A DNA stretch of 64,000 nt, taken from Glaucostegus cemiculus. Taxonomy: Eukaryota. The notes below the pieces were generated by a model. It was not told the DNA's origin. It ran no database searches and saw nothing but the letters and a program-made list of their open reading frames with translations. Location: NCBI GenBank assembly GCA_976551045.1, contig CDPCPM010000367.1, positions 1,674,001 through 1,738,000 on the forward strand, written 5' to 3'. How positions within the stretch are numbered: position 1 is the stretch's first letter; every line of letters begins with the position of its first letter. Shown here in pieces: positions 1 to 64,000 of this stretch. Position numbers and translations under genes: made by a program.

Positions 1-249
1 GTGCCTGGAAGTACTAAATACCTGCAGGCTTGTTGCCATGTGCTTTTTGGAGTACCACTTGGGTAAAGTTTGAGGTTATTCCTTTTCAAGTCTCGAGGCA
101 GCTTTTGAAGTTCACTCGGATTGGTGTTACAGAAGGAAGGATGATGGATCCTGAACAAGTTTTGGAAGATCATCAGTGCTGGCAGACATGAGTGGCCCTT
201 CCTCTAGGAGGACAGGGCAATAGGGGGAGTGATGAGTAGGTGACCAGAG

Positions 250-697
250 CAGCGTAACCCACCAGCAGAGGGAGTGGGAGGGGCGAGGTGCCCTATGTAG
301 CAAATGATTTTCCTTTGTGCACCTCAGTGAGGAACAATGCCCCAACAGAGTCTGCTGCACTCAGGAAATCTAGACAGAAATGTGCTACAAATGCAACAGC
401 AGAGCAGGGCTGGGGTCATTTTGTCAATGGTTGATAAGATCATAGTAACCATCATCTCTCATGCTCTGTCTTTCAAGACTGGAGCACATCTGCTGTGCCT
501 CACTATTTGCAGCACATCATTCCCTAGGGAAGTTCACAGATGCTCCATACCCCAGGAGAGCAGAATTCTTCTCCTTCTCCTGCAGCAGAAAGCAGCAGGC
601 ACCATGACTACTTGGATTTGCCAAGCTGCAAGCTTCCAGATTGCACAGGGTGCCATTGACAGTGCTCACACAGGGTGTTGTGTTGAATCCTGGGATG
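250..697 (+). mobile_element. Degenerate PIF/Harbinger (HARBI1-like) DDE transposase, N-terminal part
   Basis: Reading across stops and frameshifts gives FSFVHLSEEQC...QQSRAGVILSMVDKIIVTI...SFKTGA...GFAK.ASFQIAQGAIDSAH. The last block matches the Harbinger GFPxVxGAIDCTH first catalytic Asp motif. Confidence 0.75.
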
Positions 698-1203
698 TAT
701 TGGTATTGGTTTACTATTGTCACTTGTACAGAGGTACAGTGAAAAACTTGCCTTACATACCATTCATACAGATCAATTCATTACACAGTGCATTGAGGTA
801 GTGCAGGGTGAGAACAATAACATACTACAGAGGTGTCACAGCTACAGGGAAGTGCATTGCAAATAGACAATAAGATGCAAGATCAAACAAGTCCTTCTCA
901 TTGTATAAGGGAACCGTTCAATAGTCTTATCACCTTGGGGTAGAAGCTGTCCTTAAGCCTGCTGGTATGCACCCTCAGACTCCTATATCTTCTGCCTGAT
1001 GGAAGAGAAAGTGACCTGGGTGGGTGGGGTCTTTGATTATGCAGGCTGCTTCACCAAGGCAGCGAGAAAGAGAGAGAGACAGAGTCCATGGAGGGGAGGC
1101 TGGTGTCCGTGATGTGCTGGGTTGTGTCCATAACTCTCTGCAGTTTCTTACGCCCTGGGCAGAGCAATTGCCATACCAAGCCGTGATGCATCCAGATAGG
1201 ATG
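698..1203 (-). mobile_element. Rex1/Babar-type LINE 3' fragment inserted into the Harbinger transposase
   Basis: ORF 975-1226 has CITAWYGNCSA...SRCLGEAACIIKDPTHPGH. The 3' UTR and (CCAATA)n tail match the copies at 12940-13507 and 37613-37918. Confidence 0.9.
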
Positions 1204-1224
1204 AAAGGCTCATACTCAAAGTTC

Positions 1225-1300
1225 ATGAAGGTTTACAAACCACCAGCCTGTGCAAAGGAGGAGGTGAAGGAGGAAGAAGAAGAGGAAAGGATGCAGAGTT
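1225..1300 (+). mobile_element. Probable acidic C-terminal tail of the Harbinger transposase
   Basis: PPACAKEEVKEEEEEER follows the LINE insertion directly, on the same strand as 250-697. Confidence 0.45.
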
Positions 1301-1479
1301 GACTGTTCCTTTCTGGTTAGCTGGATAAAGAACAACTGATTGGACTGTGTTTTCAAAACTAAAACCCAATTCCTCATTCCATGATTCCAAATTACCTTCT
1401 TCCTGTTGGTATGTATCACAGCAACCATTAATTATGATGAGAAAATGGGAAACAACATCCTCCAGCTTTTACAAGAATT

Positions 1480-2340
1480 ATAGAAGATGGACTTTCACTC
1501 TTGTGCGTTCCATCAGTGCACATCTTCCACTTGCCTTCAGTTGTGCAAGTGCCCCCATGTAATGCTACCCAGCGGCTGCCATACATCTGCTGGAAGGCAC
1601 TGGCTTTCAGCTGGAGAGGCTGCACAAAGGCTGGAGGGCAACCTTGAAATTGTTTGGCCCCAGAAGGCCTGGCTTCAGACGGCACCCTTTTACCATGAGC
1701 GGAGGTACTGTGGACTAGCCAACTGCCTGGCAACAATGAGGTGGATATGTGCTGGGAAGAGATTGAAATGCTGTCAGCCTGAGAAAAGGGAGTAGATCTG
1801 CGCTGCGTGGGGCTATTGCACTTCACTCCAGCAATGCTGGGACTCCGCTGGAAGGGGGATTGTTGAATGAGGGGTTTCCTCACAGGAATTATAACAGCCC
1901 GAGCTTGACCTCCCGCCAGGTCTGCCAGAGAAGCTGAAGTGACATGATGGTTGGATGGTGTTGAAACGGACCTGGTCCCAACCTCCATGGCGGGAAGGAT
2001 GAACTCCTGGCACTGCACAAGCTCCAACGCTTTCAAGCAGTTCTTTTCTCATATCTATCGCCAACCTTCTCCTTTCAAATCCTCATCCACATCCTCCCAG
2101 CAGAATTCATGGGGGGTGGTGGGGGGGTGGGGGGGCCTTACCCTCTGTGGAGCTGGCATGTACCCTGGCCTGGTTGCAGGCCATTCATCCCCAGTTACCC
2201 GCCCTATACAGATGCCACCCCGCAGCTGAGTTCTACACCTGGGATCTGAAATCCTTTGTTCTGTACCGGCTATAGCTGAATCATTCCTCAAGTGAGGAGA
2301 GTCTAGGTGACCAGACCTATCCTTTGACAGCGTTGCTGGT
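1480..2340 (-). mobile_element. Degenerate Harbinger ORF2 (Myb/SANT partner, low-complexity C-terminal part), convergent with the transposase
   Basis: Pro/Ser-rich ORFs 1428-2036, 1813-2064 and 2055-2291 (EDVDEDLKGEGWR, IDMRKELL, SEARPS). Convergent position next to the transposase. Similar peptide at 41510-41745. Confidence 0.55.
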
Positions 2341-4519
2341 TACTCCAGCACTGTAACCTACCTACACAAGCAGAATATCCGCAGTGAAAACCGATCTTCC
2401 AGATGACATCTGACAGAGCAAACCTCTATTAGATTAAAAAGTAACACTTTCACATGCTGTCTACTCTGAAGTATTCTGTAGAGTGGGATTCAAGACTTGA
2501 AGTATACTGCCTGCCGAGTATTCATAAGTCAAATCATGTCACATTGCACATAAAAATAAACTGTTCACCTTTGTGCATTCCATTAGTTCCTGCCACTCGT
2601 ATAAAGTGCACCCCTGTGGTTACTGTATGGCTGATGGGAGAGAGAAGTGATCTTCAATAAGGGCAACACAGAAGCCTTGGAATGTAACCTTCAAGCAGCG
2701 CTAGAGTGGGGATCGAAGGCCTTGTCTGCAGACTGTCCCTTGTACAAATGCCTGGCGGTAGTCTGGGCTGGGGGGGTGGGCAGGCAACAACAGTGACTTC
2801 GGAGAAATGAATGGGAGGACAAGCAGGATCTTCCTGAGAAGGGAGAGCAGCTCTGATCCCCATGAAGCTACTGCCACTCCTACAGAGAATTGCCTAAGCA
2901 GACCTCATAACCCTTTGAAGGGGAGATTTATAATCTGCCTGCAAGCCCCATTACAGGCTGTTATCCAAACCCATTGAGATCCCTGTGCCATTATTTTGGA
3001 TTTTATTGAATTTAGCTCCCAAGATATTTTGTTGAGGCATACCATTGTGTTGAGAATGTCATGCCCCAACATTGGCTGACAGTAAAATTTAATACTTAGA
3101 ATATTTAACCTTGCTAAAGGATAAAAGGGCAGAATAAAACCAGCTATCTGATATACAACCTGGCTTTATTAACTTCAGTAGAAGTGTGTACTGCCCACTT
3201 TGCATCCCCTCCACTGTTTAGCTTGACCTCAGCTCAGTCCTGCAGCAGACAGTCATTTAATGCAAGGAAGGAAAATTTCTTCTCCGACTTCCTCCACAAT
3301 CAGTTAGTTTCCCAGCATCTGGTTCCCTTCATATTTCATTCCAAGATGAAAATGCACAGCATGAGGTACTGCAAACCCAAACAAAAGTACCTATTGACCA
3401 TTATCCTTGGCTTCCAGCACTACACCAATAACTTTCTGCTTCCTCTTGTATCCCACAGGCTTCAAATTCATTGATCTGTCATGTGGGAGTTTAACAAAAA
3501 AAATGTGTACACTGCAATACATCTACGCAGACTGTATAAGCTCAAACTAATTTAAAAGGAAGTGTGGGTGGGAATGAATACTGGCCTATTACTTGTAAAA
3601 GAAGGTTCTTCACCAATGTACAGCAGGAATCAGTTCCTGTCCTGTGATTCACTGATCTCTGCCATCCTAATGAAATTGTACACCAGTAGCATGCAGTGCA
3701 ATTTCAGAACTTATGATATCTTTATAGTACAGACATTCAAAAAAACTAATCCTGTCCCACTTTAGCTGTCATGTTACTTAATATTTTTCCAATTCAATGC
3801 TGATGAATGCTAGTTCAGCACACTAACTCTGCCTCGGATGTGCAGTTAAATCACATTTGCTTTTATTCCTTTGATACAATGCTTTAAGATTCTCCTGAAT
3901 CTTTTTTTTAAATCAACAGAACTTTTTGAAACCAGGATTGACTCCCTGTCAATTTTTAATCAATGGAAGTTTACTAATTACACATGTGCTTATTTAGGGG
4001 TAACTGTATTGTTTTTTTCAAATGTAAACGGCCAACCTCTTTAAATTCTGATAGGTTAATTCTCTCCTATCAACTGAGCCTCAACCAAGACCCTGTCAGG
4101 TACAGAGCCAAGCTACACTGCCTTGACCTTTGCAGCAGAGTTCTGATTCACCTGGAGATTTGATGGATGGACAAAAAGACTTTTCCACAAAATTTCGACA
4201 CAAGTTGTTTGAATATGGTGGCTTACCCAATGCCTTTAATTTTTGCAGACCCAGTTGATACAAGTATTTTGAGCACAGTATGCAGCCAAATTGATGTCTG
4301 CTACATATGCAATTGAAAGCAGGGAAGAAGTGATCTAACCAGTGATTAAGTGTCTGTAAAATTAATGAGACTTCAATGCAGTACTTACAAAGGCAAGAAC
4401 ACTTGAAGCAGCTGAACAAGGGAAGCAGGAGGTTAGGTCAGTAATGATAGGAATTGGTAGACTATTTGTGGTTTCCATGTTTGTGGTCAATTATTTTTAT
4501 ACTTCTTGCTTATTGCAAC

Positions 4520-4815
4520 ATGGAGTTCATTTAGCTCTTGTGCCCATGGCAGATCCTGGCAGAGTAAATCCATTAGTCCCATTCCCCCTCTTACTTCCCT
4601 GTTATCTGTTCTCTCACATTCCCATCTTCTACCTCAGGGGCAATTTTCAGTAGCCACTTAACCTATGAGCATGTCTCTGGAATGTGGAAGGAAACAGTAG
4701 CACCCAGCAGAAACCTACACGGTCACAAGGCAATTTCAGGAAGTCCACACAGACAGCACCTAAGGTACAGATCAAACTGGGGTCATTGGAACCATGAGAC
4801 AGCAACTCTAATAGC
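4520..4815 (-). mobile_element. Old V-SINE copy
   Basis: Diverged GGAATGTGG-AGGAAAC...CACCC...GAAACC core and head, like the younger copies. Confidence 0.7.
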
Positions 4816-5065
4816 TGCATCACTAATGAAATTTAACAAAGTGCCTACCACAGTTAGATTGCCAAGTTGTTTTTTACTTATAATGGTGAAATGTCCAATT
4901 AGCTATAGAAACATGGAACGTATTATTACTGTTGCATCATGATGTTTTTGTTGATTCCACTTACTGCTTTCACAATATCACCCTCCGACAATATTTTGAC
5001 TGACAGCCATAAAACCACTGTATTTTCCCTAATTAATTAAATTAGAGAGGACATTTTTGACCCAC

Positions 5066-5722
5066 GTGTGTTCTGTGCTGATATCATTGAGAGCATCCTA
5101 ACTCAATGTATCACTGTTTGGTTTGGAAGCTGCTCAGCTGCTGGGCGGAAGTCCCTCCAGAAGATAGTTAAGGCTGCGGAGTGGATCATAGGTGTCTCGC
5201 TTCCATCCCTCGCAGATATAGACAAACACCGTTGTGTGAGGAAGACCAAAAGCATAATGGCCGACCCTTCCCACCCCTCCCACCACCTCTTTACAATTTT
5301 GCCATCAGGGAGGAGGCTTAAATGTATCAGGGCAAGAACGACCAGGCTGAACAATAGCTTCTTTCCGCAAGCCATCAGAACTGCAAACTCTCTCATCCCT
5401 TCTTCTTCCTTTGTTAACACTAAGAGATGCTAGGTGCACAGAAATGCACCAGCACTTTAAATGCCCGACACCAGCCCGTTCACTTTAATAACTATTTATT
5501 TATTTACCGGCCATTTTTAATTTAATCTGCATACTAATTTAATTTTAACTTCCGTAGTTTTTAATGTTTAATGTTTTTTAATGTTTATTCTGTCAAGTGT
5601 GTATGTGTGTCTCTGTTGGTTGTTATTTTATGGGACGAGCACCTGAGGAGGACGGTATCTCGTTCCTATGCATACTATGTATGTATATGGTTGTGACAAT
5701 AAAACTGATTCTGATTCTGACT
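5066..5722 (+). mobile_element. Young Rex1/Babar LINE 3' fragment
   Basis: ORF 5068-5433 reads IIESILTQCITVWFG...DPSHPSHHLF.ILPSGRR...TTRLNNSFFP. AT-rich 3' UTR ends in AATAAA plus (ATTCTG)n. Near-identical copy at 53284-53722. Confidence 0.92.
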
Positions 5723-5809
5723 CTGAGCTGATACCCATTTGATGATACAAACTTGAATTCTCCTGAAGCTCACTGACACATTGAAGTTCTGGCTCACAGT
5801 TTGGGTAGA

Positions 5810-6090
5810 GTTGAAGAAGAAGTAGAAATAGGAGTGGGCCATTCAACACCTTGGGCCTGTTTACCATTCAAAAAAATGGTGACTGACCTTTTACCTCAGC
5901 ACCACTTCATTGCACTGTTCCTATATCCCTTGATTTCCTGAATATCCAAAAGCATATTGAACATACACAGCAATTGGACCTTCACAGCCTTCCTGAGTAA
6001 GGAATTCTGAAGAATCATCACCTATTGGATGAAGAAATTTCTCACATCTCTATCCTGAATAAATGATTCCATGTTTTCAGACTAAAATTC
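5810..6090 (-). mobile_element. Old CR1 3' end
   Basis: AGGAGTGGGCCCATTC...GAAGAAATTTCTC resembles the reverse complement of the CR1 3' end at 37320-37610. Confidence 0.65.
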
Positions 6091-7004
6091 TGAAGAAGCT
6101 ATTCATACCAACTAAAACAGGATGCTGTTGAAACTTAACTATCTATTTCCTCTCTGAAATCCTGTGGTTTGGCTGTCAAAAAAATAATCACTAGTCAATC
6201 TGTAGGCAACCACCATGGCAAATAAACATATAAAACCACCAAATCTCATTTGTCTCCAATAACCTTTGAAAGTGATAAACATCAGAATAATCATCATTCC
6301 CTTAACGACAATGACCTGGTTCATTAAGCTGTATGTGCAACATTTAAATAGGATAGAGATGGCACAATAAAAGTCAGGGGTGGAATTATATCAATCAAGT
6401 TGTCAGGGGTGTGATTTTCATATCATAAAATAAGGAGAGTTGAGGGCAAACTCTGACAACTTGTAAAGAGCTGTGGACAGAATTGAACACATTCCCTGGA
6501 TGAGTCATATTCTAAAGTTAAAGGGTAAGTAAAATTTAAAGTTAAAGAGCATTTTGCAAAAAAACTCCAAAAGGAGTGATTGCCTGTACATATGGGGACA
6601 AGCCTTTTCAAGTGATCACCAAGGTGATTTATGTTCAGAACATGGTTAGAGAGAAATATGTTTGAGTTAAAGTTACAGTTACATTTAAGGATTGAAGCTG
6701 TGTAAGGTCGTTTGAGAACAAAGGTCATATCAGTGCCGAGCATATTGTATTATTCTGCAGCATATAATTTTGGTAGTTTCTTATAATATCTTGTCTTATA
6801 TTTTTTTCTGTACTTGTATTTATATCATTTATCTGTTGGATTTGTTTAGCTTTAAATCAACTTTTAAAAGCATTGTAGGTTGTGCTGTTGTCCATGTAAA
6901 GGCTTGTTTTATTGCACCGGATGAATTCAAACAGAATGTAAGAGACAACTACCTACACTAATTTGCTTAATTTCTCCTCAAAGGGCAACTCACAGCACAG
7001 CCCC

Positions 7005-8055
7005 CTCTCCCCATTCCAAGAATTAGTCTAGTAAATCTTCATTGCACTCCTACAATTGCAGATATATCCTTCCTTAGAAAGGGAGACCAGGCCTGTTTAT
7101 GATATTCCTGGTGTGGTCTTGCTAGAGCCCTATACAATGAAGACATCTTTACTCTCGTACTCAAATCCTTTTGCAATAAAGGCCAATATGCTCTTAACTG
7201 TTTGCTGAAACTGTGTGTTAACTTCTCCTAAATCATGTTCAAGAAGACCCAGGTCTCTCTGAATACCAACAGTTGTCAATCTCTCACCCTTTAAAAAACA
7301 CTTTGTTTCTTTTCTTTCAGTTTGGATGATGTCACATTTAAGATATAAGATATTTATTCATTAGTCACATGTACATCAAAACACACAGTGAAATGCATCT
7401 TTTTGCATTACTGAGAAGGTGCTGGGGGGCAGCCCACCAGTGTCGCTACTCTTCCGGCGCCAACATAGCATGCCCACAACTTCCTAACCCATACATCTTT
7501 GGAATGTGGGAGGAAACTGGAGCACCCAGAAACTGGAAATCCACACAGACACAGGGAGAACGTACAAACTCCTTACAGACAGCAGTGGGAATTGAACCTG
7601 GGTACATTCCATCTACCACGTTCTCTTCCATTCACTTGGCCTGTCTACATCTTCCAAAGCCTCTCAACCCACCCAACCACCCAGCTCGATCCCCTCATCC
7701 AGATCAGTGATGTAGATGGTGAACAGCTGGGACCTCAGAACTGATCCCTGCAGCACTCACTAATCACATCCTCCCATCTCAAAAACAACCTGTATATTTC
7801 TGCTCTCCATGTTCTGTCTATTAACCACCGTGATTCCTTCTGAAAGTCCAAGTACTCCACATCCTCTTCATCCATTCTGCTAGTTACAACCCCAAAAAGA
7901 CACCATTGGATTTGTTAAACATGATTTTCCTTTCATAAATCTATGCAGATTCTATCCAATCCTGTTATTATATTCTAAGTGCCTATTACCACTTCCTTAA
8001 TAATTAATTCTAGCATTTTTTCTGCTACTAATATCAAGCTAACTGACCTATAGCA
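7005..8055 (-). mobile_element. Old CR1 RT fragment, interrupted by a SINE
   Basis: Antisense CR1 RT motifs (YR.L.RP, SG.PQGSVL, QH.F.KGKSCLTN). Confidence 0.75.
7341..7601 (-). mobile_element. V-SINE (Rex-like tail family)
   Basis: tRNA B-box-like GGTTCAATTCC, core GTTTGTACGTTCTCCC...GGTTTCCTCCCACATTCC, tail TTTCACTGTGTG...GTACATGTGACTAAT. Confidence 0.9.
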
Positions 8056-8067
8056 GCCGTTTATCTT

Positions 8068-8481
8068 GGAAACCAGCCTCCCCTCCACTGACGCTGTCTG
8101 CACTTCCTGCTGCCTCGGGAAAACAGCCAACATATTCAAAGACCACTCCCACCCTGGTCATTCTCTCTTCTCCCCCCTCCTATTGAGCAGAAGATAAAAA
8201 AGCTTGAAAACATCAGGCTCAAGGGCAGCTTCTATTCTCATTGTTATCAGAATCTTGAATGAACCTCTTATACGATAAACATGATCTCTCAATCTACCTC
8301 ATCGTGGCCCTTGCACTTTACCTGCCTTCACTGCACTTTCCCTGTAACTGTAACACTATATTCTGTTTTTTTTCTTTTGTACCACCTGAATGTACTGATG
8401 TATGGAATGATCTGTCTGGATGACATACAAAGAAAAGCTTTTCACTGTATCTCGGTACATGCGACAGTAATAAGCCAATTA
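8068..8481 (+). mobile_element. Rex1/Babar 3' fragment
   Basis: KDHSHPGHSLFSPL motif and a 3' UTR ending TTCACTGTATCTCGGTACATGCGACAGTAATAA. Confidence 0.85.
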
Positions 8482-9454
8482 TGATTTTCTCTCCTACATT
8501 TTGGGGTTACATTTGCTCCTTTTCAATCTGTGCAAACCATAAAGGAATCTATGCTAAGTTTGGAACATGACAAGAATGCATCCATTGAGTGAAATCCATT
8601 TGGGTTCATACTAAATTCACTGAGGTGGAAGGATAGAGTGCCAGCTCAGGTGCTGTCAGTCCTTTTTATCACATTTTAAATCGAATAAATCCTAAAATGG
8701 AACAATGGTCCATCGTGGTGAAGTGACTGAGGATGATGATGTATAATGCAGCAACACAAGGTATCCTCTGAGAAGAGAAGCTGGAAACACTAAGCCTTCA
8801 CTGAGCATTTACAGTGCAGTGCATTTAAAACTACTGATTGATAAAGCAAATATCCAAAAACTCATTCCTTCTTTCCTTTCCCCAAATTAGTTGCGGTGAC
8901 TCTTTTCGCAAGATGTTTTCATGTGGTATTATGGTAGAAGTTATATTTATGCTATTAAAACTGTAAAATATAGCTACCGTTGAAGCATTTTACTCACAAT
9001 TAAATTCTAAAAGCCTTTTTTTATTAAAATTTACATCACCACCTTTCTAAAATAATAAAATGTACATAATTAGATACACAGATCCCATCTATCAGTTTAT
9101 ATTGGTAACGCAAATATTATGACTTAATTACTCCAAGAGGTACACATCACAAATATACAACATAATCCTGATAATACTTAACAAAAATTTGCACTGAAAG
9201 GTTTGTGTTTTCCATTTTTCGCATTTTAAAACTACAAATCAATTTTCATGAACAAATCCTTTTGTAGGTTTTTTGAGAGAGCTTTTCACCTGGCTTATTT
9301 AAATTGAAACAATTGACAGCAACACTGTTAGTTTCTTAGTTTGAGAGCGTTTATTTGATGCTGTGTATCAGTACAACACCCACTGTCCTGCAGTAAATAA
9401 CACTGTTATCTTTTCCTTTCCTCCTACAGAAAATTTTAATGTTGCATTTCAATG

Positions 9455-10120
9455 CAACACACAAGGAGCTGGAGGAACCCAATGGGTCCAGGCAGCATCT
9501 GTGGAGGAAAATGGACAGTTGACATTTTGGGTCTGGACCCTTCATCAGGACTGGAAAGAAAGAGGGCAGATAGCGAGTATAAAAAGGAGGGGGGAAGAGG
9601 TGGAGCAAGAGCTGGTGTGTGATAAGTGGATCTGGATGAGGGGGGTGATCAACAGGTCGGGTGAGGGGTGGTGGAGCAGAGTCAGAAGCTGGGAGGTGTT
9701 AGGTGGATGTGACAAAGGACTAAAGCAGATGAAATCTGATAGGAGAGGACAGTGGACCATGGTATAAAGGGAAAGAGACGAGGCGGGGAACTGGAGGGTG
9801 GATGGGCAGATCAAGAGGGCAGGGGGAGGTGAAAGAGAAGGGGTGATGGGGCCAGTGGGATAAGGGGAAAGAAAGGGACAAAGGGGAGTGGTTACCAGAA
9901 GTTAGAGAAATCAATGTCAGGGTGTCAGTTTGGAGACTACCAAGGCGGAATATGAGGTGCTGTTGCACTAATCTGCATGTCACATCAATTTGGCAGGAGG
10001 AAGAGGCCATGGGCAACACGTCAGTTTGGGAATGGGAAGTGGAATTAAAATGGCTGGTCATCCAGCTGGTGTGTCAGATGGAAGAAAGGTGCTCGATAGA
10101 GCAATTCCCTCAATCTGTGT
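9455..10120 (-). mobile_element. Penelope-like element 3' part (GIY-YIG C-terminus plus terminal repeat with hammerhead-like motif)
   Basis: ORF 9720-10061 SHFNSTSHS...QQHLIFRLGSLQ. Minus-strand CAGTC-CTGATGA-AGGGTCCAGACCC-AAAATGTC at about 9516-9553. Confidence 0.85.
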
Positions 10121-10462
10121 CATCTCATCTGAGATGTCCTCCTTTTTCAGAAAATGGAGCTTCACCCCTGCTGTTACCAAAGGAGCCCTCACCTGCACCT
10201 CTTCTATTTCCCTTACATCTGCCCTCGCTCCATCCCCCATCAGACATAACAGGGACATAGCTCCCTTGGTTGTCACCTACCACCCTACGAGCCTAGGCAT
10301 ACAACATATCATTCTCCGCAACTTCTGCCATCTCCAATGGGATCCACCAGCAGGCACATCTCCCCCTCCCCTCCCACAGGGATCGCTCTCTCCGTGACTC
10401 CCTTGTTCACTCGTCCCTCCCGACCGATACCACTCTTATCCCTGCAACCGCGCAAAGTGTTA
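10121..10462 (+). mobile_element. Penelope-like RT/GIY-YIG linker fragment, inverted relative to the adjacent piece
   Basis: SEMSSFF...PLVVTYHPTSLGIQHIILRNFCHLQWDP in ORF 9990-10397. Confidence 0.8.
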
Positions 10463-11279
10463 AACTGTTGCATTTCAATGACATTTTGATCAGAAAAATG
10501 ACAGAGGCAATTTGCGTCAGGTATGTGTGCTCAAAACATGTAAGAGTACAATATATAGTAGTTGCCACTAAGATAGAATAAAGTCTACATCCTGAAACTT
10601 TGAGTGTTGTATTGTGTTGGGGTTTAGAAAGAGAAAGGTTAGAAAGAGAAGAACTGAGCCTGTGCCTGATGGGGATGGGAAAGAAGGCTTAGGGCTGAAG
10701 ATCGTGGAGAAGAAGTGGGATGAGGACAGAGATCAAGATATCCATCAGAGTAAAAGAGGGTTAGGGCCTATTCCTCAGGGAGTTAGGATTCAGATCAGGG
10801 ATGGGGGTGTTTGCGAGGGAACCACAGTAAGTGAATGAAAGGGTGAAGCACATGACTGCCAGAAGGTTGCCAGGTAACTAAATTCACTGACAGGGGTCCA
10901 AGTCCTATAACACGTCGGAAAGTCCAGAGTGCGCAGAGCACCATGGCCTAAATTTCCTCAAAATTCCCAAAAGGAGCATTGAAGGGGAAAAATGTCATCC
11001 CATCAGCCCTTAACCTGGAAGTCGCCCTGGATGGCAAAGTTGACTCATTCCACAAACTCCAGGTCAAATTCCAGAGAGACCTGAACCAACTCAGAAATGG
11101 CCATTATCATGTTTTACTCTGGATAAAAATATCAAAAATAATGTTATGTATTTAAATTTCAAGCCTGTTTTCTACAATTGCATATTCTCACAAATATTCT
11201 TTTAACTTTTAAAAACCCAGCATCGTTCACATCCTTCCATATAAACTCCTGCCTCCCCAACCTCCTTCCTGCCTCTGTT

Positions 11280-11442
11280 TTAGAGTCATGCAGCATGGAA
11301 ACAGGCCCTTCGGCCCAACTGGTCCATGCCAACCAAGATTCTCATCTCAGCTCGTCCCATTTGCCCATGTTTTGTCCATATCCCTCTAAACCTTTCCTAT
11401 CCATGTACCTGTCCAAGTACCTTTTAAATATTGTTGTTGTAT
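11280..11442 (-). mobile_element. CR1 3' tail
   Basis: Matches the CR1 tail at 44290-44460 (GCATGGAAACAGGCCCTTC.GCCCAACTGGTCCATGCC). Confidence 0.8.
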
Positions 11443-11444
11443 CT

Positions 11445-11602
11445 TGTGGTAAGACTATTCAACGGTTCCCTTATACGATGAGATGGACCCTTGACCTCAC
11501 AATCTAACTTGTTATGACTTTGCTCCTTATTGTCTGCCTGCAATGCACTTCCCTGTAGCTGTAACACTTTACTCTGTATTCTGTTATTGTTTTTACCCTG
11601 TT
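11445..11602 (+). mobile_element. Rex1/Babar 3' UTR fragment
   Basis: Matches 13255-13410 and 37640-37780. Confidence 0.8.
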
Positions 11603-12939
11603 TTAATTAACACCAACACATCTACACCAGCTCATAACTGATTGGAAACCTTTGGACCAAATTTGCAATGCAAGTGCGAGGACAAAAATCAACTGCAGCA
11701 CAATGTATTCTATTATTAGCAATTAGTTCACAAGCAGCTCAAACTGCAAAAGGCGAGGGCTGGCTTGGCAGCTATCAGCCACGTGAATCACTCCCCTCAG
11801 GAGAGGCATGTAATCATTTGTTATACAATGCTCCAAATTACTCTTAAAATAAACAGGAAAGGGAGCCAAGAGCAGTATAATTCATTAATATATTTGCTTT
11901 CTCAATGCCGGTGTTGCCTTTTTCCATCCTGATGCTTCGCATGCTAACAAGTTGAGAACAATCACAAAGCAAGGACAGCAGTGTATCACCTAGCACAGTA
12001 ATTTTATAAACTCTTTTTCTGAATATCTCAAAATACTGATAGTTCCAAACATGCCCATGTAACGACTGTGATTAAGACACCCTATTAAATGTTAGCCATG
12101 AGGAATGAACTTACTAAGTAGGGAATAAAGGATAATAATTTACAGCTTGGTGATTTAGGCTCCCAGGAGCGTCTGCTCGGAGATCCTATGAGACAGGATG
12201 ACAGACAGAGACTGCGGTGAAGTGACTACGCTCCACAGACCCATCAACATCCATCGCTGGATTATTAAAATGCACTTGGGGTTGCAACGGCATTAATAGC
12301 TCAATGTTGAAAATTCAGCTGTTTTTAAAACCTCACAAGGGACCGTGAAATCCCATCTTTCTTTTGAGAGATTAGTCTGAACACCTGAAACTGTTGTCTG
12401 TCTCAGCAGAGAAACAAATTTGGGGAAACAGCCAGAGACTCGCTGAAGTGAAAAATCAAAAAATTGCACATGGCTTCCAGGGGTCCTTTGACTGCCAATT
12501 AAACCGAGCACTTGTACTTTTCCTCTTATAATTGCTATCTTCTTCCAATTCAGTGCTGCTTCAGAAGACAGAGCCTGCTGTGACCTCATGTCAGAGCATT
12601 ATGGCTTTTATCACTGTTCATTAAGCTATTTGGTTATGGTGCTTAAAAAAATATAAACTTTAGCCTCAACTATTTATTGTAGAACTTTAAAAACAATCCC
12701 GGGTTACTACTTTTCAAAATCCTGACCAACTCTGCATGCACATTGTTTCCAAGAGTATTTTACCGAGGAGTTCATTGGTGTTTTTCAGCATTATCCAATT
12801 GAAAATTGTTTTTTTTAATGGAGTGGGACATGACAACAACCATTTCCAGATCATTTTGTTCCACTCTGGTAGCTCAGACAAGCACTTTTGGGCATCAGTC
12901 AACCCTATTCCCTTAACCTCGACAACAGGATGCACATGA

Positions 12940-13507
12940 TAAACTCACCAACTTTTATCAATGTGCCATAGAAAGCATCCTATCTGGATGCAGCACGGCT
13001 TGGTATGGCAACTGCTCTGCCCGGGACTGCAAGAAACTTCAGAGAGTTGTGGACACAGCCCAGCACATCATGAAAACCAGCCTTCCCTCCATGGACTCTG
13101 TCTATACCTCTCGCTGCCTTGGTGTAGCAGCCAGCATAATCAAAGACCCCACCCACCCAGGTCATTCTCTCTTCTCTCCTCTTCCTTCACGCAGGAGATA
13201 CAGGAGCCTAAGGGCACATAGCACCAGGCTCAAGGACAGCTTCTGTCCCACTGTGATAAGACTACTAAATGGTTCCCTTATATGATGTGTTGGACTCTTG
13301 ACCTCAAAATCTACCTTGTTTGACCTTGCACTTTATTATCTACCTGCAATGCACCTTCCTGTAGCTGTGACACTTTACTATGTATTCTGTTATTGGTTTT
13401 ACCCTGTACTCCCTTAATGCAGTGTAATGAATTGATCTGTATGAATGGTATGCAAGACAAGTTCTTCACTGTACCTCAGTACAAGTGACAGTAATAAACC
13501 AATACCC
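12940..13507 (+). mobile_element. Rex1/Babar LINE 3' fragment
   Basis: ORF 13049-13285 SRCLGVAASIIKDPTHPGHSLFSPLPS.RRYRSL...TRLKDSF, with a complete 3' UTR. Confidence 0.92.
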
Positions 13508-14384
13508 TGTGATCCACTCTTCTTAGAGGACTGCAAGGGAAATTGGATCACATTGTACTGAGGGAATCCATCATTGAGTATTCCTGGGACAACAGAGTAT
13601 TCATAGTCCCTGACTGAGGGCTTACGAAGCATCATTTGGTGCTGACCTCCCACATGCACTCCACATTTTCCCACCTGCCTCTCGTTCCCATGATCACCCA
13701 AATTCCATGCCACAAGCCCCAGTCTGCTGCCACACCATCAATGCAGGTAACCCCCAGTTTCCATGACTCCTTCACCATCCAGCAATTTGTGCCAGCTTCC
13801 CCAATCCTTCCTGCTTCCACCCCCTCCTCTGCCCTCCAACTGCTAACCTAGTATGGCAAACTTGAGCCGGTGGATGGTGGCCATCCTGAACATAGCCTCA
13901 GAATGAAGAATGGGGCAGTACATTGTGTGAAACATTCAGTCAGTCTCCCTATGACTTGGACTCTGAGCACAAACGAAGTTTGCATCAGTTGGGGGGAGGG
14001 TGAAGATAGGTGGCGGTACATAGACAGATATGGCCTGTAGCACCTCATTACTATGCCATTCTTCACCCATTAGGATGAATTAGAGCTACTACAGAATGGA
14101 GTGCCCCCCCCAGCCCTCTGAGCTTTTCATCCATTTTCTAGAGTTGGTGTAATGTGGTTTTCAAATGGCAGCAATTCCTCCCAACTTTACCCCAAACAAT
14201 AGAAATCACGTGGCACCAGGACCATGTTGTGATTCAAACCTCAGAGGTGGGTCAGCTTGAGTTAAACACCATCTTTTAGGGTGTTCAGTAATTATCATCT
14301 TCATAAATGTAATTAATATTTTCATAATATTTTCTACCAGGATAAAGTCAGGCCAGGCAGTGAACCGGTTCCATTTCATAAAAT

Positions 14385-14636
14385 TTTTTTAAAAATTTTA
14401 TTTACAGTGTGGTAACAGGCCCTTTTGGCCCAACGAGACCACACTGCCCATTTTAAATCCCCAAATTAACCTACCCGTACATCTTGCAGAATGTAGGAGG
14501 AAACTGGAGCACCCGGAGGAAACCCACGCAGACACGGGAGAACGTACAAACTCCTTACAGACAGCGACAGGAATCGAACCCCAATCGCTGGTGCTGTAAC
14601 AGCGTTGCGCTAAATGCTACGCTATCATGCCGCCAT
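14385..14636 (-). mobile_element. V-SINE with CR1-like tail
   Basis: Full tRNA-like head (A box TAGCGTAGC, B box GGTTCGATTCC) and V core. The tail AACAGGCCCTTTTGGCCCAAC resembles the CR1 tails at about 11299 and 44318. Confidence 0.88.
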
Positions 14637-17422
14637 TGCAGAAGATGACTCCACAATGGAAGATACCAATGAATCCATGTCTCCTCTCATACCTTAAATA
14701 TGCTACACATCTAAGGGTGATCCTTTCTCCTTCTCCTGGACATCCCTGGCCCATATAATTGGAGAGTCTCTTCCTTTGTATTTTACCCAGTGGTATTGAA
14801 CTAACTTATTTAATCCAATTTCCATGGAGCCACTGTATTTCACCGTAGATGACTAAAAGTCCTGTTCTGCCAGCCTTCCACCGTAGTAGTCTGCTCAGGT
14901 ATAAAGTTAAATATTGACCTGAAACTGACACAACCAAGGCAGATCCAACTCAAGCCTGAGAACTTATAAATTCTTTTCCAAAGCCAACCCAATTGTACCC
15001 AAACCAGAAGCATTTGCATAAAAACAGAAAAGTAGACTTGCTACACAATGAATATGTTGTTGTTGATTAAGTACATATTTAAACAGTATTACCGATCATC
15101 TGCCCTGGATAAAATACTAAACTGTGCTGATGTGGCGTGAACCAAGCCAACTCAAACTCAAGTGTTCTATCAGAATATACACCGAACAGCCCCTGAATCC
15201 AATACTTATAATGAAGTCCTATCAGACCCAGGTTGCATAGCCAGGTTCTGTTCCACCAATGAAGTGGTAGGCCAGGAATTTTCAATACCATCCCATTTGT
15301 TCTTCAAACTTCTCAGCCGCAAGTTAGCATTCAGTTGTGACTATTATACCTTAAATTGCCAAATGTATAAAATATGAATATTGATAGCCCTTTTAAATAG
15401 GGAACAGATTAATCGATAGAATAGTATCATTAAAAATAAGATGTAATTTACGATTACTGGATAATTCAAGCCCATAAAAATGAAACCCTATTTAATTTCC
15501 TGGCCAGCAGAGCACTATCAATTTCCTGCATGATTCACAACAGTAGAAATAATGGAACTCCAATTCTGTGCTTAAATATCAAAGCATTATGACATTATGG
15601 AAAGACGCTGACATTTAAAATTAAGTAGAAATGGTTGCTCCTTGAAATATGCTGATGAAAACCAATCCACCTTTGATAAGTCAAATAAGCAAACATGACC
15701 AAGCTTATGATCTCTGTGCTATTTCATTAGGTTTGAGGCAGGAGATAATGATGAAAATTCATACCTCTGTCACGCATAACCCGACAAAAAATACTCTTAA
15801 ACAAAAGCACGTCCTGCAGGCTGCTCTCAATCTAGATTATCCAATTAAGATCTGGTCTTGATCAATCTCAGGGCCTTGGGATATTATTTAGCACACAGGA
15901 GTCTGTCTCAAAGAAAGCTGAAAATATTATTTAAAAAATAATTGATTGAACTGTGTATGTTAATAAATATAACTCCCTAGCTGTCTTGAAAACCACTAAC
16001 AACTCGAACCAGTATTTATACAGAAAGTGCAACCACACAAAATAACATAAACTTGGGATGTTTCATTATATTTAATTTGCTTTATTTGGGCAATGTCTTG
16101 TCATTGTGATATTAAGTTTCAATTGCATAAAATTCATGTTAAGCAGATAATACAGTAACAACAGCATGTGGTGATCTGCCTCTCAAATACTAATAGGGGA
16201 TGAATTCCCTTCACTAATATTAATTATAAAAAAATTAAGGGAATGGTATACTAATGTCTCGTGATAATTCACTTTCTAAAGAAAGCAGACTGCATTCTCT
16301 TCCAGGTTAGGGTAATGTGAAACATTACGTTACTTTACCTAATATTTTGAAATCTACAATGGGTATGTGTGTTTCTTTAAAAAAAAATCCAAAAAATGAT
16401 GGATTTTGATTGATTTTTGCTCGAAACTATACATTCTTTGCCATTTAGAAAGCAATTATTTTTCTTGACATTTAAAATTTTCTCTCAGCAACAGGAGATA
16501 ACCTAACCCAGGAGAGGAAAATAACTTTTAAAAAAAAAAGCTAAACCAGCTAAACTAATGATTTTTTTTCTCCATCGATTCAAACTGATTATTCGTGTTC
16601 CCAGTTCAGAGTGGGCATTTCCCACCTGACATTCTTCAGTCCTCACCAAGGGATGGTGCCATTCTTCCACCCCTTTCCTGTCCACATCTGCACTTTGCTT
16701 TCTATTCATTTTCACTCATGGTTTCATTCGGAATCATGCAGCACAGAAACAGGCCATTCAGCCCATCATGCCTATGCTGTTCCCTCCCCCACAACATTTT
16801 TCTGTTCAGAGCCTCGCATTTTTCTTTTGTAAAGCATTAATCCAATTTTCTTTTCAAAGTTATTTCTGATTCTGCATTCCCCACCCTGTCAGGAAGTATA
16901 TTCCAGATTGGAACATCTCATATATAAAAAAATTCTATCTCCCCTCTGGTTCCTTTGCTAATTATCTGAAATCTGTCCCCTCTCTTACCAGCCTCCAATG
17001 AAAGCAGTTCCTCTTCATTATACGCTAAAAGATGAACTCTTGGTCTCACAATCCTTGTGCGGCCCTTGCAGTTTATTTGTCTTGCACTCTCTCTGTAACT
17101 GCAACACTAGGTTCTCCACATGGTTTTCCCTTTTACTACTTAGATGTACTAATGTATGGAAATTTCCTCCTTTAAAATTGGTGAACACTGAGAGGCTGCT
17201 TAAAACCAGAAAATGCAGGAAACACTCTGCAGGTCAGGCAACTTTTATACAAAGAGAAACAGAGTTCATGTCAAAGAATTTTCATCAAGATTGTGAACAC
17301 TGCTTTTACTTCTTCCTTCCTTGCATTCAGATGAAGCAGCAATTCACTTGCACTTCTTGTTTAATTCATTCCTTGCTCAAAATATGGTGTTCTCTACATT
17401 GGAGAAACAGAATGCAGATTTG

Positions 17423-18962
17423 AACCATAGAACCATAGAACAATACAGCACAATACAGGCCTTTTAGCCCACCATGTTGTGCCGACCTTCAAACCACACC
17501 TAAGACTATCTAACCCCTTCCTCCCACATATCTGTCTATTTTAAATTCCCCCATATGCTTATCTAACAAGCTCTTGAACTTGGCCAACATATCAGCCTCC
17601 ACCACCACCCCAGGCAGCACATTCCATGGGCCAACCACTCTCTGGGTGAAAAACCTCCTTCTGACATCTCCCTTGAACTTCCCACCTATTACCTCAAAAC
17701 CATGCCCTCTTGTATTGAGCATTGGTGCTCTGAGAAAGAGGCACTAACTGTCCACTCTATCTTTTCCTCTTAATATTTTGTATACCTCTATCACATCTCC
17801 CCTCATCCTCCTTCTCTCCAATGAGTAAAGCCCTAGCTCCTTTAGTCTCTCCTCATAATCCATACTCTCAATCCAGGCAGCATCTCGGTAAATCTCCTCT
17901 GTACCCTTTCCAACACCTCCACATCCTTCATATAATGGGGTGACCAGAATTAGACACAGTACTCTAAGTGTGGTCTAACCAGAGTTTTGTAAAGCTGCAT
18001 CATTATTTCACAGCTCTTAAACTCGATCCCACGATTTATGAAAGCCAACATCCCATAAACCTTCTTAATTACCCTATCCACCTGTGAGGCAACTTTCAGT
18101 GATCTGTGGTTATGAAACCCCAGATCCCTCTGCTCCTCTACACTGCCCAGTATCCTGTCATTAACCTTGAACTCCAGCTTGGAGTTAGCCCTTCCAGAGT
18201 GTACCACCTCTCACTTCTCCGGATTAAACTCTATTTGCCACTTCTCAGCACAGTTCTGTACCCTATCTCTATCCCTCTGTAAACTTTGACAGCCCTCCAC
18301 ACTATCCACATCACTACCGACCTTTATGTCGTCTGAAAACTTGGTAACCCACCCTTCCACACCCTCATCTAAGTCATTAATAAATACCACGAAAAGTAGA
18401 AGTCCCAAAACCGATTCCTGAGGGACTCCACTAGTCACAGCCCTCCAATCCGAATGCACTCCCTCCACCACAACCCTCTGTTTTCTACAGGCAAGCCAAT
18501 TCTGAATCCACACGGCCAAGCCTCCATGGATCCCTTGGCCTCTGACCTTCTAAGGAAGCCTACCATGCAGAACCTTGTTAAATGCCTTACTAAAATCAAT
18601 GTAGACCACATCTACTGCACTACCCTCATCAATCTGCCTGGTCACCTCCTCAAAGAACCCTTTCAGGCTTGTGAGACATGATCTTCCCTTCACAAAGCCA
18701 TGCTGGCTGTCCCTAATCAGTCCATGATCCTCTAAATTCTCATAGATTCTATCTCTTAGAATCCTTTCTAACAACTTGCCAACCACAGACATAAGGCTCA
18801 CTGGTCTGTAATTCCCTAGACTATCCCTACTACCTTTTTTGAATAAGGGGACAGCATTTGCCACCCTCCAATCCTCCAGTACCATTCCCGTGGCCAACGA
18901 GGACTCAAAGATCCTAGCCAACGGTTCAGCAATCTCCTCCCTTGCCTCGTGAAGCAGCCTGG
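17423..18962 (-). mobile_element. 5'-truncated CR1 LINE (RT)
   Basis: ORFs EDWRVAN...NYRPVSL...QHGFVKGRSCLT, SGVPQ.SVLG...KFSDD and [12 protein letters not shown], with an 8-mer (TTCTATGG)n tail. Confidence 0.95.
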
Positions 18963-19150
18963 ATGACTGCTTTGAAGAGCACCTCGTTTCAGTCTGGAGG
19001 GGAGCCCTGAGCTCTGCATTGCTTGCTACTTTAAGTCTTCATCCTACTCCCACTGTGCCCAATCTGTGACCTCTTGCACTAGTATAACAAGGCCTAATAT
19101 GAGCTTGAAGAACAGCACTTCATCTTCTGTGTGAGCAATTTTCTGAACAA

Positions 19151-19319
19151 TCCATGAACCCATGAACACCACCTTATCATTCCTTTTTTTGCACTATTTA
19201 GTTATGATGTAATTTATGGTAATTTTATATCTTCTCACTGTACTGCTGATGCAAAATAACAAATTTCTCATCATTTAAAATACTGATAATAAACCTTACT
19301 CTGGTTCTGATTCTGATTC
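19151..19319 (+). mobile_element. Rex1/Babar-type 3' UTR stub
   Basis: AT-rich UTR ending AATAAACC...(ATTCTG)n, the same tail type as 5700-5720. Confidence 0.6.
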
Positions 19320-19344
19320 AATAGCGAATCCTGCAACCTCAGGT

Positions 19345-20101
19345 TGCAATAGTAAAGGGTTAAAATTGCAGCCATCTTTGTTTCTAGAAAAGACCACACA
19401 CTTCTGCCCAACCTGGACTAGGTAGAGGGATGACTGCCTAGCTGGGGAATGCCAGGCATGTTAATTACCTTTGTCTAGGTATCAGAATACCTTGAGCTGA
19501 CAGGAACTAACATTAGCATCTATAGTACAGACTAACATTGAAACTGACATTAGCATCACTACAGACTAACACTTACATCGCTATAGAAATGTATCAGCTG
19601 GAATCACCATTGCTATAGACAGCCGCGGCCCCACTGTTTGAAATTGACAATCGCTATAGACAGCAACGATACCGATTGAGACTTACAAAGTATCAGTATG
19701 TGCTATCCCATATGTGAAATTAACATCGGGGTAGAAGCAGACAGCGAGGCAGCTAACATTGAAGTAGGAACCCAAACCAAACAATGAGGGGTGATACCCA
19801 CCTTTGTATCTCTTGATTTCAATCCAATTATACCAGGACAAAGGGTGTAATAGCTACTTTAACATTTGTATAGTCTGCCCGAAACTCGTGGAACCGGGTG
19901 CATGGGGTTTGCATGAGAAAAGCTGTATAAATTTCTGTCTGCCCACTTGTCGGGGAGATACCTTGGGAAGCGACTCTGTGTGAGTGCTGAAGGGACTCTC
20001 CTAGCAGTGCTGCTAAAGAAAATAAAGGTACCTTTCGAACAGACCTCGTGGCACTGTGTTTCTTGCAGCGGACAGAAGGGGAAATCGATTTTGGGATGAC
20101 A
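19345..20101 (+). mobile_element. Solo LTR (757 bp), ERV-like
   Basis: TG...CA termini, 4-bp TSD AGGT (19341-44 and 20102-05), TATAAAT at 19926, AATAAA at 20021, repeated U3 modules. Confidence 0.85.
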
Positions 20102-23066
20102 AGGTTATTCACTTTCTCTGTTTGTATCAGAGCTGGTTGTTCTGTTATGGATAATTCGTCTGTAATTTTGTCTCAGTTTTTTTCTCTTCACCCCAAAACC
20201 TAACTTGCTAGGCATTTTGTACTGCTCAACATTTTGCAGCTTTTATGTTCTTTCTTTTGTGTTCTCTGAGATTCCTCATTAAATAATCAGTTAGATGACT
20301 TCATCTGCAGCTTATCCCCCATGGCAACCTTGGCCTCACTCTGTCAGAGATAGTCACTTTGTCCTATCTGTACCTCCTCCATCCTCGGCACAACTTAACA
20401 CTGTGCATTGGTCCAGATCCCAGCATCTGCAGAATTTCTTGTGTCCCCGCCTTTGTTTTCTCTCTTTCCCAGTTCTGATAAGCGTCCTTTGACTTGAAGC
20501 ATTAACTCTTGTTTCTTTTTCTATAGATGCTGCCTGACCTGCTGAGTGTTTCCAGCATTTTCTGTTTTTATTTCAGATATCCAGCATCTGCAGTTTATTT
20601 TTTAGTTTCATTTATTGATGAGAGGCTGTTTCCCTGGTTGGAAAACCAAGAACAAGGGAGCAGGAGGTTAGTCCAGCATAAATGGTGACCATTTATAAAT
20701 GAAATGGGGAGAATTCTTTTCTTCAGAGTCACCAGTCTCCAAAATTCTTTATTCGGACAGCTGTGGATATTTAGTTGATTGGAACTAAAGTCTGATTACA
20801 CTTTTGGCATATAGGCAATCAAGGCGTAATATGATGGAGCAGAAAAATGAAGTTGATATGGATGTTCAGCCGTGATATTGAATAGTGCAAACAAAATAAG
20901 ATGCAGTGAACTAACTGAATATGTTTCACTAAAGCGGTCGTCACTGTATAACATGGAAGACAGTTGTTTATTTATACCTCTGCAAAATGACCTACTTCTT
21001 CCCCTTGCTCAGCTTCTCCCTCACACAAAAGCTGCAATTGAAATGGAAATTCAACCATGATAGTGAATGATCTTTTAACAAATCGAACAAGATACAATGT
21101 ATTAAATATGTTTCATCAAACTGGCCTTCACCTGCAATCCTCAATAACTTTCACCTTTGCAACACTACCCAGTTCTCCTCAAATTCTGTTCCTCCCTCAC
21201 AAAAAGGGTTAGTGAATGTTTTTATTACTTTTAGCCTTGATTTCGCTAGTACCTGTGTTACTGGACTCCCATCTCTCTTCTTTCCCAAATCTCTATCCCT
21301 CTTACCTTCTCCATCCACGTATTGGTGTCCTTTCTTTTATAGATTACTTAATTTTATTTTAAGTACTCACTCACCATCCCCACTCTGGGCTGTATTTTGT
21401 GTGTCTTTCAGTCTAAGTGTGTTACATAAACATCTTTTATTGCTGAATCCTTGCCTCATGAGTGTGATTAAAGTATGAAGGATGGCCAGAAAAAAAATAA
21501 CTGTAAAACTATATTATTAAGTTTTTGCAAACCCATCAGACCAATTGCTGTTTTGCTCAAAGGGCCTTTTATTATGAATGCGTAGAATTCAGAGTAAAGG
21601 GTTCCTGCTTGCAGCTTGTCACTCCCTACACAGCAAGCTCCTAATTTAAATCATATAACAGTGGGAAGCTCCCTGCATCAGCACCTCACTGCAGAAAAAA
21701 GACTATAGTAATGATTGCTCCATTAAACTGTTCTACTTTAATAGGATCTTGCCTATCATGAATTGTGTTTGAAATTCTTATAATCTCCCAATGCCCTCTT
21801 TTGCAGAGGAACAAGGAGAAAGAGAAGGGATCAGGATGGAGCCTCAACATCCTTAGTAATATCCCATGTCTGCACAAGTATGAATAAAGAGCCAGACAGG
21901 TATAGACCATCAAGGGAGGTCTCTATTTAAGGAAAGCAAGGCTTAAATGGTCCCTTGGACATATTTTGAATGCCACTGCTGTCGGTTGACCCTCGTCATT
22001 ATCGGAAATATAAGATAATTTGCTACATATGTAAGTGATCAATATGATATCGAGAGAGAGAGAGAAATAATAAATACAATAATAAGTAAGACAAAGAACA
22101 TGAAAAGGCAGAATGGTGCAAATATTGTAGTGCAATCTGAAGTAGTGCAAAAAAAACCTAAAATGACGGTCATGGAATAACGGAGAGAGTTAGAGATGAG
22201 AGTGTGAGAACATGGTGGCATCACCAGGAAGGGGGTGTGAAAGAGATGATTGGTTCAGGAGTCTGATGGCAGTAGGGAAGAAGCTGACTGAGAGCCGCTG
22301 TTGCCATCAAGCATGCCTTAAAAAGAAAGTGGTAAATTTCTTGGAGGAAAACGTTTTGAGACACATATGAATTGATAGGCATCATCGCCATTTGTCAATG
22401 CCTTAAAATAGATAGTAATTCTCAGGGAAATCAAGCCCATCATCTCATTGTCAGCAGGAGACACAGAGACAGTAGAAGCACTGGGGAAGGCCTCTTTCAA
22501 TGGAGAAAGAGTTAGAGGTGACCATGTTGTGGATCAAACACCTGCTTAAAGGAAGGAATTCATGTGTGCCATTGGAGACATGAAGGTAGAATCTAACTGT
22601 AAGAAATCATGAGAGATTGATAAAACAAGGACCTTGTTATCCTGGTAACTTGCATATATATACCAATATTAACAGCCAAGCCCAAAAATCTGCAAAGAAA
22701 ATACTGCAAGTTGTCCTTGCATAACTATTTCATACAATAGTTGAAGCAAGGGAATTAATCAGAATAGGAGTCCACTCTCCTCTGGCACCCTACAAGGCCA
22801 CTTCATTTGCCTTCATTTACCACATGCTAGATTGGCTGACCAGAGGCTAGAGAATGGGATCTGGTCCATACCCTCATTTTACCAACATTATTCTTTGAGC
22901 AGACTTCTGCTCATCTATAATGTCTGTGAAGTTATCTTGAAAACACATTGAAATCCTTCAGTCAAAAGAAACCCCTGGGAAAGGAAATGCTTTTTTTTGA
23001 TGCCCATATGAAACAAAAGGATTCAGCAAATTCTGGCAGATAAGAGAATAAGAGAATAATAAAAAC

Positions 23067-23270
23067 AAACATTTATAAGAGTACTGAGGCTTGCTGAGAA
23101 CTTGAAGCTTGATGGGGGTTAAAGTAAACCCTGTGATAGGCACGACCAGCTTTCCACCACAATTAAACAAAGCCCTTGACCTCAGCCATGAAAACAGGAA
23201 CAATTTTGGCTGCAGAAAAAAATTCCAGCAAGGACAAGCCATCACTTACATGGGAAGTTGAAACCAAGGG
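23067..23270. repeat. Direct repeat, copy 1 of a ~200 bp non-TE island
   Basis: Aligns to 25066-25268, with a 59-bp identical core (23145-23203 = 25144-25202). Confidence 0.95.
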
Positions 23271-23889
23271 TTAAAGATATCAGTTCATGAAAGGAAAACT
23301 TCACTTCTGTGTGGGCAAAGGTGCCTATACTGTAAAGATTATTCACTATGGCAACCAAGTGAAACCGTACAAACCCAGGGACACTCCAACACATGCATTA
23401 TATATATTGGCACAATGAAATCACAATGCCACTTAACTACTTGAAATCATAGACTGATGTACTGGAGGTGGGCCAAAGTATTGCAGATAATCAGATTTGT
23501 ACAACAGGACAGCAATATTAATACAATCCATGCAACTTTGGAAAATATGATTTGTTAAGCACTTCCATAATGCAAGAATATTGCCAGTAGATTGATACGC
23601 AGGTTTTCATCAGAATTTTGAAAATGAGACACTTTCTTGGAATATTTATTTCAACATGATATATGGTGGTTAATATTTAAAAATCATCCCTTTGCATTCA
23701 TATTCAAACATTGATATACAGTATTTACTCTTGAGTGATGATTGAGAGCTTGAGGCCCTCCTTTATTTTGAGGAAAAGGTGCCTGTTTTAGTTACGTGCT
23801 TCAGGAAAGAGTGTGGCTTCGTCATTGGGAATCATAGTGGGTGTGTCGAAACAGACCTGCCAATATTGCACCACACAAACTGATGCCTG

Positions 23890-24095
23890 TAATAAAACCA
23901 GAAGATGCCAGGAATACTCAACACACAGACAGTATCTGTGGACTGAGAAGCAGTCACCATTACAGGTCAAAGAGCTGACAAAGGCTCCCCAACCTGAAAC
24001 ATTAGCTCTGTTCCTCCTTCCACACATGCTGCATGACCTGCTGAAAGTTTCCAGCATTTTCTGTTTTTATTTCAGATTTCCAGCATCTGCGGTTC
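23890..24095. mobile_element. Penelope-derived short fold-back element
   Basis: Inverted arms AGATGCCAGGAATACTCA... and ...CTGCTGAAAGTTTCCAGCATTTTCTG, with a decayed CTGAC...GAAAC motif. Confidence 0.7.
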
Positions 24096-24717
24096 TTTTC
24101 CCCCCTGATTTTCAAACTGAAATGAGTGCTGGACCTACAGGTGAATGCAAAGGTCTTGGATTACTGGCAATAGGTTCTCCCTGCTGCTGGTCCAGAGGCT
24201 TGCTGGACCCACCTGTATTAAGCTGGGGAGTAGTCAATTGGAACCTGCACATGGTCAGATGTCAATGGATTTATAGGGCACAGAACTAGAAGGCAAAGGA
24301 AACAGTAAATTACATTTATAAAATAATTTTGCTTTTGTTTTATGTTTTCAAATGCAGTAATTCCAAATGTCTTTAATTTTGCTCAGGCGAGAGAGGTTAA
24401 CCAATAAAAAGGATAACAGAAGGAAGGTGAAAATGGGACAAGTTAAGGAGAAGGATGTCAATCAAAATGACGTGTAAATGGGGAGCAGAATCATTAGTAA
24501 TTTTTAATTTAAAAAAAATATTGTGTTTTAACTTAGTTCAATTCTAATATTTTCAAGTGCCACAGAATGGCAGAAATGTCTAAAAACTTTTAAAATAGCT
24601 TGCAGGTTTTACAAGTAAATCTCTGTCCCTAGCTATGCTGGCTGTCAAGGAGTGGAGCCTCCGTATCGCTGCCTAAGACCCAAGTGCAGTTTGGTCTACC
24701 ATGCTGGACTACCTCAA

Positions 24718-25010
24718 GGGGCCATAGTTACAATATAAGGAGGTGGTTAGACGGTCATTTAAAACTGAGATGAGTAGGAGTTTCTTCTCAGGGTGTGTGG
24801 TGAATCTCTGGAATTCTCGACCCCAGAGGATTGAGAAGGCTAGATCACTGGAGGTATATAAAGAGGAAGCAAGTACATTTTTGAAAGATCTGGGAATTGA
24901 AGGCTATGGCACAGAAGAGGAGCTAAGGCCTGGGGCAGATCAGCTATGATCATGATGAATGGTGGGGCAGACTTTAGGGTCCGAGTAGCCGCCTTCTGCT
25001 CCTATTTGCC
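24718..25010 (+). mobile_element. CR1 3' end
   Basis: ORF 24743-24949 FKTEMSRSFFS..VVNLWNS.PQ plus a typical 3' UTR. Confidence 0.85.
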
Positions 25011-25065
25011 TCTGTTGTTGTGTTCAGTGAAAATCGTCTCTCTACATCCAGCCCAGGTAAGTGCA

Positions 25066-25268
25066 AAACATTTATAAGTGCACTGAGGCTTTCTGAGAGC
25101 TTGAAGCTTGATGGGGGTTAAAATAAACTATGTGAAAGGCACAACCAGCTTTCCACCACAATTAAACAAAGCCCTTGACCTCAGCCATGAAAACAGGAAC
25201 AACTTTGGCTGCAGAAAATAATTCCAGCAAGCCAAGCCATCACTTACATGGGAAACTGAAACTAAGGT
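25066..25268. repeat. Direct repeat, copy 2 of the ~200 bp island
   Basis: Aligns to 23067-23270. Confidence 0.95.
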
Positions 25269-25749
25269 TTGCGAGGAGGCAATAGGCAGCCATTCCAGAC
25301 AGTGCAATCTATCCCTGTATTTTAGCCTCATGTACATGTTAATTATAAGCTGGCAGCCAAGTAAAAAGGAGTTTCTTCCCAAACTACTTAGTTTTATTTT
25401 CTCTTTCTCCATAGGTTGCCCTACCCTACACCACCTGCAGGCTGGGATAACCCAATTGGCAATCTGCTCCTAAGCCCCTCTCAGTTCCACAATCATTATT
25501 CTCCAGGAATCAGGACTAGCTCAGCCATTGATTTATCTCCACCTGTGAGTAAGCACTTGGCTTCTCATAAACATGTCCTCCATTTGGAACTTAATGGTCT
25601 GAGGAATCCAATCTGTTAATCCAAATACCGCCACTGCATGCAAACATAGTGGAACATCAATGTGTTCCCACATTCTTCACTATAAAACAATTAAATGAAA
25701 TAAATTTTATCAGAAAGTTAAATCAAATGATGGGAATCTCACAATATAA

Positions 25750-26230
25750 TAAAAGCAAAAGAAGGAATGCTCAAAATACTCAGCAAGTCGGCCAGCAACT
25801 ATGGAGAGAGAAATGGAGCAAACGTTTTGGGTCAACAAGTTTTAAAATGTAAAACAAGGGGGGAAGGAAAGAGAGAACAAGAAGGCAGGTCTGTGAAAGG
25901 GCAGCAGGCAAGAGAGGTTAACCTATAAAAGGGACGACAGAAGGAAGGTGAAAATGGGACAAGTTAAGGAGCAGGAGGTCAATCTAAAGGATGTGTAAAT
26001 GGGGGAGCAGAATCATTATTTGTGGTTGCTCAAGGAAAAGACTATGAATGCTAGAAATCTGAAATTAAGTCAAATAAAAATTCTTATTATCTGCAATTGT
26101 TGAACTGTGTAGTGTGCCTGCTTAGAAGATGGGGTGCTGTTCCTCAAGCTAGCTCCGCCTTCACTGGAACAGTTCAGGAGGCCAGGGACAGAAGGAGGAG
26201 CAGAATGAAAAATTAAATTGACAGGTTACT
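25750..26230 (-). mobile_element. Old Penelope-like 3' fragment
   Basis: Antisense LEEQHPIF motif at about 26125-26150 plus a terminal-repeat arm at 25760-25840. Segment 25906-26018 is duplicated at 24385-24497. Confidence 0.7.
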
Positions 26231-27859
26231 TGATGCGTAGGTTTACATTTGCTCTGGTCACATTTGCTATGCTTGCTTCCTGCTTGGTAAAATAAACAGA
26301 TAAAATTGTACTATACAGTATAGGGAATATCATTATCAAATCAAGAGGTGCAATACTTGCTATGATTTTCAGCCTGACTAAAGTTCAGTTCCTTACCCTC
26401 TATGCATTTGACAGATTGGATTCAACATGAGGGGATCCAGAGAATACATTATAAGCTTTGGCCAAAACATGAAGAGATACTGTACCAATTCAGTCCCAAC
26501 ACAAAATATATCAAAGTTCTCCTTTTAATTCAGATGAAGCTTCAGATAAAATGGAACATAAATCACAGCTGACAATAAACAACCCAAAATAGTGCATCTT
26601 TCTTTTTCGGATAAACACAGTATGAATTATATGTCTTAATCAGGATTGCTATGGACCAAAAGTTGTGAAGTGGGAATAGGCTGGATGTTGTTTGTTGGCT
26701 TGCAAAGACATGATGGGATAAATGACCTCCCACTATGTATAATCTTCAATGAATTCAATAAAACTATCAATGAAATGTGCACCAATGTTGCATTATTGTC
26801 TTTGTTCTACTATTACCAACAAAATGTCATCAGATATATTATCAAACATAGAGCTTAATAAGTATTTTAAACCAATTCAGACAACTATTTTGAAAGATTT
26901 GTGTTACTTATTGATACATACCATCAATGACATAGAACATTTCTGGCACCCATGGGCCAAGTCAGATTGTCAGTTAACCTTGACCCACTTCTGTGAGAAA
27001 TAGAGTCCTATCACTCAAACCCACTGCATTCATTAGAACTCGGCAGTACTGGTTTTTCAGAATGTATATTAAATCCCTATTGTACAAAGCTGCCCTTGAA
27101 ATTTCTGCCTTTGTACAAATCACATTCTAACTAAACTATAAGTGAAATACTGAATGGTAGCCATGATTATTTGATGGACAGTTCATTCAAGATGCTTTTT
27201 ACAAAGCAATCTCTGCCTTATTCAAGAGTAAGTAGAGAAACATGAAGGCAGCGGGAGTAGAAATTGTCAGGGCACTGAACAATGTTTGATTGATTTTCCA
27301 AGACAAAATACAATAGCAACAGCATTCACAGATAACAATCTGCTGGAGTCTGGTTAATAATATTCTGATTTTACAACTCCGCTGAAAAGTATCTATCAGT
27401 CTGAAATATCCAGAGTATTGATACCACATTACTTTGCTAATGGTTTAAAGCTGTGCTTAAAAATTGACTTTTTTTTTGGAAAATGTAACAAGTGACTAAA
27501 TGCCTTACATTAATCTTGATTCAAAAAAAGGATTTTATTCCTTCCCTTTATTTTACACAGATTCCAAGATAAACCCTTGTACTATTTTGAGATGACATTC
27601 GCAGAAATTAAATTTTAAAGAACAAGCTTAGTAAAGGTTTCAAGTTTGAGGATTAAAGGATTGTGCCAATCTGAGAAGCATGTCTATTCCCTACACACAC
27701 TCCTCTCAAAAAAATTACATCCAATACTCAAGGAAAATCATTTCTCTGTTTTACAGGTTGTAGTTCCAATAAAGTGAGAGGTAAATGGTCCAATCCTTTT
27801 TTGATGGAACATAATGAAGAGAAAAAAAAAAACATCTTTTTGCAGATGCTTTATTTTAG

Positions 27860-28440
27860 GGCTTCAGCATTAGGTAGATAAAGTGACTGGCCAGGTGTTT
27901 GTTAGAACAGTTAAATTTAGAGTTAACAAAAGCATGGATGAGGGTTGCAGTTAAGTTGATGGAGGGGTGTAATCAGTTATAGAGATGGAAATAGGTGGTC
28001 CTACTGATGACACAATGGTTGGAAGCTCATTTCATGGTCAAAGATGGAATGAAGGTTGTGAATAAACTGTTCCCAGGGAGATGTTGGAGTTACTGGTTTT
28101 GCATTTCCTATTATTTAGTTAGCATCCTGTAGAGAATGTTTGACAAGCAGTGAAGAGGTGCTGGTGAGGTAAAGAGGGGCAGTACCAAAGGATTGCTCAG
28201 GTGAGAGTACATTGGGAATTTGGTGCAATGTTTTTCAATGATGTTGCCATGGGACAGCATGCAAGTAAGAAAGAGAAGGGGATGAAGGTTAAAGATAAAA
28301 TTGCAGGTGTTAGAACAGAAGCCATTGCAAGAATCTGAGTGGTGATGGTGATAAATCAGAATGCACCGAGCTGAATAAAAACAATGGAGGAGGATTGTCT
28401 GGTCAACTGTATAAAAATACAATAGAAGATCTGTAACCCA
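27860..28440 (-). mobile_element. Old L2-like LINE fragment
   Basis: Purine-rich decayed sequence with motifs resembling antisense fish/shark L2 RT. Confidence 0.5.
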
Positions 28441-28759
28441 ACCCAAGCTGGACTTAACAGATGTTGGTTAATCAAGAGTTAACCAGGTGCCCCTTCAGTG
28501 CCATTCCTCAATAACCTGAGTGCCCTGTCACTACTGTCCCTTGATCAGTCGAAGGGCTCCTTTGGTGCTGCCCCCTGCTAGCTCAGGGGCCTCTACCAAA
28601 TTACCAGTCACTGAAGTGTACCAAATTGTAAAATATAGGATAAACAAAAGTTTGTACTATAATCACACATTTCTGGTTTTGGTGTACAGGTAGCGCTATT
28701 TATAATTGTCCCAAGTTTTCTTACAAAAAAATTACAAAGGGTTTAATAACCTTCTTGGA

Positions 28760-29168
28760 TATTCTCAGCGAGATATGGGAAGAAAAGAGGATTAGTTAAG
28801 ACAAATGGGTCCCTTAAAGGCAGATTTCGCAGAGTTTATAATGGAGAACAAGAAAATGGCGGAGTAGTTAAGTACATGCTTATGTTCTGTTTTCACAATA
28901 AGGAACACAAATAATCTCCTAGAAAAGTTGTGGAACATAGAGTTTAGTAAGAGAGAGAATGTGAATGAAATCAGTATCAGTAGGGAAATTGTGTCTGTAT
29001 AACTGATGGGATTAAAGGCCAAGAAATCCCCAAGGCCTAATAATTTACATCCCAGAGTACTTAAGGAAGTGGTTCTGAAAATAATATATGCATTACCAGA
29101 CATTTTCCAAAATTCTACGGACACTAGACCAGATCCAATGGATTGGACAAAAGCAAGTGTAATCCCAA
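28760..29168 (+). mobile_element. CR1 internal fragment
   Basis: LMGLKAKKSPRPNNLHPRVLKEV...IFQNS, homologous to ORF 35840-36745. Confidence 0.85.
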
Positions 29169-30799
29169 AAGTGATAACTCAAGAATTGCATAAGAACTTC
29201 AACATACTTGCCATCCCTTCATTTTTTGTTCAAGATTCTTACATTCCTCTGAAATCAAGAAAAACAAGGAAAAATTCCAACCACAATTTACAATACCTCA
29301 TGGATATTTATCATCTGAGAGATATCCTGAGAAGCAGTAGCACTGCAAGTGGAAGAAAAACGTTCTTTGTCAATCCATTCGCAGAAAGAGTGATAACAGG
29401 TTAAATGTTTTATTTTCACTGCTCAAGATGCAGCACTATTAACAATGGAATGACACTTAATATAAAAATGTGCTATGGTATTTTAGTTTGCATAAGAAAG
29501 ACTTGTGAAAAGGATTGATTGCCCCATTCTGCTTAATGGATTGAAGAGAGGGGAGTAAAAGTTATATCAGAACAGAAATTGGACTGGCAGATTTAGCTGC
29601 AGTGTAACTGGCTCTAATCTTTGGTACCATGGCAACAATGGCAATTATAGATGAATTAATCTCCCACTCTTTGAATAGACACTTGTCTTACACATTTTTT
29701 AGTGTGTGCCCTACTGTTTCCAACAATTCTTAGAACCTTTTAAACTCCCACAGCCCACCAAATTAAATATCAACTTTATGAAGTTCAAGGATGACATCTC
29801 CAGGGGTCAACCTGTGTTGGTTGTAGAGCGCATCAGCAACACTCCTGTCTCTCCATCATTAAGTAATGCTGGAACCAAACTACAGGAAAAACCTAGGCTC
29901 CTCCAATAAACCAGCAGGTTGCTAAAAGGACACCACTAACCACAAGTCAATAGAAAAGTTTATTATTAGCTTCCCAACACTGATCTTCAGGTCCAGTCCT
30001 TGATCTATGTCAGAAAGTCCACAGGTACTTAACACCAGAATCTACCTTTTATATAAAAAAAATGTGTATGTGAACTAGAATACTAGTGCTCTCCCCTCCT
30101 CCTGACAGATATTGATGTTTCACTTTCTAACTGAGTGAATACCAGGATTTCCCTTGATATATGGCAAAACCCCAATCATCCACTATTCCATTATTCAGCC
30201 ATCCCAACTTGGCTCACTGGGTCTCTACATCCCACAGTCTCTTTGAACTCACTGGGGCGCCTTTTCCTATTTACTACCATGTAACACCTAAAGGCAGTGA
30301 ATTAGAAGTGTACTTGGGTATTAGTCGGAGTAATACCCAGTATTCCAGAAAATCTGCCTGTCCATCTGCAACAAATTGCCAAGGATGTCAGACTATTGGA
30401 TTTTACTATAACTGTTCTCAATGAGCTCGCACTCCTTCTGATTACCTTGCTGATAAGAGGCATCAGCACCAAGTTAGTATGTCCCAATCTCAGCTAGTTT
30501 AGCTGAAATTGGGAACAACATGCAGGGATCCATAGGCACAGAACATTGAATTACATTCCACAATGTTTTACTCATTTTGAAAACTGAATTTTCAGGTTTA
30601 TCCTGCGATACAAGTGCTTAAAGACTAATGATTTACAGTAACTGAAATCTGGCAGAAACTTGCCTTTGGCAAACCATTAGGTAAACAGCAAAGCAAAAAG
30701 TGATAATTCATTGAATCATACAGCATGGGTGCTTTACAGAGATCTTTGGAGAAGTGGTGCGGAGCTTGTTACTGAATCCAGTCCTGCATCACCACAGTA

Positions 30800-31048
30800 C
30801 ATAGATAGATAGATATCTTTTTTAGTCACATGTACATCAAAACACACAGTGAAATGCATCTTTGGCGTAGAGTGTTCTGGGGGCAGCCCACAAGTGTCGC
30901 CACGTTTCCAGCACCAACATAGCAGGCCCACGGATCCTAACCCATACATCTTTGGGATGTGGGAGGAAACCAGATCACCCGGAGGAAACCCATGCAGACA
31001 TGGGGAGAACGTACAGGGCGGCGGGAATTGAACCCGGGTCACTGGCTA
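30800..31048 (-). mobile_element. V-SINE (Rex-like tail family)
   Basis: Same head, core and tail as 7341-7601. Confidence 0.9.
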
Positions 31049-31837
31049 ACCACTTCACTACTGTGCCTGTCAAGAAGTTCAAGTTACACCATTCATTTGA
31101 ATAAGACTAAGGTAAACTATGGCAATTTGTGGGCAATACCATGGATAACAGATAATGATGATCATTTCTAAATTATGCACGTGACTGCTGTTCACAAGCT
31201 CCACACCAAAGCATTTTCAGTCATTAACTGTCAGTCAGTTGTACCTCCTCAGCTGATCATGTTTTGTCAATGTTTAGCTTGGTTGTCAGGGACTTTCTCT
31301 CACAGGGGAGGAAGCATTGTCATCATTTGTCCCTGTTAAATTGTACTTCCCATTAATTGTACAACATTGACAACATCAATGGACAATTTTCACAGCCCCA
31401 ATAATGCAACTGGGAGGAGGCAGCCAGCATGAAATGCCAGATAAAGTTTACTCTTAATGCATATTGCTGCATACTACTTGGCCATTTGTCTGCCCATATA
31501 CTGCTCCATCCCGATAAAATATTCACAACCAAGACATTGCAACTAATCAGGAGTGAGTTACTTACCAGATGGATGAAAAACAGAGCAACATCCCTTACTT
31601 TGCAAGCTACATCAGCCTGTTCATCATCTCACTTCATTTTTCTGCTTCTTTTCTGCATTGCACCCTTTGTGGCCAATTCCAATTACCCTGACTGATTGTC
31701 TTCAGGTCTGTACATTTTATTGCCTTTTTAGGATTCCAATCCTGTGTTTAAAGCTCATGTACCTTTTTTTTGACTGATGGAGAAATAAAATAAACTGACA
31801 TTTTAAAACAAAACTCTACTTTTCCCAGTAGTAATTC

Positions 31838-32452
31838 TTAAAATACTTCTGATAAAGGGGCAAAATCTGATAAAGAAATAGAAACCTTCTCATCTAAATG
31901 ACAGAAAGCGTCAATTAATGCAATGTTGGTATCTTGTAACATGGTTTTCACATTCGATTGCAGGCATCTGTTATGTGAAACATTAGGCGCAGCTTTGGTA
32001 ATCACGTACTTTAGGTCACAATGTTGTACGACAAATTCACTGCAAATGTCATCAGTAAGACTCAAAGGGTGGCAGTCAATTATATAGTGGATAAGAAAAA
32101 TATCTTGAATGATAGTATTCCAATAAGGACTCACTTTTTAAAAATTTGAATGACAATCCCTTGATAGAGTTTCCAATTCCTGGTGCCAATATTAAGTCGA
32201 AGTTTTTTTCATCCAGCAGAAGAAAATCAAATAGCTCATTAATGTCATGTCCAGGGAAATCAGTTCTCCGGGGAATATTTCTTCCAAAGAAGTCCAAGTT
32301 AGGAAGAAGGTGTATGTGTATCCAAATAAATCAGAAAAAGCATCAATGATGTCAAACAATGAATTCTTTGGGGAATTACTTTCGCATTCTAAATATCTTC
32401 TGGAGAGCAAGTGAAAAGTTTCAATAAAATATTCATCCAAATAATTCAAGGT
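31838..32452 (-). pseudogene. Orphan frameshifted coding-like block of unknown origin
   Basis: Three overlapping minus-strand ORFs tile about 615 bp of AT-rich DNA with D/E/L/F/I-rich, protein-like composition. No family recognised. Confidence 0.35.
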
Positions 32453-32654
32453 CTGCAGACATCAAAGCTACACGTGATATATAAAACTACTTTTTCTTTT
32501 AACATTGATAACAGGAATTTCTCTTATAGAGGTCTTACAGAGTATACAATGCACACAAGCAAAATCCATATATGAATTTATTTTTCTGAAAACAGCTAGT
32601 AGCTAGAGAGTGGGTGCAGTTTATGTCAAATCCTTTAGTGCTTATCACACAGCT

Positions 32655-33790
32655 CATGCCTTCCTTCTTAGGCAGTCATTGGTATCAAGGATGATTTGCT
32701 TCCACTCTGATTCTGCGGGTCCTGAGGTGGCTGATCAGGCCAATGTGGGACCTCGGACTCTGCCTCAGGCGGAGTATGAAATGTTTTATGGACCAGTCAC
32801 CTGGGATTGATACGCTCCTGCCTGTGCAAGTGTTTTCTCCCAATGAACTGATTAGAGGTTTTCAGTGCCATCCTGAATGCCCCTTCTCCACTTTGAGTGG
32901 TCATGGGCCAGGAATTCCCATGAATCAGTGGGGATGTGCCCCTTTTTCAAGGAGGCTCTGAAAATTTACTTGAATCTTTTCCTCTGTCACCTGGTATAAT
33001 CTCTTGCTGCACTGGAACTCAGAAAAGAGTGCCTTTTTCAGGAGTCTAATGTTGGTCACCAAACAACACGGACTGCCCACTGGGATTAATTGAGTGCAAT
33101 CAGGCCTCAGTATTTGGAATGTCAGTCTGAGAGAGGACATAGACACTTGTTCATTTTTCCTGCCAATGGATTTAGCAATACTTCTTCAGTGTTTTGAAGT
33201 GCCTGCTGTGGATAGTCCTTGATTCAGAAGAATATAGGATGACAGAGCTTAGTATTGCCTTGTAGACCATGGGTTTGAGGCCTTGATATTCGAACTTTCT
33301 TTTCCTCAGACAATCAAACACTACTCTGGAGTACTGAAGGTGATGGGAAGTGTCTTGCAACAGTAGTCTGACCATCATTGGAAACTGCCCACTGAGGCAA
33401 AAAGAAGCTGTGAGGCTTGTCTGGTATAATGTCTGTAGTAACAACTTGTCAGAGACTGCTCATGCAATTGGTAGTCTAATAACAGTCCCCTCAGCTTGTG
33501 TTGCTTGTCGGTTCAGAGCTGAATTTTGCTCAATTTGTATCTAATGCTGGAAAACTTATCCCATAGCTTACTTCCAATTTGAAATGACAGTATGAGAAAT
33601 CAATGAACAAATGCAACTTACAAGGCCTGGATACAACCTTATCTATTTAATCTCATCAATTTGGAGGAGGTGATTATTATGTGGAACACAAAAGGTTGGC
33701 AGAACCACTGGATTCAACAGAGACAAGACGAATCTGATCCGTCCAGCTCTCCAGGTCCCCCTCACTAATGTTCACCTACAAGTGCTCTCC
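32655..33790 (-). mobile_element. Old RTE-clade (BovB-like) LINE 3' fragment
   Basis: KPMVYKAILSSVILYSSES.TIHSRHFK.L.KY matches the RTE thumb region. 3' end reads GGCAGTC...GGATGATTTGCTTCCAC on the + strand. Confidence 0.75.
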
Positions 33791-34283
33791 CACGGAGTCA
33801 TCATGCTAACAAAATCTTACCTTTCATCCAACAACTCAGCTCTGCCTTCAATACAATAATTCCAAACAAGCTTGTCACCAAACTCCGAGACCTAGGACTC
33901 AGCACCTTCCTCTGTAACTGGATCCTTGACTTCCTAACAAACAGACTGCAATCAGTGAGGATAGGCAGCAACACGATTATTCTCAACACTGGTGCCCAAC
34001 AAGTCTGCGTCCTCAGCCCTCTACTCTACTCCCTATATACTCATGACTGTGTGGCCAGATTCTAATCTAACTCCATCTACAAGTCTGCAGATGATACCAC
34101 GTTGTAAGCCATACCTCCAACAGCTATGAGTTGGAGTACAGGAAGGAGTTAGAGAGCTTAGTGGAATGGTGTCATGACAACAACCTTTTCCCTCAATGTC
34201 AACAAAACAAAAGGGTTGGTCATTAACTTCATGAAAGAAGGTGGTGTACATGCACCTGTCTACATCAATGGTGCCGAGGTCGA

Positions 34284-34992
34284 AAACATAGAACATAGAT
34301 ACCTACAGCACAATTCAGGCCCTTCGGCCCACAAAGCTGTGCCGAACATGTCCCCACACTATTAGGCTTACCCATAGCCTTCTACCTTATGTACTTATCC
34401 AACAGTCTCTTGAAAGACCCTATCATATCTGCCTCCACCACCATTTCCGGCAGCTTATTCCACGCACTCACCACTCTCTGAGTAAAAAACATACCCCTAA
34501 CATCTCCCCTATATCTTCACCCCAGCACCTTAAACCCATGTCCTCTTGTGGCCACCATTTCAGCCCTGGGGAAAAGCCTCCGACTATCTACCCTATCCAT
34601 ACCTCTCATCATCTTATACACTTCAATCAGGTCCACCTTCATCCTCCTTCTCTCCAAGGAGAAAAGGCCGAGTTCCCGCAGCCTGCTCTCATAAGGCATG
34701 CTCCTCATTCCAGGCAGCATCCTCGTAAACCTCCTCTGCACCCTCTCTATAGCTTCCACATCCTTCCTGTAGTGAGGCGACCAGAACTGAACACAATACT
34801 CCAGGTAGGGTCTGACCAGGGACCTATACAACTGAAGCAATACCTCCCGACTCCCAAATTCAATCCCTCGACCGATGAAGGACAATACACCATACGCCTT
34901 CCTAACCACGGAGTCAACCTGCGCAGCTGCCTTGAGCGTCCTATGGACTCAGACCCCAAGATCCCTCTGATCATCTGATCTGATCCCTCTAA
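34284..34992 (-). mobile_element. CR1 3' fragment nested in Rex1/Babar
   Basis: ORF 34517-34909 LYRSLVRPYLEYCVQFWSPHYRKD..., with an (AACATAG)n tail at about 34285. Confidence 0.95.
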
Positions 34993-35413
34993 GAGGGTTG
35001 AGAGCTTCAAGTTCCTGGGTGTGAACATCACCAACAGCCTGTCCCGATCAAACCACGCAGATGGCACAGCCAAGAAAGCTCACCAGCACCTTTACTTCCT
35101 CAGGAGGCTAAAGAAATTTGGTTTGTCTCCTTTAACTCTCACCAACTTTTACCAATGCAGCATAGAAACCACTATGTGGTTGTATCACAGCAACTGCTCT
35201 GCCCAGGACAGCAAGAAGCTGCAGAGAGTTGTGGACACAGCCCAGTGCAGCACAGACACCAGCGTCCCTTCCTTGGACTCTGTCTTTACCTCTCGTTATC
35301 TTGGTGAAGCAGCCAGCATTATCAAAGACCCCACCCATCCAGGACATTCTCTCCTCTCTCCTCTTCCATCGGGTAGAAGATACAGGTGCGTGAGGGCACG
35401 CACCACCAGACTT

Positions 35414-37612
35414 GGATGAGAGAAGAGTTGGCCCAGATTGATTGGAAATATAAGCTTGCTGGAGGGATGGCAGAACATAAATGGGTGGAATTTAAGCAAG
35501 TAATAAGGAAAATGCAGGATAGACACATTCCAAAAAAAAAGGTTTTAAATGGAAAAAGGGCACAAATGTGGATAACGAGAGAGGTGAAAGCTAAAATAAG
35601 AGCAAAGGGGAGGGCATATAAGGAAGCAAGAAAAAGCGGGAAAACAGTAGACTGGGAAACTTTTAAGAACCTACAGAAAGAAACTAAGAAGGTCATTAGA
35701 AAAGAAAAGAGAAATTATGAAATGAAATTGGCAGAGAACATTCAAAAGGATACTAAGAGTTTTTTTTAAATATATAAGAAGTAAAAGAGAGACGCGGGTT
35801 GATATAGGACCGATAGAAAATGATGCAGGAGAGATTATTATGGATGATAAAGAGATGGCGGAGGTGCTAAATCAGTATTTTGCGTCGGTCTTCACGGTGG
35901 AAGATATTAACAATATACCAGTTAGTCAAGGGTCTCGAGGGACGGAATTAAGTACAGTTAAGGTTACTAGAGAGAATGTGTTGGGGAAGCTGAATGGGTT
36001 AAAGACTGATAAGTCTCCGGGACCAGATGAGATACATCCCCGTGTACTGAAGGAAATAGCTTTAGAAATAGTGGAGGCATTAGTGATAATTTTTCAGGAA
36101 TCGATAGACGCTGGAGAGGTTCTGGAGGACTGGAGGGTCGCGAATGTAGTTCCATTGTATAAGAAAGGTGCGAGACAGCACAAAGGAAATTACAGACCTA
36201 TCAGTCTTACGTCTGTGGTGGGGAAGATACTAGAATCGATCCTCAAGGACGAGGTGATGGGATGCATGGAGGTGCAAGGCAAGATAGGTCCTAGTCAACA
36301 TGGGTTCATGAAGGGAAGATCCTGCCTGACCAATTTATTGGAGTTTTTTGAAGAAATCCCAGGCAGGGTGGACAAGGGAGAGGCCGTAGATGTAGTGTAT
36401 TTAGACTTTCAGAAGGCATTCGACAAGGTGCCGCACAAAAGACTAATTAGTAAGATGAGAGATCACGGAATAACAGGCAGGATAACAGAATGGGTGGAGC
36501 ATTGGCTGGATGGCAGGAAACAGAGGGTGGGAATAAAAGGTTCCTGTTCTGGTTGGCTGCCGGTTACTAGTGGTGTTCCGCAGGGGTCGGTGTTGGGGCC
36601 CCTTCTTTTTACCTTGTATATTAATGATTTAGACGAAGGAGTTAATGGGTTTGTGGCCAAGTTTGCAGATGACACTAAGATTGGGGGGGGGGAGTGGAGA
36701 GTATTGAGGAGACAGGAAAGTTACAGAGAGACTTGGATATTCTAGGAGAATGGGCGAAGAAATGGCAGATGAGGTTCAACGTGGAAAAATGTGCAGTTGT
36801 ACACTTCGGAAGTAGAAATGGACGGGCAGACTATTATCTAGAAGGAGATAAAATTGGAAGCACAGAAGTACAAAGGGACTTAGGGGTGCTCGTACAGGAT
36901 AACCTAAAGGTTAACTGCCAGGTTGGATCGGCAGTAAGGAAAGCGAATGCTATGTTGGCATTTATTTCGAGGGGTATAGTATATAAAAGCAAGGAAGTGT
37001 TGATGAGGCTATACGGGGCACTGGTGAGGCCTCACTTGGAGTACTGTGTGCAGTTTTGGGCCCCATACCTTAGGAAGGATGTGCTGATGTTGGAGAGGGT
37101 TCAGAGGAGATTTACTAGGATGATTCCTGGGATGAAAAAGTTTACATATGATGAGCGACTGTCATCACTTGGACTGTACTCGTTGGAGTACAGAAGAATG
37201 AGAGGGGACCTAATAGAAACGTAAAAGATGTTGAAAGGAATGGACAAAGTGAATGTGGTCAAGCTGTTTCCCTTGGTAGGGGAATCCAGGACTAGAGGAC
37301 ACAACCTTAGAATTAGAGGAAGCAGGTTCAAAACAGAGATAAGGAGGAATTTCTTTAGCCAGAGGGTGGTGAACCTGTGGAACTCCTTACCACAGAAAGC
37401 AGTGGAAGCCAGATCATTGGGGATATTCAAGAAGGAAATAGATAGATATCTAATTGGTCAAGGTATCAAGGGATATGGAGATAAGGCAGGGATTTGGACT
37501 TAGAATAGGTTTTATTTTCTCTTATCCTCTTTTTTCCCCACCCTCCCTTCCCTTTGGAGCAGACTCGATGGGCCGACTGGCCTGCTTCTGCTCCATTATC
37601 TTGTGATCTTGT
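35414..37612 (+). mobile_element. Young 5'-truncated CR1 LINE (2.2 kb) with near-intact RT
   Basis: ORFs 35386-35769, 35840-36745 (KFADD), 36694-37224 and 37228-37503 are broken only at a T8 run, a G10 run and one stop. (TCTTGTGA)n tail. Flanking GACTT duplication at 35409-13 and 37613-17. Confidence 0.97.
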
Positions 37613-38327
37613 GACTTAAGGACAGCTTCTACACTACTGTGATAAGACTATTGAACAGTTCCCTTATACAATGAGATGGACTATGACCTCATGATCTACC
37701 TTGTTGTGACCTTGCACCTTATTGCACTGCATTTTCTCTGTAGCTGTGACATTTTACTCTGTACTGTTACCGTTTTTACTGTACTACATCAATGCGCTTT
37801 GTACTAACAATGTAACTGCACTGTGTAATGAATTGACCTGTATGATTGGTTTGTAAGAAAAGCTTATCACTGTACCTCGGTACAAGTGACAATAATAAAC
37901 CAATACCGATACCAATACAACTGAAATTCCTCCATTGCTTTCACTGGATATGTCCTTTACCAACAGCAGCACAGAGCCACTGGAGGTAGAAGCATTCTGC
38001 TATTCAGGTTGATAGGGAGATATTTTTGAAGTCCTCATGGATTCCGTTATCATGTCACACAACACCACAGAAACCACCTGATGATAAACACTTCTACTGA
38101 TGTTCAATCCTCCTCCATGCTGAACACTACCCTTAGAAGATGTTCTGACCTAACCAAGTTCCTTCAATATTCTTCACAAAGAAGGGCTTTGATCCCAGAC
38201 TGTACCTAATGCAGGTGATGAGGGAACCTACTTAAGCCTATCCTACCAATTTACCTTTTGTACAGTGAAGGTATTGAGAGAAGTGTCAACGCACAATTCT
38301 TATGGAAATGAAAGATACACTCCAATG

Positions 38328-38600
38328 TAATGCTACTACAGTGCCAGCGACCCAGGTTCAATTCCTGTCACTATCTGTAGGGAGGTTGTACATTCTCCTC
38401 GTGTCTGTGTGGGTTTCCTCCGGGTGTTCCGGTTTCCTCCCACATTCCAAGAATGTACGGGTTAAGAAGTTGTGGGCATGCTATGTTGCTGCCAGAAGCA
38501 TGGCAACACTTGCAGGCTGCCCCCAGAACACTCTATGCAAAAGATGTATTTCATTGTGTTTCAATGTACACGTGATTAATAAAGATTTGTCTTATCTTCT
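38328..38600 (+). mobile_element. V-SINE (Rex-like tail family)
   Basis: GACCCAGGTTCAATTCC head, V core, tail ending AATAAAGATTTGTCTTATCT. Confidence 0.9.
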
Positions 38601-39269
38601 GTTATGTTACAACTGTGTTAAATGGACTAGATTCATAACAGATCCAACAGCTCAGAACTGGGCATCCACAAGGCATAGTGGATTGACAGTAGCAGAACTG
38701 TTTTCTATCACTATCTACAACCACATTTCTTGAGGTACATGGTTTAGCGTTATCACAAAACCAGAGGACCACTACTGGCTCAGTTAGAAGTGCAGAAGAG
38801 CAGGATAGGAGCAGTACTAAGCATATTCAGTAATGAGGTAACAACCTAGTGAAGCTTCATCACTGAACCTTATAAATAGCATGCTATAGACAGAGCTAAA
38901 TAGACACACAACTAAAATTGTTAAATTGAATCAGTCCTGCTTTATCCAGTTGTGGCCTATGTTTATCATCTATGAAATGCATTGCAGCAACTCATCATGG
39001 CTTCTTTGAAAGGACTTCCAAAACACATAACTTGCTCCTCTAAGAATGGCAAGAGCAGCAGGTGCATGGGAACACTACCATCTTCAAGTTCCTTAAAGAA
39101 TACAACATCCAAAGCTGGAAGTACATCACTGCTCTGGATTGTCACTGGGTCAAAATCCTGCAACCTCTGGCTTACAACATGTTGGCTGTGCTTTCATATG
39201 GACTCCAGCAGTTCAGAAAGGCTGCTCATTAACACTCTGTCAAGGGCAAGTAAAGAGGATCAATAAAAG

Positions 39270-39402
39270 CAGGCCTGATGCAGGGTCTCAAACCCAAACA
39301 TCAAACATCCCTTTGCCTCCACAGATGCTGCCTGACCCATTGATTCCTTCCAGCAGTTTGTTTTTGCTCCAAATTACAGCATGTGTGGTCTCTTGTATCT
39401 GA
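39270..39402 (+). mobile_element. Penelope terminal-repeat arm with decayed hammerhead-like motif
   Basis: CCTGATGCAGGGTCTCAAACCCAAAC...CACAGATGCTGCCTGACC. Confidence 0.7.
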
Positions 39403-40884
39403 ATCTATATCCTATTTGTCAATGAAAAGTCAAAAGTTGTATTGTGAAGGTGTGGAGTTGTAGAAATAATTCCAGGTTTAGTTTTAGGAAACAGAGAAAG
39501 CATTGCTTCTGACCTTTAAATCAATAAAGTTGAGCCCATGATTTAATTTGGCCTTTAAAAGCAGCAAGTTTTGTTGCCTATGAAGCATTTGTTCACTATT
39601 TGCTTCCTTACTTTCTTAAAATAGCCATTATTATTAAACAAAATAACATACAGAACAAGCTGTTAATATAACCTTGCAAAGTAAGTTCCTCTGCCTCCCA
39701 GTGTAACCAAACCAAATGGCACATGTAATAGTTCCGATGCTGGCGCAATGCTCGCACTCTACCCCAACTTAAACTCTCTAACCCCAACCAATTTAAGTGG
39801 GCAAATTGGGAAAGGATTATAGTGCGGGACAATTTACACTGTAGCAGTACTGCAATACTGTCCATTTGTTGTCTCCACCTTTCCATCCCTTGCGTGTTTT
39901 CCTCATTCCATTTTGGCAAAGTAGTCACTATAGCTTCAATGTTTTCTTCACTAGGACTTTTCTATATGTCATTGCTCCCAGGAGGAATACAAAAACTCCT
40001 AATATCCAATCTCATTGGAGTTTTGCTAATTTTAAACATATATTGTCTGCTTCAATGCTCAGTAGCTTACATCTACAGCATCTATTGAACAAAGCATAAA
40101 TTTACATGTGCAACTGTGACAAGCTTCAACCAAATATATCACATTTGTACAGTTCTCTAGCATTTATTTCCATAATAATGAGACAGTTTAATGGCACGGC
40201 ACAAACATACTGAGTGACTTTTCAACAGTGTTGCCTTGTCAGCATTTTCAAGAGTCTGGATCATAATTATTTACATCAACATGTGGCACATTTGAAAAAT
40301 GACAGAAGGTAATACTATTCTGTTATTTTAATGGTTCACTCAGGGGTTTGAGAGACAGAATCAAGTTCTGCAAATTATCATAGTCTTAAATTGGAGAGCA
40401 TAGTTCCACTCAATAAATACTCAGTGAACTGTGCATAATGTACTATCATTCTCCAGAGTACTCAAGTAAGTATGAAGGCATATATTAGAATAGTGCAGGG
40501 AAATGACTTACCGGCCTTACAGCTTTTGATGGATAGGGGGCAGTAAATATTGCATTAATCCCTCTGATACTGTGATCAATTGTTTTTAACACTAAGATAA
40601 TAAAGAATCACAGTATGTTTAATGAATTGGGAGCCAGGGCATAATTATACTCGTACAAGTTATACATAAACCAAGTTGAATTTATTACTCAACCTATTCT
40701 AGAATTACACTTATCCAGTCAGATATCATATGCATGCAATTAAGCAACCTTCATTAGTATCCACTGCAACAACAACTTGCATTTATAGTGCATGCTTAGG
40801 ATAACAAAATGTTCCAAAGCACTTCACAAGAGAGATGTCAAACAAAAATTGCCACTGAGTTATGAGGACAGATGACCAAAAGCT

Positions 40885-41500
40885 TATGAACATACAAATT
40901 AGGAGCAGGAGTACACCATTCGACCCTTGTGCTCCTAATTAAATAAAATCATGGCTGATCTATGTGTAACCTCAACTGCCCATTCCCACTTGAAGAATTT
41001 GCCTTAAGTATGCCCAAAGATTCCATTGTTGGCCCATCCTTTGAGGAAAAGAATTTCAAAGACTCACAACACTGTGAGAGAAAATATGATGCTTCACCTC
41101 TGTGTTAAATGGGTAACCCTTTACTGTGGCCCCTAGCTCTAGGTTCTCCTACCAAGGGAAACAACACCTCCACATCTACTCTATTGAGACCGCTCAGAGA
41201 ACTATCAGTCAGTGACGGATTTTGAACAGTATCTTTAGCACAGAAAGGGAGGTTCCAGAACCTAGTGCTACACCTGTGGAAGCAGAAATATCATCGGCGA
41301 AGGGATTACATTCAGACATGGTAAGGCAGCACAAACTTCTCAGAGTGTTCTGGCACTGAAGGATGTTACAGAGATAGAAAGAAGTGAGACCATTGAGGTA
41401 ACTGGAAATGAGGATGGCAATTTTAATAGCAAGGCATTGTTAGACCAGGAGCCAGTGTTGCTCAGCAAGCACAGGGCTGACGTACAAACAGGACACGATA
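40885..41500 (-). mobile_element. Old CR1 3' end (to about 41200) followed by an old L2-like 3' fragment
   Basis: AATTAGGAGCAGGAGTA..CCATTC CR1 tail, then GGGAGGTTCCAGAACCTAG L2-like motif. Confidence 0.6.
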
Positions 41501-41509
41501 AATTGAGTA

Positions 41510-41745
41510 TGTGCTGAGCATCCTCATCAGCTTTCTGCTACCTGCCAGCCCACTGAGGTCCTTGTCTGAATCTTCAGTAGGACTCAGACAAGGTTGCACA
41601 CTGGGGAGCTGGCACCTAGGCAACATTTTCCATTGTCTTGTCTGCAGCTCACCTGTGTCTGGCGACTCACTATGCGCAGATCCAGCCCCTAAGCTAACCT
41701 CTTACAGCACATGAAGTGTCCTCTGTTTGGCGTCTGATCTTTGGA
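41510..41745 (-). mobile_element. Second Harbinger ORF2 remnant
   Basis: Minus strand reads TEDSDKDLSGLAGSRKLMRML, parallel to EDVDEDLKGEGWR/IDMRKEL at 2040-2100. Confidence 0.5.
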
Positions 41746-42477
41746 TAACTTCAGTTTTATGGAGAGTAAAACAAAGGAGGAGAAAAGATCAGACACCGAA
41801 TGTCAGAGGCGGACCATCCACGTGCTGTAAGAAGTTAGTTTAGGGGCTGGATTTTCCTTCATGTTGGTTCCTTCACTCTCTAGCACAGACCCAATGTGGA
41901 AATGATGTCTTTTGCACCCGGTCAGATCAGTCGGTGGTGGTGCTACCAAACTACTCATGGTGATCGACATTGACACCCCCACCCAGAGTACATTCCATGC
42001 CCTTTGCTACATCAAGTGCTTCTTCTTTTCAATATAGAGAAACACTGATTCATCAACTGACAGAGGAGTAAAGATGGTAATCTGAAGGAGGTTTCCTTGC
42101 CCACATTTGACCTGATGTCATAAGAGATCTGGGCTATTCCTTCACACTTGGAAACTATTATTTTTTTTCCCCTCTAGAGGATTGACTCTGCTGGTGGGAC
42201 AGTTTGTATCTAAAGTTTGTGATGGAGGAATCTGGCACATTTACTGTCAGGTATGATACAGTGAGAAAAAACTCTGCCAAGCTATTGTTTAACTAATCTG
42301 TGGAAAAACTCTCCTAGTTTATGCACTAACCACCCCCCCCCAAGATGTTTGTGAGGAGGACTCTGCAAGAGCTGCTGTTGTTAAATCAGCTGATTGATAT
42401 AACTTACCTACTCTGCATATTTCCAGATGGTGATAGTATGGTAAGCACTCATATCCTTCCCTATATGGTAGCAGACG

Positions 42478-43170
42478 TGACTTGTAGTGGTTCGTGTAAT
42501 GCTACGACAGTGCCAGTGACCTGAGTTCAATTTCTGCCACTGTTTGTAAGGGTTTTGTACGTTCTCCCCGTGTGTCTGCATGGGTTTCCTTCGGGTGCTC
42601 CGGTTTCCTCCCATATTCCAAAGACGTACAGGTTAGGAAGTTGTGGGCATGCTATGTTTGTCATGATTCTGAGTACTGGCCCTTGATTTGGTTCCTTAGA
42701 TGCCTCATTGTACAGCACATGGATTCCATGCTGGACTAATTGCATAATGACACACACCTGAGCCCCATCAGGGGCCTAGCATAAGTACCTGGGTTTCTCT
42801 AGCACTAGTTGCCAGAGTATTGGTCAACCTTTGGGTATACTTTGGCTCCTTGCTGCTTAGAGTGGTTAACTCTAGAGCAGTCCTGTGTTCTCTAGTCTTG
42901 CTCGAAGATTCAGCTTGTGTTGAGATTACTACTCAGATCTCCGAGGCAAGATTCCTTCCAGTTGCTGCCTGTGTTTGGTCCTGAGGAAGTATCCTGACTC
43001 CAGTCTTGTACCAGTGTGCTGCATTTGGGTTCTCTGTGAGCTTGCTCCTCAATCAACATTGTGACAATGTTGGCACCAGAAGAGTGGCAACACTTGTGGG
43101 CTGCCCCCAGCACATTCTCAAATGATGCATTTCTCTGTGTGTTTTGATGTGCATGTGACTAATAAATAAA
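42478..43170 (+). mobile_element. V-SINE split by a solo LTR
   Basis: SINE sequence GCATGCTATGTT|GGCACCAGAAG is continuous once 42659-43066 and one TSD copy are removed. Confidence 0.92.
42659..43066 (+). mobile_element. Solo LTR (408 bp), Gypsy-like
   Basis: TGTCA...TGACA inverted termini, 5-bp TSD ATGTT (42654-58 and 43067-71), TATA-like CATAAGTA at 42780, CTGCATTTGGGT near the 3' end. Confidence 0.9.
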
Positions 43171-44289
43171 TATCAATACCTTAAGAGTACATGCAAGGAT
43201 CAGGCACCAAAGTGGAAATTATTCATCACCAAACAACAAGCACCACACTGCTAAATTTTGCAACCAAAGTCTTGGGCTACAGAACCAGCCATTCATGAGT
43301 CCAGTCTCACTCTACCAGTCTGGAGAGTTTCAATTTAAAACTATCTGGATTCTGGAGGAAAAGAAACATGATTCCTTAATGAAGGTTGATATATGTTTTA
43401 TCTTGCCTCTATAATACTGCAGGGAAAGGATGATGGTATATTCATGAAATTTTTAACATTTCCATTAATGAGCTGAAAAACAAAAGTTCTACTTCACAGA
43501 TAGAACTGATTGTTAAGCTATTAAGGAAAGGCATTTCTGAATTATGATAATTAGCCAAAATTATGCAAATTAATGTAATTCAAAAATGAGTACTATACTA
43601 CATACTGTCCTTCTCATTTTTATAGGCATAGGATAGTATAATCATGATTGAAGAGATAACTCAAAAATGTGGCTAATTTACATACACAAAAGGTTAATAA
43701 TAAAATAGACTATCTTATTAACTGAAGCACGATTAAAGTTTTTTTTGGTTTGCAGATAATAAAATGAGTAATAATCTATGGGACAGCATAGTGTAAGATG
43801 GAAGTATTTGTGCTGTATTTAAAGGGAGTGCAATAGAACAATACTTCTGTAGAGATTAATTTATCAATTGTTAAGTATTCTGTTCATAAGTTTGGTACAT
43901 GGTTTAATACTTGTCAAAATACAAAAATAAATAGAATTCCTCAAAATATTAAGGGCAACTGTATTTGCTGCATGGTGACTGAAGCTATTCTACCCTGATA
44001 TTATCTTTGTGATGTAATAAATCAGATTAACATATATTCTGTCATGTCACCTACATACTAAAAAGAAATGTCCTGTCAGTTTTATCACGACAATGTTTAA
44101 TGTATATGTATACTAAATATATATAATGCGTGTAATCATGATACAAAGGATAAAAGATATACAGATTTTTAAAAGACTTTTTTGGTTGTGCATTATTATT
44201 TTCCAATTGGTGTGGGAACCCCTTCACAAGAATTAACCAGATAATGTGGGGCAGGTAAACCCAAACAAGGACATGTATCTTCTTGGAAG

Positions 44290-47200
44290 CATAGAGTCAT
44301 AGAGTAATAAGGCATGGAAACAGGCCCTTCAGCCCAACTGGTCCATGCCAACCACAGCACCCTTCCTGCTAATCCCAGTTGCCCGCATCCGGCCCATAAC
44401 CCTCCAAGCCCCTCCACTCCATGTACCTGTCCAAATGCCTCTTAAATATTACAATTGTACTTGCCTCAATCATTTCCTCTGGCAGCTAATTCCAGGTACT
44501 CACTATTCTCTGTGTAAAGAAGTTACCTCTCAGGTCCCTTTTAAATCTTGCCCCTCTTGTCTTGTACCTATGCCCTCCAGCATTGGACTCCCTAACCCTG
44601 GGGAAGAGACTGATCGTCCACCTTATCCATACCCCTCATGATTTTATAAACTTCTATGAAGTCACCCCTCATTCTCCTACACTCCAAGGAATAAATATCC
44701 AGCGTCGCCAACCTTTCCCTATAACTTAGGCCCTCTAGTCCAGGCAGCATCCTTATAAATCTCTTCTGCACCCCCTCCAGCTTGACAATGTCTTTCCTAC
44801 AACAGTGTGACCAAAACTGTACACAATACTCCAAGTGCGGCCTCACCAGTGACTTATACAACTGTAACATAATGTCCCTACTCCTAAACTTGATGTCCTG
44901 ACTGATGAAAGCTAGTGCACTAACCGCCTTCGTCACCACCCTGTCTACTTCTGTGGCAGCTTTCAGCGAACTGTGCACTCGTACTGCCAGGTCCCTCTGT
45001 TCCACAACATGCATCAGTGCCCTGCCATTCACTGTATAGGCCCTACCCTGGTTTGAATGTCCAAAATGCATCACCTCACAGTTGCCATTCCTCAGCCCAT
45101 ATTCCTAACTGATCAACATCTCCTTGCAACTCATTGTAACCTGCTTCACTAAAAACAAGTCCCCCTAAGTTAGTATCATCAGCAAACTTGCTAATCGTGC
45201 CATGTACACTCATATCCAAATCACTTCTGTACATAATGGATAACAGAGGTCCCAACACTGACCCCTGGGACATCCCACCTGTCACAGACCTCCAGTCGGA
45301 GAATCAACCATCAACCATCACCCTCTGCTTCCTATCATCAAGCCAATTCTGAATCCACCTCGCTAGCACACCCTGAATCCCATGTGACCTAACCTTGCAG
45401 ATCAGCCTGCCATGCAGGACATTGTCAAAGGCCTTACTAACATCCATTGCCCTACCTTCATCTCTCCCCTTAGTTACCTTCTCAAAAAACTCCCAAAAAT
45501 TTGTCAGATGTGACCTCCCACACTCAAAACCATGCTGACTATTCCTGATCAGGCCTTGACTATCCAAGTAATAGTAGATCTTGTCCCTCAGAAATCCCTC
45601 CACTAACTTCCATACAACTGAAGTCAGGTTGTAGTTCCCTGGCCTGTCTTTGCTACCCTTCTTGAACAACAGAACAACATTAGCCACCCTCCAGTCTTCT
45701 GGAACTTCACCATTAGCAAATGACGAAGCAAATGACTCAACAAGGGCCTCCGACATTTCTTCCCTGACCTCCCATAAGGTCTGGGGGTGCACTTGGTCAG
45801 GCCCTGGGGATCTGACCACCTTAATGCGCTGTAGGGCTGCAAAAACCTCCTTCCTTATAATTATGCATATGATCCAAGACTTGGATCATATGCATAATTA
45901 CCCTCATTTCTCTGGCATCCGTGATATTCTCTTTAGTTAACACTGAGGGGAAGTAGACATTAAAAATCTCGGCCATCTCCTATGGCTCCACACATAGGCA
46001 GCCCTGATAGTCCTTAAGAGGACCTAGTCTCACCTGAGTCATCTTGTTACTGTTAATATAACTTAAGAACTTCTTGGGATTTTCTTTAACCTTGCCTGCC
46101 AAATCCATCTCATACCATCTTTTTGCTCACCTGACTTCCCTCTTAAGCCTGATCTTAAACTTTTTATATTCGTCAAGGGATTCATTTGTATCCAGCTGCC
46201 TAAACACGATATATGCTTCTTTCTTTTTCCTGACCAGAGCCTCGATATCTCTCATCAGCCAGGGTTGCCTGAACTTGGTATGTCTACCCTTCATCCTAAC
46301 AAGAACATGTTGCCCCTGGATTCTTAATATGATCCTTTTAAAACCCTCCAGCTTGCCAACTGTTCTTTTGCCTTTGAATAGAATTACCCAGACGACCCCA
46401 GCTATATCCTGCTTAATGCCCTTAAATCTGGCCCAGATCCAGTTCAGGACTTTAACCTGTGGACCTGTTCTCTCTTTTTCTATAACTATTTTAAAACTAT
46501 TAAAATTGTGGTCACTACCCAAACTGCTTCCCAGCTGCCACTTCAGTTACTTGGCCTGCCTCGATCCCTAAGAGGAGGTCCAGTATTGCTCCTTCCCGAG
46601 CAGCTACCTTGAACTTACTTGACAAATTCCATGTCATCGATGCCCTTTTTCACTCTGCGTGGCCCAGTCGATACCAGGAAAACTGAAATCTCCCACAAGC
46701 ACTACCACTATTCTCACAGCTACATGCAATTTCTCGACATACCTGCTCCTCAAGTTCCCGCTGACTACTGGGGGGGTCTATAATATAGCTCTGCCAAGGT
46801 GACCGTCCCCTTCTTATTTCTAAGTTCTACCCAAATGGCCTCATTAGATGATCCTTCAAGAATATCCTCTCTAAACACTGCTGCTATGTCCTCCCTTATC
46901 AAAAAGGCAACTCCCCCTCCACTCTTACCTGTTCCTCCATCACGCCTACAACATCAGTATCCTGGAACATTGAGCTGCCAGTCCTGCCTTCTCTCAGCCG
47001 TGTTTCTATCATAGACGCAATATCCCAGTCCCTAGAGGCAATTCATGCTCTCAGTTTGAGCATCTTACCTGTTTAGCTACATGCATTGAAATAGATGCAA
47101 TTTAAAGCAGTGGTCCTATCTGCCCTTTTACTGTAAACATGGCTATCCTGATTACTAGGTCTTACACTCTTTGGATGCCGTACGTACTCCTGACTTCTCA
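44290..47200 (-). mobile_element. CR1 LINE spanning essentially all of ORF2 (APE endonuclease plus RT), degenerate
   Basis: LNCIYFNA start at about 47100, GSDHN endonuclease motif (ORF 46127-46522), RT ORFs 45304-45819, 45076-45285 (KFADD) and 44592-45074, (ACTCTATG)n tail. Confidence 0.95.
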
Positions 47201-47434
47201 CAGATTTTGCACTCCCCCACCCACCCCCTGCCCAGCCAATATCCAATGTATATTATATATTTTAAAAGTCTTTGAAGCCTATTGGATTAATCAGAAACAA
47301 CTCCCAGTGTGAAAGGTTGAAGGTAAAGAAATAGTTCATTTGGTGAAAGGTTAGAGAGAAAGGTACTAAGAGTGAGAGCATTGTATGCTGGAAAGCAATC
47401 CTTCCGACGTTTGGCTCATCTCTGCTTTTAAAGG

Positions 47435-47558
47435 TAAGATAAGATAAGATATCTTCATTAGTCACATGTACATCAAAATACACAGTGAAATACTATTTTT
47501 AGCATAGTGTCCTGGGGGCAGCCTGCGAGTGTCGCCATGCTTCTGGCACCAACATAGA
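47435..47558 (-). mobile_element. V-SINE 3' tail fragment
   Basis: (AAGAT)n plus TAGTCACATGTACATC tail. Confidence 0.85.
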
Positions 47559-47827
47559 TCAATAAACCTCACTATTATAAGCATTGATCTCTAATCTGTT
47601 TCCAATTGATCACAGAATCCACCTTCAGCAGCTTACAAACCAATTGTAATCAGTATCCTTATGAATTGCATAATTCTCAGCTAGATCAAAACATATCAAA
47701 ATCAGAAAAAAGTCTTTCCTTGATTAGGTAGAATAAGTTAAATGGAACACCTTGGGTTAAGAGTTAACTCAGTAGAAAATTCCAAACCCACTTAGGCATT
47801 ACAGGTTTTCTAAATGAAGACTTACAC

Positions 47828-48098
47828 AAGGTATCTTTACTAGTCACATGTACATCTAAACACACAGTGAACTGCACCTTTTGCGTAGTGTTCAGGGGAC
47901 AGCCCGCAAGGGTCACCACGTTTCTGGCACCAACATAGCATGCCCACAACTTCCTAACTGGAGGAAACCGAAGCACCCAGAGGAAACCCACGCAGACACA
48001 GGGAGAACGTACAAACTCCTAACAGACCGCAGCCAGTATTGAAGCTGGGTTGCTGGTGCTGTAATAGCATTACACTAACCGCAACACTACCGTGCTTG
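47828..48098 (-). mobile_element. V-SINE (Rex-like tail family)
   Basis: Full head to tail with a small internal deletion. Confidence 0.9.
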
Positions 48099-49879
48099 CT
48101 CAGACATTCACGTGTAAAGAAACCCCACTATGATAATAAGATTGTGGAAATATGTAAAGTTCCAGATCTATGGTTCATATTTAACTTTGTGATCTTACTG
48201 ATTTGGTAACCTACAAATATTACTAAAATGATTAATAAGTGTTGTTACAAACAGAACCAATTGAGCCGATCTTTATAGTAGGCTTCATCTCACCACAGCT
48301 AGCTCTCTAAGGCTGATAGCAGTGATCTGGTGGGGCAGAGGGGAGTGCAGGCAGTGGGCAAAGGTCTGGTGAAATACTTAATAGTTTAAAAATCTGACCA
48401 CTTCCAGTGTGGATCAGGAGATTGTTAACCAACCTGCTTCTCAGAGAGGAGTTGACCAATTATTTACTTCAATGAAGCAGACACCCACTAAATGAACCTG
48501 CTTTATGAGTTTAAACCTCATGACTAAGTTTCTAAAGGAATGCAGTAATGACTTCAGGGACCCATCACTGCATGGAAAGGAAAACAGGTAGCCTTTGCAC
48601 AGTATAGTCCTCTGAGAATTTGGCTTTTCTTCAGTGCCTCAACTTGAGAGTAGGTTGCCCAAGAGAAGACTGAAGACCACACCCCAAACCGACACCTTCC
48701 ATCATCTCTTCTTCCCGATGTGTGCAACACATGAATTCGGACAAGAAGGATTAAGCTCGCAGAAGTAGTAAAGAAGTCATATCGTTTGTGACTTGGACAA
48801 TCATTTAAGATGAAAGCAGTTGGGCGCTATGGCAGTTTAATCACAGTTTACAGAGGACGAACAATAGAAATGATATACCTTCTGAAATTACAAAATGATT
48901 TCTTCAATCCTTAGAGGGTAGCACACCAGAATATTTTAAGATGGCTCAGCACTATAAATATAATATATACTCTGATTTCTTAATAGTTATTCATTGACAC
49001 AATGGGCTTTGTACAAGATCTTCAATTAATATTTTGGACACACCTTGGGCCAATAAAGAACAACGATCATACCGGCATGCCTGCATGTTGCCTTCTGCTC
49101 AGAGTCCATCTTTTCCATTTTCACTCTTCTTGCAACTTTATTAATCCAGCATCCATCCCTCTGTCAGTTGTAGTCACCTGCTTCATGTCATCGTGCTGTC
49201 AGATATATGCAAAATAAAACTGAACATGGTGCTTCACAGATGGTGCATCAATGCACTTTGATGTGAGGTGTCAGCTCTTCTGCTGCCTCAATGACTAAAT
49301 TTGCGACTGTCTTTAACCAGTAACAAAACACAGATTTAGTGTTTCCTCCTCTTTTCCCTTCCTAGCTATTTGCACAGCAGTCTGTAGTCAGTATTGTGGG
49401 CAGGGGAACTGTTTGCAGCCTCATTAACAATGGCTTTACCAACACACTACCTGATAATTTGCAGCTGATGTTTCCAGACAGGAACCGGCAAATGTAATGT
49501 AAATTAAAACGATATGGCTGACCACAATATACTCTCCTCATCCCACGTTAAGCTGCATATTGTGCACAAAATAGAATCAGTGAACTTCCAAAGTTCTTAC
49601 TTTGCCCTAGTGAAGTTTTCATAATGAGATTCTCATTGCTACTAATATGGGCTTAACCCATACTGATATGGGTTTGCATTTAATATTGTGGGAAGTTAAC
49701 AGCACTTTTCAAAACTACACTACTGGTGTATAAAATGTAAAATGAAAACTAGTATTCTTAGGAAGAATATACTTACAACTCGTTTGCTCAAACTGGTCTC
49801 ATCAGGTTCACTGAGCTCCAGACCTAATTACAGTTCATGGCCCAGTGTTGGACAACAGAGTTCAATGCCAGGGGCGAGG

Positions 49880-50745
49880 TCAGAATATCCTTGATGTGAA
49901 AGCAGGAATTGAAAAAGTACATTATCAAGGAGCCCTGGTGAAAAACTAGGTCAATGGAGCAAACACTGGAACCATACACAAGCAAAGGGAGTCGGATGTG
50001 GCTTTAGAAAGCTAATCATGTCAGCACCAGAACATTGCTGTCCAAATTCCTCCAGAGAGTATCTTTGGCCCAACAATCTACAGTGGTTCCTTCATCATGA
50101 ATGGGAGGTTTTGTAATGACTGCAGTATGGCTACATGTAGCAAAACCTGGACACGTAGAGTAGCACAGCACAGACTGGACACAGGGTCATAGAGTCACAC
50201 AGCACAGAAACAGGTCCTTCAGTCCACATCGAGGATCAAGTTTATTTTACCTACATTTTAATCAGCTTCTCCACCCCCAAATTATACAATTCACCCACAC
50301 ACTAGTGGCAACTTTTAGTGGAAATTAACCTACCAACGGGCATGTCTTGGGATCACAGGAGGGACATGCAAACACCTCACAGACAGCACCAGAGGTCAGG
50401 ATAGTACCCAGGCTGCTGGAGACATTAGGCAGAAGCTCGATTGGCTGCACCTTTCAGGCATGGACTGAACACTCACAAGTGGCATCCAGGGTGCAAGTGC
50501 CAGGCAACGACCATCTCTGATAAATGAGAGATTAACCAGCTTCCCTTGACATTTAATTTTATTATCATCATCAAGATCTTGTGGATCACCACTGACCAGA
50601 AATTCAACTGGATGAGCCATGTAGATAGTCTGACAACAAGAGCAGGTCAGAAGATAGGTATCCTGAGGTAGATCACTCGTCTCCTGATGACTCAAGGCCT
50701 TTTTACGTCTATAAGGCACAGGTCAGGAGTTTGTTGGAATTACAG
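49880..50745 (+). mobile_element. Ancient CR1 RT fragment with an old V-SINE (about 50188-50450, minus strand) inserted
   Basis: LDVKA...QGALVK, TRAGQ.IGIL and YKAQVRS.LE motifs. Confidence 0.65.
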
Positions 50746-51739
50746 GAAAATGAAAAGTTAATGGCATAAGAGTATTCATTTAGGTGGTTTGTAATATGTT
50801 ACTATGTAATGTTCGAATATTCTAACTTTTAAACATATATTTGCTTAGAAAGTAGAGCTTTCCCTTTTTTGATGTGTTAATGTCTGAAGGAATTTGCAAA
50901 ACTGGCCAAAAACATGTTAAAAGTAGCAATACAGCATTTAGCACACAGATTCCTGCACTAAAATGGGACCCGTGCACTTCCCATTGGGACCTGTATGAAG
51001 AGTTCACAGCTGCTGTGTTATTGCTGTAGTCATCTCGGGTCAACGCTTAAAGAGCTCTACCCATGACAGCCACAGCACTGTGGCAGAAAAGGCTGCCATG
51101 GAGTTGAAGGAAAATGTGGGGGAGGGTCATGTTTCTCTCTTTTGTGTCTGACCCCTGCCAAACCCCATGTGATAAACTGGCCCGGTTGCCTCCCGTAACC
51201 CCAGTGGCTACAAGCCACTGCAGGCTGTGGACGAGGCAATGAGCCATGTTCATAAGTGTGTAGGTTCCATGTGACTGTGAAAAGGGCTGTGATCAGTGAA
51301 GCGAGCACTACAGATTAATTCCCCGTGATGCTACCCATAGACACCGATGCCCTGTGCAGGAAGTCATTGTGACCAGGCAGACCCTTTAATTGCCATGTCA
51401 TTCCCGATGACTGCACAATGTGCTGCTTGATCTTCCGTGAGTGAACAGTGCAATTGTAGGCTTCCTTGAAAAGCTCCATTTTCTTCCAGAAGCAGAAGAA
51501 GCATGTACTGTGTAATCTTTAACATCGTTAGCCATGCAACTCTCAGGCAAACATCAGCCATGCTGGGGGGACCAGGGATGGAAATATTAGAAGATTACAC
51601 AGTAATGTATTACAAAACACCCAAATGATACTCTTGTGCAATTAACTTTTCATCTTCCTGGAATTCCAACACAATCCTGACCTGTGCCTTAAAATGGCCT
51701 TTTGTCACCAGGAGACGAGTGATCTACCTCAATCTTCTG
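50648..51739. repeat. Long imperfect inverted repeat
   Basis: 50664-50822 aligns to the reverse complement of 51581-51731, with weaker similarity continuing to about 50940/51505. Confidence 0.9.
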
Positions 51740-51854
51740 TGGAACACCAACTAATCCAAATATGGCCACCAGTGGGGTCTAACATGGGGAACAATCCTCT
51801 ATACATTATGAACGTCCAGTGATTGGATCATTAAAGAAAAACATACACAATGGT

Positions 51855-52196
51855 ACTGGTATTGGTTTATTATTGTCACTTGTACCATGATACAGTGAAA
51901 AACTTGTCTTGCATACCGATCATACAGTTCAATTCATTACACAGTGCAGTTTACATTGACTTAGTACAGAGTGCATTGAGGTAGTACAGGTAAAAACAAT
52001 AATAGTACAGAGTAAGGTGTCGCAGCTACAGAGAAAGTGCAGTGCAGGTAGACAATAAGATGCAAGGTTACAAGGTAAGTCGTGAGGTCAGAGTCCATTT
52101 CATCATATGGGAACCATTCAGTAGTCTTATCAGAGTGGGATAGAAGCTGTCCTTAAGCCTGGTGGTATGTGTCCTTAGGCTCCTATATCTTCTACC
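51855..52196 (-). mobile_element. Rex1/Babar 3' fragment
   Basis: Same sequence as 698-995. Confidence 0.9.
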
Positions 52197-52805
52197 TTTG
52201 AACAATTATTTTTTTTAGCCCCACTTTCAGACAATGAGCATTTTGGGTAGTGTCAGGAAGGGGCCATTTAAATTGCATGCAATGGTGACAGTCTGTATAA
52301 AGCATTCAAGGCCTTTTGTAGGACAGGTTTGCAATAGGGAAGGGGTGGGAGAAATGACTTTACTATGGCCATGTCACATGCCTAAGAGAACCTCACCATA
52401 ATGAGCTCACAGCAGGAAATGTAACCAACAATTTTAGCACACCAGGGTAGATTCAAACCAAAAGTTAAGATAGAGCAGATGTTGCAATTAAGGTGACATT
52501 GGCCTGAAAAGTTAACTCTGTTTCTCCCTCTGTGTATGCTGCCTGACCTGCTGAATACTTCAAACTTAATGAACCTGATCCCCCGAGTCCCAGCTGGTGC
52601 CTTGTGCAAACTGCACATCTCCTAACACTGCCAACTTTGTACTTGTGGGCCTTCCCAAGGGGTGCAACGGGCTGCAAGCAGCAGCTTGGTCACAGGCGAC
52701 AGGAGCTGAGGCCCTGCCTGTCAATCGCCCTGGTGGCTTTCTAACAGCTTGCTTGATCTGAAACCTTCCCCCTGTTTCCAAATGTTTCTGATCATTGGAC
52801 ACATA

Positions 52806-53127
52806 AATATTTATTTATTAGTCACATGTATTATTTATTAGTCACATGTACATCAAAACACACAGTGAACTGCGACTTTTTGCGTTACTGATAATGTTCT
52901 GGGGGCAGCCTGCAAGTGTCACCACTCTTCTGGCACCAACGTAGCATGCCCACAGCTCCTAACCTGCACGTCTTTGAAATGTGGGAGGGAACTGGAGCAC
53001 CGGGAGGAAATCCACGCAGACACACGGGGAGAACATACAAACTCCTTACAGGCAGCACCGGGAATTGAACCCAGGTCGCTGGCACTGTAATAGCATCATG
53101 CTAACCGCTACGTTACTGTGACGCCCG
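52806..53127 (-). mobile_element. Full-length V-SINE (Rex-like tail), with about 20 bp of the tail tandemly duplicated
   Basis: A and B boxes, V core, and TTATTTATTAGTCACATGTA twice at 52811-52850. Confidence 0.92.
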
Positions 53128-53283
53128 ACTGGAAGCAGGTAGAAAACAGAATGAAAAATTATTTCAACTCATCGAAAACATAAACATACGTTGAAATAAT
53201 GAAGGTCTATGAATCCATTCGAATGACCACATGAGATGCAATAGCAATGGCAGGAGTAAAGCTGAAAAGCCAATTAAAAGATT

Positions 53284-53722
53284 TAATCAGAATCAGAATC
53301 AGTTTTATTGTCACAACCATATACATACATAGTATGCATAGGAGCGAGATACCGTCCTCCTCAGGCGCTCGTCCCATTAAATAACAACCAACAGAGACAC
53401 ACAGACACACTTAACAGAATAAACATTAAAAAAAACACTAAGCATTAAAAACTACGGAAGTTAAAATTAAGTTAATACGCAGATTAAATTAAAAATGGCC
53501 AGTAAATAAATAAATAGTTATCAAAGTGAACGGGCTGGTGTCGGGCATTTAAAGTGCTGGTGCATTTCTGTGCACCTAGCATCTCTTAGTATTAACAAAG
53601 GAAGATGGAGGGATGAGAGAGTTTGCAGTTCTGATGGCTTGTGGAAAGAAGCTATTGTTCAGCCTGGTCGTTCTTGCCCTGATACATTTAAGCCTCCTCC
53701 CTGATGGCAAAATTGTAAAGAG
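53284..53722 (-). mobile_element. Young Rex1/Babar 3' fragment
   Basis: Near-identical to 5287-5718 (LFTILPSGRRLKCIRARTTRLNNSFFPQAIR). Confidence 0.93.
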
Positions 53723-55539
53723 GTCGTGGGAGCAACTCATCAACTTACAACTCAGCAACTTACAAAATGGCTCTGGACTCACTGGTCAGATGAATGTGCA
53801 CTTCACTCTCGGCCTGTTCCCGACTTGTGGGGCACACTGCACAGGCACGCGAGTTGAGGTGTGCTGCCACTTGCCCTGCTACCCTTTGATGCTTCTCCCG
53901 CTGGCAGCATGGTCCAGCCCATTCCAGTTTGTTTCAAAACTGAACTGGCTCAAAAGGAAATCACCACATCCCTTTATACTTCTCAATTCCCATGACCCTA
54001 TTGAGAAAATAAACCTGATCTGAAATAAATGCCATTCAGCAAGTCTTATACACACAAATACCAATTCACACACATTGTAATTTCCACCAAGCTTGATTCA
54101 GATGGAGACTGAATTATTTTAACTCTAGCCTGCAATGAGATTAGATTGAAGGAAGTCCTACATTAAGAGATAGGCAAGCTACTTACAAAAATTTAGCACT
54201 TTATAATTTGATGCTTTTAATATTGAAATCAGCACTGCTTCTTTAAAAAGAAAGACAACCTTTTATATTGACAGGTTCAAGAAATAAACTAAAATTAGGT
54301 CATGTGCATCAAGTGCAATCTGAGCATGATCAACATTTCATTATTAATTAAATTCAGCCGTAAGGCATGCACCTCTCTGTAACAAGCAGCTGTTTCCTGA
54401 AAAGATCCAAATACTTTCTAATCAAAAAGCAAAAAAAAATCATTTGTGCTACTTCGTAATTAATGTGCTGTTTTTGATCCCTGAATCCACTTATACCACC
54501 TCTTGCACACAAATTAGCTTCCTAAACAATTTCAATTTAAAAATAAATCAGTTAATATAATGACGTGTTAGCAAATTTATTGAAGGATTATTATTCATGC
54601 TCCATACAAAGTCAAATACATGAGTCACCATAACAGCTATTGTATTAACTGTAGTGTTCCATTAAAATCCCTTTTGGTGTAAACCATAACCCGCCAGTTA
54701 TTCGTAATATTGTTTTCCAGTGACTGAAGCAAATGGTGAAAATGTAAGTGGTTGATTTTTGCTTAGGTATTCAAAACAATGGCAATTGTTGAGTTACAAT
54801 TTGTAGATCTTGAAAAAATACAGCATATGTATGTTTGAATCCTGTGGTGATAATTTAAATTAGAAAGTGGTAATTTGGTCCAGTTGGCAATTTTACCATC
54901 ATAGGCTCTGTTCCCATTTTAGGTAATGATACAAATTACATCCTTCATTAATAATTTCATTCCTATTAATTACCAAGATAATTTATCATATACCAATCAT
55001 TTCACATAAATACGAAGACTTTTTTTATTTTAACAGAGAACATTTCATGCAGGTTCCAGGTGAAAAAAATAATTTCGCACAATGAAAGGAAGACAGTGAT
55101 ATGGAGCCCAAAATGTTCATTTATTGTGTGATTGACCTCAGTAACCAGGAACAGTGGATTTCTTATTTAGATCAGCATTTGCAAAAGCAGGTTAGGCCAG
55201 CAATGTAGGTTTGCCCTGGGCCATAGACTATGTGCAATGCTACAGAAGGTTCACAGGTTGTTAATGGAAATTACCTTAAAATAGCAAGGCCATGAAATCC
55301 TTGCGATTCTAATCTAAGTGCAAAGTGCCAGGATGCAACCACTAAGCACCCCCTGTCATTGACCCTAATAGAGAATGAGGAGACTTTGCTGATATGAGTA
55401 ATACTGGTGAGTACTGCCCTATGGGTGTCCAGAGGAGCTGCAGAAGGTTATATAGGACTTATCCTGGACCCTGCAATCTTGCTTTTACACTGAATTTCTC
55501 AGGAGCAAAAGTTTGGGCTGTAACTTCTCGTCAGTCCCA

Positions 55540-55882
55540 TGTAAAATAAAATGGTTTTTCTCAAGATGGGAATCTCTTCAGCCTATTGTATAAAGGCTTG
55601 TGTGAGGCTACAGCATGTAACTAGGAAAGCTAACAAGATGTTATTGTTTATTGTGATTTGAAATGAATACAAAAGTGGGGGGGGATATCTTTCTGTTATA
55701 TAGGGCATTGGTAAGACCACTGTGTACTGTGGCCTCCTCATCCAAGAAAGGATGTAAGTGCATTGGAAGTGGTTCAGAGAAAGTTCATGGGACTGATACT
55801 AAGTGTGTGGGTTGCCTTATGTTGGACAGGCTAGGCCTGTATCTATTAGAGTACAGAAAAGTAAGGGCTGACTTGATTGAAA
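55540..55882 (+). mobile_element. Old CR1 fragment
   Basis: LLYRALVRP and LDRLGLYLLEYRKVRADLIE in ORF 55663-56115. Confidence 0.8.
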
Positions 55883-56165
55883 AGTGGGGAGGCTGTTTTG
55901 CAGAACGTCTGTGCTCTGTCCATAACCACAATCTGCATTTCCCCGTTGCCAGTCACTTCAACTCCCCCTCCCACACTATCACTGATACGTCAGTCCTCGG
56001 CCTCCTCCACTCCCAGGAGAATTCCAAGCGCAAACTGGAGGAACAGCACCTCATTTTCCATCCTGGAACCTTTCAGCCGAATGGCATGAACACCGAATTC
56101 TCCTACTTTAAGTAATCCCCATCCCCCTTCCCCAAAACCCCTCCCCACCACCATGCTTCTTCTCT
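55883..56165 (+). mobile_element. Penelope-like GIY-YIG C-terminal fragment
   Basis: CFAERLCSV...PVASHFNSPSH...RKLEEQHLIF..GTFQPNGMN.EFS.FK*. Confidence 0.88.
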
Positions 56166-56167
56166 TC

Positions 56168-58155
56168 TTCCACAGATTCACCACCCTCTGGCTAATGAAA
56201 TTCCCTCTCATCTCTGTTCTAAAGGGACATCCTTCTATTCTGAGGCTGTGCCCTCTGGTCCTAGACTCTCCCACCACAGGAAACATCCTCACCACGTCCA
56301 CTCTATTCAGGCCTTTCAATATTCGGTAGATTTCAATGAGATTCCCTTCTCATCCTTCTAAACTCCAGCGAGTACTGGCTCAGAACCATGAAACACTCCT
56401 CATATGTTATTTAATTCTTGGGATCATTCTTGTAAACCTCCTCTGGACCCTCTCCAATGCCAGCACATCCTTCCTTAGATATGGGGCCCAAGACTGCTCA
56501 CATTCTTCCAAATGTGGTCTGACCAATGCCTTATAAAGCCTCAGTATTACATCCTTACTTTTAAATCTAGTCCTCTTGAAACGAATGCTAACATTGCATT
56601 TGCCTTCCTTACTATTAACTCAACTTGCAAGTTAACCTTCAGGAAATCCTGCACTAGGTCTCCCAAGTCCCTTTGCACCTCCGATTTCTGGATTCACTCC
56701 CCATTTAGAAAACAGTCTACGCCTTTATTCCTTCTACCAAAGTGCATGACCATACACTTCCCTACGCTATATTCCATCTGCCACTTCTTTGTCCATTCTC
56801 CCAACTTGTCCAAGTCCTTCTGCAGACTCCCTGCTTCCTCAACACTACCTGCCCCTCCACCTATCTTTGTATCATCTGCAAACTTGGCCACAAAGCCCTC
56901 AATTCCATCATCCAGCTCATTAAAATATAACATGAAAAGTAGCAGACCCAACATCGACCCCTGGGGCAAACCACTAGTCACCGGCAGTCAACCAGAAAAG
57001 GCCTGCTTTATTCCTGCTCCTTGCCTTCTGCCAATCAGCCAATATTCTATCCATGTGTGTACCTTTCCAGGAACACCATGGGCTCCTACCTTGTTTAGCA
57101 GCTTCGTGGCACCTTGTCAAAGGCCTTCTAAAAATCCAAGTAAACAACATCCACTGATTCTCCTTCGTCTATCCTGCCTGCTACTTCCTCAAAGAATTCC
57201 AACAAACTTGTCAGGCAAGATCTGTCCTTAAGGAAAACATGCTGGCTTCAGCCTTTTTTATCATGAGCTTCCAAGTACCCCAAAACCTCATCCTTAATAA
57301 TATCTTACCAACCACTGAAGTCAGGCTAACTGGCCTATAACTTCCTGTCTTTTACCTTCCTCCCTTCTTAAGGAGTGGAGTGACATTTACGATTTTCCAG
57401 TCCTCCAGAACCATTCCTGAATCCAGTGATTCTTGAAAGATCACTACTAATGCCTCCACAATCTCTTCAGCTAACTCTTTCAGAATCCTGGGGTGTAGTC
57501 CATCCAGTCCAGGAGACTTATCTACCTTCATACCTTTCAGTTTCCCAAGCACCTTCTCCTTAATAATAGCAATTACACTCACTTCTGCCCTGCGACTCTC
57601 TCAAATTTCTGGCAATATTGCTGGTGTCTTCCACAGTGAAGACTGATGCAAAATACTTATTCAGTTCATCTGCCATTTCTTTGTTTCCCATTACTATCTC
57701 TCCAGTGTCATTTTCCAGCAGTCCGATGTCCACTCTTGCTTCTCTTTTACTCTTTATATATCTGAAAAAACTTTTGGTGTCTTCTTTTATATTGTTGGCT
57801 AGCTTACCTTCATATTTCATCTTTTCTCCCCTTATTGCTTTTTTAGTTGCCTTTTGTTGATTTTTAAAAGCTCCCCAACCCTCTAGCTTCCCACTAATCT
57901 TTGTACTATTTTATGGTCTCTCTTTTGCTTTTATGCTATCTTTGACTTCCCTTGTCAGCCACAGTTGTTTCATCCTTCCTTTAGAATGCTGCTTCTTCTT
58001 TGGGAAGAACAGATCCTATGTCTTCAGAATTACTCCTGCCATTGCTGCTCTAGCATCATTCCTGCCAGGGTCCCCTTCCAATCAACTTTGGCCAGCTCCA
58101 CTCTCATGCCTCTGTAGTTACCTTTACTCAACTGTAATACCAATACATCTGATAT
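56168..58155 (-). mobile_element. 5'-truncated CR1 LINE
   Basis: ORFs 57560-57820, 57352-57582, 56694-56981 (KFADDTK) and 55990-56319. Confidence 0.95.
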
Positions 58156-58712
58156 TAGCTTTAGATTACAGGTCAGAGCTTATTGGGTACATTTTAAATG
58201 TAATGAATGTTTTGCCTCCAATATCTTTTCAGGCAGAGAGTTTGAGACTCACAGTGCTCTTTGAATGATAAATAATTCCTCAGCCTTCTTCTATCAGTTA
58301 ATTTACCTCTGTCCCCTAACTTTTAATTCTTTCTGGCAAGGTAAAGAAGTCCTTCTTGTTCACCTGCCTGGACCTCATAAGTTTATACACTTTAGTTAAA
58401 TCTTCCTTGAACCTCCTTTATTCCAAACAAAACAGCATCATCTTAGTTGGTATCATTACTACAATTCTTCAGTACTAGCAACAAAATTGTGAGTCTCCCC
58501 TGCTCCCACCATTGCTATCACATCCTTCCTGTAATGTGCTGACCTCTAACTGTGGTCACAGTGAAATTACAGCTGAGATCCAAGCCCCGTTAAATGAGTG
58601 GCACAAGTGGTGAATTCAGTCCCCTAACATTTAATAGGAAGTACTTCAGTTGCTAGAAGGAATTCCATGTTAGGTCTACCATGCACACAATATTCCCAGG
58701 AAATTCAGTGGC

Positions 58713-59006
58713 ATAGAGAAACAAAGGACTGCAGATGCTGGAATCTAAATGAAAAATACAATGATGCTGGAGGAACTCAGCAGGCCAGGCAGCATCCATG
58801 GAGAAAAGCAAGTGGTCAACGTTTCAGGTCAGGATCCTTCTTCAGGACTGAAGATAGGAAAAGGGGAAGCCCACTATATAGGAGGGAAAAGCTCTGCTTT
58901 TTTATATAGTCCTGAAAAAGAGTCCTGACCCGAAACATTGACTGCCTGCTTTTCTCCACAGATGCTGCCCGGCCTGCTGAGTTCCTCCAGCATCATCGTG
59001 TTTTTC
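58713..59006. mobile_element. Penelope-derived fold-back element with two opposed hammerhead-like motifs
   Basis: Arms at about 58750-58850 and 58908-59006 are reverse complements. Minus strand has CTGAAGA-stem-GAAAC; plus strand has CTGAAAA-stem-GAAAC. Confidence 0.88.
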
Positions 59007-59167
59007 AGATCAATGACATAACTCTGCTTTTTTCAACATTATGCTTTGAAGTTATCTCACTTCCATTTCCAGGTTGTTGCATGTCACTCCAAAAATTTCT
59101 TCCATTGGTGGGCCACCTGGTGATCCTGACATGTGGAAAGTACAAAGGATGACATAGTGGAAAGGGA

Positions 59168-59455
59168 CAAGACAAGACATCTTCATTAGTCACATGTACT
59201 TCAAAACACACAGTGAAATGCATCTTTGTGTAGAATGGGGGCAGAACACAAGTGTTGTCATGCTTCCAGCACCAACGTAGCATGCCCACAGCTTCTTAAC
59301 CCGTATGTCTTTGGAATGTGGGAGGAAACCAGAGCACCTGGAGGAAACCCATGCAGACACAGGGAGAACGTACAAACTCATTACAGACAGTGGCTAGAAT
59401 TGAACCTGGGTTGCTGACGCTGAAATAGCATTACGCTAACCACTACACTACCATG
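59168..59455 (-). mobile_element. V-SINE (Rex-like tail family)
   Basis: Full head, core and tail. Confidence 0.9.
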
Positions 59456-62134
59456 AACTACCATGAACTTGGACTACAATATTTTAAAGGACAGTCATTG
59501 AGAATCCCTGGATTACAAGGTCTTCTCAGCACAAAATTCAAATGGATACCTGCTTGGTATATTAAAAAACCTGCACTCTTGGGCACCACCACCTCGATCT
59601 CCAGCCTGAAATTTTCCTGACCCTATGATCCTTGAAAAAGAAAGCTCCCCCATCCCCAAATCTTGTTCTCAATTAATTACAGCATTTCCTCCTGAACGTT
59701 CTTGAACAATGCCAGTCCTTCCCCTTCCAAGCCTGAGTTAACAATGCTCTTCTCTTGCTCCAGATCTTAATGACCCCAACGTCTTCCCAAATGCAGGTCT
59801 CCAATACACCGACTAAGCCTATGGATGATCTCCTGGATCTGGTCTTGGAAGAGGAGAACCAAGATGCACATTTCCATCTGCCAAAGTATATAATGCCCAT
59901 TCTGATTCAACCGAACTGTTGGCCATTCTAACCCTTGACTCTCAGCACATGATAATTTCCAGCACAGTATTCTTTTAGTGCAGCAAGCAAAACTGTGGGT
60001 TGTGAGAACTTCATACAAGCATCAAGGCAAGTTTCTATTACTGTAGAAAAGCAGTGACACATAAAACAGAAATTACATATATATTCAATTGAAATGCATT
60101 CATGCACTACATTCAGTTTGGTTAGGTATGCAAATTCTCCTGGACGACTGCAGGCCGGCAATGTAACACATCTGTCCAAGAACAGGAAACAGCACAGACT
60201 AGCAAAGTTTAGTCGTGAGCAAACTCTCAGAATTCATCAATTGTGATCAAACAAAGACAGCTACATAGCTTTGTTAAAACCATGTTCAACAAATTTAAAA
60301 GTGTTATTTGAAGAAAGGACAAATAGAGATCAAAGGGAAGCAGCAGATGTGAAAGATGAAGATGAAGATTTCTTCCATGAGGCTAGCTGCAAAAATTCAG
60401 GCATGTGCTACGAAAGGAAATGTGGCAACATTGATCGAAAGTTTGCTAGGGTCAGGTGATGAAAAGTTTATGTAAATGAGGACTGCCCGTATTTAATAAG
60501 GGTTGAAATGATGTATTACAGGAGTCAACAGTGGCACTAATTTGTTTACAGATAAATAAATTCACACATGTTCATAGGTTGCGTAAAGGAGCCAATAGCC
60601 ATATTAGCAGAAGCAACAAGTTAATTTGCCACAGCGGCTCAGTTGGCAATGGTGCAGTGAACCATTAATCAAGGTATGAGCTGCTGCCAGGATAGAAGTC
60701 ATGGGTCTGCATTCTTCAGTGAGGTGCCAGTCAGAAATAAACAATTTGGGTGAACATGGCTTCCTGGTAACAGCCCTTCCCCTCCTTTTCCTTCTAACCT
60801 CCTGTCTTAGTATTCTCATTCTTTCAGCCATGCTGTTTTCCAAAGGGAACGCTACTAACTAATTCGTGTCTGAGAGCAAATGGTTTATGCAGACACTTTG
60901 AAGTCAGCTCAAAATCTTTCAGCACCTGCCACACAAGTCCCCACAGATTAATGCAACTTGAACCAACTGTGGAAACATTTGCAGAATCAGAGCAACAGCC
61001 CCTCCCCAACCGCACCCCCCCCCCCGCAAAAATAATCAACCAGCAACTAAGCTGCAACTAGCCAATGATCCTTTGAAATAGCACTGGTGAGAGGTTCTTC
61101 TCACTGGAGAATGCTTGCTCAGTTACATGATTGAAAGAGGCTATTACCTGTAACTTCCAGCTCTGACGTTGCAGGTCCAGTTTTAATACATGTGTTTATC
61201 CTGCTTGCTTTTGCTGGACACTCACTGCACGTAATTTGTCCTCGCAATGTAATGTCTGCCACAGTTTGCCCTGTAAATGTGCAGATATGCCACCATTTCA
61301 GTGTTTCAGGAACACCGGTAGCCCTCTAAATATTGGGGCTAATGATACCATTCCTTGACACCCAAGTTCTATGTACATATCGATGTCCATAGAACTAATA
61401 AAGATATCCTATCCTCCATCCCCAAATTCATTTTCCCTTGAAAGCAGCCTTTCATTCAATTATTCTGTGGCTGCCATGGGGAGTTGCTGAAGATATGACA
61501 CCCATACCAAGATCAGCATGGCAAAGATACAGCAGTCAGGAGCTTCTCAGGCAGCTCGCATCCAGAATCCCACAGGTCCCATTCTGGCACACAATTCTGG
61601 CCGTAAAACACCATATGACTGGTTTTAACATATCTTTGAGCAATTTTTGAGAGGGGATCTAAATGGGCATTCATGGTCTATGCAACACATGCTCAGTACA
61701 CCAAATAGAGGGTAAAGTCCAATTTCTAGTCTATCGTAAATAATTGAGGACCCAGTACAAATCCTTATGGGACACAATTAGTTATTTCCTTCCAATGTGA
61801 GCATCTTCTTGCTATCTCTGCTCTCTCTTTTTTGCTAGCTAACCAATCTCCAATTCAGGTCAATAATTTGCCTTCAGTTTCATGATCCTTAATTTTAGCT
61901 TGCAAACTCTTAAACAGAACCTTATCAAAAATACCTGGTCCATCCCATTAAAGTGACATCCATGGAGCTTCCTGTGCCTATTATTTTATTACCAGTTCAG
62001 AAATTTCAGATATGACTCTATCCAATCCACAAATACGGATGCTGTCAAAGGTCAATGATGAGAGAGATGAAACAGAATACAGCATAAGCAATAATATCAT
62101 CAGGTTTGTATCCAAATGGTGTTCAGGTTCCTAA

Positions 62135-62350
62135 AGAGACACAAGAGACTGCAGGTGCTGGAATCTGGAGCAATAAACAACGTGCTGGAAGAACTCAGAA
62201 GGTCATGCTGGTCATCTTTATACTGGCCATCTCACCTCTCCACTCTTAGTCCTGATGCAGGGTTTCAACCCGAAACATTGACAATTTATTTCCTCCCACA
62301 GATGCTGTATGCCCTGCTGAGTTCTTCCAGCACATTGCTCGTTGCTTCAA
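62135..62350. mobile_element. Penelope-derived fold-back element
   Basis: Arms GTGCTGGAAGAACTCAG and CTGAGTTCTTCCAGCAC; CTGATGC-AGGGTTTCAACCC-GAAAC at 62252-62276. Confidence 0.85.
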
Positions 62351-62689
62351 CTACTTAAAATGCAATTGTGCTATGTAGCTTTTTCCAGAGTGCAACACCA
62401 AAATGACTACTTCAGGAAGTTGACCAGACTCTTCTGAGAATCAGGCACTCATGCTGTCAGATGAAAACTGGCTTTGTATTTTGTGAATTGTGATTTCTGC
62501 ATTGATTTTTTTTCCTCCCTCTGCAATATATCTTTTGTGATGTGCCAAAGAATAATGAATCACACAAAGTTCTGGGAATGCCTGCTGTTGTGCATTCCTG
62601 AGATAACGTAGTCTTACTAGCACTGCATCCATCTGGGATATCTGCTGGTTTAGTGCATTAGTCAACATTAACATTAACACTGCACTCAG

Positions 62690-63440
62690 TCCCTATCACC
62701 CTCTGAAATCCAGCTTGTGCTCAGACCTCATTATACTAACTACTAGAAAATTTAATCCCCAACCACTTCCTAGCCAAATAATGATGCCCATCGATTTCCC
62801 CATCCTTCTTCACTTAATGCTGGTTCGATTGACCCCTCCACTCCCTTCAAAGAATCCTGGTGTAACTTCCAGTCCACAATTACCAATCTGGTTTTCATCC
62901 CTTCACTGCCAATACTTTCACACAAGGCTGGTGTGCACTTTAACCCTAACCCAATCACCATTCCCATAATGTTGGTCTGCCCACCCCAACTTCACCCCCT
63001 CCAGCCCACATAACCAATTCGATCCACCTCTACCTCTCACTCTGTTTCCCCACTGCACCATCACCCCTCCTTTCCACCATTTTCATAATGCTAGTCCAAT
63101 TACCAATTCCTCACACAAATTCCTCTCTACCACCATCAATCTTCTCAAATGATTCTGGTCCAAATCTCCTTCATTTTCTTCACACAATCCTAATCCAATT
63201 CCCAATTGCACTTCACATAATGTATTTCTAATCTCCAATCCCGTTTCACATAATGTTGGTCTGACTTCCCCCACACAACATCGATCTAATTCACCCCCAT
63301 CTCTTACTTCACACAATGTTGGTCTGAATCACCAAACCTTTTCATTCTCTTCCTATGATCCCAGTCCAATTTCCAATCCCACTTCGCACAATTCCAGTCC
63401 AACACCCTCTTGCTCCCTTCACTCAATGTTAATTCAATCC
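62690..63440. repeat. Degenerate C-rich tandem array (~30 bp unit)
   Basis: Recurring CCAATYCC-(A)CTTCACAYAATGTTGGTCT modules, with strong G depletion on the + strand. Confidence 0.6.
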
Positions 63441-64000
63441 TACAACAGCTGAGCACCAGTGACAGTGTGCTAGAATGTCTAGATAATTGTTTTCTACTTT
63501 TAAAAATATAGTAAAAAAATGTTTGCGAAGTGAGAAATAGAAGTAATGCATGTCAAACCATAAAAGCATGATAAAAAGCATAATATTTCAAAGGTGTTTT
63601 AACACTTAATTACTGGAAAATTAGACTGTGGATGCCACAAACCACAAAGGCTACAATATCAAGGAAACCAGGAGTTAAGTACACCAACAATAAGCATTCT
63701 CTGAGATTAATAACTATTAAAATGTGGAGATTTTAAAGTAATTCTTTAATTTGTTAACAAATATATTTATTGCATGCACCACCTCCTAACAATTTACAAA
63801 CAAGTACACCTCCCATAGGAACTTCCCATTACCATTCTCAGCCATCAACGGCAATGCAGCAACCCAAATTCATTTTGTTGTTGCTGTTGTCGCTGTTGAC
63901 TTTAAGTGGTTCTGTGAAAAATCATTCATGATACATGGGGCGTGAAGGGAACAATGTGGCCAAAGCCTCACTTGAAATACTTTATTGCTAATACACGAAA

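Follow-up and report, generated by a model that had tools for sequence, protein, structure and literature searches.

Insertions of Penelope-like elements (PLEs) have been described in which one 5'-truncated copy is inverted and in which a 30-40-bp tail often occupies one end (PMC8557442), and the Pen2a_Av and Pen2 derivatives presented in PMC3846280 combine inverted pseudo-LTRs (pLTRs) and a tail with a target-site duplication and junction palindromes. A Penelope-type protein studied in vitro cuts and extends both target strands, with two adjacent start sites defining the tail (PMC11167929), and the origin of the inverted ends and the one-sided tail is, by the accounts given in PMC11167929 and PMC8557442, still not fully worked out. 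Dual minimal hammerhead ribozymes lying about 100-700 bp apart on opposite strands were noted in 2014, and the minimal hammerheads assayed in that work did not cleave as monomers and showed low cleavage as dimers (PMC4209133). Cleavage by the hammerhead of the Anolis element PAc depended on protein and on G8, and the motif was dispensable for insertion in vitro (PMC11167929), and GUU is given as one of the cleavable triplets (PMC3138052). Retrozymes, as portrayed in PMC7229834 and bioRxiv 10.64898/2026.07.22.740005, are direct tandems with same-strand hammerheads (canonical ones in PMC7229834) and circular RNA.

We analysed a fold-back in a stretch of 64,000 nt of Glaucostegus cemiculus DNA (the window). 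It is a decayed inverted Penelope stump, real and ordinary, with a layout already described for PLEs. We are confident that it consists of head-to-head 5'-truncated 3' ends of an abundant PLE family carrying an endonuclease (EN), likely derived from a single insertion that has since decayed, and that its hammerheads are likely inactive. The inverted arms (58750-58849 and 58908-59007), estimated at about 100 bp in an earlier note on this DNA, are 100 nt each, 87% complementary and 58 nt apart, and both match the 3' end, or pLTR, of a Penelope-like family reaching RT and GIY-YIG frames, confirming the Penelope origin that the note had proposed. Identity to the family majority is 94.9% for the long arm and 94% for the short arm. 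The two arms differ from each other at 13 of 100 sites, all of them transitions, and have no derived change in common, a pattern that decay would produce in the absence of selection for pairing. Because both arms are cut so short, no coding sequence is left in the fold-back; no stop-to-stop frame of at least 100 aa overlaps it, in agreement with the earlier note, and the long double-stranded RNA anticipated there is indeed predicted if the region is transcribed (fold z-score -14.8, with 0 of 100 shuffles folding equally well).

Like the EN+ Penelope insertions described in PMC8557442 and PMC3846280, the window copy has a head-to-head inverted pLTR, a tail at one end, heavy 5' truncation, a putative duplication around the whole unit and a palindrome or microhomology at the joint. 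It differs from the EN+ units published there in that its arms are too short for any coding sequence, and the duplications of the Glaucostegus family measure 11-20 bp as against 8-10 bp in the rotifer examples. The coordinates of all features are collected in Table 1.

Table 1. Features of the window fold-back and its flanks (positions in the window; family positions count from the 3' end of the element).
Feature	Position	Strand	Description
Putative target-site duplication, left copy, decayed	58705..58715	+	last base in common with the element end
Long arm	58715..58892	-	sense, 5'-truncated copy of the element 3' end, family positions 1-178
Penelope tail	58715..58749	-	35 bp, restricted to the long arm; the element's 3' terminus is at 58715
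Minus-arm minimal type I hammerhead	58815..58850	-	CUGAAGA/GAAA core and CG palindrome intact, GUU site
Inversion junction	58891..58907	+	GC microhomology, 9-nt parent piece in opposite orientation (positions 181-173), TATAT piece
Short arm	58908..59007	+	second copy of this 3' end, inverted and lacking the tail; family positions 135-36
Plus-arm broken minimal hammerhead	58908..58943	+	G8-to-A at 58917, G16.2-to-A at 58937, A-C mismatch in stem II
Putative target-site duplication, right copy, decayed	59010..59020	+	9/11 identical to 58705-58715

A scan of both strands of the window for CUGANGA, GAAA and UH in combination with stems I and II gave a single match, the minus-arm hammerhead, which reads as the earlier note had quoted it. 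C3 corresponds to 58845 and H17 to 58818, and the predicted cut would lie between 58818 and 58817. The motif passes the core test and fails the strict stem II test: in the family register stem II is decayed (G-U, G-C, A-C, U-A), G10.1-C11.1 being replaced by G10.1-U11.1 and accompanied by an A-C mismatch, and in another register a 3-bp stem (A-U/G-C/G-C) is possible. The plus-arm motif was found at the position assigned to it before; its layout is not equal to that of the minus arm, as G8 and the stem III palindrome are lost. The sequence CUGAAAA, quoted previously for the plus arm, results from the exchange of G8 in the catalytic core and not from a change at the free N7, and the substitution of G16.2 leaves CA in place of CG, a loss of the palindrome that had escaped the earlier note. 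The family majority has G at these two positions (65 of 69 arms at G8, 45 of 69 at G16.2). In PAc, G8C abolishes cleavage of the motif (PMC11167929), the mutant of that paper being G8C and the plus arm of the window being G8A. The hammerheads of the window fold-back are damaged and likely inactive; since the core on the minus strand is intact, a putative activity might be retained in a transcript that lacks the antisense arm.

Compared with the metazoan minimal hammerheads reported in PMC4209133, helix II has 4 bp and the triplet is GUU family-wide, and the window motifs are decayed. A covariance search with Rfam, suggested earlier as a check, gave two chance matches and no hammerhead family for positions 56000-62000 at E values up to 10, a null result to which we give no weight because the motifs are minimal and without stem III. 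On the minus strand a pyrimidine tract with a CAG end is located at the 5' strand of helix I (58848-58880), and a TATATA box precedes it by about 30 nt; in the short arm this tract is gone. Both tract and CAG resemble an intron end that PMC4209133 places at helix I of the element in Drosophila virilis.

Each strand of the fold-back has one sense hammerhead, and read-through transcription would produce the antisense arm before the sense arm. The predicted pairing probability of the hammerhead stems was at most 0.006 in every context tried, and freeing the hammerhead fold within the whole fold-back is predicted to cost 46-51 kcal/mol for the minus and 40-41 kcal/mol for the plus strand. Forcing this fold is predicted to cost 12-17 kcal/mol in the long arm alone and 9 kcal/mol in the majority arm, and as the majority arm itself carries a penalty the costs of monomer folding are only relative. 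For the stem III duplex, values of -3.5 kcal/mol (minus/minus), 0 kcal/mol (mixed pair) and +2.8 kcal/mol (plus/plus) were predicted. In these models the sense hammerhead on each strand is predicted to be locked in a 100-bp duplex by the antisense arm. Moreover, the plus and minus motifs are mutually antisense and thus do not provide a same-strand tandem dimer as used by retrozymes.

The parent family is abundant. Exact copies of a 22-mer taken from its hammerhead region number 4,803 in the genome, against none for the control, and a search of the 2.85-Gb genome with the element resulted in 4,871 first-look candidates, 40 of which were scored; most scored copies align with the long arm only and then extend into longer sequence. 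The majority over 69 arms from 56 loci consists of stem I, CUGAAGA and a further A, then a stem II of 4 bp with G10.1-C11.1 as its closing pair, followed by GAAA, CG and UU, and thus has CUGANGA, GAAA, NUH, stems I and II and the palindromic 15.2-16.2 of a minimal type I hammerhead, the class named in the earlier note. Mean identity of the 69 arms to this majority is 92.4%; core and palindrome are kept in 24 of them, and 11 keep both stems as well (strict test). The cleavage triplet of the majority is GUU, with U at position 17 in all 69 arms; GUU is a weaker cleavage triplet. Among 105 element ends, 58 are located at family positions 1-3 and 26 at positions 31-37. PAc (Poseidon, Anolis), too, prefers two 3' ends, which are separated by about 35 nt and lie about 90-125 nt downstream of stem II (PMC11167929); it is an active element of the Poseidon clade assayed in vitro, and the window element is a fossil that probably belongs to another clade.

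Longer family copies extend upstream into GIY-YIG, CX4CxxC linker and RT frames. A GIY-YIG frame with CCHH residues was found in L017, L065 and many of L070-L098 by reading the motifs directly, the CX4CxxC linker lies between RT and EN in copies such as L071, L074 and L083, and L087 runs from RT through to the 3' arm (arm identity 88.5%; RVT_1 with an E value of 9e-6 and 25.9 bits, below the curated cut-off of 29.6). Pfam GIY-YIG reached an E value of 0.24 on L065 and gave no match on the L017 or L087 frames; given this weak support, the endonuclease call rests on motifs read by eye. All eight loci that were extended by about 6 kb break off within the endonuclease frame or shortly ahead of it, and the RT frame was reached only through two further searches beyond them. 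The arrangement of RT, CX4CxxC and C-terminal GIY-YIG with CCHH in the longer copies is like that of Neptune-type PLEs, a clade for which PMC8557442 describes a CX2-5CxxC linker ahead of the GIY-YIG domain; taken by itself, the linker motif, which Nematis has as well, points to a family of the Neptune type. A literature search, conducted without Repbase and Dfam and implying no claim of absence from print, listed no paper evidently on a hammerhead-bearing Penelope family of sharks.

Some long copies have further peculiarities. One of the five long loci fetched, L129, contains a partial tandem in direct orientation (731-4671, minus strand). Its two sense hammerheads are separated by 3.0 kb, and the second retains core and palindrome; the sequence past the first tail may be the 5' coding part of the element. 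On contig C524 (L108, L109, L122-L124) a long element copy occurs at twelve listed places, and the five copies fetched are 98.7-99.1% identical across the whole 3.1 kb, which suggests a recent segmental expansion or a large tandem array. In L127 a long element copy lies between inverted repeats of 489 bp (1699-2187 and 7313-7801) that are 97% identical and 5.1 kb apart.

Head-to-head inverted pairs were found in 27 of 85 distinct loci examined, which is a lower bound for long units as only 1.5 kb of flank was available per locus. By set, the pairs amount to 12 of 29 loci for the whole-element query, a fraction biased upward by the query, and to 9 of 27 and 6 of 29 for queries with one arm or the endonuclease. 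Before counting, L011, L031, L039, L054, L069 and the re-fetched L061-L068 were dropped as duplicates, and the 83% cut-off or the choice of the best pair removed L046, one pair of L048 and the second pair of L056 (matches to other families or double matches). Among 100 listed places of the 22-mer there are six close pairs, all head-to-head and 153-1,523 bp apart. The 27 fold-backs span 173-2,119 bp, and no two of them have both inner breakpoints in common. Nineteen combine a tail with a tail-less end, the latter at family positions 26-40, six combine a tail with an eroded end, two are of other types, and none is two-tailed. Of the 27 pairs, 19 are flanked by a direct repeat of their own of 11-20 bp with a duplication score of at least 8.5, the 99th percentile of the null obtained from mismatched flanks being 7.7. 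An RNA 5' end at position 135, for which a TATATA 26-31 nt upstream and four breaks at 134-136 might speak, is not supported, because the four fold-backs came from the query-selected set and none of the 15 unselected fold-backs breaks there.

Partner arms of the same fold-back share derived changes at 0.0121 per site, compared to 0.0069 between insertions (permutation p 0.0002), and non-CpG-like variants at 0.0044 compared to 0.0008 per site, about fivefold more, both values being based on the 21 of the 27 pairs whose arms reach position 100. This excess points to one source element per insertion, and it fits self-priming or some gene conversion as well.

The 58-nt spacer of the window copy is derived from the parent, comprising the inner part of the long arm, the GC microhomology, which sits inside AAAAGC/GCTCTG at the joint, the 9-nt piece and TATAT, the last of which is probably parent sequence as well. 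The short arm thus probably started near position 183 and lost two internal pieces, and the junction would reflect two internal deletions or template jumps. A 21-mer across the junction occurs once in the 2.85-Gb genome, and the only full-length match to an 81-bp junction query among the 40 scored of 163 candidates was the query itself. The putative duplication of the window copy has a score of 6.0, within the null of the unanchored test; an end-anchored test, designed only after the duplication had been seen, gave p ~0.003. Differing breakpoints, individual duplications in 19 of 27 pairs and a unique junction thus describe independent truncations rather than a family with conserved ends and spacer, the outcome that the earlier note itself had named as refuting its interpretation.

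The same note had interpreted the fold-back as a non-autonomous, retrozyme-like Penelope derivative with a ribozyme motif per strand. On a rival reading the fold-back would itself be a mobile unit resembling retrozymes or MITEs, with fixed ends and spacer, mobilised by Penelope enzymes and using one ribozyme per strand. Like animal non-LTR retrozymes (PMC7229834; bioRxiv 10.64898/2026.07.22.740005) it is short, non-coding and related to PLE pLTRs and has a type I hammerhead. Seven loci span 275-307 bp, four of them with an inner breakpoint at 134-136, position 178 recurs as a breakpoint in three loci, and L002, L010 and L021 retain core and palindrome on both arms. However, the seven loci were selected by the shape of the query and no two of them are alike in both breakpoints, the 134-136 breaks are absent from the two unselected sets (0/15), and position 178 falls in an AAAAGC/GCTTTT microhomology. 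Unlike the direct repeats with same-strand hammerheads reported for retrozymes, the window unit is an inverted pair of minimal motifs on opposite strands, mutually antisense and with the plus motif broken, and its junction is single-copy, rendering a mobile unit of this kind barely credible. Equally hard to credit is a hairpin or ribozyme retained by the host, be it as a source of dsRNA or siRNA or as an RNA-processing site: the very stable predicted fold and the intact minus-strand core would suit such a function, but the 13 unshared transitions include no compensatory change, other copies have diverged to a similar degree (mean 92.4% to the majority) and the plus core is broken. It is also very improbable, if by a shade less so, that two independent insertions or a later rearrangement brought two element ends into a back-to-back position. 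Copies of the family are dense and the putative duplication of the window copy is weak, as this explanation would allow; against it, the polar layout, head-to-head with one tail, recurs in about one third of the loci, one duplication flanks the pair, and long and short arms show equal divergence from the majority (94.9% and 94.0% identity).

We tentatively favor, as a possibility that stops short of a probable one, twin priming by a dimeric Penelope RT-endonuclease, in which one start would always be at the tail end and the other 35 nt further in, and the products would be joined at microhomology. The GIY-YIG nuclease of the element would make a staggered cut in the target, and RT would prime from both cut strands, one for each start site of the tail, with RNA from one and the same source element as template. 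The two cDNAs would stop early and be joined at a short microhomology (GC inside AAAAGC/GCTCTG in the window copy), and repair would leave a target-site duplication around the pair. The hammerhead would be a passenger of the parent pLTR, in which its activity would require dimerisation or the help of protein. Self-priming, in which nascent cDNA or an antisense template folds back at a junction palindrome, as put forward in PMC3846280, in place of priming on two strands, is in our view rather unlikely. Palindromes or microhomologies are present at the junctions of the window copy, L003 and L038, and the roughly fivefold excess of shared non-CpG-like variants in partner arms is as expected of fold-back copying, albeit compatible with both models. 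In L002, L005, L006, L021 and L055, however, one arm extends far past the inner end of the other, in either direction, with a palindrome-free joint. Moreover, simple fold-back copying alone gives no reason why the second arm should stop 31-37 nt before the tail end, a stop that probably marks a second start site, and the Penelope-type protein examined in PMC11167929 extends both strands from two adjacent sites.

The single locus matters little, being one decayed copy among thousands with a layout and opposite-strand minimal hammerheads that are already in print. Some value lies in the family, whose many dated insertions, flanked by clear duplications, would allow statistical testing of how inverted ends and tails form; the one-tail rule (0 of 27 two-tailed) and the excess of shared variants make it a natural data set for twin priming versus self-priming. 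For scans, the locus is a caution that Penelope stumps mimic designed double-ribozyme hairpins.

Within the window, 46 of 61 long stop-free frames were scanned with Pfam, an approach that would miss small exons, and yielded four RVT_1 matches and one ALKBH8_N match, none near the fold-back. RVT_1 frames at 18214-19038, 35726-36742 and 45307-45885 are probably LINE fragments, and the ALKBH8_N match (34979-35416, E value 5e-10) adjoins an RT frame; in fish genomes, matches to this Pfam family often fall on LINE-derived sequence. More diverged Penelope end fragments are located at 20456-20594, 24019-24098 and 39317-39400. At 9452-10450 the end of a related Penelope family with a CUGAUGA-type remnant is followed by coding sequence in the opposite orientation, as read by eye, and this region is likely a longer inverted insertion. 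Finally, a second fold-back stump, from an older related Penelope family with 74-79% identity to the present one, is found at 62135-62337; it consists of a tail arm and an inverted arm in which the remnant of a hammerhead is broken, and there may be a decayed duplication.
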